In this document: piece by piece, positions 1 through 64,000 of the stretch
How positions within the stretch are numbered: position 1 is the first letter of the stretch
Layout: the number at the start of each line of letters is the position of its first letter
Assembly (NCBI GenBank): GCA_963798845.1
Contig: CAWCUS010000001.1
Span: 384,001 to 448,000 of the forward strand
Source: an uncultured Gemmatimonadales bacterium
GTDB lineage: Bacteria > Gemmatimonadota > Gemmatimonadetes > Longimicrobiales > RSA9
DNA length: 64,000 nucleotides
Reading direction: 5' to 3'
The notes under the pieces: generated by a model
Told to the model about the DNA's origin: nothing
The model's database searches: none
What the model saw: the letters and a program-made list of their open reading frames with translations, nothing else
Program-made: the position numbers and the translations under genes

Positions 1-383
1 CCCTCGAACAGCTCCAGGTAGTCCACGCCATTGAAGTCCTCGGCCGACACCACGGCCGCCGCTTCCGAGTGCCGCAGCATGTACTGCAGCTCCGGCATCG
101 TGTAGCGCGGATTCAGCGGGACGATCACGGCTCCGAGCTTGGCGGCCGCGAACAGCGAGATGGCGAACTCGGTCCAGTTCGGCAGATCCAGCGCGATTCG
201 GTCGCCAGCCTCGATCCCCAGCTCCCGCAGGGACGCGGCCAGCGCCGTTGAACGCTCGTCGACCTGGCCATAGGTCAGCCTGCGGTTTCCGGAAATCAAG
301 AAGACGCGGTCGGCGTCCTCCGCAGTCCGCGCCTCCAGCGCTTCGGCGACCGTCCTTCCCTGTATGCGCTCGACGAGCGCCAT
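1..383 (-). CDS. AMP-binding acyl-CoA synthetase family protein (N-terminal part, runs off window start)
   Basis: Manual translation from ATG 383: MALVERIQGRTV...LTYGQVDERS...GIEAGDRIALDLPN...AAAKLGAVIVPLNPRY, typical N-terminus of an adenylate-forming enzyme. Confidence 0.85.
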   Translation of the reverse strand, partial: MALVERIQGRTVAEALEARTAEDADRVFLISGNRRLTYGQVDERSTALAASLRELGIEAGDRIALDLPNWTEFAISLFAAAKLGAVIVPLNPRYTMPELQYMLRHSEAAAVVSAEDFNGVDYLELFE

Positions 384-503
384 CACGCCTCCGTCCGGAG
401 TCCTGTACCGGCGCGCCGCGCCGCGCGACCACGCCTCCCACCCAAAAACCGCAGAAACATAGTCTGGGTGCCCAGGAGCGTCAAACGCCCCCAGGCGTGC
501 GGA

Positions 504-1640
504 TTATCGGCGCCGCGAGGCCTCCAGCGCCGCCAGCACCAGGGCGTCGGGCAGCGCGTGCGTCCACTCTCCCGCACCGCCGCGCGCCGGCTCACCGGGG
601 CGCGCCACGAGCGCGTAACGGATGGCGCCGGCCCTCGCCTTCTTGTCCGATCTCGCCGCCTTCAGCACCTTTTTCGGTTCCATCCGATCGGGCACGGCCG
701 TGGGGAGCCCGAACGCGGCCAGCGCCTCGGCGATGCGGGCGCTCGTGCCCGCGGCCGTCACACCCTCACGCTCTCCGGCCGCCGCCTCCACCACCATCCC
801 GATGGCCACGGCGTCCCCGTGCGAGAGCCCGTAGCCGGAGACCCGCTCCAGCGCGTGCCCCACGGTGTGGCCGAAATTCAGCACCGCGCGCTCCCCCGCT
901 TCCAGCACGTCCCGGGCGACCACGCCCGTCTTGATCCGGACCGAGCCCGCTACCAGCGCGGCCAGCGCCCGATCGTCTCGCCGGAAGATGGCATCCGCGT
1001 CGGCCACCAGGCGATCGAGGTAGTCGACGTCGGCGATGGCGCCGTGCTTGACGGCCTCGGCGAGGCCGGCGCGCAGCTCGCTGTCCGGCAGCGTGCTCAG
1101 GAAGCGCGGGTCCACCACCACCAGGCGCGGCTGGTGGAACGCGCCGACCAGGTTCTTTCCGGCGCTCAGGTCGAGCCCCGTCTTCCCGCCGATGGAGGCG
1201 TCCACCATGGCCAGGAGCGTGGTCGGCACCTGGACGAAGGCGACTCCCCGGCCGAACGTCGCGGCGGCGAAGCCCGCCACGTCGCCGGTCACGCCCCCGC
1301 CCAGCGCGACAATGCAACCATCGCGGCCGAGGCCGAGGTCGCCCAGCGCCTCCACCAGCGCCGCCCATCGCCCAGGCGTCTTGTGCGCCTCGCCCGCACG
1401 GAGCCGCACCGCCTCGACGGCGTGCCCGGCCTCCCGAAGACGCGACAGGACGCGCTCGCCATGGAGGTCGGCGACGATGTCGTCGCAGACCAGGACGTAC
1501 TGCTGCGCCGGGACGTGGCGGCGCACCACCTCGCCCAGCCGGTCGGCGACGCCCGCGCCGATGATGATCTCGCACCGCTCCGGCGGGCGGGGCAGCACCA
1601 GCGACACCAGCGCTTCGCCGCCGGCGGTCTCCTCGATCAC
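504..1640 (-). CDS. aroB: 3-dehydroquinate synthase
   Basis: Motifs ALGGGVTGDVAGF, QVPTTLLAMVDASIGGKTG, KNLVGAFHQP, LNFGHTVGHALE; GTG start overlaps the upstream stop (GTGA). Confidence 0.95.
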   Translation of the reverse strand: MIEETAGGEALVSLVLPRPPERCEIIIGAGVADRLGEVVRRHVPAQQYVLVCDDIVADLHGERVLSRLREAGHAVEAVRLRAGEAHKTPGRWAALVEALGDLGLGRDGCIVALGGGVTGDVAGFAAATFGRGVAFVQVPTTLLAMVDASIGGKTGLDLSAGKNLVGAFHQPRLVVVDPRFLSTLPDSELRAGLAEAVKHGAIADVDYLDRLVADADAIFRRDDRALAALVAGSVRIKTGVVARDVLEAGERAVLNFGHTVGHALERVSGYGLSHGDAVAIGMVVEAAAGEREGVTAAGTSARIAEALAAFGLPTAVPDRMEPKKVLKAARSDKKARAGAIRYALVARPGEPARGGAGEWTHALPDALVLAALEASRRR

Positions 1641-2779
1641 TCCGCCCGCTGCTTCCGCCGACGGTCGAAGCCCGTCCCCAGCAGCGTCTCCCGAACCAGC
1701 CACGCCATCACCTCCTCGAAGGACCCCGTCTCCGCGTGCACGCGACGCAGACGATCCGCGCCGTTGCCCCGCTCCAGCATCGTCTCCACCCGCTCCAGCA
1801 CCCCCAGATCCCCCACCGCCGACGCCAGCTGCGCCGCGCCGTCGAGGATCCGCCGTATCGCCGGTCGCACGCCCGTCTTCCCGCTCGGGGTCTCCGGGTC
1901 CGTGAGCGCGCCGTCCAGCCCGAACCTCGCCGCGTGCCACTCGTTCTCGGTCAGGACCTCGCGCCAGACGTCCGGGCTCAGCCCCCCGGAGCCGGGCGCC
2001 TCGAGCTCCCCTTCCGCCACGCCCATGACCACGAGCCTCGCCAGCGCGGCGATCGTGGCGGCGTCTTCGAGCCGCGGGCAGACGTCCATCGCCCGGAACT
2101 CCAGCGTCGGATAGGAGAAGTGGGGACGCAGGCTCCAGTACACGTTGCCCCGGTCCTGGATCGCTTCGCTCCGCAGCAGAAGGCTGATGAACCTGCGGTA
2201 CTCCTCGTCACTTTCGAAGCGCGGCGGCACGCCGGTGTAGGGGTACTGCCGCCACAGGATCGAACGGTACGATGCGAACCCGGTGTCCTCCGCGTCCAGG
2301 AACGGTGAGCTGGCGGAGAGCGCCACCAGGTGCGGGATGAAGCCGCGAACCTGCTCCATCAGCATCGTCCGGTCGATGCGGTCCGGCACGCCCACGTGCA
2401 CGTGCATGCCGAAGATGTTGACCTCCCGGGCGATCCGGTCATGGCGCTCGACGATGGCCCGGTAGCGCTCGTCCGGGTGGATCCCCGCGCCTTCCCACGC
2501 GCTGAACGGGTGCAGCCCCGCCGCCGCGATGTCCACCCCCTCCGCCGCGGCCGTCGTGGCCGCCTGGAAGCGCTGGCGACGGAGCTCTCCCTCCACCTCC
2601 TCCACCGTCCCGCACACCGGCGTGCCGATCTCCACGGTGGTCTCGTGCAGCTCACCGCGCAGCTCGTTCGCCCAGTCCGTGGCCAGCACGTCGGACGCGC
2701 GGCTGCGCAGCGCACCCGTGTCGGGGTCCACCAGCTGGTACTCCTCCTCCACGCCCATCGTGTATTCGTGGTTGGCCAT
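1637..2779 (-). CDS. ybdK: YbdK-family carboxylate-amine ligase (glutamate--cysteine ligase 2)
   Basis: TMGVEEEYQLVD, AAGLHPFS, FGMHVHVG, ALSASSPF, DTGFASYR, PTLEFRAMD, ENEWHAARFG motifs. Confidence 0.9.
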   Translation of the reverse strand: MANHEYTMGVEEEYQLVDPDTGALRSRASDVLATDWANELRGELHETTVEIGTPVCGTVEEVEGELRRQRFQAATTAAAEGVDIAAAGLHPFSAWEGAGIHPDERYRAIVERHDRIAREVNIFGMHVHVGVPDRIDRTMLMEQVRGFIPHLVALSASSPFLDAEDTGFASYRSILWRQYPYTGVPPRFESDEEYRRFISLLLRSEAIQDRGNVYWSLRPHFSYPTLEFRAMDVCPRLEDAATIAALARLVVMGVAEGELEAPGSGGLSPDVWREVLTENEWHAARFGLDGALTDPETPSGKTGVRPAIRRILDGAAQLASAVGDLGVLERVETMLERGNGADRLRRVHAETGSFEEVMAWLVRETLLGTGFDRRRKQRAE

Positions 2780-2889
2780 GCTTCTCGGGGCTCACCGTGT
2801 CGGGTGCCGCAGGGTACGGCTCTGAGGGTTTCGGTGGCAAATGCGGGGCCCGGAGAAACAGCGAGGCGCGCGCTCCACACACGAGCCTC

Positions 2890-2917
2890 TTCCATTCCGA
2901 AATCGCTTCATTATATT
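2890..2917 (+). promoter_or_regulatory. Putative sigma70-type promoter of the ATP-grasp/KamA operon
   Basis: AT-rich patch; TTCCAT (2890-2895), 16 bp spacer, TATATT (2912-2917). Confidence 0.4.
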
Positions 2918-2937
2918 CTCTTCCCGACGGAGCACAG

Positions 2938-2967
2938 GTGCTCAAACGGGGCGCTCCGGCCATATGA
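2938..2967 (+). CDS. Putative leader peptide MLKRGAPAI
   Basis: GGAG at 2929-2932, then GTG CTC AAA CGG GGC GCT CCG GCC ATA TGA; lies just upstream of a terminator hairpin. Confidence 0.45.
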   Translation: MLKRGAPAI

Positions 2968-2984
2968 CGGAACGGCTAACAACC

Positions 2985-3010
2985 GCGTCTCTTTGCAGGG
3001 GCGCTTTTTT
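2985..3010 (+). terminator. Intrinsic terminator-like hairpin in the operon leader (attenuator)
   Basis: GCGTCTCT-TTGC-AGGGGCGC stem-loop followed by TTTTTT, 20 nt upstream of the ATG at 3031. Confidence 0.65.
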
Positions 3011-3030
3011 CATGGGGTACGAACGAACCG

Positions 3031-4065
3031 ATGCCGCTGAATATCGGGCTCGCGTACAATCAGAAGCCTGACCCGGAGGACGAGCCTCCCGGTACCAGGC
3101 GTCCCCTCGACGACCGATTCGCCGAGTGGGACGACCCCTCGACAATCGCGGCCGTCGAGGCTGCGCTCGCCGAAGCCGGCGATGTGATCCGGCTCGAAGC
3201 CGATGAGGACTTCCCCGCCCGCCTCCGGGCGACCCGGCCCGACATCGTCTTCAACATCGCGGAGGGGCTGAACGGCCCCAACCGGGAAGCGCACGTCCCG
3301 GCCATCTGCGAGTTCTTCGGCATTCCCTACACCGGCAGCGACCCCCTCGCCCTGGCGCTCAGCCTGGACAAGCGGCGGGCCAAGGACGTGTTCCGTGCCG
3401 CCGGGGTCCCGACGCCCGCGGGCGTGTCGGTGTCGCGGCCGGAAGAGCGGCAGCTGGCGCTGCACGTGCCGATCCCGGCCATGGTGAAGCCGCTCTTCGA
3501 GGGCTCCAGCAAGGGCATCCCCGAGAGCGCGCTGTGCGAGAGTCCGGACGACGTGCTGGCACGCGTGGACGCCGTCCTGGAGGAGTACGGCCAGCCGGCG
3601 CTCGTGGAGACCTTCCTCCCCGGCCGGGAGTTCACGTGCGCCGTGCTGGGCAACGGTGACGGCGCGCGGGCGCTCCCGCTGGTGGAGATCCGGTTCGACG
3701 CGCTGCCGGCGGGCGCGAAGCCGATTTACGGCTACGAGGCGAAGTGGGTCTGGGACACGCCCGACCGGCCGCTCTCCATTTTCAGCTGCCCCGCGGCGGT
3801 GGATGGGGCGCTGGGGTCGCTGATCGAGGGCACTGCGGTCGCCGCGTTCACCGCGCTCGGCTGCCGCGACTGGGCCCGGGTCGACCTCCGCCTCGACGAC
3901 GCCGGGCTCCCCCACGTGCTGGAGATCAATCCGCTCCCCGGCGTCCTGCCGGATCCGGAGCAGAATTCCTGCTACCCCAAGGCGGCACGGGCGGCCGGAA
4001 TGGACTACGGCCAGATGATCCGGGCCGTGCTCGATGCTGGGCTGAACAGGTACGGCCTGCGATGA
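3031..4065 (+). CDS. D-alanine--D-alanine ligase-like ATP-grasp enzyme 1
   Basis: VFNIAEG, IPYTGSD...SLDK, KPLFEGSSKGI, ETFLPGREF, YEAKW, ARVDLRLD, EINPLPG. Confidence 0.9.
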   Translation: MPLNIGLAYNQKPDPEDEPPGTRRPLDDRFAEWDDPSTIAAVEAALAEAGDVIRLEADEDFPARLRATRPDIVFNIAEGLNGPNREAHVPAICEFFGIPYTGSDPLALALSLDKRRAKDVFRAAGVPTPAGVSVSRPEERQLALHVPIPAMVKPLFEGSSKGIPESALCESPDDVLARVDAVLEEYGQPALVETFLPGREFTCAVLGNGDGARALPLVEIRFDALPAGAKPIYGYEAKWVWDTPDRPLSIFSCPAAVDGALGSLIEGTAVAAFTALGCRDWARVDLRLDDAGLPHVLEINPLPGVLPDPEQNSCYPKAARAAGMDYGQMIRAVLDAGLNRYGLR

Positions 4066-5099
4066 GGATCGCCGTCGCCTACGACCGCGCCGCCGACGCC
4101 CGCGAGGGCGACGCCCCGCACTCCGGCCGTGACGACGCGGCCGTCCGGGACCGCCCCGCTTCCTCCCCCGCCCCCGCGCTCCCGGAGCGATCCGCCGCCG
4201 CGCCCGATGTGGCCGGGGTGCGCGAGGCGGTGGACGCCGTGGTCGAGAGCCTGGGGCGCCTCGGCCACGCCGCGTTCCCCGTCGCAGTGCACGCGCCGCT
4301 GGAGCGGTTCCTCACCCGATTGAGAGGCGTGGAGCTGGTCTTCAACCTCGCCGAGGGGCTCGACGGACGGGCGGAGGACGAGCCGCGCCTCGCCGCCCTC
4401 ATGGAGCTCTCCGGGCACCCCGTCACCGGCGCGTCCTCGGACACGCTGGCGCTGTGCCGGCGCAAGGACCGGGTCAACACCCTGGCCGCCAGCCGCGGGC
4501 TGGCCGTTCCGCCCTGGGCGGTGGCCCGGCCAGGCCGGCCCGGATGCCCGCTCCCCGGCTGGACGATCTTCCCGGCCATCGTCAAGCCGGTGGACGAGGA
4601 CGGGTCCGTCGGCATCCACGGGGACTCCGTGGTGGAGGACGCGCTCGAGCTCACCGCCTCGCTCGAGCGCGCGGACGGCGAGGTCCTCGTCCAGGCCTTC
4701 GTCGCCGGTCGCGAGTTCAACGTCGGCTTCGTCGGTGAAGAGGCCCTGCCGCTGGCGGAGATCGTGTTCGCCGGAACGCAGCGGGTGGTGAGCTACGCTG
4801 CCAAGTGGGCACCGGGCTCGGCCGACGACCTGTCGACCCTCCCCGTCTGCCCCGCCCGCGTCACCGCCACGTTCCACGACGACGCCGTGGCGCTCGCCCG
4901 TGAGGCCTGGGGCGCCGTGGGCGGACACGGGTACGGCCGCGTGGACCTCCGCACGAACGCAGATGGTCGGCTGAACCTGCTGGACGTCAACCCGAACCCC
5001 GACCTGGCTCCCTCCGCCGGGCTGGCGCGCATGGCGCGCGTGGCCGGCTGGGGCTTCGACGATCTGGTGGCACGGATCGTGGAGGAAGCGGTCGCATGA
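4062..5099 (+). CDS. D-alanine--D-alanine ligase-like ATP-grasp enzyme 2
   Basis: ATGA overlap with the previous gene; VFNLAEG, KPVDEDGSVGI, GREFNV, SYAAKW, YGRVDLR, DVNPNPDL. Confidence 0.85.
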   Translation: MRIAVAYDRAADAREGDAPHSGRDDAAVRDRPASSPAPALPERSAAAPDVAGVREAVDAVVESLGRLGHAAFPVAVHAPLERFLTRLRGVELVFNLAEGLDGRAEDEPRLAALMELSGHPVTGASSDTLALCRRKDRVNTLAASRGLAVPPWAVARPGRPGCPLPGWTIFPAIVKPVDEDGSVGIHGDSVVEDALELTASLERADGEVLVQAFVAGREFNVGFVGEEALPLAEIVFAGTQRVVSYAAKWAPGSADDLSTLPVCPARVTATFHDDAVALAREAWGAVGGHGYGRVDLRTNADGRLNLLDVNPNPDLAPSAGLARMARVAGWGFDDLVARIVEEAVA

Positions 5100-5608
5100 C
5101 TATCAAAACCCTTCAAAACGAGATGGCGACCGTGTTGCGGGCGCTGGAGCCGGGAGACCGGCCGGCGCTCGAGCGGCTGGTCCGATCCGTGGAGCTGTTC
5201 AGCGCCGCGGAGAAGGACGTGGCGATGGAAGTGCTGGACGGATACATGGAGCACCCCGGGAAGGACTACCACGCGCTGGGCGCCTTCACCCACAGTGGCG
5301 ACCTCCTGGGCTACGCGTGCTACGGCCCCACGCCGTGCACCGAGGGCACCTGGGACCTCTACTGGATCGCCGTGTCCGGGGAGTCCCGGGGCCGAGGCAT
5401 CGGAACCCTGCTGATGGAGGAGATTGAACGAAGGCTCGTCGAACAACACGCTCGACTCGTGCTCATCGAGACCGCCTCGCGCGCCGACTACGCCCCTACC
5501 CGGGCGTTCTACGAGCGGCGCGACTACCAGGTGGTCGCACGGGTCCCGGATTTCTATGCGCCGGGCGACGATCGCGTGATCTTCGCCCGCACCTTCCCCA
5601 GCGTTTGA
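5096..5608 (+). CDS. GNAT family N-acetyltransferase
   Basis: LYWIAVSGESRGRGIGTLL acetyl-CoA-binding motif A, TRAFYERR; ATGA coupling. Confidence 0.9.
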   Translation: MTIKTLQNEMATVLRALEPGDRPALERLVRSVELFSAAEKDVAMEVLDGYMEHPGKDYHALGAFTHSGDLLGYACYGPTPCTEGTWDLYWIAVSGESRGRGIGTLLMEEIERRLVEQHARLVLIETASRADYAPTRAFYERRDYQVVARVPDFYAPGDDRVIFARTFPSV

Positions 5609-5622
5609 CCGACGAGAGAGAA

Positions 5623-7092
5623 ATGTCCAACTGGCAAGAGACCCTGAGGCAGAGCGTCACGACGGTAGACGATCTGATCGACCGCTTCGGTGCCGAGAAC
5701 GTGGACCGTGAAGCGGTCGAGAAGGCCATCGAGAAGTTCAACCTTCGCATCACCCCGGCCGCGCTTGCGCAGATCAAGGCGCCGGGCGACTGGGCATGGA
5801 ACCAGTACGTACCCACGGGCGCGGAGAACGAGGTCGTGGACGGGATCGTCGACTCGCTGGACGAAGACGCGGACTCGCCCGTCCCGAACATCACGCACCG
5901 CTACCCGGACCGCGTGCTGTTCCTGGTCTCGCCGGTGTGCTCCACCTACTGCCGGTTCTGCACGCGCCGACGGAAGGTGGGCGACCCGGAGAAGATCCCG
6001 CTGAACCAGTTCGACGCCGCGTTCGCATACCTGCGCGAGCATACGGAAGTGCGCGACGTGGTGCTCTCCGGCGGCGATCCGTTCATGCTGAGCGACCGGC
6101 GAATCGAGTACTTCCTCTCGACACTGCGCGCCATCCCGCACATCGAGATCATCCGAATCCACTCCCGGGTGCCCAACCACCTCCCCGAACGTGTCACGCC
6201 CGAGCTGGCGGACATGATCAGGAAGTACCACCCGGTGTACGTGAACGTGCACTTCAACCACCCGGACGAGCTCACGCCGGAGTCCATGAAGGCGCTCGGC
6301 CTGCTGGCAGACGCCGGCATCCCGCTCGGTTCCCAGAGCGTGCTGCTCAAGGGCGTGAACGACGACCCGGCGATCATGAAGCGGCTGATGCAGCGGCTCC
6401 TCGTCGCCCGCGTGAAGCCGTACTACATCTACCAGGCGGACGTGGTGGCCGGCGGCGAGCACTTCCGCACGTCCGTGCAGAAGGGGATCGAGATCATCCA
6501 GGCGATCCGCGGCTGGACTTCCGGGCTCGGCGTCCCGCACTACGTCATTGACGCCCCCGGCGGCGGCGGCAAGATCCCGATCCTGCCCGAGTACGTGCAG
6601 GCGGTCACCGACAGCGAGATCGTGCTCCGCAACTACGCGGGCGAGGAGTTCCGCTACCCGCTCCCGCAGGAGCCTGCGCGCGTCGGCAACGGGTGCGACA
6701 TCCCGAGCATCCCGAGCCGCATCGCCGCCCGCACCGCCCGCTCCGGCGGCGTCGCCGGCGCCGGCAAGAACGAGAACGGGCGGGCGCGGCACAAGAAGGC
6801 GGCGAGCGCCCAGGCCAACGCCAACCGCAGCGGCGGGGCCGCAGGCCGGTCCAGCCGCCCGTCCAATGGGAACGGCCGCAAAGCCGACCGCGCGATCGGC
6901 ACGTCCGGGCCGAGCAACGGCGGCGGAAATGGCGGACCGAGGATATCCTCTGACGGCGGCGCGGGCTCGAACGGCAACCGCCAGCCCAGGACGAACGGCA
7001 ACGGGCACCGGAACGGCCGCGGGAACGGCCACGCCGACCCGGCTCAGATCACCATCGAGACGCTGGGCGGCATCGTGCCGATGGACGTGTAG
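5623..7092 (+). CDS. kamA: KamA-family radical SAM enzyme (lysine 2,3-aminomutase-like) with a low-complexity C-terminal tail
   Basis: THRYPDRVL, CSTYCRFC (CxxxCxxC), LSGGDP, HFNHPDE, QSVLLKGVND, YYIYQAD, DAPGGGGKIP (PLP lysine). Confidence 0.9.
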   Translation: MSNWQETLRQSVTTVDDLIDRFGAENVDREAVEKAIEKFNLRITPAALAQIKAPGDWAWNQYVPTGAENEVVDGIVDSLDEDADSPVPNITHRYPDRVLFLVSPVCSTYCRFCTRRRKVGDPEKIPLNQFDAAFAYLREHTEVRDVVLSGGDPFMLSDRRIEYFLSTLRAIPHIEIIRIHSRVPNHLPERVTPELADMIRKYHPVYVNVHFNHPDELTPESMKALGLLADAGIPLGSQSVLLKGVNDDPAIMKRLMQRLLVARVKPYYIYQADVVAGGEHFRTSVQKGIEIIQAIRGWTSGLGVPHYVIDAPGGGGKIPILPEYVQAVTDSEIVLRNYAGEEFRYPLPQEPARVGNGCDIPSIPSRIAARTARSGGVAGAGKNENGRARHKKAASAQANANRSGGAAGRSSRPSNGNGRKADRAIGTSGPSNGGGNGGPRISSDGGAGSNGNRQPRTNGNGHRNGRGNGHADPAQITIETLGGIVPMDV

Positions 7093-7106
7093 CCTCGCGG
7101 ACGCGT

Positions 7107-7380
7107 CCGAGCGCTGGCGTCGGCCCGGCGGCCGGCGGAGGGTTGGCTTAGCCCGGCGGCGGCGGAGCGCTGGCCCCGGCCCGGCGGCGCCCGAGCGCTG
7201 GCCCCGGCCCGGCGGCCGGCGGAGCGCTGGCGTCGGCCCGGCGGCGGCCGAGCGCTGGCGTCGGCCCGGCGGCCGGCGGAGGGTTGGCTTAGCCCGGCGG
7301 CGGCGGAGCGTTGGCTTAGCCCGGCGGCGCCCGAGCGCTGGCCCCGGCCCGGCGGCGCCCGAGCGCTGGCGTCGGGCGGG
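7107..7380. repeat. Tandem array A, about 10 imperfect 27-29 bp units
   Basis: Units like GAGCGCTGGCGTCGGCCCGGCGGC / GAGGGTTGGCTTAGCCCGGCGGC start right after the kamA stop; unit lengths are not all multiples of 3. Confidence 0.9.
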
Positions 7381-7414
7381 AACCTGGCAAACGCCCGTCG
7401 TCGCCAGCCCTTCT

Positions 7415-7467
7415 GAGGCGCCTCGGGGGTTTCCCGCGCTATGTCCTGGAAACTCCCGAAGCGCCTC
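7415..7467. other. Long stem-loop between arrays A and B
   Basis: GAGGCGC-C-TCGGGGGTTTCC ... GGAAACTCCCGA-A-GCGCCTC, about 20 bp stem. Confidence 0.6.
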
Positions 7468-7561
7468 CAGCAGCCAGATCGATTGGGGGATTCCCCGGAC
7501 CAAGGGCAGGAAAGGCCCCAGACGCACCCAAACGCGCCGCGGGCACGGGAGTTCTCCGCAG

Positions 7562-7890
7562 CAGGCGGGCTCCGCCTTCGAGGCCAGGCGGGCTCCGCCT
7601 TCCCGGCGCCAGGCGGCCTCGGCCTTCGAGGCCAGGCGGGCTCCGCCTTCCCGGCGCCAGGCGGCCTCGGCCTTCGAGGCCAGGCGGGCTCCGCCTTCGC
7701 GGCCAGGCGGGGTCGGCGTTCGAGGCCAGGCGGGCTCCGCCTTCGAGGCCAGGCGGCCTCGGCCTCTGCGGCCAGGCGGCCTCGGGGCTTCCGCGCCAGG
7801 CGGCCTCGACCTCCGCGGCCAGGCGGCCTCGGGGCTTCGGCGCCAGGCAGCCTCGGGGCTTCCGCGCCCGGCGGGCTCGGCCTTCCGCGC
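7562..7890. repeat. Tandem array B, about 14 imperfect 23-25 bp hairpin units
   Basis: Consensus CAGGCGGGCTCCGCCTTCGAGGC (AGGCGG-GCT-CCGCCT hairpin), increasingly degenerate to the right. Confidence 0.9.
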
Positions 7891-9320
7891 TAGGCGCCCT
7901 CGTCCAGTCTGATGAGCGCCGGGGCCAACACGGTCGCGGGGTCGCCGCCGGCCGGGGTTTCAACGACACGGACCACGGGGCGTCCCTTGACGGTCATGCG
8001 GTCCACGGTCCCGGCCCGCCCGGGGCGGGCGGCGAGGACGCGGCGGTAGTCGGTGGCGAAGCGGTCGGCGGAGGCGTCGTCGTCCCACACGGAGTACCAG
8101 ACCAGCGCCTGTCGGCCGTCGGGGCCGTCCAGGAGCGCGTAGCGGTCACCGTCCCAGCCGCGGGCGAAGTCGACGCCGGCCGCGCCCGGCCGAGCGCCCT
8201 CCCCATTCCGTGGGGCGCCGGCCGCGCCCGGCCGAGCGCCCTCCCCATTCCGCCGGGCGCCGGCCGCCCGGGGCGAACCGTCGGCGGCGGCCTCATCTCC
8301 GAGGTACTCGTCGAGGATGATGGACGTCTCGAGCTCGCCGAAATCGTTGGCGTAGGCCACGCTCCAGCCGTCGCCGGGAGCGCCCAGGTAGAGCGTGGTG
8401 GGCGCGTCGCGCGAGTCGATGAAGCGGTCCACGGGTCGCAGGACCTGCTCGGTGGACTGCGGAAGGAGGTCGCCGAAGGGGATGGGGATGTCGTCGCCCC
8501 GGCGGTGGCGAAAAAGCGCCTGCACGAACACGGCGCCGCCCATGTAGGGGAAGATGAGCGTCTCCCGGATGATGCGAGGGGCGCGCTGGAAGACGGGGTA
8601 GCGGTCGTTATGCCCCTCGATGGCCGGACGAAGGAGGCCGCGCATGTCAGGGAGGGTGCCCGGGTCGACGCGCTTGCCGGTTGCCCGCGCGGTCTGGAGG
8701 GCGGCCATGACCAGCGTCGCCTGCCCCTCGGCCGCGGCCTGCGCGGCCATCTGGCGGTCGTTGCCGCGCTCCCGCGACACCAGGGAGTCCAGGTCGGTGT
8801 ACTGGTCCTGGAGCGCGTGCACCAGCTCGTGGGCGACCACCGGCGCAGCGGAGTCCGCGGCCACCCCCGCCAGCACGTAGAGCCGGTCCGACTTGGGATC
8901 GTAGTAGCCCACCACCTGCTCGGCGTACAGCTCCAGCAGGAGCACGCGCAGGTCCATGGTGTCCGGGATCAGCCCGAGCGCGCGGTACACCCGCTCGGTC
9001 CCGCGCAGCTCCTCCGGGCCCATATCCTCGTCGAGCTGCGCGTCGATGAACGCCCGCGCGTCCGAGCGGGACTGGAGCGCGTACGCCACCGGGTGCTGCA
9101 CGGGCAGCCCGCTCGCCTTGGAGATCTCCGGGACCAGCGCGTCGATCATGGCCGCGAGCCCCGCCGAGTCCAGGGGCGCCCCCGGCGTCGAGCCCGCGCG
9201 GGCGACGCCGCCGCCCGCCTCCGAGCGCTGTCGGGCCGCCGCGCCGCCCCAGCTGTCGCAGGCGGCCTGGGACAGCGCGAGGGCCGCCACGGCGACGGCC
9301 GCGATGCTACGCCCCGTCAT
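7890..9320 (-). CDS. Putative secreted or lipoprotein zinc metallopeptidase (HExxH)
   Basis: Signal peptide ending LSQAAC; VVGYYDP...VVAHELVHALQDQ...AAAEGQAT zincin pattern; LPQSTEQVL, GWDGDRY. Confidence 0.7.
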   Translation of the reverse strand: MTGRSIAAVAVAALALSQAACDSWGGAAARQRSEAGGGVARAGSTPGAPLDSAGLAAMIDALVPEISKASGLPVQHPVAYALQSRSDARAFIDAQLDEDMGPEELRGTERVYRALGLIPDTMDLRVLLLELYAEQVVGYYDPKSDRLYVLAGVAADSAAPVVAHELVHALQDQYTDLDSLVSRERGNDRQMAAQAAAEGQATLVMAALQTARATGKRVDPGTLPDMRGLLRPAIEGHNDRYPVFQRAPRIIRETLIFPYMGGAVFVQALFRHRRGDDIPIPFGDLLPQSTEQVLRPVDRFIDSRDAPTTLYLGAPGDGWSVAYANDFGELETSIILDEYLGDEAAADGSPRAAGARRNGEGARPGAAGAPRNGEGARPGAAGVDFARGWDGDRYALLDGPDGRQALVWYSVWDDDASADRFATDYRRVLAARPGRAGTVDRMTVKGRPVVRVVETPAGGDPATVLAPALIRLDEGA

Positions 9321-9933
9321 CCTGGGCCTCGCGACGCTGCAGCGCCTCGCCGTCGGGATCCTCCGGTCCCGGCAGCCCCTCGCCATCCTCGTCCTCCCGC
9401 CCCTGCAGCGCCTCGCCATCCTCGTGCTCCCGGCCCAGCAGCGCTTCGCCCCGCCCCAGCGCGCGCATCCCCGGCGTCGGCGACGCTGCGGGTTCCTCGC
9501 GCAGCGACCGTCCGGTGGCCGGGTCCAGCAACTCCGGATCCAGCTCGAGGAGCGGCACCAGCACGAAGGGCCGGTCTCGCATCCGGGGATGCGGGATCGT
9601 GAGCCCGGGGCGGTCGATCCGCCGGTCATCGTAGAGCAGGATGTCGACGTCGAGCGTGCGCGGGCCGTTGCGTACGGTCCGCTCGCGCCCGCGCTCTCGT
9701 TCCAGGCGGCGCGCCAGGACGAGCAGCGCGTCGGGCGCCAGGGCAGTGTCGACGCGGGCCACCATGTTCAGGAAGCGGGGCTGCTCCGTGTAGCCCACCG
9801 GCTCGGTCTCGTAAACGGTCGACATGCCGGTGAGCTCGACGTCGGGCTCGCGGGCGAGGGCGCGGAGTGCGTGAGCCAGGTGACGCTCGCGCTCGCCGAC
9901 GTTGGTGCCGAGGCCGAGCCAGGCGGTGGCCAC
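9307..9933 (-). CDS. folK: 2-amino-4-hydroxy-6-hydroxymethyldihydropteridine diphosphokinase
   Basis: AWLGLGTNVG, YETEPVG, FLNMV, GPRTLDVDILLY, LTIPHPRMRDRPFVLVPL. Confidence 0.95.
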   Translation of the reverse strand: MATAWLGLGTNVGERERHLAHALRALAREPDVELTGMSTVYETEPVGYTEQPRFLNMVARVDTALAPDALLVLARRLERERGRERTVRNGPRTLDVDILLYDDRRIDRPGLTIPHPRMRDRPFVLVPLLELDPELLDPATGRSLREEPAASPTPGMRALGRGEALLGREHEDGEALQGREDEDGEGLPGPEDPDGEALQRREAQDDGA

Positions 9934-9943
9934 GTCGCCGCTA

Positions 9944-10333
9944 TCAGGCGCGGCCGTAGCGGTCCTGGAGCCGGACGACGTCGTCGAGCTCGGGCGTGGA
10001 CGCTTCCAGGATGTCCACGTCCGTGATCGCCGTCATGCGGTGCACCGTGCCGGGCGTGACGTGATAGCTCCCGCCCGTCTCCAGCGGCACTTCCGCCAGC
10101 GCCTCCACGCTGGGACCGGCCTCGAACTTCATGCGTCCGGTGAGCAGGTGGATGGTCTCGTCCTTCCGCTCGTGGTACTGGAGCGACAGGGCGTGGCCCG
10201 CCTTCACGTGCAGGATCTTGCCCACGTAGCGCCCGGTGTGCGCCCAGATCAGCTCATGGCCCCACGGCTTGTCCACGCGCACGGGCTGCGTCAGACCGCC
10301 CTTTTCCGCCGCCTTCCCGGCCGGCCCGCTCAT
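9944..10333 (-). CDS. Cupin domain protein (mannose-6-phosphate isomerase-like)
   Basis: VDKPWGHE, LSLQYHERKDET, PGTVHRM, DVVRLQDRYGR. Confidence 0.85.
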   Translation of the reverse strand: MSGPAGKAAEKGGLTQPVRVDKPWGHELIWAHTGRYVGKILHVKAGHALSLQYHERKDETIHLLTGRMKFEAGPSVEALAEVPLETGGSYHVTPGTVHRMTAITDVDILEASTPELDDVVRLQDRYGRA

Positions 10334-11574
10334 GCGACGAACCTCACGCGCGCGAACCGCCGCTTCCCCCGGCGGAAGACCTTCTCGTCCCCTTCATCCG
10401 CTATCACCATGGCGTTCCGATCCTCCACCGAGTCTCCGTCCACGGCCACCGCTCCCTGTTCGATGAGTCGCGCCGCCTCGCTGTTCGACGACGCCAGCCC
10501 CGCCACGACGAGGACGCCGGCCACCCAAACCTGCCCGTCCTCGTGACGGACGCGCTCGTCGCCGAGCCGGACGGCGATCTCCGGCATCTCGTCCGGGTCC
10601 TCCTTCTTCCGGAAGACCTGGTCGAAGTGCGCTTCTCCCGCCTTCGCGCCATTCTCCCCGTGGTACGTGGCCGTGATCAGCCTGGCCAGCGCCCGCTTGG
10701 CCGCGTACGGCTCGTCGCCGGCGTGGCCAAGGGCGGTCTCCAGGGCGTCGCCCGTCAGCCCGCTGGCCATCCGGTACCACTCGCCGATGAGCGTGTCGGG
10801 GATCGACATGGTCTTCCCGTACATCTCCTCCGGCGGCTCCGTGAGGCCGATGTAGTTGTCGTACGACTTCGACATCTTCTGCTCGCCATCCGTGCCCCGG
10901 AGCAGCGGCATGATCAGGCAGACCTGGGGCTCCTGCCCGTATCGCTCCTGAATGGTCCTCGCCACAAGCAGGTTGAACTTCTGGTCGCTCCCGCCCAGCT
11001 CCACGTCGGCGCCCAGCGCCACCGAGTCGTACGCCTGCATGAGCGGGTACATGAGCTCCATCATGGAGATCGGGCGGTTCTCCTTGAGCCGCTTCTCGAA
11101 GTCGTCCCGTTCCAGCATGCGGGCGACCGTGTAGCCCGCCGTGAGCTTGAGGATGTCCGCCAGGTTCAGCGGTGCCAGCCACTTCGAGTTCGGCTCCACG
11201 CGCACGCGGTCCACGTTCAGGATACGCCCCACCTGCTCCGCGTACGTGGCCGCGTTGGCCTCGATCTCCTCCGGCGACAGCGCCGGCCGGGTCTCGCTCC
11301 GCCCGCTCGGGTCCCCCACCCGGGCCGTGTAGTCGCCCACCACGAACACCACGCTGTGGCCCAGCTCCTGGAACGTGCGGAGCTTCCGCATGCTCACGGC
11401 GTGGCCGATGTGCAGGTCCGGCCGCGTGGGGTCGAAGCCCTGCTTGATGATCAGGGGCGTCCCCTGCTCCGAGCTCCGCTCCAGCTTCCGGACCAGGTCG
11501 ACTTCGGGGATGATCTCCAGCGCGTCGCGCCGGATCTCGTCCATCTGCTCGTTCACGGGTGGGAACTTCGGCAC
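10330..11574 (-). CDS. tyrS: Tyrosine--tRNA ligase
   Basis: GFDPTRPDLHIGH (HIGH), YPLMQAYD, GGSDQKFN, KMSKS, C-terminal S4 domain; GTG start chosen. Confidence 0.97.
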   Translation of the reverse strand: MPKFPPVNEQMDEIRRDALEIIPEVDLVRKLERSSEQGTPLIIKQGFDPTRPDLHIGHAVSMRKLRTFQELGHSVVFVVGDYTARVGDPSGRSETRPALSPEEIEANAATYAEQVGRILNVDRVRVEPNSKWLAPLNLADILKLTAGYTVARMLERDDFEKRLKENRPISMMELMYPLMQAYDSVALGADVELGGSDQKFNLLVARTIQERYGQEPQVCLIMPLLRGTDGEQKMSKSYDNYIGLTEPPEEMYGKTMSIPDTLIGEWYRMASGLTGDALETALGHAGDEPYAAKRALARLITATYHGENGAKAGEAHFDQVFRKKEDPDEMPEIAVRLGDERVRHEDGQVWVAGVLVVAGLASSNSEAARLIEQGAVAVDGDSVEDRNAMVIADEGDEKVFRRGKRRFARVRFVA

Positions 11575-11698
11575 GTCTCTTCCCTTCGTGCGGTCGGGGC
11601 CGCGTCCACTGCCGTTCCTCTCCGGCGCCGTCGCGCGCGCGGGTGTCGGAACCGGGGAAGGTGCCGGGACCGTGCAGGGAGTGTCAAGCCGGTGGGGA

Positions 11699-11933
11699 AG
11701 GGACGAAGGGGACGAAGGGCACGACGTTAAGGCCTGACACGAAGCCCACGAAGAGACGAAGGGAACCGGGCTCGAGCGGGCGCGAGGGCGTGGCAGGCGG
11801 CTGGGGCCCGGCAGCGTCCGGGGAAAACAGAATGGATCGCCCCGCGCGTATCCGGGCGGCGAACCATCCTGGCCCGGAATGCGGCGGGGCTGCCGCTCTT
11901 CGTGCCCTTCGACCCTACGAGCCCTTCGTGTCA
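11699..11933. repeat. Inverted pair of short (about 9 bp) ACGAAG-type repeat clusters
   Basis: GGGACGAAG GGGACGAAG...TGACACGAAG CCCACGAAG AGACGAAG (11699-11763) mirrored by CTCTTCGTG CCCTTCGAC...CCCTTCGTGTCA (11897-11933). Confidence 0.65.
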
Positions 11934-11989
11934 CGCCGTTCGGGCGGCCGGGCACACGCCCACATCCGCACCCGAGCCCCCCGGGCCGG

Positions 11990-12793
11990 CTACCACCCCC
12001 CCTTGATCCCCCTGAACATCAGCGGCCGCAGCCGTTTCCCCTTCTCCACGAAGTCGATGGTGTACGCCCGGATCTGCGGCCGCACCGGGCCGCCGTAGAA
12101 CTCGATGGCATAGAGCTCAGCGGGCTGTACCCCGAAGAGCATCTCCTCGGGCACGCGACGATCGTCGAGGAATACCGCGGGCTTCACCACGTTGCCGCGG
12201 TACCGCAAGCACAGCTTCCACGGCAGCGCGGTATCGCATGGCACGGGGAGGTACGGGCTGCGCCACCGGGCGGCGGTCAGCGCGTCGCTCGCCCCAACGC
12301 GCACCAGCTCCTCCCGCTCGATGGCCTTCACGGTTACCGGCGCCAGCCGCCGCCGCTCCTCCAGCCGCCTCGCCGTGACCCGGATCCGCTCGAGCTTCAC
12401 CGGCTGCGGCAGCAGGCCGATGGTGAGCATGTCCAGGTCCGCCACGCGCGTCCGCTCCTCCCAGGTGGCATACCCGAGCATCCGGATCCGCCACAGCTGC
12501 TCGCTCGCCGGCAGCCCACGCAGGAGGAAGCGGCCGTCGTCGTTCGTCACGGTGGTCCGGCCGAGCTCCGGCAGGCTCACGAGGGCGCCCGGGATGGCGG
12601 TGCCGCTCTGGATGTCCACCACGACGCCCGCGACCTCGATGGTGTCCGCCGGGATCGTGCGCTGTGCCCCGACCGCCGCCGGTGCCATGGCGAGCGCAGC
12701 CGTCGCCAGCACGGCCTGCCAGGAACGGGAGCGAGGCGATGTCGCACGGCTCGTCGCCGGTCGCCGGGTGGGTGAGGCGAGGAAGGTCAGCAT
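11990..12793 (-). CDS. Secreted protein with a carboxypeptidase-regulatory-like domain and a plug-like C-terminus
   Basis: Signal peptide (AVGAQ), GVVVDIQSGTAIPGALV...TNDDGRF...RMLGY; PAVFLDD...ELYAIEFY. Confidence 0.7.
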   Translation of the reverse strand: MLTFLASPTRRPATSRATSPRSRSWQAVLATAALAMAPAAVGAQRTIPADTIEVAGVVVDIQSGTAIPGALVSLPELGRTTVTNDDGRFLLRGLPASEQLWRIRMLGYATWEERTRVADLDMLTIGLLPQPVKLERIRVTARRLEERRRLAPVTVKAIEREELVRVGASDALTAARWRSPYLPVPCDTALPWKLCLRYRGNVVKPAVFLDDRRVPEEMLFGVQPAELYAIEFYGGPVRPQIRAYTIDFVEKGKRLRPLMFRGIKGGW

Positions 12794-12926
12794 GGCATGG
12801 CTCCGTTCCGAACGTGGGCCCGGGCAGTCCCCGGTGTCAAGCACCACGCCGGCCGTGCCCGCGCTGGGGCGTCGGTATATCTTTGGTGTGAGCCGCACCG
12901 TTTCCACGCCCAACCGAAGGAGGCGT

Positions 12927-13457
12927 ATGGCTCGCCAGCAGAGTCGTTCCTCGGCCCCATCCGACGCGGAGCTGCGCGCGCAGCTCGGCCCCGCCCACTC
13001 AGCCTACCGCGCCCTCCTCGACGGCCACCCGGCGCTGACGCCCGAGTGGAAGTGGTACGGGAAGAAGAACGGCTGGAGCCTCAAGCTCCTGGACGGGAAG
13101 CGGAACCTGTGCTTCATCGGTCCGCACGAAGGCTACTTCAACGCCGGGTTCGTGTTCGGTCATGATGCGGTCAACCGCGCGCTGGAGAGCGAGTCGCTTC
13201 CGGCCGACATCAAGCGCCTGATCGCCGATGCGCCCACGCTCCCCGAAGGCCGGGGCTTCCGCCTCGAGGTCCGGGACGAGTCGCTGCTCCCGGCCATCTC
13301 GCACCTCCTCGAAATCAAGCGCGGCCCGAAGCCCGCGACGGCTGCGCACGAGCGCGCCGCCCAGGGCCACAGCGCCCGGGAAGCCGCGGTGCCCAGGCCG
13401 CCGAGCGCGCCCCGGGCGGACCTGCGCATGCCGTCGCACCGGCGAGGACGGGGCTAG
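12927..13457 (+). CDS. DUF3788-like protein
   Basis: RBS AAGGAGG; EWKWYGKKNGWSLK...RNLCFIGP...FVFG...EGRGFRLEV pattern. Confidence 0.7.
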   Translation: MARQQSRSSAPSDAELRAQLGPAHSAYRALLDGHPALTPEWKWYGKKNGWSLKLLDGKRNLCFIGPHEGYFNAGFVFGHDAVNRALESESLPADIKRLIADAPTLPEGRGFRLEVRDESLLPAISHLLEIKRGPKPATAAHERAAQGHSAREAAVPRPPSAPRADLRMPSHRRGRG

Positions 13458-13972
13458 AAGGCGCGGCCGGAGGGCAGCGCACCGGCGCCCGCTTCTGCTT
13501 CCCGGAGGAGCGGCGGCAGCGGCTCGACCGTGACCCGGACCTCGGCGCCCGAGCCATCCCTGCCGTAGACCCGGATCCGCCCGGTTCCCGACTCCTCGAA
13601 CACGAGCGCGGCCGTGTGGACGATCTCCACCGGCATCATGGTGCAGTAGCCGCCGCGATGGTGGTTGTCGTACGGCGTGATCGTGGCGACGAGGCCATCC
13701 ACCCCCGTCTCCGTGCGCGCGCGTCCCCAGCAGCCGTCCGGCCCCGTGGTCGTCACGGTGACCTCGAACACGCTCCCGACCCCGACCGTGTCCGGAGCTT
13801 CGACGGACCGCACGCTCCCGAGAACCTCGTCCGTCTCGTCCACAAGCCCGCACCCGGCGGCCAGGAGCGCGGCGGCGCAGGCGGCGATCACTGTCGGGCG
13901 CACGCTCGTCCGCCCCGCCCCGCCCCTCGCGGACCCAGCCGTCCTCCTGCCCCGTCTCGCTTCACCGGTCAT
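13454..13972 (-). CDS. Hypothetical lipoprotein
   Basis: Lipobox LLAAGC; Cys pair (PDGCW, GYCTM) in a beta-rich body. Confidence 0.6.
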   Translation of the reverse strand: MTGEARRGRRTAGSARGGAGRTSVRPTVIAACAAALLAAGCGLVDETDEVLGSVRSVEAPDTVGVGSVFEVTVTTTGPDGCWGRARTETGVDGLVATITPYDNHHRGGYCTMMPVEIVHTAALVFEESGTGRIRVYGRDGSGAEVRVTVEPLPPLLREAEAGAGALPSGRAF

Positions 13973-14560
13973 GGCCCACTCCCTGGCGGGGCGACGAAGG
14001 CAGCCGCCGCTCGAGCAGCTGCTCAAGCTCCTCGTCGCCGAGACCGCCGTCCAGGGCAATGATCCTCCCTTCCGGTCCCACCAGCAGCTTGGACGGAAGC
14101 GCATGGATGCGGTACGCGCTCCCCACCGGTCCCCGCGCCGGCCACCCCTCGCCGGCGTACGCCTGCGCCCACGGCATCGGCTGCCTCGTCAGGAACGAAC
14201 GCACCGTGTCGCGCGACACGTCGAACGACACGGTCACGATCCGGAATCCCCGCTCCGCGAACCGGTCGTGGAGCTCGCGCAGGTGGGGGATCTCGGCCAC
14301 GCACGGCTTCCACCACCCGGTCCAGGTACGCCGCCGCCCTCGCCGCCGCCGTGTCGCCCGCCGTGCCCCCAGCCTCACCGGCCGCGACACTCCCCGTCGA
14401 GCCCGCGCCCGTCGACAGCTCGCCGGCGTACCAGACCAGGCTGGCGGTCTCCGTGGGATCCGCCGCCCAGATGCGCGCCCCCGGCGCCACTTCCTCCAGG
14501 ACGCGCGTGAGCGGTTTCCCGCCCGGGTTCCGAAAGACGCGTATGTCGGTACGGGTTCGC
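13962..14560 (-). pseudogene. TlpA/ResA thiol-disulfide oxidoreductase C-terminal fragment joined out of frame to another coding fragment
   Basis: WTGWWKPCVAEIPHLRELHDRF...VSFD...YRIHALPSKLLVGPEGRII lacks the first Cys and the N-terminus; upstream a different frame reads protein-like. Confidence 0.6.
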
Positions 14561-14816
14561 TGGCGGCTCCGATCGCTGGAGCGATGCGGGAGGGGTCGAG
14601 CCGCGCATGGGGCCTCGGGAACCGCCCGGGTCTCTTCATGGAACGATCGAACGCTTGCGGATCTTACGTCACGCGTCCTGACGCCATGGACGAGCAGCGG
14701 CGAGGTGTCGCCCCACCGCGAGTGGTGGGAGCGGGGGAGCCGACCGGAACGTGAATGCCCGGAGCGCCTGCCAGCGCTCCTCCCTGGAGGCACCGTCCGC
14801 GCCCCCCCGCCGCCGG

Positions 14817-15305
14817 TCATCGGTAGGGGGGTTCGTCGCCGCGCTTCAGGAAGACCAGGATCAGGCCCGTCGAGCTCCTGGCGTAGCCGGGGCGGGTGGT
14901 CACGCCCTGGGGATACACCTCGACGGAAGCCACGTCCCGGGGCGCGATGTCGCCGAGGGCGCACGTGCCGGTCGTTCTCGTCCCGTCCACGTAGACCACC
15001 GGAGAGGAGAGGGGCCCCGGCAAGCGGCTCCCTCTCAGCACGATGGCGGGGCAGGTCGGCCTGTCGACGACCCGGGTGCTGGGGATGCGGACGCGGAGCG
15101 CTTCCAGCAGGGTCGGATACGATGCCACGTCCCCGCCCAGGAGGACGGCCGCGGCCAGCCTCGCACCGGCGATCCCGCCGGACTCCGGCGAGCCCGCCGC
15201 TGCGGGTGCGCAACCTGGCAGAGGCGCGGCGAGGGCGAGCACGCCGACGAACGCAAGGGCGGTGTATCCGGCTGATTGGTGGGGCGCGGCTCGAGACGGG
15301 ATCAT
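14817..15305 (-). CDS. Small lipoprotein with a TonB-receptor plug-like domain
   Basis: Lipobox LPGC; IVLRG...PVVYVDG...IAPRDVASVEVY...GLILVF plug signature; no beta-barrel. Confidence 0.7.
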   Translation of the reverse strand: MIPSRAAPHQSAGYTALAFVGVLALAAPLPGCAPAAAGSPESGGIAGARLAAAVLLGGDVASYPTLLEALRVRIPSTRVVDRPTCPAIVLRGSRLPGPLSSPVVYVDGTRTTGTCALGDIAPRDVASVEVYPQGVTTRPGYARSSTGLILVFLKRGDEPPYR

Positions 15306-15499
15306 GACGGCCTCCGGGTGTGGGGTTCCGCAGCTTGAGCGGGGCGGGCCGGCGTTGCTCCGCCCCCGGTGCGCGGGTACATTGGCCTGCAGCCCCCAAC
15401 GATCAGTCAGCGAACGCTCAACGCCGGTTGATCGGCTGCCTGACTCTCGCCCCAGGTCAGTGCTCGCGCTCCTGACCGGATCGCCAGAGCGCCCCTCGC

Positions 15500-17905
15500 A
15501 TGGTCTTCCTCAGGCTTTTCGCCGGCGCGTCGCTCGAGAGCGACGGCGAGGCGCTGAGCGGCCCGGCCGCCCAGCGGCACCGGCTCGCGCTGCTGGCCCT
15601 CCTGTGCGTGTCCCACCCGCGCTCCCTCAGCCGCGACAAGCTGATGGGCTACCTCTGGCCCGAGCGGGATGACCGGAGCGCCCGGAAGCTGCTGAACCAG
15701 TCACTTCACGTGTTGCGGAAGGCCCTCGGGGAGGATGCGATCGTTTCGGCGGGAGATGAGGTGGGCATCGCTTCGCCACCGCTGGAATGCGACGTCCTGG
15801 CGTTCCGGGAGGCGCTGGCATCCGGTGATCCATTACGCGCCGCCGAGCTGTACCCGGGCCCGCTGCTGGACGGCTTCTTCCTCGGCAACGCGCCCGACTT
15901 CGAGCACTGGCTCGACCGGGAGCGGGAGCGGCTCCGCAGGGAATGGCGAGGAGCACTCGCGGAGGTGGCGGAACGGAACCTCGCCGCCGGGGATGGGGTC
16001 GGCGCGGGGGAGTGCTGGCGCCAGCTGCTCGTGGACGACCCCTACGACGCGAAGGCCACGGTCGGCCTCATGGAGGCGCTGGACTCGGTCGGGGACCGGG
16101 CCGGTGCCATCCGCCAGGCCCGCCTGCACGAGATCCTCCTCCAGGAAGAGTTCGGGGCCGAGCCCGACCCCGCCGTCCGCGCCCTCGCCGCACGGATCCG
16201 CGCCGCGGAGAGCCTCGAGGCGCCGCGCTCGCCGGTGGCGGGGCCGCCTGTCGGAGATCCGGCCGGCGCCGCGGAGCCCGAGGGCGGCTCCACAGCCGGC
16301 GCTCCGCCGCCCGCCGGGGCTGGCGGCGCCGGATTCGACGTGACGCCTCCCTCGCCGGACTCACGGCTCCCCAGGCGACGACGGTGGCGGACGGTGGCGG
16401 GGGTCGCATCCGTAGTGATCGTGCTGGGGCTCCTGGCGTGGGCCGCCGGGCGCGCGCGCGCAAGCGACCCGGTCGAGATCCGGCGCATCGCCGTTCTCCC
16501 GCTCGCGAACCTCACGGGCGACCCGCAGCAGGACCACTTCGTGGCGGGAATGCACGACGCGCTGATCTCGGAGCTGGCCAAGGTCGGCTCCCTGGTCGTT
16601 CTCTCCCGGCAGTCCGTGCTTCGCTACCAGGGCAGCACCGAGCCGCTGCCGGCCATCGCGAAGGAGCTGAGCGCGGACGCCATCCTGGAAGGCGCGGTGT
16701 TCCAGGCCGGTGACACCGTCCGCATCACCGTGCAGCTGGTACGCGCGCACCCCGAGCGGCAGCTGATCTCCAGGACGTTCACCGGCCCCCTGGGCCGCGC
16801 GCTGGCGCTTCAGGGGACGGTGGCGCGCACCGTGGCCGAGGCGACCCGTGCACGGGTGACCTTCACCGAGCGAGCCCGGATGGCCAGCGCGCGAGCCGTC
16901 GATCCGGCTGCCCAGGAGGCGTACCTGTCAGGGCTGTACCACCTGGAGCGCGCCACGAACGGCCAGGACCTGACGTACGCCGAGCAGGGGGCTGAGGTCC
17001 GGCACGCCATCGCCGACCTGGAGGAGGCCGTGGCGCTGGATTCCACCTGGGCCACGGCCTACGCGAAGCTCGCCTACGCCGACCACTGGATGGCGAGCGG
17101 CGAGTGGGAAGACCCCGACGGCTTCTTCCGGAAGTCGAAGACCGCCGCGCTGCGCGCCATCGCCCTGGACGACACTGAATCACAGGCGTTCGCTTCCCTC
17201 GGGTTCGTGCTGCTCTATCACGAGCTCGACTGGGAAGGCGCGGAGCGGGCGATCCGACGGGCGAACGAGCTCGACCCGAACTCGCACCACTGGATCTACG
17301 CCATCTTCCTGAAGGCCATCGGCCGACACGATGAAGCGCTGGCGGAATTCCACAAGGCGCAGGAGCGGAACCCGGCGTCCGACGCCCTCAAGGCGCAGGT
17401 CGCGTGGGAATACGGGTGTGCCGGCCGCCATGACGACGCCATCGCCGAAGCCAGGGAGCTGCACGCCCGCGTAGCGGCGCCCGCGCGCGTGGACAGGTAC
17501 GTGCTCGGGGACACGACCTGGCTGCTGAGCATGATCGCCATCCAGTACACGCTCGCGGGCACGTACGACCGCGCCATCGACGCCGCGCAACGGCTCGTCA
17601 CCCTCACCGACACGACGCTCGGAGGTCCCGAGCTGGCGTTCGCCCTCGGCATGGCCGGGCGGCGCGACGAAGCACGCTCGATCATAGCGGGCCTCGACGA
17701 GGACTGGGAGCGCGGCTTCGACCGCCTGCAGCCCGAGGTCTTCCTCGCCCTGGGCGACACCGGGCGCGCCGTCGCACGGGCGGCCGCGCGCATCCGGCAG
17801 CACCCCGGAAGCATGGTGCTCCTCCGGTGCGCCCCGGTTTACCAGCTGCTGCGAGGCAGTCCGCAAATCGAGGAGCGGCTGAAGCCGATCGGCTACCCCG
17901 ACTGA
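15500..17905 (+). CDS. BTAD/SARP transcriptional regulator with TM segment and TolB-N-like/TPR domain
   Basis: SRDKLMGYLWPE, LYPGPLLDGF, FEHWLDRERERL, EEFGAEPDP; TM VAGVASVVIVLGLLAW; IAVLPLANLTGD; TPRs. Confidence 0.85.
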   Translation: MVFLRLFAGASLESDGEALSGPAAQRHRLALLALLCVSHPRSLSRDKLMGYLWPERDDRSARKLLNQSLHVLRKALGEDAIVSAGDEVGIASPPLECDVLAFREALASGDPLRAAELYPGPLLDGFFLGNAPDFEHWLDRERERLRREWRGALAEVAERNLAAGDGVGAGECWRQLLVDDPYDAKATVGLMEALDSVGDRAGAIRQARLHEILLQEEFGAEPDPAVRALAARIRAAESLEAPRSPVAGPPVGDPAGAAEPEGGSTAGAPPPAGAGGAGFDVTPPSPDSRLPRRRRWRTVAGVASVVIVLGLLAWAAGRARASDPVEIRRIAVLPLANLTGDPQQDHFVAGMHDALISELAKVGSLVVLSRQSVLRYQGSTEPLPAIAKELSADAILEGAVFQAGDTVRITVQLVRAHPERQLISRTFTGPLGRALALQGTVARTVAEATRARVTFTERARMASARAVDPAAQEAYLSGLYHLERATNGQDLTYAEQGAEVRHAIADLEEAVALDSTWATAYAKLAYADHWMASGEWEDPDGFFRKSKTAALRAIALDDTESQAFASLGFVLLYHELDWEGAERAIRRANELDPNSHHWIYAIFLKAIGRHDEALAEFHKAQERNPASDALKAQVAWEYGCAGRHDDAIAEARELHARVAAPARVDRYVLGDTTWLLSMIAIQYTLAGTYDRAIDAAQRLVTLTDTTLGGPELAFALGMAGRRDEARSIIAGLDEDWERGFDRLQPEVFLALGDTGRAVARAAARIRQHPGSMVLLRCAPVYQLLRGSPQIEERLKPIGYPD

Positions 17906-17917
17906 CCCCCGCGCCCC

Positions 17918-18634
17918 CTACCAGATCCCGGGCACCAGCCTCGCCGGCGTCCGGTCGGCATACGCGCCGTAGCCGGCCAGGCCGCCGCGGAGCATCCGGT
18001 CCTCCCTGGCCGTGCGCAGCACGATGGCGGCGGCCACGGCCAGCGCGGGGATGAGCGCCCATGCGGAGTCGAGGAGGATCGGCGTGGCGATGGTGGCGAG
18101 GAACGAGGCGGCGTAGGCCGGGTGGCGGACGAGGGCGTACGGGCCGGTGGCCACCACCCGCTGTCCGCGGTCGTCCTGGATGCGCGCCACGGCGGAGAAC
18201 CACCGGTTCACGGCCATGGCCCAGGCGGCGAACGCGAGGGCGGCGGCGATGACCACGGCGGAGGCGAGCTGGACGGCGAGGAGCCCGGGGGGCGACCAGG
18301 CGAAGCGGTGGTCCAGGCCGGCCGTCGCCAGGACGACGACGGGGCCGAGCACGACCGCGGCCACCAGCGCCCGGTCCCCGGGCTGCACCCGCTCCACGCT
18401 CGCGAACCGGGCGCGCTCCACGAGGGTGTCGGGGCTGCGCACCGCGATCACCGCGCGGCTGGCGACGGAGCCCGCGGTCATCAGGGCGACGTACAGCCAC
18501 GCCAACGGCCAGCGCACGGTGCCGGCCAGGAGGAACAGGAGGGCGGGCACGGCCACGAGGAACACGGCGAACCCGATCATGGACTTCGCCAGCTGTCCGC
18601 GCGCCGGCCGCATCGCCGTGGCGCTTCCTTCCAT
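17918..18634 (-). CDS. Isoprenylcysteine carboxyl methyltransferase family membrane protein
   Basis: NRWFSAVARIQDDRGQRVVATGPYALVRHPAY, RTAREDRML...GYGAY...RLVPGIW. Confidence 0.9.
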   Translation of the reverse strand: MEGSATAMRPARGQLAKSMIGFAVFLVAVPALLFLLAGTVRWPLAWLYVALMTAGSVASRAVIAVRSPDTLVERARFASVERVQPGDRALVAAVVLGPVVVLATAGLDHRFAWSPPGLLAVQLASAVVIAAALAFAAWAMAVNRWFSAVARIQDDRGQRVVATGPYALVRHPAYAASFLATIATPILLDSAWALIPALAVAAAIVLRTAREDRMLRGGLAGYGAYADRTPARLVPGIW

Positions 18635-18687
18635 GAGACCCTCCGTCGTGAATGTCGGGGGGCGCCCGCCGGTGGGTCCAATCTACA

Positions 18688-19486
18688 TCACGGATTCGTC
18701 GCGAACAGGAAGGCGGCGCCGGGCCCGGTATAGAGCCAGAGGTGCTCCTCGGGGATGCCCACCTGGCGGGCGAACGCCTCCACCGGGCGGCGCTCCACCG
18801 TGGGGGCGTCGAAGCCGGCGTCGCGGGCGAGGGCGAGGAGCGTGTCGTCGTCGTAGAAGCGGACGCGAGAGACGATGGGCTCGGGCGCGGCGGGCGTGTC
18901 CTTCCACGCGGGGTCGCTCCCCTCCACCATGAGCCGGCCGCCCGGGGCGAGCACGCGCCGCATCTCCGCGAGCGCTGCCACCGGGTCGGGGAGGAAGCCG
19001 TTAGAGCGGGTCGCGGTACGTGGCTCGGGCGTCGGACCCGGACGGGCGGCGCGCGCGCCGGTCGGTGATCCAGTCGCCCAGCCCGGCAGGGGACGACGCG
19101 GCCAGCAGCGGCGCCGCCACAGACTGCGCCAGCCACCCCAGCGGCTCCTCCCCCTCGCCCAGCACGCCCAGCCAGCCGTGCTGCTCGAGGACGATCCGGG
19201 CGACCCCGCCGTCGCCCGCTTCCGACCGGATCTCCACCTCCCCGGCGACGTCCGGGCTCCACGGGGCCGGGCGCCAGGCCAGCACCGCGCGACGTCCCGG
19301 CTCCCACGCGGTTACGGTCCCGACCTCCGCGTCGCCGGCGAGGATGCGGCCGCCGGGCCCGGGGGCATCGAAGCGGAGCCCGCGGGCATCGAGGGCGGCG
19401 GCGAGCTCCTGGAGGAACGCGCCGAACGCAGCGCCAGGGTCGAGGTGCAGCTCGGTGACGATGCGGACAATGGGTGGTGACGTCAT
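18688..19486 (-). pseudogene. SRPBCC-like + class I methyltransferase, internally deleted and frameshifted
   Basis: N-part ends YRDPL-TAA at 19001; another frame immediately reads GFLPDPVAALAEMRRVLAPGGRL (methyltransferase C-terminal motif); no GxGxG motif present. Confidence 0.7.
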
Positions 19487-21276
19487 GGCGAGTGTGTTGC
19501 GAGCCGTTCCATCAACCGACGTCCGCGCGGCGACTCGACCAGCTTTGGACCCATGAGCGCGGGGAGCACGGGCACGTAGATCGTGCTTGCCTCGGGACCG
19601 TCGGCGGTGGCTTCGAGGTACGACATCGCAGCGTCGTCTCCCAGAGACTTGCGGGCGGCGAGGAAGCGCAGAAAAACGTTCGAAAGGCCGCCGGTGTCCC
19701 GGGCCCCCTCGAGCCACCACGCGTCGGCGCCGTCCTCGGCCAGCGCCCGCAGGACGGCGCTTCGCCGCCCGGGGTCGCGCAGCGCCTGGGCCGCCTGCGT
19801 GGCCTTCGCCGAGTCCTGGCCCGCGATCCGCAACCCCGCCTCCAGGTGCTCCGCCGCCGAACTCCACCGATCGAGCACGACGTCGAACGCGAACGCCCAC
19901 GCGCGCACGAGAGGATTGGCTGGATGGAGCGCAACGGCGCGGTCCATCTCGGCGATGGCGTCGTCGTAGCGGGCCACCATCATGAGCGACTGCGCCGTTT
20001 CCGCCATGATGGCGGGCGCGACGGGGTCCAGCGACACGGCGATCTCCATCTGCTCGAGGGCCGCCTTTCCGTCGCGCGCCTCCATGAGCAGGTCGGCCAG
20101 CCAGTGATGGGCCGTGGCGTAGCCGGGATTCAGGGCGATCGCGCGGCGGAACGCACGCTCCGCCTCCTTCCGCTCCCCGCGCGCCCGGTAGGCGTCCCCT
20201 AGGGCCGTGTAGGCAGCCGCCTGGGTCGGGTCGAGCGCCAGCGCGCGGTTCGCGGCCGCCTCGGCGCTGTCGAGCGCCTCCTCCTGCGTGATCCCCGGCA
20301 CCGCATACTCCGATGGCGTATGGAGGACGTACGCCAGCGCCAACCCTGACCACGCCTCGGCATAGGCGGAGTCGGCCTGCACGGCCCGCCGGAACCACTG
20401 CGCCGCGGCCACGATGTCCGCCGTGGTCCGCAGCGTCCAGTGGTGCAGTCCCAGGAAATACGCGTCCTGCGCCGTCGGGTCCCGCGACCCGGCGTGGACG
20501 ATAGGGTCATCGCCCACGAGTCGGATCCGCAGCGCGTCGACGATCCGCCGCGCCACCTCGTCCTGGAGCGCGAACAGGTCGGACGCGCCGGCTTCCCGGT
20601 CGAAGCGCTCGGACCAGAGGGCCAGGCCCGAGCGGGCGTCGGTCAGGTCCGCCGTGACCCGGATCCGGTCCCCCAGCTGGGCGACGCTCCCTTCCAGCAC
20701 CGTGGCCACCCCCAGCCGGCCGGCGATCTCCCGCACGTCCAGCCCCGCCTGCCGGAACTGGAACGCCGACGTCCGCGCCACCACGCGCAGGCCCTCGACC
20801 CCGGCCAGGCTGTTGATGAGCGTCTCCGCGATGCCGTCGCCCAGGTATGCCCGGTCGCGCCCCGGGCTCAGGTCCGTGAACGGGAGAACCACGAGCGAGC
20901 GCGGGGCGGCCGCGTCGACCGCCGGGCCGAACGCCCCAGCCGCCTCGGCCCGCCCGGCCGCGACGTCGCCCCGCACGACCACGCCGGCGGCGCCCAGGCC
21001 CACCACACCGAGACCGGCCAGAAGCAGGAGCTCCATGGCCTCGACACGCTGAGCGCCTCGCTCCCCATGGAACCACGCCAGCACCACCGTGACCGGGAAA
21101 CCCGTGGCCAGCAGGACGAACGCGATCCTCCCCACCGTGTCCGGCCACCCCCATGTGCCGCCGAGCGTGGTCACCACCTCCAGCGTCAGCCACGCGCCAG
21201 CGGCGTAGCCGAGCGTCCACCGGCCCAGGTGGCGCCTGCGGATGCCGTCGGAGAGGTCCAGGATCCTGCGTGTCAC
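19483..21276 (-). CDS. Membrane-anchored TolB-N-like/TPR protein (adenylate cyclase-associated type)
   Basis: N-terminal TMs (GYAAGAWL...GFPVTVVLAW), SLVVLPFTDLS, VVARTSAFQF, LWSERFDR, LFALQDEVA, TPRs; start uncertain (GTG 21276 or ATG 21363). Confidence 0.8.
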   Translation of the reverse strand: MTRRILDLSDGIRRRHLGRWTLGYAAGAWLTLEVVTTLGGTWGWPDTVGRIAFVLLATGFPVTVVLAWFHGERGAQRVEAMELLLLAGLGVVGLGAAGVVVRGDVAAGRAEAAGAFGPAVDAAAPRSLVVLPFTDLSPGRDRAYLGDGIAETLINSLAGVEGLRVVARTSAFQFRQAGLDVREIAGRLGVATVLEGSVAQLGDRIRVTADLTDARSGLALWSERFDREAGASDLFALQDEVARRIVDALRIRLVGDDPIVHAGSRDPTAQDAYFLGLHHWTLRTTADIVAAAQWFRRAVQADSAYAEAWSGLALAYVLHTPSEYAVPGITQEEALDSAEAAANRALALDPTQAAAYTALGDAYRARGERKEAERAFRRAIALNPGYATAHHWLADLLMEARDGKAALEQMEIAVSLDPVAPAIMAETAQSLMMVARYDDAIAEMDRAVALHPANPLVRAWAFAFDVVLDRWSSAAEHLEAGLRIAGQDSAKATQAAQALRDPGRRSAVLRALAEDGADAWWLEGARDTGGLSNVFLRFLAARKSLGDDAAMSYLEATADGPEASTIYVPVLPALMGPKLVESPRGRRLMERLATHSP

Positions 21277-21499
21277 GATCGGCGGGGGTTCGGGGAGGCG
21301 AACGTCCCAAGATGAAACCGACTCGCCGCCCCCGCCATGGGGTCGTCCTGGAGCGCGTAGCATGGCAGCAGAAATGTCGTACTCCCATTGCAGCAGAAAT
21401 GTCGCACTCTGGAGTTCTGAGGCGGCTGGGGTCCGCCGTACGTGGTAACCGGTCCGGCGGTGCGGTGTGAGAGTGGGAGCGGGTTGACGCCGGGGGGTC

Positions 21500-21529
21500 T
21501 TGACGGAGTATAGCGATATGTCGCATAGT
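21500..21529 (+). promoter_or_regulatory. padR promoter with a palindromic operator in the spacer
   Basis: TTGACG-N18-CATAGT; imperfect palindrome GCGATATGTCGC at 21513-21524. Confidence 0.55.
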
Positions 21530-21592
21530 TCTGGTATCGACGCGAGGGATGCGCCGAGGGGAACGACGTCCGCACAGAAACCGGAGGCAGCG

Positions 21593-22159
21593 ATGGGACC
21601 GAGAGGCAACGATTACGGCTGGAGCGCGTGGGCCAACATGTGCGGCCCGGGGTTCCACTTCGGGCGGGGGGGGCACCGGCGCCGGCGGGTGTTCCGGCGC
21701 GGGGACCTGAAGTACATGGTGCTGGGGCTTCTGGAAGAGCAGCCGATGCACGGGTACGAGGTGATGCAGCGTCTGGAGGAGGAGTCGGGCGGGTACTATT
21801 CGGCGAGTCCCGGCTCGGTCTATCCGGTGCTCCAGATGCTGGAGGACCAGGGGTACGTGCGGGGGGAAGAGCGGGAGGGGAAGAAGGTGTACGAGATCAC
21901 GGAGGACGGGAAGGCGTTCCTGCACGAGCACCGGGACCGTGTGGAGGACGTGTCGGACCGGGTGGAGGACTTCGCGTCGATGTTCGGCGGGCGCGGGATG
22001 GGGGACCTGACGCGTACATTCGTGCGCCTGGCGCAGGCCAGCTTCGAGCGGGCGATGGACGCGGCCGGTGATCCGGAGAAGGTGGCGGGGCTGAGGGAAG
22101 TACTGGAACGGGCGACGCGGGAGGTGGAGTCGTCCCGGGAACGTTCGAAGCAGGGCTGA
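21593..22159 (+). CDS. PadR family transcriptional regulator
   Basis: RBS GGAGG; RRGDLKYMVLGLL...PMHGYEVM...SPGSVYPVLQMLED...KKVYEITEDG. Confidence 0.92.
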   Translation: MGPRGNDYGWSAWANMCGPGFHFGRGGHRRRRVFRRGDLKYMVLGLLEEQPMHGYEVMQRLEEESGGYYSASPGSVYPVLQMLEDQGYVRGEEREGKKVYEITEDGKAFLHEHRDRVEDVSDRVEDFASMFGGRGMGDLTRTFVRLAQASFERAMDAAGDPEKVAGLREVLERATREVESSRERSKQG

Positions 22160-22187
22160 GGACCGAAACGCAGGAGAGGAGGCAAGC

Positions 22188-22538
22188 GTGCCCGAGTGGT
22201 TGATCATCGGCCTCGTGATCTGGTTCGTCTTCAACGTCCGCGGGCGGCGTCGCCGCTGGCGGCGGATGGTGCAGAGCCAGAATGGCGACGACTGGCTGTA
22301 CGTGGGCGGCCCGTGGGGCGGGGGCCGCTGGGGCGGAGGCTGGCGCCGCGGGTCGCTCCCGGGTGAGCGAATGGAGAGGGAGCTGCCAACGGCCGCGCGA
22401 TCCGGTCGGGTGGCGGCGCCCCGCCCGCCGGAGACGGCCGAGGAGCGACTGCGGCGCGAGTTCGTGGAAGGGAAGCTGACCATGGAGGAATACGAGTCCC
22501 GGCTCTGGCAGGAGCTGAGGCCGAGGGGCGGCGCGTAG
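22188..22538 (+). CDS. Small membrane protein with a SHOCT-like C-terminus
   Basis: RBS GGAGG; N-terminal TM; ERLRREFVEGKLTMEEYE. Confidence 0.7.
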   Translation: MPEWLIIGLVIWFVFNVRGRRRRWRRMVQSQNGDDWLYVGGPWGGGRWGGGWRRGSLPGERMERELPTAARSGRVAAPRPPETAEERLRREFVEGKLTMEEYESRLWQELRPRGGA

Positions 22539-22544
22539 GCGGGG

Positions 22545-22770
22545 AGGGCTCGGCCTTGCGGCCTCGCAGAGGGGCGCGCCGCAGGCGCGCAGAGGGGCTC
22601 GCTTCGCTCGCAGAGGGGCGCCGCGGAGCGGCGCAGAGGGGCTCGCTTCGCTCGCAGAGGGGCGCCGCGGAGCGGCGCAGAGGGGCTCGCTTCGCTCGCA
22701 GAGGGGCTCGCTTCGCTCGCAGAGGGGCGCCGCGGAGCGGCGCAGAGGGGCTCGGCCTCGCGGCCTCGCA
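22545..22770 (+). repeat. Hairpin-module array C (10 modules)
   Basis: Linker (TC)GCAGAGGGG(CTC) alternates with hairpins GGCC-TTGC-GGCC, CGCGCC-GCA-GGCGCG, GC-TTC-GC, CGCCGC-GGA-GCGGCG. Confidence 0.9.
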
Positions 22771-22839
22771 ACGGCTCCGCCCCTGATGGGCGTCGCAATC
22801 GCGCTCGGCTCTGCCTCGCGTCGCACTGCTGCGCAGCGC

Positions 22840-22999
22840 CTGCGAGACGAAGTCGAGCCCCTCTGCGAGACGAAGTCGAGCCCCTCTGCGAGACGAAGTC
22901 GAGCCCCTCTGCGAGACGAAGTCGAGCCCCTCTGCGAGACGAAGTCGAGCCCCTCTGCGAGACGAAGTCGAGCCCCTCTGCGAGACGAAGTCGAGCCCC
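22840..22999 (-). repeat. Perfect 23-bp tandem array D (7 copies), inverted relative to array C
   Basis: TGCGAGACGAAGTCGAGCCCCTC starting at 22841, 22864, 22887, 22910, 22933, 22956, 22979 (last copy partial); reverse strand reads GCAGAGGGGCTC-GAC-TTC-GTC-TC. Confidence 0.95.
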
Positions 23000-23052
23000 G
23001 ATCTTGCACAAGCCCCCGCCCGGATGTGGAACAACCGAGCGGGGGCCGAGTC

Positions 23053-24723
23053 ATGGGACTGTCGATGAATCCGAAGCACATGACGCGCTACGCGCGGCTG
23101 GCGGGGCTGCTGGCGCGTCATGGCGGGTCGGACCTGGTGCGGCGGGCGGGCCTGGAATCGGCGTTGGAGGGTGACGCGGCGTCCCCGGAGGTGTCGGACG
23201 CGCACGCGCGGGATGGGAAGGCGGAGTCGCTGGCGGCAGACCTGGAGTCCATGGGCCCGGCGTACGTGAAGCTGGGGCAGCTGCTGTCCACGCGCGCCGA
23301 CCTCCTCCCGCCGCCGTACCTGCACGCGCTTTCCCGGCTCCAGGACCGGGTGGAACCCTTCCCGTACGAGGACGTGGAGCGGATCGTCGGGGAAGAGCTG
23401 GGGGTGCGGCTGTCGAAGGCGTTCGCGTCGTTCGAGCGGGCCCCGATGGCGGCGGCGTCGCTGGCGCAGGTGCACCGGGCGGAGCTGCGCGGCGGCGAAG
23501 CTGTGGCGGTGAAGGTGCAGCGGCCGGGGATCCGTGAGAACGTGCGCGAGGAGCTGGCGGTGCTGGAGGAGGTGGCCGGGTTCATGGACGATCACTCGGA
23601 CCGGGCGCACCGCTACCGCGTGGCCGCGGTCCTGGACCAGTTCCGCCGCTCGCTGCTCCTGGAGCTGGACTTCCGCAACGAGGCCCTGAACCTGGCGACG
23701 CTGGGCGAGAATCTCAGGGGCTTCGACCGGCTCGTCGTCCCCCGCCCCATTCCGGACTACACCACGCGCCGCGTGCTGACGATGGAGCTGGTGCGCGGGC
23801 ACAACGTAACGGCGCTGAGTCCGGTGGCGCTGCTGGAAGTGGACCGGCGCGCGCTGGCCGACGAGCTCTTCCGCGCCTACCTGAAGCAGATCCTGGTGGA
23901 CGGGTTCTTCCACGCCGACCCGCACCCCGGCAACGTCCTGCTCACCGACGACCACCGTCTCGCGCTCCTGGATCTGGGGCAGACGGCCACGCTCTCGCCC
24001 GGGTCGCGGGAAGCGCTGCTGAAGCTGCTGCTGTCGGTGGCCGATGGTGATGCCGACCAGGCATCGGACGTGCTGCTGGACCTGAGCGAGCCCGAGAAGG
24101 ACGCGGACCGCAGGGGCTTCCGCGCGGCCGTGGCCGAGCTGGTGGCGAGGGCGGAGGGGCGGAAGGCGGGCGACATCGCGCTGGGCGTGGTCGTGCTCCA
24201 ACTGGTCAGGATCGCGGGGACCCACCACGTCAGCCCGCCGCCCGAGCTGAGCATGCTGGGCAAGACGCTCTTCGACCTGGACCAGGTCGCCAAGACGCTG
24301 GACCCGGACCTGGAGCCGAACGCGGCCATCCGGCGCCACGCGGCCGAGATCATGGAGCGGCGGATGCTGTCGTCGCTGAGCCCGTCGTCGCTCTTCAAGC
24401 GGGCGCTGGAAGCGAACGAGCTGGTGCAGCACCTGCCCCGGCGCCTGAACCGGATCATGGAGCTGATGGCGGAGAACCGGCTGAGCGTGGGCGTGGACGC
24501 CATCGACGAGGTCCGCTTCATCGCGGGGCTCGAGAAGATCGCCAACCGCATCACGCTGGGCGTCATCATCGCCGCGCTCATCCTGGGCGCCGCCATGCTC
24601 GTGCGCGTGGACGCCGGGCCCCGGGTGCTGGGCTACCCGGCGCCCGCGTTCATTCTGTTCCTCGCCGCCGCCGTCGCGGGGGCCGCGCTGGCCATCAAGA
24701 TCGTGCTGACGGACCGGGGGTAG
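23053..24723 (+). CDS. ABC1/UbiB (AarF) family atypical kinase
   Basis: GPAYVKLGQLLSTR, AAASLAQVHRA, VAVKVQRPG, ELDFRNEA, FFHADPHPGN, C-terminal TMs. Confidence 0.93.
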   Translation: MGLSMNPKHMTRYARLAGLLARHGGSDLVRRAGLESALEGDAASPEVSDAHARDGKAESLAADLESMGPAYVKLGQLLSTRADLLPPPYLHALSRLQDRVEPFPYEDVERIVGEELGVRLSKAFASFERAPMAAASLAQVHRAELRGGEAVAVKVQRPGIRENVREELAVLEEVAGFMDDHSDRAHRYRVAAVLDQFRRSLLLELDFRNEALNLATLGENLRGFDRLVVPRPIPDYTTRRVLTMELVRGHNVTALSPVALLEVDRRALADELFRAYLKQILVDGFFHADPHPGNVLLTDDHRLALLDLGQTATLSPGSREALLKLLLSVADGDADQASDVLLDLSEPEKDADRRGFRAAVAELVARAEGRKAGDIALGVVVLQLVRIAGTHHVSPPPELSMLGKTLFDLDQVAKTLDPDLEPNAAIRRHAAEIMERRMLSSLSPSSLFKRALEANELVQHLPRRLNRIMELMAENRLSVGVDAIDEVRFIAGLEKIANRITLGVIIAALILGAAMLVRVDAGPRVLGYPAPAFILFLAAAVAGAALAIKIVLTDRG

Positions 24724-24877
24724 GCGACGCCGGCGGATCCTCCCGAACGCGTCAGGTCTACCTCGACCCGACCGACAGCGCGCTTCCTGGAGGCAGTGGC
24801 CGAGCGGATCGGGGCGGTCCGGCCCAGCGAGTATGGCCGCCGCCCCGGCGGGCGGCGACAATGTCGTCCTGCCGCAC

Positions 24878-26341
24878 TCAGGCCGCTCTGGCCCCGCTCC
24901 CCCGCACTACCGCGCTTCCCCACCCCACGGCCACGGTGAGCGCGGAGCCGATGAGCGCGAACCAGAGCGTGTTCACCACGGTAGGGATGGCGCCAAACGT
25001 CTGGGCCGCCCAGAGCGCGCTCATGGCGGCCACGGCCACGGCGATGCCGGTGACGGCGTCTTGCTGGTCGGGGCGTCGGAAGAGGGTGCCGAGGAGGAAG
25101 CCGCCCAGGAGCGGGCCGAAGGTGAAGGACGCGATCTGGAGCGCCACGACCACGACCGGGGTACCCTGCTGCGCGAAGTGGAAGAGCGTGGCGCCGCCCA
25201 CCAGGATTGCGGCCCAGAACAGCGTGAAGGCGCGGCCCACGCGGAGCAGGTGGTCCTCGTCGCCTTCCCGGCGGGCGAGCGGGGCGTACAGGTCGTGGGT
25301 GGCGGAAGAGGCGAGGGAGTTGAGCGATGAGGACACCGTGGACATGGCCGCGGCGAGCACGCCGGCGACGATGAGTCCGCTCAGCCCGCTGGGCAGCCCC
25401 TCGATGATGAACGCGGGGAACACCTCGTCGGGGGTGGCGAACGTGCGCCCGGCGTAGAACGTCCGCAGACCGGCGCCCACGAGGAGGAAGAGCGCGAACT
25501 GCCCCAGGACGACGATCCCGCTGCCGATCACCGCCTTCCTCGCCCCGCGCAGGTCGGGGGCGGCCAGGAGGCGCTGGACGACGAGGTGGTCGACGCCGTG
25601 CGTCGCCATGGACAGGAACGCGCCGCCGAGCAGCCCGGTGACCAGCCACGTGCCATCCGCGGGACCGCCGTCGAGATGTACCACGCGGAAGGTCCCGGCC
25701 GCGCGGCCGGCGTCCATGATGGCGCGCCAGCCGCCGGGCACCGCCCCCGCCAGGACCCAGAGCGCGGCGGCGCCGCCGACGATGTAGAGCCCCATCTGGA
25801 ACACGTCCATCCACACCACGGAGCGGAGTCCGCCGTACCAGGTGTAGAGGAGCGTGGCGGCGCCCACGAGCAGGATCACCTGCCAGTACGGCCAGCCGGT
25901 GATGAGGGCGATGGGAATGGCCGCAGCGAAGATGCGTACGGAGTCGGCGAACGCGCGGGTGACCATGAAGATGACCGAGGAGAACCGCCGCGCGCCGAGG
26001 CCGAAGCGCTCCTCCATGAGGGCGTAGGCGGTGGTCAGCTCGCCGCGGAAGTAGCCGGGGAGGAGGACGTACGCCACGCCGACGCGGCCGATCAGGTAGC
26101 CGGCGGCCAGCTGGAGGATCCAGAAGTCGGACGTATACGCGGTGGCCGGGATGCTGATGAACGTGAGGGCGCTGGTCTCGGTGGCGACCACGGACATCAT
26201 GATGGCCCACCACGGCATGGCGTGGCCGGCGAGGAAGTAGTCGCGGGCGCCGTGCTGGGACCGGCCGAGGTACGTGCCCACGCCCACCACGCCCACCAGG
26301 TAGGCGACGAGGACGACGATGTCGAGCGTGGTGAATGCCAT
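24878..26341 (-). CDS. Sodium:solute symporter family protein
   Basis: DYFLAG, VATETSALTFISIP, HGVDHLVVQRLL, AAAMSTVSSSLNSLAS; many TMs. Confidence 0.92.
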   Translation of the reverse strand: MAFTTLDIVVLVAYLVGVVGVGTYLGRSQHGARDYFLAGHAMPWWAIMMSVVATETSALTFISIPATAYTSDFWILQLAAGYLIGRVGVAYVLLPGYFRGELTTAYALMEERFGLGARRFSSVIFMVTRAFADSVRIFAAAIPIALITGWPYWQVILLVGAATLLYTWYGGLRSVVWMDVFQMGLYIVGGAAALWVLAGAVPGGWRAIMDAGRAAGTFRVVHLDGGPADGTWLVTGLLGGAFLSMATHGVDHLVVQRLLAAPDLRGARKAVIGSGIVVLGQFALFLLVGAGLRTFYAGRTFATPDEVFPAFIIEGLPSGLSGLIVAGVLAAAMSTVSSSLNSLASSATHDLYAPLARREGDEDHLLRVGRAFTLFWAAILVGGATLFHFAQQGTPVVVVALQIASFTFGPLLGGFLLGTLFRRPDQQDAVTGIAVAVAAMSALWAAQTFGAIPTVVNTLWFALIGSALTVAVGWGSAVVRGSGARAA

Positions 26342-26446
26342 TCCGGGGTCCCGGGTGCGCGCCGGCGGGTATTATCGGGGACGCGCCGCTGCCGGGCCAG
26401 CGGGGGTCGCGCCGCCGCCTGGCCAGCGCCGTTGGTCCCGGGCGAA

Positions 26447-28333
26447 TCAGCGGACCACGAACGCCTCGACGGCGTGGAACTCCGGCAGCCCCAGTCGGTC
26501 CAGCTCTTCGGCCGTACCCCGATTGCGCGCGTCCACGCGCTGCCAGAACTCCCGATTGTCGTAGCCGCCCGGGAACGGCGCGGTGTCCTTCTGCGACTGG
26601 TGCTTGAAGATGGCGAAGATCTTACGACGCAGCTCTTCGCGCGAGAGCGGGACGAAGACGTCGGCCTCGTGGACCGCCCACTCCTGCCACGCCCCGCGGT
26701 ACAGCCACACCTCCGGGTCGGGCCCGGGGTAGTCCTCGAGGGCCAGGTCGATGGCCTCCTTGCACTGCCGGTGCGTGCCGTGAGGGTCCGACAGGTCCCC
26801 GGCGACGAAGATGACGTCCGGCTTCCGCTCCTCCAGCAGCGTCCGGACGATCTCCACGTCCGCGGGCCCGACAGCGTTCTTCTTGACGGTCCCGGTCTGG
26901 TAGAACGGCAGGTCGAGGAAGCGGCAGACCTCGCGGGAATACCCGAGCGACTCCACCGCGCTCACCGCCTCCGTCTCACGGATGTGGCGCTTGATGTCCT
27001 GCACCTCGCCGATGTCCACCTGGCCCGGCTGCTTGCGGGCGAGGAAGCCCTCCACCCTTTCGATGAGCCGGCCCAGCGCGGTGCTGGAATCCGGAGCCGG
27101 ATCCGGGCTGGACTCGCTCCGGACGACGCCCGCGCCGTTCGCCAGCACGTCCCTGTGGAAGCGGCGCACGAAGTCCAGGTAACGCCGAACCTCGTGGTCG
27201 AACACGGCGATGTTGCCGGAAGTCATGTACGCCACCACCACGTCGTTCCGGTTCTCGTGGAGCTTGCGAAGCATCCCGCCCATGCTGATGACGTCGTCGT
27301 CGGGGTGTGGGCTGAAGACGATCACGGAGGCGTCGCGGGGGAGCCGGGGGTTGTCCCGGATCTTGGCTGCCACGCGGTCGAAGGCGGTCGTGTTCAGGTC
27401 ATCGGCGGAGGGGTAGAGGGCGAGGAGCGAGGCCAGGTGGTGGTCCTGGTAGTCGGCCGCGGAGAGCTGCAGGATGGCGCGCTCGGATGCGCGGGCCAGC
27501 CAGACCACGGCGCGCAGGGCGAGGTCGTCATCCCACTCGACGGCGCGCACCAGCCATGGCGTCTTGATGCGCGTCAGCTCGCCCGCCGCGGCGGCGTCCA
27601 GGAAGAAGGTGGCGTCGGGGTGATCCTGGAGGTAGGTGGCCGCCACATCGGGCGAGATCTCGCCTTCCACTGCCCGCTTGACGATGGCCGCCTTGTGCTC
27701 CCCGGTGGCCATGAGAACGATCTCCCGCGCGTCGAGGATCGTGGCCACACCCATGGTGATGGCCTCGCGTGGCACGTTCTCCTCTCCGAAGAAGTCGGCG
27801 GCCGCGTCCTTCCGTGTGACCGCGTCCAGGTGGATCAGCCGGGTGCGGGAGTCGCGTCCCGAGCCCGGCTCGTTGAAGCCGACATGGCCCGTCTTGCCGA
27901 TCCCGAGCAGCTGGATGTCGATGCCGCCCTCGGCGCGGATGGCGGCCTCGTAGTCGCGGGCGTGGCGATCCACCTGGTCGCGCGGGACGTTGCCGCGCGG
28001 GATATGGACCTTCTCCTCCGGGATGTCGATGTGGTCGAACAGGTTTTCCCACATGAACCGGTGATAGCTGTGGATGCTCCCCGGGTCCATCGGGTAGTAC
28101 TCGTCCAGGTTGAACGTGACGACGTTGCGGAAGCTGAGCCCCTCCTCCCGGTGCATCCGGATCAGCTCCCGGTACACGCCGATGGGCGTGGATCCCGTGG
28201 CCAGCCCCAGCACCGCGGTCTCCGCCGACGCCTGACGCTCCCGCACCAGGTTGGCGATCCGCCCCGCCACGCGGCGGGCAATCTCGTCGTGCTCCTCGAC
28301 GATGACGACGTCTACGCGTTCCGTGATCGGCAT
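26447..28333 (-). CDS. nagB: Glucosamine-6-phosphate deaminase with a C-terminal PIG-L/LmbE-like domain
   Basis: LGLATGSTP, TFNLDEYY, LLGIGKTGHVGFNEPGS, AITMGVATI; C-terminal FSPHPDDDVISMGG, DPHGTH, KHQSQ. Confidence 0.93.
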   Translation of the reverse strand: MPITERVDVVIVEEHDEIARRVAGRIANLVRERQASAETAVLGLATGSTPIGVYRELIRMHREEGLSFRNVVTFNLDEYYPMDPGSIHSYHRFMWENLFDHIDIPEEKVHIPRGNVPRDQVDRHARDYEAAIRAEGGIDIQLLGIGKTGHVGFNEPGSGRDSRTRLIHLDAVTRKDAAADFFGEENVPREAITMGVATILDAREIVLMATGEHKAAIVKRAVEGEISPDVAATYLQDHPDATFFLDAAAAGELTRIKTPWLVRAVEWDDDLALRAVVWLARASERAILQLSAADYQDHHLASLLALYPSADDLNTTAFDRVAAKIRDNPRLPRDASVIVFSPHPDDDVISMGGMLRKLHENRNDVVVAYMTSGNIAVFDHEVRRYLDFVRRFHRDVLANGAGVVRSESSPDPAPDSSTALGRLIERVEGFLARKQPGQVDIGEVQDIKRHIRETEAVSAVESLGYSREVCRFLDLPFYQTGTVKKNAVGPADVEIVRTLLEERKPDVIFVAGDLSDPHGTHRQCKEAIDLALEDYPGPDPEVWLYRGAWQEWAVHEADVFVPLSREELRRKIFAIFKHQSQKDTAPFPGGYDNREFWQRVDARNRGTAEELDRLGLPEFHAVEAFVVR

Positions 28334-28428
28334 CCGTTTCCCGTCTCCGTTGCGCCAGCCGGGGCAGGTGCCCCGCGTCGGCGCTCGTGCGATGCACGTT
28401 CGATTCCCCGGGCGCGGGGGGGCGCCCG

Positions 28429-31400
28429 CTACGGGTCGGCGGAGATTCCGTCGGCGGCGCGGGCGGCCCAGGTCAGGACGGCCCTGCGGAGCGCGCCGAT
28501 GCCGGTGCCGTCGCGGCTGGGGTCGACGCGGTTGCTGAGCAGGACCACGTAGAGATCGCGGGTCGGGTCGAGCCAGAGAGTCGTGCCGGTGAAGCCGGTG
28601 TGGCCGAACGCGGCCGGGGAGAGGGCGGCTGCGATGTCGCCGGAGCCGGGGGCGAGATCCCAGCCCAGGGCGCGGCTGCCCGGGTTGCCCGGCCCCCCCC
28701 GGTCGCCCGCGCGCGACGTGAAGCGCAGCACCGTCTCCGGGTGGATCAGACGGACGCCGTCGGCGCGGCCGGCGCGGAGCAGGAAGCGAGCGAAGCGCGC
28801 CAGGTCGCCGGCGGTGGAGAAGAGGCCGGCGTGGCCGGACACGCCGCCCATGGTGAAGGCGTTCTCGTCGTGGACGACGCCGTGCACGTGCGTGTGGCGG
28901 AAGACGGTGTCCATCTCGGTCGGTGCGATGCGCTCGATCGGGATGCTCCAGGCGCTGTCGGATAGCGCTGGCAGCCCGCCCTCCGCCCGGACTGCCGCCA
29001 TGGCGGCGGGCCGGGGCAGGAAACCGGTGTCGCCCATCCCCAGCGGCGTCCAGATCTCGCGGTCGAGGAACGCGCTCAGCGGCTCCCCGGCCACGTGCGC
29101 CACCGCGGCGCCGAGAAGGATGAAGCCGAGGTCGCTGTAGACCGTCCGCGTGCCCGGCTCGTAGGACGCCGGCAGCCGGGCGATGGCGGCCACGACGGCG
29201 CTGTCGCCGCGCAGCCCGCCGGCGGACGGGTGCCAGAAGCGCTCGAACGGCGGGAGCCCGGCGGTGTGCGTGAGGAGGCGGCGGACGGTCACGGCATCGC
29301 GCCAGCCGCCCCGAGGCCACGCGGGGAGGTACGCCGAGAGGGGCCGGTCCAGGGACATCATCCCGCGATCCACGAGCAGCATCACGGCGGTGGTGGTCCC
29401 GACCACCTTCGTCAGCGAGGCCAGGTCGTAGACCGTCGAGTCGCTGGCGGGTGGCGAGCCCGCGGCGTAGTCGAGCCGACCGTACCCACGCAGGCGCAAC
29501 AGCCGTCCTCCCCTCCCCACGGCCACGGCCGCGCCGGGCGTCACGCGGGCGGCGATGGCGGCTTCCACGGCTGCGTCGAGGGAGTCCAGCGCGTTCCGGG
29601 CGACCGGGGACAGCGCGACATCACCTGGTCCCTCGACCTCGCCGGCGCCCCATCTCCCCGGCCCCGCCCGGTCGAGCCCGGCGCCGAGCGGCGCGAGCGG
29701 CGGGATGGAGGTCGGGAGCCGGCCGCCGATGGGCGCGTCGCCGAGGAGCGCGCGGGCGGTGGCCACCTGGCTCACCGGGGCGCCGCCCCATCCGAGCACG
29801 TACGTGCCGGCGTCCGGCAGCTGCTGGAGGATGTAGGGGCTGCCCAGCGACACGACGACGGTCGGCCGGGCAGCGATCAGCGCCCGGACCCGCTCCGCGA
29901 CCGGCTCCTCGATGGCGATGCTGCCTTTGGACGACCGGGCGCGGACATTGGAGACGAACACGGTCAGGTCCGCGCTTTCTGCCATGGCGAACACGGAGTC
30001 GAGCACGGCCACGGGCTCGCCGGGGCCGAGCCTCGCCGCGCGGAACGCGGGCAGGGCGGGGGCGAGGGTGGCGGCGAGATGGCGGGCGGCGAAGGGGTCC
30101 ACGTCGTCACTGTACGAGATCGCGAGCACGCGCGGGAAGCGGAGCGGCTGGAGGGGGACCAGACCGTCGCGATCCCGGACCAGGGTGATGCCGCGGGCGG
30201 CGACCTCCGCGGCGACGGCGCGGTGGGACGCGGCGCCCACCTGCCCAGCCACTTCTTCGAGCGGGACGGTCCCGCGGCCGCCGAGCCCGACGCGCGCCTT
30301 CGCTTCCAGGATCCTGCGCACCGAGCGGTCGATGCGCGCGGCCGTGACCCGACCCCCCTCCACCGCCTCCACCACCGCGTCCACCACGGCGCCGGGGTCG
30401 ACGGGCTGGAGCAGGATGTCGGCGCCCGCCTCGACGGCGCGGACGGCGGCATCCCGCGGCCCGAAGACCTCCACGAGCGCGCCCATGTCGAGGGCATCGG
30501 TGATGACCAGTCCCTGAAACCCCATCTCCCCGACGAGCAGGCTGTCGAGCATCCGGCGCGAGAGCGTGGCCGGGACGGTGGAATCGCCCGTGAGCGCGGG
30601 CACCGCGATGTGCGCGCTCATGACCGCGGCCACGCCCGCCTGGATGGCGGCGCGGAACGGGACCAGCTCGACGCTGTCCAGCCGCGCGGTGTCGAGGCGG
30701 AGGATGTAGGGAGCCAGGTGGGTGTCGCTGGAGACGTCGCCATGGCCGGGGAAGTGCTTGGCCGTGGCGAGCATCCCGTGCTCCTGCAGCCCGCGCAGCT
30801 GCGCCACCGCGAAGCGCGCCACCGCGGCCGGGTCCTCTCCGTAGCTGCGGGTGTTGATGACCGGATTGTCCGGGTTATTGTTCACGTCCGCCACGGGGGC
30901 GAGCGCCACGCGTATGCCGGCGGCCCGCCCCTCCTGGGCAGTGATCCGGCCCATCGAGTAGGCCAGCGACGGGTCGCCCGTGGCGGCGATGGCCATGGCG
31001 GGGGGGAAGTCGGTGCCGCCGCCCAGCTCCGAGCCCCACGGCAGCAGGACGCCCGCGTCCAGGCGCTGCCCGGGGCCGTGCTCGAGGTCGGTCATCACCA
31101 GCAGCGGCACGGACGCGGCGCGCTGGAGGCGGTTCAGCAGGTCCGCCAGCTCGAGGGGCGGGCCGATGGACGGGAGGATCCCGCCCACGCCCAGGTCCCG
31201 GACCCAGCTCCGCAGCCGGTCGAAGTGCGCGCTTTCCGTCGGCACGTACGCCCCGGCCGTCCAGGGCACGACCATCTGCGCGACGCGGTGGCGGAGATCG
31301 AGCGTCGCCAGGGTCGAGTCGACCCAGCGCCGGGCGTCGGTGTCCAGCGGGCGGAGCCGGAAGGTGTCGCCGACGAGCGGTGAGGAGGCAGCCGCCCCGG

Positions 31401-31521
31401 CGGCCGGCCGCGAGACCGGCGCGGACCCGGCAGCCGCCGGCCTGCCGCCGGTCGACGGCGGCGCGCACGACATCACGGTGGCGGCCGCGAGCAGAGCGGC
31501 CGGGAGGAATCGCAAGCGCAT
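28429..31521 (-). CDS. Lipoprotein fusion of GH3 beta-N-acetylglucosaminidase (NagZ) and a beta-lactamase-fold serine hydrolase (AmiE-like)
   Basis: Lipobox VMSC; APVADVN, KHFPGHGDVSSDTH (NagZ), ITDALDM; C-terminal DLASLTK (SxxK), LLTHTAG, YSDLGF, GHAGLFS, GHTGFTG. Confidence 0.9.
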   Translation of the reverse strand: MRLRFLPAALLAAATVMSCAPPSTGGRPAAAGSAPVSRPAAGAAASSPLVGDTFRLRPLDTDARRWVDSTLATLDLRHRVAQMVVPWTAGAYVPTESAHFDRLRSWVRDLGVGGILPSIGPPLELADLLNRLQRAASVPLLVMTDLEHGPGQRLDAGVLLPWGSELGGGTDFPPAMAIAATGDPSLAYSMGRITAQEGRAAGIRVALAPVADVNNNPDNPVINTRSYGEDPAAVARFAVAQLRGLQEHGMLATAKHFPGHGDVSSDTHLAPYILRLDTARLDSVELVPFRAAIQAGVAAVMSAHIAVPALTGDSTVPATLSRRMLDSLLVGEMGFQGLVITDALDMGALVEVFGPRDAAVRAVEAGADILLQPVDPGAVVDAVVEAVEGGRVTAARIDRSVRRILEAKARVGLGGRGTVPLEEVAGQVGAASHRAVAAEVAARGITLVRDRDGLVPLQPLRFPRVLAISYSDDVDPFAARHLAATLAPALPAFRAARLGPGEPVAVLDSVFAMAESADLTVFVSNVRARSSKGSIAIEEPVAERVRALIAARPTVVVSLGSPYILQQLPDAGTYVLGWGGAPVSQVATARALLGDAPIGGRLPTSIPPLAPLGAGLDRAGPGRWGAGEVEGPGDVALSPVARNALDSLDAAVEAAIAARVTPGAAVAVGRGGRLLRLRGYGRLDYAAGSPPASDSTVYDLASLTKVVGTTTAVMLLVDRGMMSLDRPLSAYLPAWPRGGWRDAVTVRRLLTHTAGLPPFERFWHPSAGGLRGDSAVVAAIARLPASYEPGTRTVYSDLGFILLGAAVAHVAGEPLSAFLDREIWTPLGMGDTGFLPRPAAMAAVRAEGGLPALSDSAWSIPIERIAPTEMDTVFRHTHVHGVVHDENAFTMGGVSGHAGLFSTAGDLARFARFLLRAGRADGVRLIHPETVLRFTSRAGDRGGPGNPGSRALGWDLAPGSGDIAAALSPAAFGHTGFTGTTLWLDPTRDLYVVLLSNRVDPSRDGTGIGALRRAVLTWAARAADGISADP

Positions 31522-32920
31522 GGTGCAGCGGAAGGTAGCCGCGATCGTTCGGCGCCGGCAATTCTCAGCGTCGGCCGTGCTGGTGCTGGCGCTCCTGTCG
31601 GCGTGCGGCACGGCCCCCCCGTCTCGGCCGGCGGCGGCGGATTCGGCCGGGGCGGACTCATCGGTGGTCGCGAAAGCGCCGCCGTCGCCGAGCTCGGCAT
31701 CGGCGGTCTTGCAGGCCGCGCAGCCGCCGTACCCCTCGTCGCCCGGAAGGGCCGGGTCCCCATCGGTGGTGCTGGGTGTGGACGTGCTGCTCCGGGACAG
31801 CCTGTCGCTCGTGCGCGGGCTGCGCGTCGGCCTGATCACCAACCACACCGGCCGCTCCTACGCCTCGCCCGCGGCTGGCGACACCGGGGTCAGCACCATC
31901 GACCTCCTGTCCGCCGCCCCGGGCGTTCGCCTGGTCGCGCTGTTCAGCCCGGAGCACGGGATCCGCGGCGAGGTGGACCGGAAGGTGGCGAGCGGCCAGG
32001 ACGCCCGGACCGGTCTGCCGGTCCATTCGCTCTACGGTGAGACGCGGAAGCCCACGCCAGCCATGCTCGAGGGGCTGGATGTTCTGGTTTTCGACATCCA
32101 GGACATTGGGACGCGCTACTACAGCTATGTGTGGACCATGGCGCTGGCAATGGAGGCGGCCGCGGACGCCGGGCTCCGCTTCGTGGTGCTGGACCGCCCG
32201 GACCCGATCGGCGGCGTGCTGGTCCAGGGGAATGTTGCGCCGTCCTACTCGCCCGTGGCTTTCTACCGCGCGGCCATGCGCCACGGCCTGACAGCAGGCG
32301 AGCTCGCGCGTTACGTGAAGGGCGAGTACGGGCTGGGCGTCGACCTCCACGTGGTGCCCATGGAGGGCTGGCGGCGGGAGATGTGGTGGGGGGACACGGG
32401 CGTGCCGTGGCGGGCGCCGTCACCCAACATGCCGTCGGTGGAGTCCGCCACCCACTACCCGGGCACCTGCCTGTTCGAAGGCACCAACCTGTCGGTGGGA
32501 CGCGGCACCCCGCTGGCTTTCCAGCAGATCGGCGCGCCGTGGCTCGATGCCGAAGCCGTGGCCGACGCGCTCCGGGGCCGCCGGCTACCCGGGGTAGCCA
32601 TCGAAGCCGTGCGCTTCACCCCTCGCGCCCCCACAGACGGGAAGTTCGACGCCCAGGCGCTGGCCGGCCTCCGCTTCCAGGTCACCGATCCAGACGCCTA
32701 CGACCCCGTCCGCACCGCCGTCGCCGCGCTCCTGGAGATCACCCGCCGGCACCCCGACGCCTTCCGCTGGCGCGAAGCCTGGTTCGATGGCCTCGCCGGG
32801 GGGCCACGCCTGCGAGAGCAGATCCAGGCCGGCGCCACGCTCGACGGGATCACCGCACCGTGGAAGGCGCAGAGGGAACGGTGGGAAGCGCTGCGGAGCC
32901 GCTATCTGCTGTACCGGTGA
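31520..32920 (+). CDS. namZ: Exo-beta-N-acetylmuramidase NamZ family (DUF1343) lipoprotein
   Basis: Lipobox LSAC; RVGLITNHTG, LFSPEHGIRG, SLYGETRKP, FDIQDIGTRYYSY, VLDRPDP, PSPNMP, EGTNLSVGRGT; start uncertain. Confidence 0.88.
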   Translation: MVQRKVAAIVRRRQFSASAVLVLALLSACGTAPPSRPAAADSAGADSSVVAKAPPSPSSASAVLQAAQPPYPSSPGRAGSPSVVLGVDVLLRDSLSLVRGLRVGLITNHTGRSYASPAAGDTGVSTIDLLSAAPGVRLVALFSPEHGIRGEVDRKVASGQDARTGLPVHSLYGETRKPTPAMLEGLDVLVFDIQDIGTRYYSYVWTMALAMEAAADAGLRFVVLDRPDPIGGVLVQGNVAPSYSPVAFYRAAMRHGLTAGELARYVKGEYGLGVDLHVVPMEGWRREMWWGDTGVPWRAPSPNMPSVESATHYPGTCLFEGTNLSVGRGTPLAFQQIGAPWLDAEAVADALRGRRLPGVAIEAVRFTPRAPTDGKFDAQALAGLRFQVTDPDAYDPVRTAVAALLEITRRHPDAFRWREAWFDGLAGGPRLREQIQAGATLDGITAPWKAQRERWEALRSRYLLYR

Positions 32921-32950
32921 GGCGGGTGCCCGGCCGGGGTACTCCGCGCG

Positions 32951-34108
32951 TCACCGCTCGAGCATGGCGGGGATGCTGTCCTCACGGGCGGCGGGATGGG
33001 CGACGACGGCCACGTCGCCGGCTATTCGGAGCTCCACGGGCTGGTCGCGGACGGAGCGCCGGAAGCCTTTTCCTTCGAGGACGCGGTGCACGTAGATCCG
33101 CCGCACCACGACCAGGGTGCTGGCCAGGACGGGAACGGCGACGAGCAGCCCGATGACCTCCATGAGGTGCGCCATGATGAGCACGCTCAGGAGCGTGAGA
33201 ACGGGCGGCAGCGAGACCTGGCGCTCCATGATCATCGGGGCGACGAAGTTCGCCTCCACGAGGTGCACCACCACGCCGAGCAGCGCAACCATGAGCGCCT
33301 GCACCGCGTGCCCCTGCCCCAGGACGAAGATGGCCGGCAGCAGCGTCGAGACCAGGGTTCCGAAGAACGGTACGATGGCCACGATGCCGGTGAACACCCC
33401 GAACGCCAGGGCGTAGGGCACCCGCAGGATGATCAGCCCGAACCAGGTGAACAGGGCGAGCGTGAACATCGCCAGGAGCTGCCCGACGATCCAGCTGCGC
33501 AGCGTCACCGCCAGGTCCGTCAGGATGTCGCGAACCAGCTCCCGGTGGACGGGCGGCGCGAGGGCGATCAGCCCTTCCCGGTACATCGCCGGCCTGAGCG
33601 TCAGGTAGATGCCCATGACCAGCACCGAGAAGAAGTGGATGAGGAACTGCATGCCGCTGAACACGTACGGCACCACGCTGCGGAAGTAGCTCCCGATCTC
33701 CGCAACGATGTTCCCCACATAGCTCTCGTTCTCGCCCAGCCGGCCGAACAGGTTGGCCACGAGCGGCTTCGACTCGGCGAGCTGGACCAGCTGGTCCTCC
33801 CACTGTTCCAGCTGCTCCGGCAGCTGCTGCACAAGCTCCCCGGTCTGCTCCGCCACCGGCGGGACGATCAGGGCGCCGATTCCCACCGCGGCGCCCATGG
33901 AGATCAGGATGGCGACCAGGAGCCCGAACGGCCGGGGCATGGCCAGCCGCCGCTGGAGCGTGTCCGTGATCGCGCCGAGATACAGGGAGAAAAGGACGGC
34001 AATGAACAGCAGCAGGAGGATCTCCGCCACGCTGTAGATGAACAGCAGGAGGAGGACGAAAAGGATCGTCGAGAGGACGACGCCCGCACCCTTGCGGTTC
34101 ATCGACAC
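32951..34108 (-). CDS. AI-2E family transporter
   Basis: LRSWIVGQL, IVPFFG, VEANFVAPMIM...LPPVLTL, GLLVAVP. Confidence 0.9.
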   Translation of the reverse strand: MSMNRKGAGVVLSTILFVLLLLFIYSVAEILLLLFIAVLFSLYLGAITDTLQRRLAMPRPFGLLVAILISMGAAVGIGALIVPPVAEQTGELVQQLPEQLEQWEDQLVQLAESKPLVANLFGRLGENESYVGNIVAEIGSYFRSVVPYVFSGMQFLIHFFSVLVMGIYLTLRPAMYREGLIALAPPVHRELVRDILTDLAVTLRSWIVGQLLAMFTLALFTWFGLIILRVPYALAFGVFTGIVAIVPFFGTLVSTLLPAIFVLGQGHAVQALMVALLGVVVHLVEANFVAPMIMERQVSLPPVLTLLSVLIMAHLMEVIGLLVAVPVLASTLVVVRRIYVHRVLEGKGFRRSVRDQPVELRIAGDVAVVAHPAAREDSIPAMLER

Positions 34109-34156
34109 CCCGGCGATCCCTGCCCGACTCGGTCGCGGGCGCCCGGCATCCGGCCG

Positions 34157-34924
34157 CTACTCCTCTTCCAGCTGCGCTTCCTGGACGTCGCCGTCCTCCT
34201 CGTCCACGACGCCGCTCGGCAGCGACGCCGGCTGCTTCTGTCCGCTCGGAAGCCCCATCTGCTCCTTCAGCGCCGCCAGACGCCGCTCCACGTCGCCGCC
34301 GTTGCCACCCTCCAGCTGCTTGAACTCCGTCTCCAGCGTGTCACCCGAGAGGCTGAGCGTGACCTCCGACGCCGCCAGTGCCTTCCGCTCCGACTCCTCG
34401 ATCTTCTCCGCCACGCGTTCGAACGCGTCGAACGCCGAGCGGTCGGACAGCCCCGACATCGTCTCGTGGATCCGGCGCTGCGCCTGCGCACGCTTCTGCT
34501 TCGCGACCAGGAGGTTCTTCTTCCGCTTCGCCTCCTCGATCTTGTCGTTCAGCTCGCGCAGCGACGACTTGACCTTCTCCGTCTCCTGCGCCTGACGCCG
34601 CCAGGTCTCCTCCATCGACTGCGCCCGCTGCGCGTGCTCCTGCTGGCGCAGCAGCGCCTGCTTCGCCAGATCGTCGCGGTTCTCCTTCACCGCCAGCATG
34701 GCCCGGCGCTCCCACTCCGCCGACTGCCTCGCCTCCTCCTCGACCTGCGACCGCAGCTTCTGCTCGTCCGCGATCGCCAGCGCCACTTCCTGCTTCGCCT
34801 TGCTCAGCTGCTCGCGCATGTCCGCGATCAGCTGGTTCAGGACCTTCTCAGGGTTCTCCGCCCGCGCGATCGCGTCGTTGATGTTCGAGCGCAGCAGCAA
34901 CGAAAGCTTCTGAAAGATGCCCAT
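34157..34924 (-). CDS. pspA: PspA/IM30 family protein
   Basis: MGIFQKL...SNIND...ENPEKVLNQLIADM, WERRAMLAV...DLAKQAL, coiled coil. Confidence 0.93.
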   Translation of the reverse strand: MGIFQKLSLLLRSNINDAIARAENPEKVLNQLIADMREQLSKAKQEVALAIADEQKLRSQVEEEARQSAEWERRAMLAVKENRDDLAKQALLRQQEHAQRAQSMEETWRRQAQETEKVKSSLRELNDKIEEAKRKKNLLVAKQKRAQAQRRIHETMSGLSDRSAFDAFERVAEKIEESERKALAASEVTLSLSGDTLETEFKQLEGGNGGDVERRLAALKEQMGLPSGQKQPASLPSGVVDEEDGDVQEAQLEEE

Positions 34925-34928
34925 GTCC

Positions 34929-35336
34929 TCAGCCCTTGTGTGCGACCGGGAGGAGCTCCGCCAGCTCCTTCATGTGACTCCTTGCGGCGAAGACGATGCT
35001 CTCGTACGAAGCCCGCAGCTCCTGGAAATCCAGCGTCTCCAGCTCGAGCGCGTCGCTCAGCGCGATGTCACCCTCCTCGATACCATAGCTGCCGTGCACG
35101 AGGTCCGACGCGTTCAGCTCCAGAAGCTTGCGGTACAGCGGCGCCAGCTGCTGGTCGCTCGGGTCCTGCGGCAGGTCCATCACCTTCAGCCGGAGCAGGA
35201 TCACCGGCGGCGAGTACGTCACCACCACGTTCGTCCCGCCCTCCTCCCCCTTCAGCACCCACATGCTCTCTTCGACCTCCTCGGTCTCCACACCCATCCG
35301 GATGAAGTAGGACTCGAGATCGTCGCGATTCATCAT
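34929..35336 (-). CDS. CesT/YbjN-like chaperone-fold protein
   Basis: LYRKLLELNASDLVHGSYGIEEGDI...LETLDFQEL pattern; directly upstream of pspA. Confidence 0.7.
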   Translation of the reverse strand: MMNRDDLESYFIRMGVETEEVEESMWVLKGEEGGTNVVVTYSPPVILLRLKVMDLPQDPSDQQLAPLYRKLLELNASDLVHGSYGIEEGDIALSDALELETLDFQELRASYESIVFAARSHMKELAELLPVAHKG

Positions 35337-35492
35337 TGGCCGTAGTCTCCGTCTCGGGAAAACCTGCCGATCCGTACGGTACTGGAGCGGGCGGTGTTTC
35401 GGCAACACCGCCGACCCCGGCTCCGGCGCCCTCGCGCCTCCCTTCCCTGTCCATGCCGCGGCCAAGACCCTTCCGTGTTTCGGGGCCCCGTG

Positions 35493-35513
35493 CTATGTAG
35501 TATTACTACTCTA
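35493..35513 (+). promoter_or_regulatory. Putative PadR operator
   Basis: Perfect inverted repeat GTAGTA-T-TACTAC (35497-35509) in an AT-rich patch just before the padR RBS. Confidence 0.6.
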
Positions 35514-35525
35514 TGGGGAGAGACC

Positions 35526-35843
35526 ATGCCCAGACGCCTCGGCTACGCCACCACCGCCATCCTTCGCGCCATCGTCGACGGCGCGGTCTACGGCCTGGAC
35601 ATCATCGAGCGCACGGGGCTGCCGAGCGGGACGGTCTACCCGACGCTGCAGCGGCTGGAGAAGCGGGGATTCGTGACGGGCCGGTGGGAGGCGGACAGCC
35701 TTGCGCGGGCGGAGGGTCGTCCGCGGCGGCGGTACTACCGGCTGACGGCGGCGGGGGAAGCGGCTCTGGCGGAGGCGGTGCGCGAGTTCGGGGCGCTGGC
35801 GGAGGGTCGGCTGCCGCTGCCGGGGCAGGCGGAGGAAGCGTGA
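35526..35843 (+). CDS. PadR family transcriptional regulator (ADOP-associated)
   Basis: YGLDII...[14 protein letters not shown]...[14 protein letters not shown]. Confidence 0.92.
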
Positions 35844-35880
35844 GCGGGGCGGGCGGGGCGGACGGGGGAACGGTGGCCCG

Positions 35881-38652
35881 GTGAGCGGCGGTCCGGGGGG
35901 TGGGTCTCCGGGCGGCGGCCGGAACGCGGAGGACTGGCCTCGATCGGGGCTGCTGGCGGCCGGCCGATCGTGGCTGCGCGGGCTGTCGTCGCTGGTTCCG
36001 GAGGGGCGGCGGGAGGAGTGGCGGTCGGAGTGGGAAGCGGAGCTGTGGCAGCTGTGGCGCCGGGCGACGCGGGTGCCGGAGCGTTACGCGGGTGTGGTGG
36101 CGCGGGGCGAGGGCGAGGGCCTTCTCCGCCTGGCGGCGGTGATGCGGTACCTGGCGGGTGCGCCGTTCTCGGTCATGCACGAGCTGAAGGAGGAGTGGAT
36201 GCGGGACCTTTGGCAGGACGTCCGATACGGCGTGCGCTCGCTGCTGCGGGCGCCTGCGTTCCTGGTGGTGGCGGTGCTGACGCTGGCTCTGGGGATCGGG
36301 GCGAACACGACGGTGTTCTCGCTGGTGAACGCGCTCCTCTTCCGTGCTCCACCCGGGATCGCAGCGCCGGGGCGGCTGGTGCGGATCGGGCGCGGGCACG
36401 CGCCGCGGTTCGACAACTGGTCGATCCCTGTGTACCGGGACCTGCGGGCGGGGGAGGAGGGTCTGGCGGAGGTGGCGGGCTTCGCGAGCGCAGGGTCGGT
36501 GATCGTCGGGCGCGGCCAGGACGCGGCGGCGGTCCCCGCGCAGATGGTGAGCGACAACTACTTCGACGTGCTGGGCGTGCCCCCGGAGCTCGGGCGCACG
36601 TTCGCTTCGGAGGAGGTTACGGAGGCGGGCTCGGCGCCGGTCGCGGTGATCTCGCACGCATTGTGGCGAGCGCGCTTCGGCGGGGACAGCGCGGCCATCG
36701 GCTCGACGCTGGCGGTGAACGGTCTGGCGTTCCGGATCGTGGGGGTGGCACCGGCGGAGTTCGGCGGCTCGGACATCCTGCGGTCGCGGACGGACGTGTG
36801 GGTGCCGTACACGATGGTGGAAACCATGCTCGGCCCGGGCACGGGGGAGCTGCTGAGGCGGCGCTCGTCGAGCTGGTTCTGGGTCTTCGCTCGCCTGGCG
36901 CCGGGGGTATCGTTCGAGCAGGCGTCCGCGGCGACGCGGTCGCTGTACGCGCACCTCGACGAGGAGCACCCGGATCTGGCCGGCCAGGGCATCTGGCTGT
37001 CGCGTGGCGTGGGGCTGACGCCGGAGGATCGCGCATCGGTGCGGCCCACCTCGCGTCTGCTCATGGGGGTGGTGTTCCTGGTGCTGCTGATCGCGTGCGC
37101 AAACCTGGCGGGGCTGGCGCTGGCCCGGGGCGCGAACCGGCGAGGGGAGGTGGGGGTGCGCACGGCCCTCGGCGCCAGCCGGGTACGCGTCGCCCGGCAG
37201 TTCCTGACGGAATCGGTGCTGCTGGCGCTGGTGGCCGGACCCGCCGCGCTGGGCCTGACCTGGCTGGTGGCCGCCGAGCTGCCGGCGCTGGTGCCGTACC
37301 CGGTATCGGTGGGCTTCGACCCGGATGGGCGCGTGCTGGCCCTCGGTCTGGCGCTGGCGCTGGCGGCGGGCGTCCTGTTCGGCCTTGCGCCGGCTCTGGC
37401 GTCCGCGCGGAGCGACGTGCGCGCAGCGCTGGCCGGCAGCTCGCGCGCCGTGGTGGGCCGGGGCGGGCGCTTCGGCCGCGGCCTCGTCGCCGCGCAGCTG
37501 GCCCTCACCTTCGTGCTCCTGGCAGGCACCAGTGTGCTGCTACGCAGCCTGTGGAGCGCGCGGGCGCTGGATCCCGGCTTCGACGCGGATCACGTGGCCG
37601 CCGTGACGCTGGACGTCGGAATGCGCGGAGGGTACGACGCGGGCGCCGGCCGCGCGTTCTACCGGGACCTTCTCTCCGCCGCGCGGGCGCTCCCGGGAGT
37701 GACGGCGGTGGGGCTCGCCTCCGAGCTCCCGGTGGCCGACTTCCAGTCCAATCATACGCCTCTGGCGCCGGGCGAGAAGACGGACCGCGATGCGCCCCCG
37801 CCTGCGCCCGTGCTGTCTTCGCCGGCCGGGGCCGGGTACTTCGACGCCATCGGGCTGCCGCTCGTCTCCGGCCGGACGTTCGTGGCCGGCGACTACGGGG
37901 AGGACGCGGAGCGCGTGGTCGTGATCAACCAGGCGCTGGCGAAGCGGTTCTTCGGCGACGCGGACCCGGTGGGCAGGGTGCTGCCCTTCGCTGCGGACCC
38001 GGATTGGGACGCGCCCACGCGGGTCGTGGGCGTGGCGGCCGACTCGAAGAACCGGAGCCTGCGGGCGCCGTCGTGGGCTCAGTACTGGTACCCGTGGGGA
38101 CGCGAGTACCGGGGCGGGATGACACTGGTCGCCCGGACGGCGGGCGATCCGCGTCCGCTGGTGGCGGGGCTCACCGAGCTGGTGCAGCGGATCGACCCCG
38201 GCATGCCCGTGCTCCGGGCCGCGCCGTTGCGGGAGCTGGTGGGCGGAACGCTGCGCGACACCCGTATGCTCTCGTCGCTCATCGCGATCTTCGGCGCTCT
38301 CGCGCTGGTGCTCGCTGCCGTGGGGCTGTACGGCGTGATGGCGTACACGGTGGCGCGCCGCACCCGGGAGATGGGGGTGCGGATCGCCATGGGCGCTACA
38401 CGGCGCGTGGTCCTGCTCATGGTGCTCCGCCAGGGGCTCCGGCTCGTGGTCATCGGGCTCGCGCTCGGGATCCCGCTCGCTCTCGCCGGACTCCGCCTCC
38501 TCGAGAGCTCCCTCTTCCAGGTCTCGCCGGCGGACCCGCTCTCGCTGGCGGCCGGTGCCGCGGTGCTCGTCCTGGTGGCCACGGCGGCGGCCGTGATCCC
38601 CGCCCGCCGCGCCACGCGTGTGGAGCCCGCTGCCGCGCTGCGCGAGGAGTGA
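35881..38652 (+). CDS. ADOP family duplicated MacB/FtsX-like permease
   Basis: [16 protein letters not shown]...[44 protein letters not shown]...[23 protein letters not shown]. Confidence 0.93.
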
Positions 38653-38788
38653 GGCTGCGCGGGGCGGGGCCGGGTTGAAACCCTTTCCCGGCCCGGGGCG
38701 TAAGTGAAAAACCGCCGCCTGCCACTGCGCCGCATCCCCAATGCCGGGGCATCGGGGCGTGACCCGCTGTCCCACAGGAGCCTCTCCC

Positions 38789-39079
38789 ATGCCCCGCCTC
38801 CTCGAAGCCTGGACCCGCGACCTCGCGCGCGCTGCACGCACCCTCCTGCGCGCTCCCGGCTTCGCGGCAGTGGCCGCGCTCACGCTCGCGCTCGGGATCG
38901 GCGCCGCCCTCGCCCTCACCCGCTTCCTCCGCACCCTGCTCTTCGGCGTCGCCGCCATGGATGCGACAGTGCTCGTGGCCGTCGCCGCGCTCATGGTCGG
39001 CGTTGCGGTGCTGGCCAGCTACGTTCCCGCCCGTCGGGCGTCGGCGGTGGACCCCGTGGAGGCGATCCGGACGGAGTGA
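38789..39079 (+). pseudogene. Mini-ADOP: N- and C-termini of an ADOP permease fused in frame (96 aa)
   Basis: [30 protein letters not shown] joined to ALALTRFLRTLLFGV...LASYVPARRASAVDPVEAIRTE. Confidence 0.75.
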
Positions 39080-39282
39080 CGGAGGCGGTTAGGGGGCACG
39101 CGTCGTCGAGTCGCCGATTCTCGCGCGACCTTCAGGGGCGGCATATGTTAACCCCGGTTTCGCTTCTCCCGGCGCCTCGCCGTACCGGCCACGGCGGTCA
39201 GGGCCGCACGAGGAGGTCGGGCGGCGGCAGCAGGGCCTCGCGAGGAGCGACGACCGCCGACTTCCAACCGGAGGGGTTGCAG

Positions 39283-39762
39283 ATGCAGGACAAGAGCATC
39301 GAGCTGCTGAACCAGGGTCTGGCCGACGAGATGTGGGCCGTGCACCAGTACATGTACTTCCACGTCCACTGCGACGACCAGGGATACGACCTTCTGGCAG
39401 GCCTGTTCAAGCGCACTGCCATCGCGGAGATGCATCACGTGGAGGAGTTCGCGGAGCGGATCCTCTTCCTGGGCGGCAAGGTGGAGATGAAGGCCGCCCA
39501 CGAGGTGGAGGACATCCACGACATCGCCGGGATGCTGAAGAAGGCGCTGGAGATGGAGCAGGAGGCTGTGGAGAGCTACAACGCGGCGGCGAGCGCGTGC
39601 AGCGCGGACGCGGGGTCCCGCAAGATCTTCGAGGACCTGGTGACGGACGAGGAAGGTCACGCGGATGCGTTCGAGACGGAGCTGGACCACCTCGACCGCT
39701 ACGGCGAGCAATACCTGGCGCTGCAGTCCATCGAGCGGGCGAAGGGGCTGGCCGGCAGCTGA
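39283..39762 (+). CDS. bfr: Bacterioferritin
   Basis: ADEMWAVHQY, IAEMHHVEEFAERILFLGG (heme Met, ferroxidase E/H), LEMEQ, DEEGHA. Confidence 0.88.
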   Translation: MQDKSIELLNQGLADEMWAVHQYMYFHVHCDDQGYDLLAGLFKRTAIAEMHHVEEFAERILFLGGKVEMKAAHEVEDIHDIAGMLKKALEMEQEAVESYNAAASACSADAGSRKIFEDLVTDEEGHADAFETELDHLDRYGEQYLALQSIERAKGLAGS

Positions 39763-39798
39763 CACCCGGCACGAGCCGATCGCAGCGGCGGCGGCGTC

Positions 39799-42702
<2,904 letters not shown>

Positions 42703-42771
42703 TGACACGGGGGCTTCAGGGTGCGGACCAGGGGCGGTGATACACCGGGGGGGGTGTGGTGGTCCGCAGTT

Positions 42772-43000
42772 GGGCTCGACCTGCGGTCTCGCAGAGGGGC
42801 TCAGCCCGTTCGGGCTTCGCAGAGGGGCTCGACCTGCGGTCTCGCAGAGGGGCTCGGCCTTCGGCCTCGCAGAGGGGCTCGGCCTTCGGCCTCGCAGAGG
42901 GGCTCGACCTGCGGTCTCGCAGAGGGGCTCAGCCCGTTCGGCCTCGCAGAGGGGCTCGGCCTTCGGCCTCGCAGGAACTGGGGGCGCCTCTGCGAGGCCG
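42772..43000 (+). repeat. Hairpin-module array E (8 modules plus an inverted partial copy)
   Basis: Seven complete copies of linker TCGCAGAGGGGCTC separate GACC-TGC-GGTC, AGCCC-GTTC-GGGCT and GGCC-TTC-GGCC modules; inverted CCTCTGCGAGGCCG at 42987-43000. Confidence 0.92.
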
Positions 43001-43012
43001 GAGACCGGGGGC

Positions 43013-45439
43013 CTACGGCATCGTCACGGGCCGCGCTCCCGCCCCCTTAACGTACGTGTCGAACCACGCGATCATCTCGGCCAGCGTGTCCATGATGGAC
43101 TCGCGGGCGCGATAGCCGTGGCTCTCGGCGGGGAGCATGACGAGGCGGGCAGTGCCGCCGAGCCCCTTCATGGCGTGGAACATCCGCTCGCTCTGGATCG
43201 GGAACGTGCCGCTGTTGTTGTCGGCAATGCCGTGGATCATGAGGAGCGGCTCGTCGATGTCGCCGGCGTGCATGAACGGCGACATCGCGTAGTAGATGTC
43301 CGGCGCGTCCCAGTACGTGCGCTGCTCGTTCTGGAAGCCGAACGGCGTGAGCGTGCGGTTGTACGCCCCGCTGCGGGCAATGCCGGCGCGGAACAGGTCG
43401 GAGTGGGCCAGGAGATTGGCGGTCATGAACGCGCCGTAGCTGTGCCCGCCCACGCCCATCCGGTCGCGGTCGCCGACGCCCATGTCGACCAGCTTGTCCA
43501 CGGCGGCCCGGGCGCTGGCCACCAGCTGCTGGACGTACGTGTTGTTGGCCGTGTCGCCGCCGATGATGGGCATGCTCGGACCGTCGAAAACGGCGTAGCC
43601 CTGAGTCAGGAAGAACAGGTGGCTCGGCCCGCTGAACGTGGTGAAGCGATTCTCCGAGGAGCGCACCTGCCCCGCGGCTGCCGCGGAAACGAACTCTCGC
43701 GGGTAGGCCCACAGGACCACGGGCAGCCGCTGGCCCGCCTGGTGGCCGGCCGGAAGGTAGAGCGTCCCGCTCAGCGGCACGCCGTCGGCGCGCTCGTAGA
43801 CCACGAGCTGCTTGGTGATCCCGCGCAGCTCGGGCGCGGGGTCCTCGAACGCCGTGACGGCGACGTCGCCGTGGCCCGGCAGGTCGAGCACGTGGTAGTT
43901 CGGCGGCTCGGTCTTCGACTCGCGACGCGTGAGCACGCGCCCCGCGCCCGCGTCCAGCACGTCCACCACGCCCTCGTACTCCTCGGCACCGGACTGCCAC
44001 AGCCGCTCGGTCCGGAAGGTCTCCAGGTCGAGGCGGTCGAGGAACGGCCGGTCGCCCTCGGGCAATGCGCCGTCGCCGGCCAGGTAGATGGCGCTCCCAT
44101 CCTGGAGCAGGACCCGCTCGCCCGTGGCCGTGGACACCATCTGCGGCCGCCCCGGGTCGCCGTACGCGTCCTCACGGCTCCGGTCCCACAGCAGCCGTCG
44201 CTCCGCCCGCGGCCGGTCGGGGTCGAAGACCCACGTGCGCATCCACTGCCGGGCGCGCTCGTAGTCGCTCAGCAGGGCGACGCCGTTCCCCCACTCGATC
44301 CCCGCGTACCGCTCTTCCGTCCGGGCGAGCTCGCGCGGCTCACCCATGAACGGCGCATCCAGCTGGAGCACCTGGTCGCGGAACTCCGCGGGCCGGTCGG
44401 GATCACCGCCGTCCAGCGCTTCGGCCCACACGAGCGAGCCGGGCAGGAGGGGTCGCCATTCCAGGCTGCGAGGACCGGATCGCACCCCGCGGATCGGAAC
44501 GTCGTCGGCGATCGGCAGGTCCGCGAGCTGCCGGAGGAGGTCGCCCTTCCGGTTCCAGATCTCGTACGCCACCGGGAAGTCGTAGACGGGAACGAGGTAG
44601 GAGTAGGGGCGGTGCACACGCCGGACGAGGAGATAGTCTCCGCCGGGCGCCGGCGACGCCCCCTGGAAGACGGCGGGGCTCCCCACCCGCGCGGCCTGAC
44701 CGGTGGCCACGTCGACCAGCGCCACCTGCGACGTCATGTAGTAGTCGAAGAGCGCCTCGTCGTGCGGGTTTTCCAGCATGTCCTCGTACGTCCGGACGGG
44801 TGCGACGCGCCCCGTGGTCTCCTGAACGACGGGGCTCGCCGGCACCTTCGGCTCCGGCGGCGGTGCGCCGCGGTCGGCGGGCACCATGAGGCACACGAGG
44901 CTGGCCCCATCGGGCATCCAGTCGCAGCCGCCCGCGACGGCGTTGATGTCCCGGGCGACGAGCCTGCCCGCACCCGTGTTCACGTCCACCACCCACTGGT
45001 CCACCCCGTCGTCCCGGGTGAGCGGGAAAGTGAACCGGCTGCCGTCCGGAGACCACGACGCGAGGCCGGGGGCGCCGCCCCCGACGTTCACCGGCCTGTG
45101 CGTGCCGTCCGCCAGGCGCACCAGCTCGAAGCCGGTGAGGGTGACGTAGGCGTCGGCCCGGCCGTTGGTCGCCGGGTTGATGCGCAGCCCCGCGATCCGA
45201 AGCATCGGCTGGGCGACTTCCGAGAGTGGCGGCATGCTGGCGCGGTCCTGGAGCAGCAGCCACTCGCCTTTCGGACCGGCGGTCGCGATCGGGAACGGCG
45301 GCGCGTCGAGGATCTGGGGGATCGGCGCCGGCGGCATCCGGTAGCCGCCCTGGGCGGCGAGAGGAGCGGAGAAAGCTGCGACCAGCGCGGCCAAGGTGGC
45401 GACCGCGTGGACGGGAGACGAACGAGGCATCGTCGGCAC
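43013..45439 (-). CDS. S9 family (prolyl oligopeptidase-like) secreted peptidase
   Basis: Signal peptide; [37 protein letters not shown] (Ser-Asp-His triad). Confidence 0.92.
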
Positions 45440-45650
45440 TCCGTTCTTGGCTCAGCCTGCTGGCCTGGCCAGTGGCTCGGGGGTGGACGCGACGCGCGGT
45501 CGCGCCGGGGTCTCGGCGCGACGCCAGGATCGCGCGATCGCTTCGGCTTCGCCTCGGAGGATCACCCTTCCGCGGGAGCCGTGAAGATGGGACGTCCGGC
45601 CTTCGAAGGCCACCCCCCTGCAGGGCCCCCTGGAGAGTCCGGGCCCCGCT

Positions 45651-46214
45651 CTACCTCACCCGCTCTATGTACGTCCCGCCTTCCGGATCCACGCGCACCG
45701 TCTCGCCCTTGTCGACGAAGGCGGGGACCTGGATGGTGACGCCATTCTCCAGCTTGGCGGGCTTGGTCACGGAGGTGCGGGTGTCGCCGCGCACGCCGGG
45801 CTCGGTCTCCACGACCTCGAGCTCGAGTGTGCGCGGGAGCTGGACTCCGAGCGGGGAGCCTTCGAGGAACTCGACCTGGACGTTCATGTTCGGGATCAGC
45901 CACTGAGCGGAGTCGCCGAGGGTGTCGTCGCCGATGGGGAACTGCTCGAAGGTCTGATTGTTCATGAAGTAGTGGTGATGGCCGTCATGGTACAGGAACT
46001 GGAGCTCCTGCGTCATCATCTCGGCCTTCTCCACCGTGTCGGCGGACCGGAACCGGTGCTCGAAGATGGTCCCCGTGAGGATGTTCTTCAGCTTGGTCTG
46101 CATGTACGCCGGGCCCTTCCCCGGCTTGATGTGCTGAAACTCCATGACGCGGCAGGGCTCACCCTCGTGCATGATCACCGTGCCGCGGCGGAGCTGTGAG
46201 GCCGACATCGCCAT
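45651..46214 (-). CDS. efp: Elongation factor P
   Basis: [35 protein letters not shown]...VPAFV. Confidence 0.97.
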
Positions 46215-46343
46215 GGATGCGCGTGCTCCAGTTCACGGTCCAGAATACGAACAGCCCCGCGTACGCGAGGCCTCGAAGCGCCGGAATGTCGCCGCACGAC
46301 GCGCACCGGGCAAGCCCCCGCGGCTGCGCCGATCGGGGTGGGA

Positions 46344-47240
46344 TCAGCCGGGCGGGCGAGCGCCGGGGGTGTCGGCGGCCGCTCTCCGGTGGTCGTCCAG
46401 CCACGTCACGATCCGGGGCCACACCTCGACGCGCGCCGCCCGGCTCACAACGATGCCCGGGTGGTCGAAGTCCTCGCTGAACCCGGTCTCCCGGCCGGCG
46501 AGGACGTAGCTGGCATCGGCGCTTCCCATCATCTCCACCACGCCGCGGCAGGCGTCGGGCGGCGCGAACACGGTGTCGCCGGCGCCGCTCATGGCGAGGA
46601 CGGGCGTGCACACCGACTGGAGCCGCTCGACGTAGTCGGTGCCGTCGCAGCCCCGCCACTCGCGTTTCAGGTTCCACGTCATCCACTGCGCCATGACGCC
46701 GGGGAGCTCGTCCTCGGGGCCGAGCCCGAGCAGGCGAGCGGGGAAACGGCCCAGGAGCCGGGAGGCGGCCCGGATCGTCCACGCGCCCACTCGTCGCCAG
46801 CGCTGAAGCCAGGGCACGGGCGTGCCCAGGACGACCACGCCGGCCACCCGCTCGCGCAGCGCGGGCTCACCCGCGAGCGCGATGAGCATGGAGGCCCCTC
46901 CCGCGGAGTGGCCCACGAGCAATACGGGAGCGCCATCGGGTGCGGCCGCGGAAACGGCGGCGGGCACGTCCAGTCGGCCCCAGTGCTCGAATCGCCATGG
47001 ACGGCCGCGCGCCCGCTCGCTTCCGCCGTGGCCCCGCGGGTCGAGGACGACGGCCTCGTACCCCGCGTCGGCGAGGTGCCACGCCATTCCGCGGCCGCCG
47101 GTGCCGAGCCAGAAGGTGTGATTCGAGAAGGTGCCTGGCATCAGGACCACGGGCGGCGCCGTCGGCTCGCCCACGCGGTAGAGCGCGAGGCGCGTGCCGT
47201 CGCCAGCCCGGACCTGGTCCCGCCGGACGCGCTCCGTCAC
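46344..47240 (-). CDS. Alpha/beta fold hydrolase
   Basis: DPRGHGGS, VGHSAGG nucleophile elbow, GAGD, FDHPG; start GTG 47240 or 47270. Confidence 0.85.
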   Translation of the reverse strand: MTERVRRDQVRAGDGTRLALYRVGEPTAPPVVLMPGTFSNHTFWLGTGGRGMAWHLADAGYEAVVLDPRGHGGSERARGRPWRFEHWGRLDVPAAVSAAAPDGAPVLLVGHSAGGASMLIALAGEPALRERVAGVVVLGTPVPWLQRWRRVGAWTIRAASRLLGRFPARLLGLGPEDELPGVMAQWMTWNLKREWRGCDGTDYVERLQSVCTPVLAMSGAGDTVFAPPDACRGVVEMMGSADASYVLAGRETGFSEDFDHPGIVVSRAARVEVWPRIVTWLDDHRRAAADTPGARPPG

Positions 47241-47274
47241 CGCGGCGGAGCGGGTCGGCCCGCGCCGCACGGCA

Positions 47275-48219
47275 TCACGTCAGCGCCGGAGCGACGATCC
47301 GCACGCCGCGCTCCACGGCCGTGGCGGTCATGGGCGTGGCCCCGGCGGGGTCGCCGTCGATCTGGACGGGAATGGCGGGGTCGCTCTCGATGGTCACCTC
47401 GCGGGCCTGGAAGTGGATGAGCCGGTCGTCGGCGCCTCGGAAGTGGCGGCCCATGGCCTTCCACAGCAGCGGCGGCACGTCAATGACGTTGCGCGGGGCG
47501 AGGATGACGACATCGAAGAGTCCGTCCTGCCAGGAGCGGCGGGGCTGGGGGGCGAGGGGGAGCCCGAACGGGATGAACTGGGCGAACAGCTCGCCCACGT
47601 TGGCGAGCATCACGCTCACCGCGCGGACCTCGACCACCTCTCCGTCCGCGGTGATCCGGAAGTCCACCGGCTGTGCCGTCAGCGCCTCCTTCACCGCGGC
47701 GAAGATGTACGCCGCAAAACCCCAGCGCTCCTTCAGCCCGCGGGTGGCGGAGCCCATGACCGCGGCATCGAAGCCGGCGCCGGCGACGAGGGCGAAGACG
47801 CGGTCGCCCACGCGCCCGAGGTCGACCGACGCCGCCTCGCCGCGGACGGCCACCTCCACCGCCTCCTCGATCCCTTCGGGGATGCGCAGGTTGCGGGCGA
47901 CCTGGTTGCCGGTTCCGCGGGGGATGATGGCCAATGGGGTCTCGGTGCCGGCCAGCCCCGTGACCGCCTCGGCAATGGTGCCATCGCCGCCGACCACGCA
48001 AACGCAGCGGTAGCCGAGAGCCGCGGCCTCGCGGGCGAGAGCGGTGCCGTGCCCGGCGTGGGCGGTCTCGGCCAGGTCGAACGCGACGCGGCGCGCGGCG
48101 AACGCGCCGCCGATCAGCCGGCGCAGGCGAGCGGGGTCTTCCTGCCCGGCCGCCGGATTCAGGATGATGAACGTGCGGCCGGCGTAGGGGCCGGCCGCAC
48201 GGTCGCGGTCGGGCGTCAC
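47275..48219 (-). CDS. Diacylglycerol/lipid kinase family protein (YegS/DagK-like)
   Basis: ILNPAAG, GGDGTI, IPRGTGN, GAGFDA, DGLFDV, QIDGD. Confidence 0.92.
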   Translation of the reverse strand: MTPDRDRAAGPYAGRTFIILNPAAGQEDPARLRRLIGGAFAARRVAFDLAETAHAGHGTALAREAAALGYRCVCVVGGDGTIAEAVTGLAGTETPLAIIPRGTGNQVARNLRIPEGIEEAVEVAVRGEAASVDLGRVGDRVFALVAGAGFDAAVMGSATRGLKERWGFAAYIFAAVKEALTAQPVDFRITADGEVVEVRAVSVMLANVGELFAQFIPFGLPLAPQPRRSWQDGLFDVVILAPRNVIDVPPLLWKAMGRHFRGADDRLIHFQAREVTIESDPAIPVQIDGDPAGATPMTATAVERGVRIVAPALT

Positions 48220-48232
48220 CGGCGGTACGGGC

Positions 48233-49093
48233 TCAGGCCTCGCCGCCCTGGCGCGCCATTTCCTCGAGCCGCGCCACCCGCTCCTCCGTGGAGGGGTGCG
48301 TGCTGAAGAGCGAGGAGAACGCGCGTCGCTGACCGGCGAGCGGATTGACGATAGCCAGCGATGCCCCGGCCGGATTGATGTTCATGGGGATGCGCCGGCT
48401 GTACGCGTCCAGCTTCTCGAGCGCGTGTGCGAGCCCCATTGGGTTGCCGCTGATCTCCGCGCCGGTGCGGTCCGCCTGGAACTCGTTCTGCCGGCTGATG
48501 GCGAACTGGATCATCATCGCGGCGATCGGCGCGACGATCGCCGCCGCCAGCGCGCCCAGACCCCCACCGTCGCGGTCGCGCCCGCCGTAGCCCCCGAAGA
48601 TCGCGCCCCACGCCACCATGCGCCCGATCATGGCCACGGCGCCCGCCATGGTCGCGGCCACGGTGCCCGTGAGCATGTGGTGGTGCTTGACGTGGGCGAG
48701 CTCGTGGGCCAGCACGCCCTCGATCTCATCCTTGTCCACCAGCTTCAGGATGCCGGCCGTGCAGCACACCACCGCGTGCTCCGGGTTCCGCCCGGTGGCG
48801 AACGCGTTGGGCTGCTCCTGTGCCGAGATGGCCAGGGTCGGCATGGGGAGCCCCGCCCGCTGTCGGAGCCGGTCCACCAGGTCGTAGAGCTCGGGCACCT
48901 GCTCGCGATCCACCACCTTCGCTCGATACATGCGGAGGACGGCCTTGTCGCTCCACCAGTACATGCCGAAGTTCATGATGGCTGCGAACGCGAAGAAGAT
49001 GACCGCGCCGCTCTGCCCGCCAATGTACCCCCCGAGCACGACCAGCAGGGCCGTGAGCCCCGCCATCAGGAGGAATACCTTTGTACGCTGCAT
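48233..49093 (-). CDS. htpX: Zinc metalloprotease HtpX
   Basis: QPNAFATGRNP, GVLAHELAHV, AISRQNEFQADR, LFSTHPSTEER. Confidence 0.95.
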   Translation of the reverse strand: MQRTKVFLLMAGLTALLVVLGGYIGGQSGAVIFFAFAAIMNFGMYWWSDKAVLRMYRAKVVDREQVPELYDLVDRLRQRAGLPMPTLAISAQEQPNAFATGRNPEHAVVCCTAGILKLVDKDEIEGVLAHELAHVKHHHMLTGTVAATMAGAVAMIGRMVAWGAIFGGYGGRDRDGGGLGALAAAIVAPIAAMMIQFAISRQNEFQADRTGAEISGNPMGLAHALEKLDAYSRRIPMNINPAGASLAIVNPLAGQRRAFSSLFSTHPSTEERVARLEEMARQGGEA

Positions 49094-49167
49094 TGTCGCT
49101 CGCTACCGGTTCAGGGTCGCTCGTCAACCTTTGAAGATACCCCGGCCAGGGCGCCCCGGTCCACCGG

Positions 49168-52100
49168 TCAGTACCCCCACTCGCGGACGAGGCTGAGGCC
49201 CCAGACCTTGCGATCGTCGATCTCGGCCAGCCCGAAGGAGGGCGTGCGCGCGAAACGGTCCTCGAGGTAGAACTCGCCGGTCCACGTGGGGCGGAACCGG
49301 TACTGGATGCGGGCGCCCAGCAGGCGCGTCCAAGACTGCTGCGACTCCTGCTGCGCGGGGATCCGCCCGCTCAGGATCAGCGTCAGGTCGCGGGTGGCGT
49401 CGAATCCCAGCTCCACCTGCGTGTTGGCCAGGAGACCCGACGCGCCGTAGTCGCCGAGCTGGTACTCCGGCGCGCGCAGCGCCAGGTAGTCGATCCCGAG
49501 GAGACTGTTGGCCATGCGCTGGAGCTCGCTGGACGCGAAGCCGGTGAGGGCGGGGCGGATGAGCCCGAGGCCGAGGCCGGTCATCATCCCGCTCGACAGG
49601 ACGTCCGACTCCGACTGGGTCAGCTCGGCGCCTGAGCGACCGAACAGGAGGTAGCTGGCGAGGTCGGCCTGCGAGACCTGGATATCGGAATCGGTGGTGA
49701 GACGCACGCGCGGGTTCTGGAGCGTGCCCGTGAGGACGGCCACCACGTCGATGGGGTCGCCCTGGGCGCGCCGAACGCGGTAGGCCGCCTCCACGTCCAG
49801 GTCGGGGTCGATCCCAGGTGTGCCGACGAACTCGATGGTCCCGCTCCGGATGTCGAAGCGGCGGGCGGGAACCCGCTGCGCGACCTGGAGGTCGTACGTG
49901 CCGCGCACGGTCTGGAGCGACCCGGTCAGGCGCAGGTCGCCGGTGCCGAGGTCCGCCTCCACTTCGAGGGCACCGCTCACTTCCACGTCCAGCTCGCGGC
50001 TGCGGAGCCACAGCTCCCGGGACGCGTTGATGTTCAGGTTGGTCACCACGAGGTTCTTCAGGAACGGGTTCGGCGGCGACGGCCGGAAGCTGACCGTGGT
50101 GCTGTCGAAGAGCTGGAACATGGACGTGTCCAGCTGCACGATCTGATAGCGTCGCCAGATCTCGTCCAGGTTCATCTCGCCCCGCACCAGGCGGAGGTCT
50201 CCGGAGACCACCGGCCGTGCGTAGCGGCCGCCCACGTGAACCGCGCCGTCGGCCACCGCAGCCACGTCGCGCCGCTTCGAGGCCTCGAACTGCCTGGCCA
50301 TCACGTCCAGGTCGAAGCCGGGATCCGAGGGGTGCGTCAGGTCGAGCGTGCCGTTCACGTCGGCGGACCCGCCGCCGGTGCGCAGCGTGGCCGTCAGGTC
50401 CACCTGCCTCCCCGGCCGCATGCGTGCGACGGCTTCGACGCCCCGGTAGCGCACGAGGAGCGGCTCGAAGAAGGCGCTCCCGTCGGTGAGGCGAAGCTCG
50501 CCCCCGAGCTCCGGCGATCGGCCGGTCCCCGCCATGTCGATCGCCGCGTCGACCCAGCCGGTGAGGCCCGTGAACCCGGGCGTCAGAAAGCTGAGCAGCC
50601 CGGCCGGCACGCTGTCGGCCCTGATGTGCACGGCGAGGGGCAGCTCCAGCAGCCGCTCCTGCGTGGACATGAAGGCCAGGTCGGCCGGGACGCTGGCGTC
50701 CGCCGTGACCACGGCGTCGCCATCCCGCCAGCCGGCGAACCGGGCCGTGATCAGCCGGTCTTCGTAGCGCATCTCCGCGCCCGCGCTGTCCAGGACGGCG
50801 CCGGCGTAGCGGAAGGGTCGAGAGGCGAGCCATCCTCGAATCAGCGGGGCGCGCGCCGTCCCGGTGACACGGAACTGCCCCGTGATGACGCCGTCCACGA
50901 CGGAGTCCGTCTGCGCCAGCCGCAGCAGCTCCCCCACGCGCACGCTGTCCAGGTCCACGGCCAGCGATGCGGGCAGGGTGTCCCCGGTCTCGAGCTCGCG
51001 CCACGGCAGCACCCCCGCTACGCGGATTCGCGCGGACGACGGCGAGCGGCGAAGCACGAGCGAGTCCACGGCCACACCGCGCCGGCCCACGGTGGCGAGC
51101 ACGGTGTCGGCCAGCGTCCAGCGGGCGTCCTTCAGCTGAACGGCGAGCCGGTGCAGCTGTACGCGCACTCCCGGGTCGGTGCGCTGGAACGTCCCCGCGA
51201 GCTCGAGCTCCTGCGCTTCCGCGCCCCGTGCCTGGAGCGCCAGCTCGCCCGAGCCGCGCGTGTAGCGGAGCGACGCCTGCACTACGGGGAGCGTCCGCCC
51301 CGACGCCCGCAAAGAGTCCAGGGTGGCGTTCGTGCTGAAATCGCCGGGCCCGCCGTCGAAGTCGGCGTGGGCGCTGTGCAGGCGGACATCCCCGTACAGG
51401 ACGTCCTCGCCCGAGGCCCGCCCCTGCACCTTCCAACGCTGGATCCCGCCCCACGCCGTGCCCTCCACGGCGACGCGTCCGCCGAGGCGCGGCTCGAGCG
51501 GCTCGCCCAGCGCGTGCTCGCCCGGGTCGGGGAAGAGCACCGGCTCCAGCGGCTCCACCGAGTCCGCCCGCACCGAGAAGCGCAGCTCCCCTTCCCTCCC
51601 CTCCACCACCCCGAAGCTTCCGCTCGCGACGGCGTCACCGACCGCGGAGCGGACAGTCAGGCTGTCCACGTTCAGCAGACCGCGGTCGAGGCTGACATTC
51701 GCCACGGCCCGATAGACGGGGATCCCGGCGACGCGTGCCGCCGCCACGTCCACGGCCAGCGTCGCCCGCGCATCCGCCACCGCGCGGCCGTCGCCGTCGA
51801 GCTGGAAGCGGGCGCTGACCTGCGTTTCCGGCAGGGACGGCAGCAGCCGCTCGAGCGAGAAGTCGGTCACTTCCCCCCGCATGGAGTAGCGCGGGACATC
51901 ACCTTCGAGGGAGCCGTGGCCGGTGACGGCCACCCGTCCCGCGGGCGTCCGGAGGTCCGCGCCGAGCTCCAGGCTGTCCAGCGGTCCCGTGAGCGTGAGG
52001 ACGCCGGTCGCTTCCCCGACCATCGACACGAGGGTCGGGAACTGCTCGTTCAGGAGGTCCAGCGCGACGGGCGCCGACTCGAGACGCAGGTCCACCCTCG

Positions 52101-53598
52101 AGCGTCCCCGCGCCAGCAGCAGGCTCCCGCCCCCGCGGAAGCGGGACTCCTGCTCTCCTCGCCGGAGGGTCGCGTCGCCGTCCACGGTCAGCCCGCCCGC
52201 CAGGGTGCCGTTGGCGCTGAACCGGCCGCGGGCCTCGCCCCGGAGGCGGAGCCCGGGGACGAGCCGCGCCACCTGCGCCAGGTCGAGGTGCTCCACGGTG
52301 CCGCGAAGTCCGGCCGCGGCGTACGGCCGGGTGGCGCGCACCCGGCCCCGCCACTGCACGGCCGCGCCGGACCCCTTCTCTCCCGCGGCGACGAAGCGGA
52401 CGTTTCCGCGCGTGTCCAGCGCCGAGACCGGCCCCTGCACTTCCACGGTGCCGATGAGGAGGCCGTCGAGCGGGAGGTCCATGGGGACGAGGCTGCGCAG
52501 CAGGTCCACGTTCAGCGGGGACGCGCGCAGGTTCACGTCCGTGAAGTAGAGGGTATCCCCGGTCACGACGCCGAAAGAGCCGGCGAGCTCCGAGTCGCCG
52601 GTGTGAAGGCTGGCGTCGCTGACCAGAAAGAGCGTGCTCCCCGGGCTCCGCGTCTGGAGCCGGAGCTCGAGCTTCCCGCCCCCCTCGGTGGGCAGGGACG
52701 GGTAGAGCCACTGGAGGTCGCCGAACGAAAGGTGGTCCGCACTGGCGCGGATGTCGTAGCGGCGGCCCTGGTCGCCCAGGATCATCTGCCCGACCACGGA
52801 CAGCTCGGAGTCCGGCAGCTTCACTCTCGGCATGTCGAAGCTGATGACCGAGTCGCGGAGCGTGACGGTGCCCTCCACCTGCCGGAGGTCCGCCGGCGTC
52901 TTCCAGACGTACAGGCGACCGCTGAAGTCGCCGATCTGGACGAGGTGACCCGCCTCCTCCGGCGACTCCCAGACGACGCGCGGCAAGCGCGCCTGCAGGT
53001 GCTCCACCCGGATCGTCCGCACCGTTCCGCCCGGCACGTCCTCGAAAATCAGGCGAGCGGTGTCGGACGCCGCCACGGGTCCCGACGGCTCCCACGGGGT
53101 ACGGACCACGACATTGCCGTCGATGATGCCGATGTCGTTGATGAGCACCAGCCGGGTCGGCGCCGGGGCGGTCGTGTCCGCAGCGGTGGTGTCCCCGGGG
53201 AAAACGCGCTGGTAGTTCCATCTCTCCTCCCCCGGGAGGCGCTCGATCGTGATGTCCGGGGAGTACAGCGTGAGCCGGTCGAAGGTCAGGTTGCCGCCGA
53301 TGAGCGTGCGCACGTGGTAGGCGAGGCGGGCGCTGTCCACGCGCATGAACGGGCGGCCGAGGCTGTCGTCGATGGCGACGTCGCGGAGCACGACGCCGTG
53401 CAGCAGCCCTGCGCTGGTGACCGATCCGACGCGAAGCTCGCCATGGACGATGCCGCGCAGCTGGCCGACCGCGATCCGCCCCGCCTGGCGCACGCCCAGG
53501 TCCGTGCGGGTGAGCACGTACACGGCCACCGAGAGGAGGACCACCAGCACCGCCACACCCACCAGCACCCACCGGAGCACCCGTCGAGCGCTCGCCAT
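49168..53598 (-). CDS. tamB: Translocation/assembly module TamB family protein
   Basis: N-terminal TM, long beta-rich body, C-terminal GTIEFVG...DPDLDVEA...GTLQNPRV...SYLLFG; coupled to the Omp85 gene. Confidence 0.85.
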   Translation of the reverse strand: MASARRVLRWVLVGVAVLVVLLSVAVYVLTRTDLGVRQAGRIAVGQLRGIVHGELRVGSVTSAGLLHGVVLRDVAIDDSLGRPFMRVDSARLAYHVRTLIGGNLTFDRLTLYSPDITIERLPGEERWNYQRVFPGDTTAADTTAPAPTRLVLINDIGIIDGNVVVRTPWEPSGPVAASDTARLIFEDVPGGTVRTIRVEHLQARLPRVVWESPEEAGHLVQIGDFSGRLYVWKTPADLRQVEGTVTLRDSVISFDMPRVKLPDSELSVVGQMILGDQGRRYDIRASADHLSFGDLQWLYPSLPTEGGGKLELRLQTRSPGSTLFLVSDASLHTGDSELAGSFGVVTGDTLYFTDVNLRASPLNVDLLRSLVPMDLPLDGLLIGTVEVQGPVSALDTRGNVRFVAAGEKGSGAAVQWRGRVRATRPYAAAGLRGTVEHLDLAQVARLVPGLRLRGEARGRFSANGTLAGGLTVDGDATLRRGEQESRFRGGGSLLLARGRSRVDLRLESAPVALDLLNEQFPTLVSMVGEATGVLTLTGPLDSLELGADLRTPAGRVAVTGHGSLEGDVPRYSMRGEVTDFSLERLLPSLPETQVSARFQLDGDGRAVADARATLAVDVAAARVAGIPVYRAVANVSLDRGLLNVDSLTVRSAVGDAVASGSFGVVEGREGELRFSVRADSVEPLEPVLFPDPGEHALGEPLEPRLGGRVAVEGTAWGGIQRWKVQGRASGEDVLYGDVRLHSAHADFDGGPGDFSTNATLDSLRASGRTLPVVQASLRYTRGSGELALQARGAEAQELELAGTFQRTDPGVRVQLHRLAVQLKDARWTLADTVLATVGRRGVAVDSLVLRRSPSSARIRVAGVLPWRELETGDTLPASLAVDLDSVRVGELLRLAQTDSVVDGVITGQFRVTGTARAPLIRGWLASRPFRYAGAVLDSAGAEMRYEDRLITARFAGWRDGDAVVTADASVPADLAFMSTQERLLELPLAVHIRADSVPAGLLSFLTPGFTGLTGWVDAAIDMAGTGRSPELGGELRLTDGSAFFEPLLVRYRGVEAVARMRPGRQVDLTATLRTGGGSADVNGTLDLTHPSDPGFDLDVMARQFEASKRRDVAAVADGAVHVGGRYARPVVSGDLRLVRGEMNLDEIWRRYQIVQLDTSMFQLFDSTTVSFRPSPPNPFLKNLVVTNLNINASRELWLRSRELDVEVSGALEVEADLGTGDLRLTGSLQTVRGTYDLQVAQRVPARRFDIRSGTIEFVGTPGIDPDLDVEAAYRVRRAQGDPIDVVAVLTGTLQNPRVRLTTDSDIQVSQADLASYLLFGRSGAELTQSESDVLSSGMMTGLGLGLIRPALTGFASSELQRMANSLLGIDYLALRAPEYQLGDYGASGLLANTQVELGFDATRDLTLILSGRIPAQQESQQSWTRLLGARIQYRFRPTWTGEFYLEDRFARTPSFGLAEIDDRKVWGLSLVREWGY

Positions 53599-55826
53599 CA
53601 GAACGCCTGCCCGATGGAGAAGTGGAGCCGGATGCGGCGGAAGAAAGCCGCCACCGGATCGGACGGATCGGTCCCGTACGGCACCGTGTGGTCCAGGAGG
53701 ACCACGTCATCGGTGTTGCGCACCGTCCAGATCCGATCCTGGCCGTTCACTTTCTGGCAACCTGGCTCATCCGTCATGCATTCTTCTACGCGCGTGGTGA
53801 GCACCGGGAGCGAAATGGAACCACGGGTATTGTAGCCCGCGTCGATGCGGATCGGGCCGATCGGGCTGTAGTAGCGCAGCCCGATCCCCGGCGTTGCGAC
53901 AATGGTCCGGAGATCCACATCCGAGACCGTCGCCCACACCTGTCCGGCATCCAGGAACGCGGCGCCTCGCAGCTTGCCGCGGAAGAGGGGCAGCGGGAAG
54001 CGCAGCTCCACGCTTCCTTCGAGCAGAACTTCCCCGCCGGCGGGCCGGACGTCAATCACGCCGTTGGGCAGCTCCGTGAGCTTGCACGTGCCGTCGTTCA
54101 CACTTTCAGGGGTGCACCCGGCGCCGCGATAGTCGGTCGTGTCCGCGCTCACCAGGTACGGTACGGCGGCGATTCCGAGCACCGTGGGCCCGAGACGGTA
54201 CTGGTCGAAGCCGCGCACGCTGTTGGCGCCGCCGGCGAAAAAGCGCTTCTGCGGGTTCACCCGCACGCCCGCATCGCTGCTCGCGTGGGGCCAGGCCACC
54301 CCCCCGTGCAGCCGTGTGGCCAGGATCACGCCGCCCGGCTTGCCCACGTACGTGCTCCCCTCGCCCGAGAGGCGGGTGTAGGCGAAGTCGGAGCCCGTGA
54401 AACGGTCGGCGTACTCGGCGTCGGCGCGGATGATGTACCCGGAGCTCGGGGTGAACGGCGCGTCGGACCGGTCCAGCGCGAACGAGAGGGCCAGCGGCGA
54501 GAGCCAGTGCGGCTCGCGCAGCATGGCCAGCTCGTCGTACGCGCAGGCGAGGAAGTTCACGCAGAAGAAGAGGTCTCCCCCGCCCTCCGCCCGGATCAGT
54601 GTGAGCTCCGGCCGGTAACTCAGGGAGAGCGTCCCATTGCCGCCCAGCGAGTGACCGAGGGAGACGTAGCCGCCGACCGCCGAGCGCACGAACACGCCCG
54701 GCACGCTCCGCCGCTCGGCGAAAAGCCCGCCCCCGATGCTGTTTCGGGGGCCCAGCAGCCACGGCTGCGTGAAATCAACGGAGACGAGGCCGGTGAGGCT
54801 GTCGTAGGCGACGTAGTCGCCGGCCAGCCACGGGAACTGCTGGCACAGCTCGCCCATCAGCACGTTCCCCAGCCTGCCGCGGACCTCCAGGCGACGGCCA
54901 TCGCCCATGAAGTTGCGGCTGCTCCAGGACGCTTCGAGGTTCCCGCACTCCACGTTGTTGAACCCCGCCCCGACCCGGACCCGGCGCATGTTCCCCTCGC
55001 TCACCTGGATGGTCACGGGTATGACGCTGTCCGAGCCAGCGTCCAGATCCGCGCGGACTTCCGCGTGCCGGAAGATCTGGAGACCATACAGGTTGCGCTG
55101 GCTCCGCAGCAGCGCGCTCCGGTCGTAGCGGTCCCCCTCCCCGAAGGAGAGCATGCGCTCCACGAGCCGAGGAGCGGCTTCCTCGTTTCCCATCACCTGG
55201 ATCGCGCCGAAGCGGGCGAGCGTGCCCGGGATGATCTCGAACTGCACGTACGCCTTCTGCGGCTCCGCGCTCGGGATCATGTAGCCCGGCAGCACTTCCG
55301 CCCGGGCATAGCCATGGTTTCGGAGGCGGTTGAGCAGCGTGTCGCGCGTGGCCTCGTACATCACCATGTCGAACGGGTCGCCGCGCCGCAGCGGTAGCGA
55401 CCGTCGCTTCAGCGACGACGGCAGCCCCGACACCGTGAGCTCGGCCACCCGTACCGGCTCCCCCTCCTGGATGTGGAAGGTCACGCGCACCGCCTCGTCC
55501 CCCGCGCGCGCCGTGTCCACCGTGATCTGCGCCTGCCGGAAGCCGCGCTCGTAGTAGTACACCTTGAGGCGCAGCGGGTCGGTTTCCAGCGCCCCCGCCG
55601 GGAGGAACGCCTCCTCTTCCCCGACGCCCGCCCAGCACACCAGCGCGTAGAGGAGGTTGGGGCAGCGCGTCGCGGAAGTCTCGATCGCGGCCGCCAGCTC
55701 TGTGCGGGTGAACGACCTCGCGCCTGCGAAGCGGAGCGTCTCCACCTCGAGACCCTGCCCCGCTGCCGGCGCGGCGGCGGAGAGGGCGACGAGGAGCCCC
55801 GCGGTCGCTGCGGCGAGGCGCCTCAC
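53598..55826 (-). CDS. Omp85/TamA-family outer membrane protein
   Basis: Signal peptide, POTRA repeats (YYERGF, LRNHGY), RFFAGGANSVRGF, RYYSPIGPIRID, C-terminal HFSIGQAF. Confidence 0.9.
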   Translation of the reverse strand: MRRLAAATAGLLVALSAAAPAAGQGLEVETLRFAGARSFTRTELAAAIETSATRCPNLLYALVCWAGVGEEEAFLPAGALETDPLRLKVYYYERGFRQAQITVDTARAGDEAVRVTFHIQEGEPVRVAELTVSGLPSSLKRRSLPLRRGDPFDMVMYEATRDTLLNRLRNHGYARAEVLPGYMIPSAEPQKAYVQFEIIPGTLARFGAIQVMGNEEAAPRLVERMLSFGEGDRYDRSALLRSQRNLYGLQIFRHAEVRADLDAGSDSVIPVTIQVSEGNMRRVRVGAGFNNVECGNLEASWSSRNFMGDGRRLEVRGRLGNVLMGELCQQFPWLAGDYVAYDSLTGLVSVDFTQPWLLGPRNSIGGGLFAERRSVPGVFVRSAVGGYVSLGHSLGGNGTLSLSYRPELTLIRAEGGGDLFFCVNFLACAYDELAMLREPHWLSPLALSFALDRSDAPFTPSSGYIIRADAEYADRFTGSDFAYTRLSGEGSTYVGKPGGVILATRLHGGVAWPHASSDAGVRVNPQKRFFAGGANSVRGFDQYRLGPTVLGIAAVPYLVSADTTDYRGAGCTPESVNDGTCKLTELPNGVIDVRPAGGEVLLEGSVELRFPLPLFRGKLRGAAFLDAGQVWATVSDVDLRTIVATPGIGLRYYSPIGPIRIDAGYNTRGSISLPVLTTRVEECMTDEPGCQKVNGQDRIWTVRNTDDVVLLDHTVPYGTDPSDPVAAFFRRIRLHFSIGQAF

Positions 55827-56686
55827 TCCTGTTCCAGCGCGGACAGCGTGACGCTGTCGCGGAAGTACGCCGACGGCTTGCGCGGGAAGATGTGCCGGCT
55901 CACCGAGGCGAAGCCGCCCACATCATCCATGAACATGTAGTGGGTGACGCGCACCACCTCATCCGTGATCCGGACGACGTTGAACGAGTTCTTCTCCCGC
56001 TCCCGCACTCGCCCGCGGCGGGACGTGCTGGTGCCGCTCTGGACGATGATGATGCCATGCTCCCGGTCCTGGCCGGGGTACAGGTCGAGGGAGTTGCCGA
56101 TGTACGCACGGTGGAGATGGCCGCCCATGATCAGGTCGACCTTCAGCTCGGCGAAGACGTCGACGGCCCGCTTCGCCCCCGGCATGACCTCGCCGCGCTC
56201 GTAGTCAGGGGCGGGAGCGAAATGATGATGTGCCACCACGATCCTCACCAGTCCGGGCGGCGCCGCCTCCAGCGCCCGTCGGCAGAAGTCGAGCTGTCCC
56301 GGGTCGATCCGGCCGTTCGTGAGCGCGCGCCGCGGGGCCGTGGAGTTGAGCGCGACGATGATGGCGTCATCGGTTCGAACCACCTGGTCGAGCTCGCGCG
56401 CGATGTACTTCCGGTACCAGCGGTACGGCCAAAAGATCCGCTCGAGCCCACGGTACAGGGGCACATCGTGATTCCCCGGCACCACCACGGTGGGCACGTC
56501 GGGGAGAGCGTCCAGGAACACCCTGGCATCCGCGAACTGCTGCTTCTTCGCGCGCTGCGTGAAGTCCCCGCTGGCCACGACGAGATCCGGCTCGATCGCG
56601 CCCGCGGCCTTCAGCAGCGCCTCCCCCACTCGCGGGATGTAGGGAGGTCCGAAATGCAGGTCGGAGATGTGGAGGATGGTCATCAT
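55823..56686 (-). CDS. Calcineurin-like metallophosphoesterase
   Basis: HISDLHFG, SGDFT, PGNHD, AHHH, GGHLH. Confidence 0.92.
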   Translation of the reverse strand: MMTILHISDLHFGPPYIPRVGEALLKAAGAIEPDLVVASGDFTQRAKKQQFADARVFLDALPDVPTVVVPGNHDVPLYRGLERIFWPYRWYRKYIARELDQVVRTDDAIIVALNSTAPRRALTNGRIDPGQLDFCRRALEAAPPGLVRIVVAHHHFAPAPDYERGEVMPGAKRAVDVFAELKVDLIMGGHLHRAYIGNSLDLYPGQDREHGIIIVQSGTSTSRRGRVREREKNSFNVVRITDEVVRVTHYMFMDDVGGFASVSRHIFPRKPSAYFRDSVTLSALEQE

Positions 56687-57750
56687 GCCGGTTCCGCTCC
56701 CCGTCGAACGAGGCCGGGGAACGGCAGGTCCGCCCGCGCGGTGAGGTCGGGGCCGGCCACGTCGCCTCGCGCGAATCGGAAGGCCGCAGTGCGCGCGATC
56801 ATGGCGCCGTTGTCGGTGGCCATGCGCGGGCTCGGGTGGAAGAGCCGGCCCTCCTCGCCCAGAGCGTCGGAGAGGGCGTCGCGGAGGGCGAGGCTCGCGG
56901 CCACACCTCCCCCGATCAGCACCCGGTGGCACCCCTTCTCCTGCACGGCCCGCAGCGTTTTCCCCACCAGGACGTCGATCACCGCGCGCTGGAAGGAGCG
57001 GGCGACTGCGTCGCGCTCCGCTTCCAGGCGACCCTCCGCCTCCAGCTGCCCGGCCCGCGTCAGCACCGCCGTCTTCAGGCCGCTGAAGGAGAATGCGTAG
57101 AAGCCATCATCGCCGGGGCGCTGGTGCCGCGCGAACATGGGGCGCGGGAAGGGGTGCGGGTCTCCCGCAACGCGTGCGGCGGCCCGCTCGATCGGGGGCC
57201 CGCCCGGGTACTCCATGCCGAGCACGCGCGCCACCTTGTCGAACGCCTCGCCGGCGGCGTCGTCGCGGGTCTCGCCGAGCAGCTCGTATCGTCCCCATTC
57301 GGGCACCCAGAGCAGGAGCGTGTGACCCCCGGACACGAGCAGGGCCACGAAGGGGGGAACGGCCCCGGGGTCCTCGAGGCTGGCGGCGAACAGGTGCGCC
57401 TCCATGTGGTGGACGCCCACGATCGGTCGGCCGAGCCCCCACGCCACGCTCTTGGTCCACGTGAGCCCGACCAGGAGCGCGCCGATCAGGCCGGGCCCCG
57501 CGGTCACGCCGAAGACCGCCACGTCGCCCAGCCCGATGCCCGCCTCCCGCAGCGCCGCGCGCGCGACATCGTCTATGGCGCGCATGTGGGCCCTTGCCGC
57601 CAGCTCGGGGACGACGCCGGCATAGACCTGGTGGATGTCCTGTGAAAGTATGACGTGACCGAGAAGCTCGTCCCCGGCCAGGACGGCGGCGGAAGTCTCG
57701 TCGCAGGAGGTCTCGACTCCGAGAACGGGGCCGGGGACCGCGCCCGACAT
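56683..57750 (-). CDS. tsaD: tRNA N6-adenosine threonylcarbamoyltransferase
   Basis: GVETSCDETSAA, GVVPELAARAH, HHMEAH, LVSGGHT, TRDDAAGEAFDK, TDNGAMIA. Confidence 0.97.
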   Translation of the reverse strand: MSGAVPGPVLGVETSCDETSAAVLAGDELLGHVILSQDIHQVYAGVVPELAARAHMRAIDDVARAALREAGIGLGDVAVFGVTAGPGLIGALLVGLTWTKSVAWGLGRPIVGVHHMEAHLFAASLEDPGAVPPFVALLVSGGHTLLLWVPEWGRYELLGETRDDAAGEAFDKVARVLGMEYPGGPPIERAAARVAGDPHPFPRPMFARHQRPGDDGFYAFSFSGLKTAVLTRAGQLEAEGRLEAERDAVARSFQRAVIDVLVGKTLRAVQEKGCHRVLIGGGVAASLALRDALSDALGEEGRLFHPSPRMATDNGAMIARTAAFRFARGDVAGPDLTARADLPFPGLVRRGAEPA

Positions 57751-58472
57751 CAGAATGGGGCGCCGTTCCGATTGGCGCTGTCGGCCCGGAGCACCAGCGA
57801 GTCCGCGGGCGCCACGCGCAGCACCACGTTGACTTCGGTCGGGTCCACGCGCAGGCCGCTCAGGGCCACGGTGTCCACGGTGGTTGGCACGTTCGTGTTG
57901 GAGCGCAGCCCCGAGATGTCCACGGGGAGGAGCGGCACGGAGTCGAGCGCCACGATCCGCGAGCGCGGCCCGCGCACCTCGATGGTCGACGGATTGGTGT
58001 TCACCGGCAGCTGCAGCGCGAAACCGCTGGGCAGCTCTCCCCTGACGCGGACGCGGACCGGAAGCGTGCGGGAAGCCAGCCGCTCGTAGCGCAGGCGGAC
58101 GGTGTCCGGCTGCAGGTCCAGGATCCGGACGTTGCGCAGCCCTTCCGGGATGCGCACCCACTGCGGCGCGACCACCTGCGTCTGGACGGTGTCGTTCACT
58201 CGCTCCACGGGAAGGACGATGCGGGGTGGGCTGTTCGCCAGGGAGACGAGCTCGCCCCGCGGCCCCACCACGCTCACGCTGACCACGCTCGGCGACGGCT
58301 CCCCGTCCAGCCGCCAGTCCGGATCCCGCAGGTCGACGCGCACCGGGACGTTGCGGAACGTCGCCCGCTGCGGCTTGTTCGACTGCACGGCGAGCCACAG
58401 CAGGATGGCGAGCACCAGCGCCGTGAGCTTCAGCGCCCAGTTCTCCGTGAAGAAGCGAACGATGCGCTTCAC
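57750..58472 (-). CDS. YbbR/CdaR-like domain protein
   Basis: ENWALKLTALVLAILLWLAV N-terminal anchor; two PxxVxVxG repeats. Confidence 0.75.
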   Translation of the reverse strand: MKRIVRFFTENWALKLTALVLAILLWLAVQSNKPQRATFRNVPVRVDLRDPDWRLDGEPSPSVVSVSVVGPRGELVSLANSPPRIVLPVERVNDTVQTQVVAPQWVRIPEGLRNVRILDLQPDTVRLRYERLASRTLPVRVRVRGELPSGFALQLPVNTNPSTIEVRGPRSRIVALDSVPLLPVDISGLRSNTNVPTTVDTVALSGLRVDPTEVNVVLRVAPADSLVLRADSANRNGAPF

Positions 58473-59056
58473 TGGTTCCGTTCCTCCAGCATGGTCTCGA
58501 TCCTGTCCACGTACGGCGTCTGGTCCCATGCGTGCGCCCCGACCTCCTTCGAGCGGATCACGCCGTCGCGGTCGATGAGCACCGTCGTCGGGAGGTACTC
58601 GGTTTCGAAGCTCGCCTCCGTCCCCCCCGTGGGGTCCAACGCGACCGGGAACGTGAGACCGTAGCGCTCCATGAAGCGGCTGACGGCGCCGACGACCCGG
58701 CCATCCGGCTGCCGCTCGCCCGGGTGGTCATCCACGGCCACCGAGACCACGCGCAGTCCGCGGCCCCGGTACTTCCTGTACACTCTTTCGAGGGCGGGCA
58801 TCTCCTGTCGGCACGGGCCACACCAGGTCGCCCAGATGTTCAGCAGGACCACGTCACCGCGCAGCGAGTCCAGCGCCAGGCCGTCCCCGGCGACGGTCGG
58901 CAGCTCGAGTGCCGGAGCCCGCGCCCCGGCGGCCAGTGCGCGCCTCGGGGTCCCCGCCGCCTCGCGGTTGAACCAGCCCAGGGCGACGAGCCCGCCGATG
59001 ATCGCCAGGAACGCCCCGGTGACCGCCCAGTCCCGGGCCCGATCGCTCAGCCTCAC
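58469..59056 (-). CDS. TlpA/ResA family thiol-disulfide oxidoreductase
   Basis: N-terminal TM; LNIWATWCGPCRQEMP, LPTTVLIDRDG. Confidence 0.92.
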   Translation of the reverse strand: MRLSDRARDWAVTGAFLAIIGGLVALGWFNREAAGTPRRALAAGARAPALELPTVAGDGLALDSLRGDVVLLNIWATWCGPCRQEMPALERVYRKYRGRGLRVVSVAVDDHPGERQPDGRVVGAVSRFMERYGLTFPVALDPTGGTEASFETEYLPTTVLIDRDGVIRSKEVGAHAWDQTPYVDRIETMLEERNQ

Positions 59057-59703
59057 GTTCCCCCGGGCGGGGCCGTGCCCGGCGAGTCCGCCCCGCCGGA
59101 CGGTCCGCTGCTCACCAGGAGGAGTACGGATGCCGGCAGCGGCATCGCGGTCCCCGACTCCGGATCGGTGCCGGACACCGCGCCCCGCGGGAGCCGGTCG
59201 TCCTGGACCTGCTGCACCCGGACCTGGAAGCCCGCCCGCTCGAGCAGCGCGCGCGCCGTAGCCGCCCCGAGCCCGGTGAGCGACGGCACGCGGAGGTCGG
59301 GTGGACCGGAGCTGACCGCGAAGGAGACGGCCGCCCCGGGGCGGAGCTCCTGGCCGGGGACCGGGTCCTGGGCCAGCACCTCGCCCGCCGGCGCCGTCGT
59401 GCTGGCCATCTCCGTGACCGTCCCGACCGCGAGCCCATTCTCCGCCACCTCCCGCTCGGCGTCCGCGCGCTCGCGGCCGTACAGCGCGGGAACGGCGACG
59501 CCCGCATCCGCCGTGACCGGCCTGGGGAAGACCACCCGGGTGGCGAGGAGGAAGCCCACGCCGAAGCTGACCACGAGGATCCCGACTCCGGCCAGAACCC
59601 AGCGGAGCCATGGAGTTTCCGGCACACGCCACGGGCGCCGCCACCACGGCTCGCGCGTTCCCTTCTTCAGCGGCGAGCGACGCCGCAGTGATTCCCCGAG
59701 CAC
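59053..59703 (-). CDS. PASTA domain-containing membrane protein
   Basis: TM, then two PASTA repeats (VPALYG...VLAQDPVPG; VPSLTG...GTDPESG). Confidence 0.85.
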   Translation of the reverse strand: MLGESLRRRSPLKKGTREPWWRRPWRVPETPWLRWVLAGVGILVVSFGVGFLLATRVVFPRPVTADAGVAVPALYGRERADAEREVAENGLAVGTVTEMASTTAPAGEVLAQDPVPGQELRPGAAVSFAVSSGPPDLRVPSLTGLGAATARALLERAGFQVRVQQVQDDRLPRGAVSGTDPESGTAMPLPASVLLLVSSGPSGGADSPGTAPPGGT

Positions 59704-59811
59704 GCCCTAGCCCGTCCTCGCGGACGCGGCCCGCCCCGTGTGCTTCCGCAGACGCCTGTCCTCACTCACTTGAACGTCCCCCGCTACTGCGCTCCACCCT
59801 CGGCCGCAGAA

Positions 59812-59820
59812 TGATACAAT
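59812..59820 (+). promoter_or_regulatory. Extended -10 promoter element for cdd
   Basis: TG-A-TACAAT about 60 bp upstream of the cdd start. Confidence 0.45.
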
Positions 59821-59882
59821 AGAGGGGCTGCGGCGGGAAACCCGAGCCCCTGCCGTACGCCGGCATACCGGAGAGGAGAGAC

Positions 59883-60332
59883 GTGGAGACACTGCGATAT
59901 CAGGACCTGTCGGAACAGGACCGCGAGCTCGTCGACGCCGCCCGCGCCGCGACCGAAACCGCGTACGCGCCATACTCCCGCGTGCGCGTGGGCGCGGCGC
60001 TGCGCACCGCGGCCGGCCGTGTGGTCACGGGCTCCAACGTCGAGAACGCGGCGTACGGCGACACGGTGTGCGCGGAGCGCCTCGCGGTGGGGCGCGCCAA
60101 CGCCGAGGGGGAGCGCGCGTTCCCCGTGGTGGCCGTAACGGCGCGGAGCGACCGCCTCCCCGCCGGCACTCCGGTGGCGCCGTGCGGGACGTGCCGCCAG
60201 GTGCTGCACGAGATGGCCCGGGCCACGGGCACGGAGACGCGCGTGATCATGACGACGCCCGACACGGACGAAGTCACGATCGCCACACTGGACGAGCTGC
60301 TGCCGCTGGCGTTCGACGGCCTCACGCGGTGA
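59883..60332 (+). CDS. cdd: Cytidine deaminase (tetrameric type)
   Basis: [32 protein letters not shown]. Confidence 0.95.
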
Positions 60333-61174
60333 TCCTCCTCACCCGCCCGGCTGCGGTCACGCTGATCGAGGCCATGGCGAGGGGCGAGCCCGAAGCCGCC
60401 GCCTCCCTCGACCTGGGCCGGTCCACCGGGACCGTGGCGCTGGACGCCGCCCTCGCCCGCTTCCCCGACGGTCAGACGCTGAGTCGCGAGGCCCTGGACG
60501 CAGTGGCCGGGGGACCGGAGTCCGTGTTCGCGGTGCTCGAGAGCACCGTGGAGAAGGTCACGTGGTTTTCGGCCGAGACCAACAGGGTGTACACGCTGCG
60601 CGCGACGGACGGCTGGCCGGCGCTGGAGATCTCCGGCATCCTGATGCACCGCATCAAGGACACGGATCCGCGGCGGGACGCCGAATCCAAGATCGCCGCC
60701 ATCGCCCCGGTCCGGGGGCGCGTCCTGGAGACCTGCTGCGGCCTGGGCTACTCCGCGATCCTCGCCGCCCGCACCGCCACCCACGTCACGGTCTTCGAGA
60801 TCGACCCGAACGTGCTGGAGATGGCGCGCATCAACCCGTGGTCGCAGCCGCTCTTCGACCCGCGGGGCAACATCGACGTGGTGAACGAGAACATCGCCGA
60901 GGGTATCCACGACATCCCCGGCGACGCGTTCGACTTCGTCATCCACGACCCACCGACCCTCGCGGTGGCAGGAGACCTCTACGCCGGCGACTTCTACCGC
61001 CAGCTTCACCGCGTCCTCCGGCCCGGCGGCCGCCTCTTTCACTACACCGGCGACCCGGGCAGCCGCCACCGCAGGCAGGACCTCCCGGGGCGCGTCGCGC
61101 AGCGGCTGGCCAGCCTCGGCTTCACGGAGGTCCGACGCGAGCCCGCGGCGCTCGGGGTCTCCGCGCGGAAGTAG
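60329..61174 (+). CDS. SAM-dependent methyltransferase (COG2521-like)
   Basis: [60 protein letters not shown] coupling. Confidence 0.8.
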
Positions 61175-61229
61175 GGCGGCGCGGCGCAGCCCGCGTCCCG
61201 CGGCGGCGCCCGACGCCGCCGCGTGGCGG

Positions 61230-62036
61230 TCAGTCCAACATGCCCGCGGTGGGCGACGATGGCACGGCCCACTCGCGACGGGGCATGCGGCCGGCCAGGT
61301 AGGCGAGGCGGCCGGCTTCCACGGCGAGGTTCATGGCGCGGGCCATGACGGCGGGGTTCTTGGCGGCCGCCAGGGCGGTGTTCATGAGGATGCCGTCGAC
61401 GCCCTGCTCCATGGTGATGCATGCGTCGGAGGCGGTGCCGACGCCGGCATCGACGATGACGGGCACCTCCAGGCGCGTCTTGATCTCCCGCACGTAGTAC
61501 GGGTTGACGAGGCCGAGTCCGCTGCCGATCGGGCTGGCCAGCGGCATCACCGCTGCGCAACCCACGTCCTCGAGGCGGAGCGCCGTGACCACGTCCTCGT
61601 TCGTGTACGCAAGCACCTTGAAGCCGTCGGCGACGAGCGTCTTGGCAGCGGTGAGGGTGGCCTGGACGTCGGGGAGGAGGGTGTGCTCGTCGCCGATGAC
61701 CTCGAGCTTGACGAAGTCGCTCATGCCCGCAGAGCGTGCCAGGCGAGCGTACCGGATGGCGTCCTCGGCCGTGTAGCAGCCCGCCGTGTTGGGAAGCAGG
61801 AAGGACGTCCTGGGATCCAGGTGGTAGAGGATTCCCTCTTCCTTCGTCCGGTCCAGGTCGATCCGGCGCACGGCCACCGTCACCACCTCGGCCCCGGATG
61901 CGGCGATGGCGTCCACCATCTCCCGGTTCGTCGCGTACTTACCCGTGCCCACGAACAGCCGGGAGCGGAACGTCCGCCCGGCGATCACCAGCGGCTCATC
62001 GTGGATCCCCGGGGCCTGCACCGTCGTCTCAGTCAT
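61230..62036 (-). CDS. thiG: Thiazole synthase
   Basis: SRLFVGTGKY, LPNTAGC, VKLEVIGD, MPLASPIGSGLG, VDAGVGTASDA. Confidence 0.97.
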   Translation of the reverse strand: MTETTVQAPGIHDEPLVIAGRTFRSRLFVGTGKYATNREMVDAIAASGAEVVTVAVRRIDLDRTKEEGILYHLDPRTSFLLPNTAGCYTAEDAIRYARLARSAGMSDFVKLEVIGDEHTLLPDVQATLTAAKTLVADGFKVLAYTNEDVVTALRLEDVGCAAVMPLASPIGSGLGLVNPYYVREIKTRLEVPVIVDAGVGTASDACITMEQGVDGILMNTALAAAKNPAVMARAMNLAVEAGRLAYLAGRMPRREWAVPSSPTAGMLD

Positions 62037-62063
62037 TGATTTCTGTGCGCTCGAGTTTCCGCT

Positions 62064-62285
62064 TCAGCGTCCACCACCAACGAAATGCACCAGCTCCAGC
62101 ACGTCTCCCTCTTCCACCTCCACTTCGGGGTAGCGGTCGCGGTCCAGGATCTCCCGGTTCCGCTCCACCACCACGAGGCCGGGATTGAGCCCCAGGGACT
62201 CCAGCAAGCTCTTCACGGTCAGCCCGGCATCGATCGTGCGCTCGTCGCCGTTGACGGTGACCCGGATCCTGACCGTCCCGCTCAC
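62064..62285 (-). CDS. thiS: Sulfur carrier protein ThiS
   Basis: VTVNGD, VVERNREI, GDVLELVHFVGGGR; located between thiE and thiG. Confidence 0.92.
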   Translation of the reverse strand: MSGTVRIRVTVNGDERTIDAGLTVKSLLESLGLNPGLVVVERNREILDRDRYPEVEVEEGDVLELVHFVGGGR

Positions 62286-62911
62286 GCGCTCGCCTCCATG
62301 GCCGCCAGGTACGCCGCTGCCGCCGCGACCGGCTCGTCGGCCGACCACACGCCGCGGATGATCGCGACGCCGTATGCGCCCGCCCGCATGGCCTCCCGCG
62401 CCCGCTCCGGCGTGACCCCGCCGATGGCGACCACCGGTCCCGCGGCCAGACCCGCGGCCTCCTCCACCAGCGCCGTGCCAGCACCCCCCCGGCCGGGGTG
62501 CGAAGCGGTCCGCCAGATGGTGCCCAGCACGACGAAATCCGCGCCGCTGCCGAGGGCCGAAGCCGCTTCGGCGGCGTCGTGGGCCGAGTAGCCGACCGGC
62601 ACGTCCGCGCCGAGGAGGTCGCGTGCGGTCTGGACCGGGAGCGAACGGGCGCCCACCTGGACGCCGGTGTCCGGCACGGCCAGCGCCACGTCCACCCGGT
62701 CGTTCACGAGCACGCGGGCTCCCACCCCGGCGGCCACCGGCGCGAGCGTCCGGGCGAGATCGTAGAGGGTCCGAACCGGGGACGTCGGGCCGCGCAGGTG
62801 CAGCGCCAGCATCGGGCCGTGCGCACGGAGGAGGGCCCGGGCGGCCTCGGCGAAGCCGTTGCTCGCCAGGACCTGGTCGTCCGTGACCACGTGCAGGCGG
62901 GGGAGCCTCAC
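62282..62911 (-). CDS. thiE: Thiamine phosphate synthase / TenI family protein
   Basis: LHVVTD, LVNDRVDVAL, GYSAH, GADFV, PVVAIGGVT; some ThiE motifs diverged. Confidence 0.75.
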   Translation of the reverse strand: MRLPRLHVVTDDQVLASNGFAEAARALLRAHGPMLALHLRGPTSPVRTLYDLARTLAPVAAGVGARVLVNDRVDVALAVPDTGVQVGARSLPVQTARDLLGADVPVGYSAHDAAEAASALGSGADFVVLGTIWRTASHPGRGGAGTALVEEAAGLAAGPVVAIGGVTPERAREAMRAGAYGVAIIRGVWSADEPVAAAAAYLAAMEASA

Positions 62912-63855
62912 TCGAAGCGATCCCCGGGGCTCGCCCCACGGCCCCGCACCCACTCCGCCGCCGTCATCCGGCGCTTGCCGGCGGGCTTCACCTCTCGGAC
63001 CCAGAGCGCGGCCTCGCCGCACGCGACCAGCAGGCCTTCCTCCGCGTGCGATGGCTCGGCCGCCAGCACCGTCCCGGGCTCGCCGCCCCCCGGGGCCTCC
63101 AGTCCGGCAACGCGCGGCCGATAGACCTTGACCTCCTCGCCGCCGAGGCGCGTCCAGGCGCCAGGGACGGCATCCATTCCGCGCACGTGGTCGGCAACGG
63201 CGCGGGCGGGGCGGGACCAGTCCACGCGGGCGTCATCGCGGCCGATGCGCGGGGCATACGTGACCGCGTCGGCGTCCTGCGGCCGCTCGTCCAGCGCGCC
63301 ACCCTCCATCAGCGTGAGCGTCTCGATCAGCGTCTCCGCTCCAAGCTCGCTGAGGCGGACTGTCAGATCGCTCGCCGTCTCCTCGGGGAGGATCGGCTCC
63401 TCCACCTGCATGAGGATCGGGCCCGCGTCCAGCGCCTCCACCATGCGCATGGTGGTGATCCCGGTGGTGGTGTGGCCGAGGATCAGCGCCCAGTTGACCG
63501 GGGCGGCGCCACGCAGTCGTGGCAGCAGCGATGCGTGTACGTTCACCGATCCGAGCCCCGGCACGCCGAGCACTTCGCGGGGGAGGATCTGACCATAGGC
63601 CACCACCACGCTGAGCTCCGGCTGGAGCTTGCGGATCACGTCCACGAAATCCGGGGCGCGGGCACGCTCCGGCTGGAGGACGGGCAGCGCCTCGTTCTGC
63701 GCGAACTGCTTCACCGGCGGAGGGGCGAGCGAGCGCCCCCTCCCCCGCGGGCGGTCCGGCTGCGTGACCACGCCGACCACGTCGTGGCCTTCGCCGAGCA
63801 GCGCCGCCAGCGACGGGAGGGCGAAATCCGGAGTTCCCCAGAACAGGATGCGCAC
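62908..63855 (-). CDS. fmt: Methionyl-tRNA formyltransferase
   Basis: FWGTPDFA, VVTQPDRP, VVAYGQIL, NVHASLLP.LRGAAP, LDAGPI. Confidence 0.97.
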   Translation of the reverse strand: MRILFWGTPDFALPSLAALLGEGHDVVGVVTQPDRPRGRGRSLAPPPVKQFAQNEALPVLQPERARAPDFVDVIRKLQPELSVVVAYGQILPREVLGVPGLGSVNVHASLLPRLRGAAPVNWALILGHTTTGITTMRMVEALDAGPILMQVEEPILPEETASDLTVRLSELGAETLIETLTLMEGGALDERPQDADAVTYAPRIGRDDARVDWSRPARAVADHVRGMDAVPGAWTRLGGEEVKVYRPRVAGLEAPGGGEPGTVLAAEPSHAEEGLLVACGEAALWVREVKPAGKRRMTAAEWVRGRGASPGDRFE

Positions 63856-63859
63856 CGGG

Positions 63860-64000
63860 CTATGCCTTGGAGGCCTCGGCCTCCGGCTTCACCTTCTCCC
63901 ACTTCTTCAGCGCCATCTTCCGCTTGAGCGGCGTCAGACGATCGAAGAAGAGGATGCCGTCCAGGTGGTCCACCTCGTGCTGGAGCACGCGCGCCAGTAG
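63860..64000 (-). CDS. def: Peptide deformylase (C-terminal part)
   Basis: Manual translation [22 protein letters not shown] (QHExDHLxG); directly upstream of fmt. Confidence 0.95.

Follow-up and report, generated by a model that had tools for sequence, protein, structure and literature searches.

A conserved operon of two ligases, an acyltransferase and an aminomutase

In the genome of an uncultured Gemmatimonadales bacterium, two ligase genes bearing the database name D-alanine--D-alanine ligase stand beside genes for an acyltransferase and an aminomutase, which raises the question of what these four enzymes make together. The window analyzed here is a stretch of 64,000 nucleotides, and all four genes lie on its + strand. 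G1 (3031–4065, 344 aa) encodes a Ddl-like ATP-grasp ligase, G2 (4062–5099, 345 aa) a second, more divergent Ddl-like ATP-grasp ligase, the third gene (5096–5608, 170 aa) a GNAT acyltransferase, and the fourth (5623–7092, 489 aa) a KamA-family radical SAM/PLP aminomutase. Read directly from the sequence, ATGA stop/start overlaps join G1 to G2 (4062–4065) and G2 to the GNAT gene (5096–5099), and an alternative TTG start of the KamA gene at 5605 overlaps the GNAT stop. An in-frame NTGA overlap was present in related loci at G1/G2 (58 of 75) and at G2/GNAT (56 of 67). The four genes form a conserved, closely coupled unit, probably one translationally coupled operon, which confirms the four co-directional genes, the first three overlapping, reported in a preliminary description of this DNA. 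As the GC3 filter flagged the G1 and KamA frames only, the G2 and GNAT calls rest on family matches and conservation.

Synteny was assessed in a sample of 80 related loci, with each gene judged in those loci long enough for it. The order G1 to G2 was found in 74/74 evaluable loci and G2 to GNAT in 69/69, with a KamA-family gene downstream in 53/61, and these counts exclude a chance arrangement. Gene order in homologous clusters, which the preliminary description had singled out as a check, is thus conserved. The proposed four-gene unit stood in part: G1-G2-GNAT is the invariant core, but no KamA gene was present within up to 6.4 kb downstream in 8 of the 61 loci, and in 9 (of 61) only a divergent KamA paralogue, 28–34% identical, occupied its place. 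The triad may therefore not strictly need beta-lysine.

At least 570 relatives were found in species genomes. Among the best 120 matches, G1 identity across Gemmatimonadota was 64–90%, and the gene order was constant in two orders of the phylum; the operon is maintained across this soil phylum. No transporter, regulator or stress-linked gene was conserved beside the cluster in the related loci.

Natural fusions link the parts of the operon to each other. Proteins joining G1 and G2 in operon order (P0414–P0416, P0419) were found together with G1-KamA fusions (P0417, P0418), KamA-ligase fusions (P0139, P0175, P0231, P0186) and, among G1 relatives, ligase-GNAT fusions (P0265, P0271). The KamA-ligase Atlas cluster has 202 members, most commonly from Omnitrophota, and the double-ligase proteins bear names from Myxococcota and Bdellovibrionota.

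One cluster of G1 relatives, at 47% identity, contains a protein whose name comes from a Nitrososphaerales archaeon. A Thioflavicoccus plasmid carries a Ddl-like ligase beside KamA and the diamino-acid genes for DABA transaminase, SbnA and SbnB, and a relative of about 40% identity on a rhizobial plasmid is located some 0.7 kb upstream from a gene of the CapA family.

Two Ddl-fold ligases with probably remodelled substrate pockets

Both ligases matched Pfam Dala_Dala_lig_C (G1, E 2.7e-29; G2, E 4.3e-25), and G1 matched the E. coli DdlB structure 1iov with E 1.6e-32. The AF2 model of G1 (pLDDT 88.7) had Ddl enzymes as its top Foldseek matches (TMt 0.81–0.84), while that of G2 (pLDDT 88.6) contained a disordered insert at residues 20–45 (pLDDT <50). 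The fold (TM 0.79–0.84, normalised on the target) and the ATP/Mg catalytic residues are shared with the Ddl family (DdlA/DdlB, VanA-type), so acyl-phosphate chemistry would be expected. In G1 the ATP/Mg residues were invariant in 79/79 orthologues, and G2 keeps K97, K144, E187, K215, R255, D257 and N272 (E. coli DdlB numbering throughout). Given these residues and a predominance of E at position E270, G2 seems to be a working enzyme and not an inactive partner, and both ligases look active from their retained ATP/Mg residues. The quoted motifs EINPLP (G1) and DVNPNP (G2) are both present, but DVNPNP does not serve as a hallmark of G2: D for E at E270 is the minority state (11/72 orthologues, against E in 61/72). 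In the suggestion that G2 is a partner subunit, pairing with G1 is indirectly supported by the G1-G2 fusions, whereas the kept catalytic residues speak against an inactive partner.

The substrate-site residues differ from those of Ddl. At D-Ala-site positions of DdlB, H63 is replaced by E and Y216 by W invariantly in both ligases (72/72 G2 orthologues for each). G1 also has C at L282; in G2, G276 is replaced by D, S281 by A and L282 by G, each in 67/72 orthologues, and position S150 holds A in 58, G in 9 and S in 5 of 72. The N-terminal GGxSxE of Ddl gives way to an AYN...AEWD region. Judged from the alignment to DdlB, the added acidic residues would fit a cationic substrate. The best NCBIfam Ddl model gave G1 177.1 bits and G2 reached 119.4 bits, against a cut-off of 243, and the scores lie under every Ddl and Van NCBIfam cut-off. 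G2 shares 32.5% identity with G1 and 33% with DdlB, and it formed a separate clade (SH-aLRT 99). In the tree, four true Ddls split from the other 105 rows with SH-aLRT 100, the outgroup being small and all proteobacterial. By residues, cut-offs, tree and genomic context, G1 and G2 are not canonical D-Ala-D-Ala ligases; a ligase phylogeny against true Ddl was a check named in the preliminary description.

A predicted lysine-type aminomutase and a GNAT distinct from AblB

The KamA protein matched LAM_C and Radical_SAM in the Pfam/NCBIfam search, and PDB 2A5H with E 1.1e-113. The motifs CSTYCRFC, YYIYQAD and VIDAPGGGGK noted previously were all recovered, and the equivalents of 2A5H C125/C129/C132, R134, D293, D330 and K337 are kept and invariant in 42/42 orthologues, as is every lysine 2,3-aminomutase substrate or cofactor residue examined. 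The protein scored 271.1 bits on the KamA family model TIGR00238, above its cut-off of 199.2. Its best NCBIfam match was AblA (TIGR03820; 434.6 bits, below the cut-off of 525.4), followed by the glutamate model (370), arginine aminomutase (305.8; cut-off 600) and EpmB (222.1; cut-off 369.3). Judged by residues and model ranking, KamA is a predicted lysine-type aminomutase, in agreement with the earlier reading of these residues. A lysine 2,3-aminomutase-like core (residues 1–355) is followed by a G/N/R/K-rich tail of 135 aa, and the equivalent of the Zn-site Cys268 is D. Tails in orthologues vary from 3 to 135 aa and are for the most part basic.

The GNAT protein matched Pfam Acetyltransf_1 (E 4.8e-12) and contains an acetyl-CoA-type RGRGIG motif. 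No NCBIfam model reached its cut-off, the best being RimI (43 bits; cut-off 86.4), and AblB was absent from the NCBIfam matches. The closest solved structure was 2R7H (E 1.2e-32, residues 15–164), an uncharacterised structural-genomics entry titled 'putative D-alanine N-acetyltransferase of GNAT family', which is a clear homologue over 150 residues sharing the block YGPTP.TEGT.DLYWIAV. The one paper found with the code 2R7H, PMC4942678, deals with another protein. An assignment as AblB was rejected on these matches, and the analogy to AblA/AblB drawn previously does not extend to the GNAT.

The AblA/AblB system, by which methanogens and some bacteria make N-epsilon-acetyl-beta-lysine, likewise links a lysine 2,3-aminomutase-type enzyme genetically to a GNAT, and KamA resembles AblA in its best-scoring model and lysine-binding residues. 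The present system differs in a KamA that falls below the AblA equivalog cut-off and is without the Zn/C-terminal domain, in a single-domain GNAT of 170 aa, in two obligatory ATP-grasp ligases and in the order ligase-ligase-GNAT-KamA.

Proposed pathway and its alternatives

A literature search returned no description of this ligase-ligase-GNAT-KamA system, in keeping with the earlier view that the pathway is uncharacterised. We tentatively propose that the four enzymes of the operon form a dedicated pathway whose product contains beta-lysine in amide linkage and is N-acetylated. We infer its substrates, the sequence of its reactions, what it yields and what purpose this serves in the cell as follows. 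KamA would convert L-lysine to beta-lysine (3,6-diaminohexanoate). G1 and G2, as Ddl-fold ATP-grasp ligases with remodelled pockets, probably act as a pair; each would convert a carboxylate to its activated acyl phosphate before forming an amide bond, so that beta-lysine becomes part of a conjugate resembling a di- or tripeptide. The GNAT would finally acetylate a leftover free amine. The expected product would be small, charge-balanced and N-acetylated, probably a beta-lysine compound that is so far undescribed. Against this pathway stands the fact that none of the four enzymes attains an NCBIfam equivalog cut-off.

By analogy, a cytoplasmic protective or compatible solute is the most plausible role. 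N-acetylglutaminylglutamine amide (NAGGN) is reportedly synthesized by Ngg, a GNAT-ATP-grasp fusion, with AsnO. Both systems would combine GNAT and ATP-grasp logic, NAGGN being an N-acetylated dipeptide solute, and the ligase-GNAT fusions among G1 relatives recall Ngg. Here, however, the ATP-grasp enzymes are Ddl-type, no amidotransferase gene is adjacent, and a beta-amino-acid-forming aminomutase is added. The sole outside hint on a solute role is a table in PMC7824335, in which Gemmatimonas phototrophica has no entry for betaine or osmolyte-transport genes, and nothing positive comes from it.

The ligases could instead modify a protein or peptide by adding beta-lysine or amino acids to it. 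In the boldest form, EF-P or another translation factor would be beta-lysylated independently of EpmA, and the GNAT would acetylate the adduct. ATP-grasp enzymes that modify proteins exist (RimK, LysX), the weak best family match of the GNAT is RimI, the EF-P encoded in the window has a lysine-tipped loop (KPGKGPA), and no EpmA-like class II synthetase paralogue was present among the scanned ORFs. EpmA/EpmB also pair a KamA-family beta-lysine step with ligation to an amine, but the ligases here are ATP-grasp enzymes, not LysRS paralogues, and KamA scores far higher on AblA than on EpmB, where it is under the cut-off. Moreover, efp lies about 38.6 kb from the cluster and in 0/80 related loci, Actinobacteria EF-Ps with a PGKGP loop reportedly function unmodified, and the Ddl-fold ligases among the solved structures returned use small-molecule substrates in every case. 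We consider protein modification unlikely.

Equally unlikely is a secondary metabolite with biological activity, namely a beta-lysine peptide that acts as an antibiotic or antimetabolite, with the GNAT serving self-protection, as acetyltransferases acting on the beta-lysine moiety of streptothricin do. KamA-family enzymes are paired with amide ligases in blasticidin S and streptothricin-type pathways, and the Thioflavicoccus plasmid cluster resembles specialised metabolism. The blasticidin S-type route, with its arginine 2,3-aminomutase, shares a KamA-family beta-amino acid and a following amide bond; KamA here, however, scores about half the arginine aminomutase cut-off, and the operon is compact and phylum-wide, with no further biosynthetic genes. 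Such conservation with a fixed order is what core metabolism typically shows, whereas biosynthetic clusters are patchy, and an adjacent exporter or resistance transporter was not found.

Somewhat less probable again, the ligases might iterate to make a storage or surface polymer of beta-lysine or mixed amino acids, comparable to cyanophycin or poly-glutamate. Two paralogous, recurrently fused ligases would suit alternating additions, and the basic KamA tails and the CapA-family gene near the rhizobial relative point the same way. Yet the conserved surroundings included neither a primer protein of the polymerase type nor a gene for membrane export or a hydrolase, Ddl-type enzymes are not known for processivity, and a capping GNAT is better suited to a small molecule.

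A cell-wall role, with G1 and G2 as alternative D-Ala-D-X ligases giving an unusual peptidoglycan stem terminus, would agree with the Ddl fold, the complete ATP/Mg machinery and the database name. It is very improbable given the sub-cut-off Ddl/Van scores, the separation from the four true Ddls of the small, all-proteobacterial outgroup, and the invariant H63 and Y216 replacements. As claimed previously, no Mur/dcw families were found among the picked ORFs (13 in 504–14104 and 24 in 15476–63888), and the partners are KamA and a GNAT, not Mur ligases. The relatives also include the Nitrososphaerales-named protein, from an order that is not known to have murein.

Least probable is a graspetide-like RiPP with radical SAM tailoring: two ATP-grasp enzymes plus a GNAT mirror MdnB/MdnC/MdnD of microviridin, and tandem repeats (7109–7375 and 7562–7902) lie just downstream of KamA, but that region is non-coding by GC3 and is reduced in length or missing in close relatives, the cluster has no small ORF as a conserved neighbour across both orders, the ligases are Ddl-type, and KamA has a complete amino-acid aminomutase site.

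Elements upstream of the operon

A terminator scan placed a GC-rich hairpin with a T6 run at 2985–3010 (+ strand), the T-run ending 20 nt before the ATG of G1 at 3031; the scan listed as many sites for this region as shuffling would lead one to expect. A hairpin (dG <= -10) with a T-run precedes the G1 start in 47/76 loci, at about 15–40 nt in most and 66–125 nt in four, with stems that differ between loci. The leader fold gave z = -1.87, and Rfam returned no match in 2500–8200. Since the upstream gene is divergent, the hairpin is not the terminator of that gene, and it is a possible leader or attenuator.

An intergenic box, CTTCCATTCC...ATTATATT (2889–2917, strand undecided), is conserved in an alignment of 7 loci that have a divergent YbdK neighbour in common and is promoter-like; a sigma-70 scan gave no site in 2600–8000. 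In the window this neighbour is a YbdK/GCS2 carboxylate-amine ligase gene (1637–2779, - strand; Pfam GCS2 E 1.9e-53; TIGR02050 275.6 bits, cut-off 176.4). It lies upstream in 8/80 loci, or 7/66 among those with at least 1500 bp upstream, and is at most a lineage-specific accessory outside the core.

An operon conserved across Gemmatimonadota

The window has a G+C content of about 72%, and its closest protein relatives bear Gemmatimonadota or Longimicrobiales names. Four genes lie on the forward strand between 3031 and 7092, which bears out the arrangement given in the preliminary description, and every motif quoted there was found in the window proteins. G1 (3031-4065, +) and G2 (4062-5099, +) each encode a Ddl-like ATP-grasp ligase, followed by an acyltransferase gene, GNAT (5096-5608, +), and a KamA-family gene (5623-7092, +). 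ATGA stop/start overlaps at 4062-4065 (G1/G2) and 5096-5099 (G2/GNAT) were read directly from the sequence. If the KamA-family gene began instead at a TTG (5605), its start would overlap the stop of GNAT, and the ATG at 5623 is favoured because the GNAT-KamA spacing in orthologues is mostly +4 to +20 nt.

To compare gene order, relatives were sought in a scan with one genome per species, which found at least 570; the best 80 loci were kept, 76 of them bearing Gemmatimonadota-type titles. The tblastn results showed that the gene order is conserved elsewhere, with G2 after G1 in all 74 loci long enough to judge and GNAT after G2 in all 69. Based on predicted starts, NTGA-type stop/start overlaps in frame with the next gene join G1 to G2 in 58 of 75 loci and G2 to GNAT in 56 of 67. 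The slot after GNAT could be assessed in 61 loci with room: 44 carry a LAM-type gene directly after GNAT, 9 carry a paralogue, and 8 have no KamA-family gene within the flank by tblastn. The fixed part is the ligase-ligase-GNAT core, and KamA is less constant than this core.

The operon is a real, conserved pathway of known enzyme kinds, and apparently an uncharacterised one. No published description of this cluster was found in a search outside which most subscription journals lay. The available portions of four related papers deal with ablAB in Pelobacter (PMC3543383), the gene contexts of LAM versus YjeK (PMC2821294) and a Na+ riboswitch before ablA (PMC9337991), or hold a table row for Gemmatimonas (Table 1 of PMC7824335), and these portions do not mention ATP-grasp partners.

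No accessory gene beside the cluster is conserved across the related loci; the upstream neighbours in Gemmatimonadales are ThyX, FAD oxidase and DUF116 genes. In the window, a YbdK-type carboxylate-amine ligase gene (1637-2779, -) diverges from the operon. It was considered as a fifth core member and rejected, because by tblastn no more than 8 of the 80 loci, the closest ones, have it upstream of the operon. Beyond it lies AroB (504-1940, -), considered as a mycosporine-type link and likewise rejected: it scores above the cut-off for a true aroB (344.8 vs 305 bits) and rarely adjoins the cluster (4 of 80 loci by tblastn, plus one further upstream AroB-like ORF identified by Pfam in the related locus L052). 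Elsewhere in the window, a large ORF (28429-31857, -) carries domains of two kinds, glycoside hydrolase family 3 (NagZ-like) and beta-lactamase/transpeptidase-like.

G1 and G2 fall outside the Ddl clade

Proteins G1 and G2 match Pfam PF07478 (Dala_Dala_lig_C; E 2.7e-29 and 4.3e-25), and among solved structures they match Ddl and Van enzymes only (Ddl, E 1.6e-32 and 9.6e-29). The best Foldseek matches of their AlphaFold models (pLDDT 88.7 and 88.6) are all Ddl, with TM-scores of at most 0.84 normalised on the target. G1 and G2 share with canonical Ddl the ATP-grasp Ddl fold and the ATP/Mg residues, but they differ from it in family scores, substrate-site residues and tree placement. Every curated Ddl cut-off lies well above their scores, and against the best NCBIfam Ddl model (NF002378, cut-off 243) G1 reaches 177.1 bits and G2 119.4. 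Pairwise identities among G1, G2 and E. coli DdlB are nearly the same (32-33%).

Further, 79 G1 and 72 G2 orthologues were aligned with E. coli DdlB and Paracoccus Ddl. DdlB residues K97, K144, E187, K215, R255, D257 and N272 are invariant in G1 (79/79) and G2 (72/72), and the E180 position holds Q in 67 of 72 G2 sequences. E270 is E in 79/79 G1 and 61/72 G2 proteins and D in the other 11/72 G2, which makes DVNPNP, previously read as a meaningful trait of G2, a minority variant. Among the residues that we take to form the DdlB substrate site (H63, S150, Y216, G276, S281 and L282), H63 is replaced by E and Y216 by W in every G1 and G2 orthologue. G1 keeps S150, G276 and S281 and has C for L282; in G2, S150 becomes A, G or S (58, 9 and 5 of 72), and G276, S281 and L282 become D, A and G, each in 67 of 72. 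Given that the ATP/Mg residues are kept while Ddl substrate-site residues are replaced, G1 and G2 appear to be functional ATP-grasp ligases whose pockets differ from the Ddl pocket. Judged by this alignment, the acidic replacements (H63 to E in both ligases, G276 to D in G2) would fit a cationic diamino substrate.

A phylogenetic analysis was carried out as a quick IQ-TREE search of 109 rows, two of which (the G1-KamA fusion proteins P0417 and P0418) were mis-sliced to their KamA part and form a spurious long branch. The small, all-proteobacterial outgroup of four true Ddls (E. coli DdlA and DdlB, Paracoccus and Sinorhizobium) split from the other 105 rows with an SH-aLRT of 100, which in this quick tree places G1 and G2 outside the Ddl clade. 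G2 forms its own clade (99), and its sister (91) is made up of C-terminal halves from fusions in which the N-terminal half is G1-like. In a second fusion type, which includes a Myxococcus protein, the C-terminal half is G1-like and the N-terminal half comes from a third clade. Public databases label these ligases D-alanine--D-alanine ligase, an annotation that our results suggest is wrong for the G1/G2 family.

KamA most likely supplies beta-lysine

The KamA protein aligns over 360 residues to a lysine 2,3-aminomutase, that of Clostridium subterminale (2A5H, E 1.1e-113). Its highest-scoring model is the AblA equivalog TIGR03820 (434.6 bits, cut-off 525.4), it exceeds the cut-off of the KamA family model TIGR00238 (271.1 vs 199.2), and the glutamate, arginine and EpmB aminomutase models all score it lower than AblA does. 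The CxxxCxxC cysteine triad and the equivalents of the substrate residues R134, D293 and D330 and of the PLP lysine K337 (2A5H numbering) are invariant in 42/42 KamA orthologues, while the equivalent of the Zn-site Cys268 is lost, being D in 34/42. Compared with LAM/KamA/AblA enzymes, catalytic and substrate residues are thus kept, but the clostridial C-terminal Zn-binding/multimerisation domain is missing and a variable tail with at most one Cys takes its place. Orthologue tails are 3-135 aa long and mostly basic; those of the Gemmatimonadales type are short and K/R-rich, many ending in RRKSA or KRKTA. The longest, that of the window (6688-7092, +; residues 356-489; 135 aa), is G/N/R/K-rich, of low complexity and ends in IVPMDV. 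Judged by these residues and scores, KamA most likely supplies beta-lysine from L-lysine.

The paralogue that takes the place of the LAM-type gene after GNAT is 28-34% identical to KamA. It lies, for instance, at 10673-12040 of the related locus L029 (455 aa) and likewise in eight other Gemmatimonadales loci. P0121, an example of this protein, matches 2A5H (E 2.8e-42), with D293 and D330 retained. Despite this match, the L029-type paralogue falls below the cut-off of all NCBIfam KamA-type models, TIGR00238 included, and has no Pfam match at E <= 0.001.

GNAT is not of the AblB type

None of the NCBIfam models, which presumably include one for AblB, was reached by GNAT at its cut-off. AblB is absent from the six NCBIfam matches obtained at E <= 0.01, which are headed by RimI (43 bits vs 86.4), and the single close solved relative is 2R7H (E 1.2e-32), which is uncharacterised. 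The analogy with AblB drawn earlier was therefore abandoned, and in this respect the operon differs from the AblA/AblB system. It is also set apart from the NAGGN system (Ngg/AsnO) by gene layout: Ngg is a GNAT-ATP-grasp fusion whereas the window's genes are separate, and no amidotransferase family, such as an AsnO type would represent, was found among the scanned operon neighbours.

Natural fusions and relatives beyond the phylum

The G1 family is large: at E <= 0.001 G1 matches 17032 representative clusters, and at E <= 1e-30 it still matches 1252 (clustered at 50% identity). Natural fusions were found among the best G1 matches: G1-G2 fusions in operon order (P0414-P0416, P0419), the G1-KamA fusions P0417 and P0418, KamA-ligase or ligase-KamA fusions (P0139, P0175, P0231, P0186), and ligase-GNAT fusions whose GNAT belongs to a different subfamily (P0265, P0271). 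One Atlas cluster of KamA-ligase fusions has 202 members, most commonly from Omnitrophota, and double-ligase proteins bear Myxococcota and Bdellovibrionota names. At 47% identity, one cluster related to G1 includes a protein that bears the name of a Nitrososphaerales archaeon, and Bacteroidota, Acidobacteriota, Chloroflexota, Thermodesulfobacteriota and Bacillota have feature-based look-alikes.

On the Thioflavicoccus mobilis plasmid pTHIMO01 (locus L084, 6691-12172), a Ddl-like ATP-grasp ligase gene lies between genes for a DABA transaminase, SbnA and an SbnB-like cyclodeaminase and a convergent KamA-family gene, which points to another peptide pathway, of the diamino-acid or beta-amino-acid kind. 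The plasmid neighbourhoods in which Aquisphaera and Deinococcus carry GNAT relatives proved to be unrelated contexts and were set aside, and a rhizobial ATP-grasp relative, situated upstream of a CapA-family gene at a distance of about 0.7 kb, was uninformative.

A proposed pathway to an N-acetylated beta-lysine conjugate

Both the fusions and the fixed gene order speak for a single pathway in which the aminomutase, the two ligases and GNAT take part. In the proposed scheme, KamA would form beta-lysine, G1 and G2 would most likely create one or two amide bonds in which it takes part, and GNAT would most likely acetylate a free amine, which would yield an N-acetylated conjugate of beta-lysine. 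The earlier outline is thus broadly right, apart from the AblB analogy, the meaning given to DVNPNP and the constancy of KamA. For the product, a putative role as protective solute is favoured by analogy with acetyl-beta-lysine and NAGGN. Gemmatimonadota are plentiful in dry soils, and to our knowledge their stress chemistry is barely known. If true, a conserved beta-lysine-conjugate route would provide a specific candidate metabolite of the phylum that can be tested for, extend the Ddl branch of ATP-grasp enzymes to a new substrate class and give lysine 2,3-aminomutase a new physiological use; the natural fusion proteins are ready-made constructs for biochemistry. More speculatively, and with the balance tilted against it, KamA, the Ddl-derived ligase pair and GNAT might be a widely distributed, unrecognised module (an operon in Gemmatimonadota and fused proteins in Omnitrophota, Myxococcota and Bdellovibrionota, with a Nitrososphaerales archaeon also having relatives) for a new class of N-acetylated beta-lysyl peptides, serving as a major solute of the cytoplasm or a stand-in for polyamines and possibly lying behind the drought tolerance ascribed to Gemmatimonadota.

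In a bolder variant, the ligases might beta-lysylate a protein without EpmA. An antibiotic or polymer as product fits less well than a small conjugate, given the core-like conservation across the phylum. Modification of EF-P would gain from the lysine-tipped loop KPGKGPA of the window's own EF-P, but the efp gene (45651-46232, -) is unlinked, about 38.6 kb from the cluster, and occurs in 0 of the 80 related loci, and KamA differs from the EpmA/EpmB system in reaching only 222.1 bits against the EpmB cut-off of 369.3. A cell-wall role of G1 and G2 is opposed by their low Ddl scores, replaced residues and tree position, by the archaeal relative, and perhaps by gene context, with no mur/dcw genes among the scanned window ORFs or next to the operon in those related loci that were inspected. 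A RiPP system is the weakest, as no small ORF is conserved beside the cluster: when 577 small flank ORFs (>=20 aa) were clustered, no cluster held members both from the lineage of the window and from Gemmatimonadales-type loci, and the largest cluster was the ThyX C-terminus, so that, unlike a microviridin-type graspedide system, the operon has no adjacent conserved precursor peptide gene.

Leader region and downstream repeats

A GC-rich hairpin with a T-run (2985-3010) ends 20 nt before the G1 start. It is not the terminator of the upstream gene, because that gene is divergent; perhaps it acts as an attenuator or a leader. Equivalent hairpins with differing stem sequences lie upstream of G1 in 47 of 76 loci, followed in related loci by a conserved TTTTTCATAGGGGT or TTTTTGTAGAGGG, and a conserved box, CTTCCATTCC...ATTATATT (2889-2917), is located about 100 nt upstream. 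An Rfam scan of 2500-8200 gave two chance microRNA matches only, RNAalifold did not register the hairpins on the leader alignment, and the leader fold z-score was weak (-1.87).

Downstream of the operon, two GC-rich tandem repeat arrays, non-coding as judged by GC3, occupy the gap between the convergent KamA and Hvo_1808-like genes: 28 bp in 9.5 copies (7109-7375), and 23/48/71 bp in 13.8/7.3/4.8 copies (7562-7902). This gap is much shorter in close relatives.
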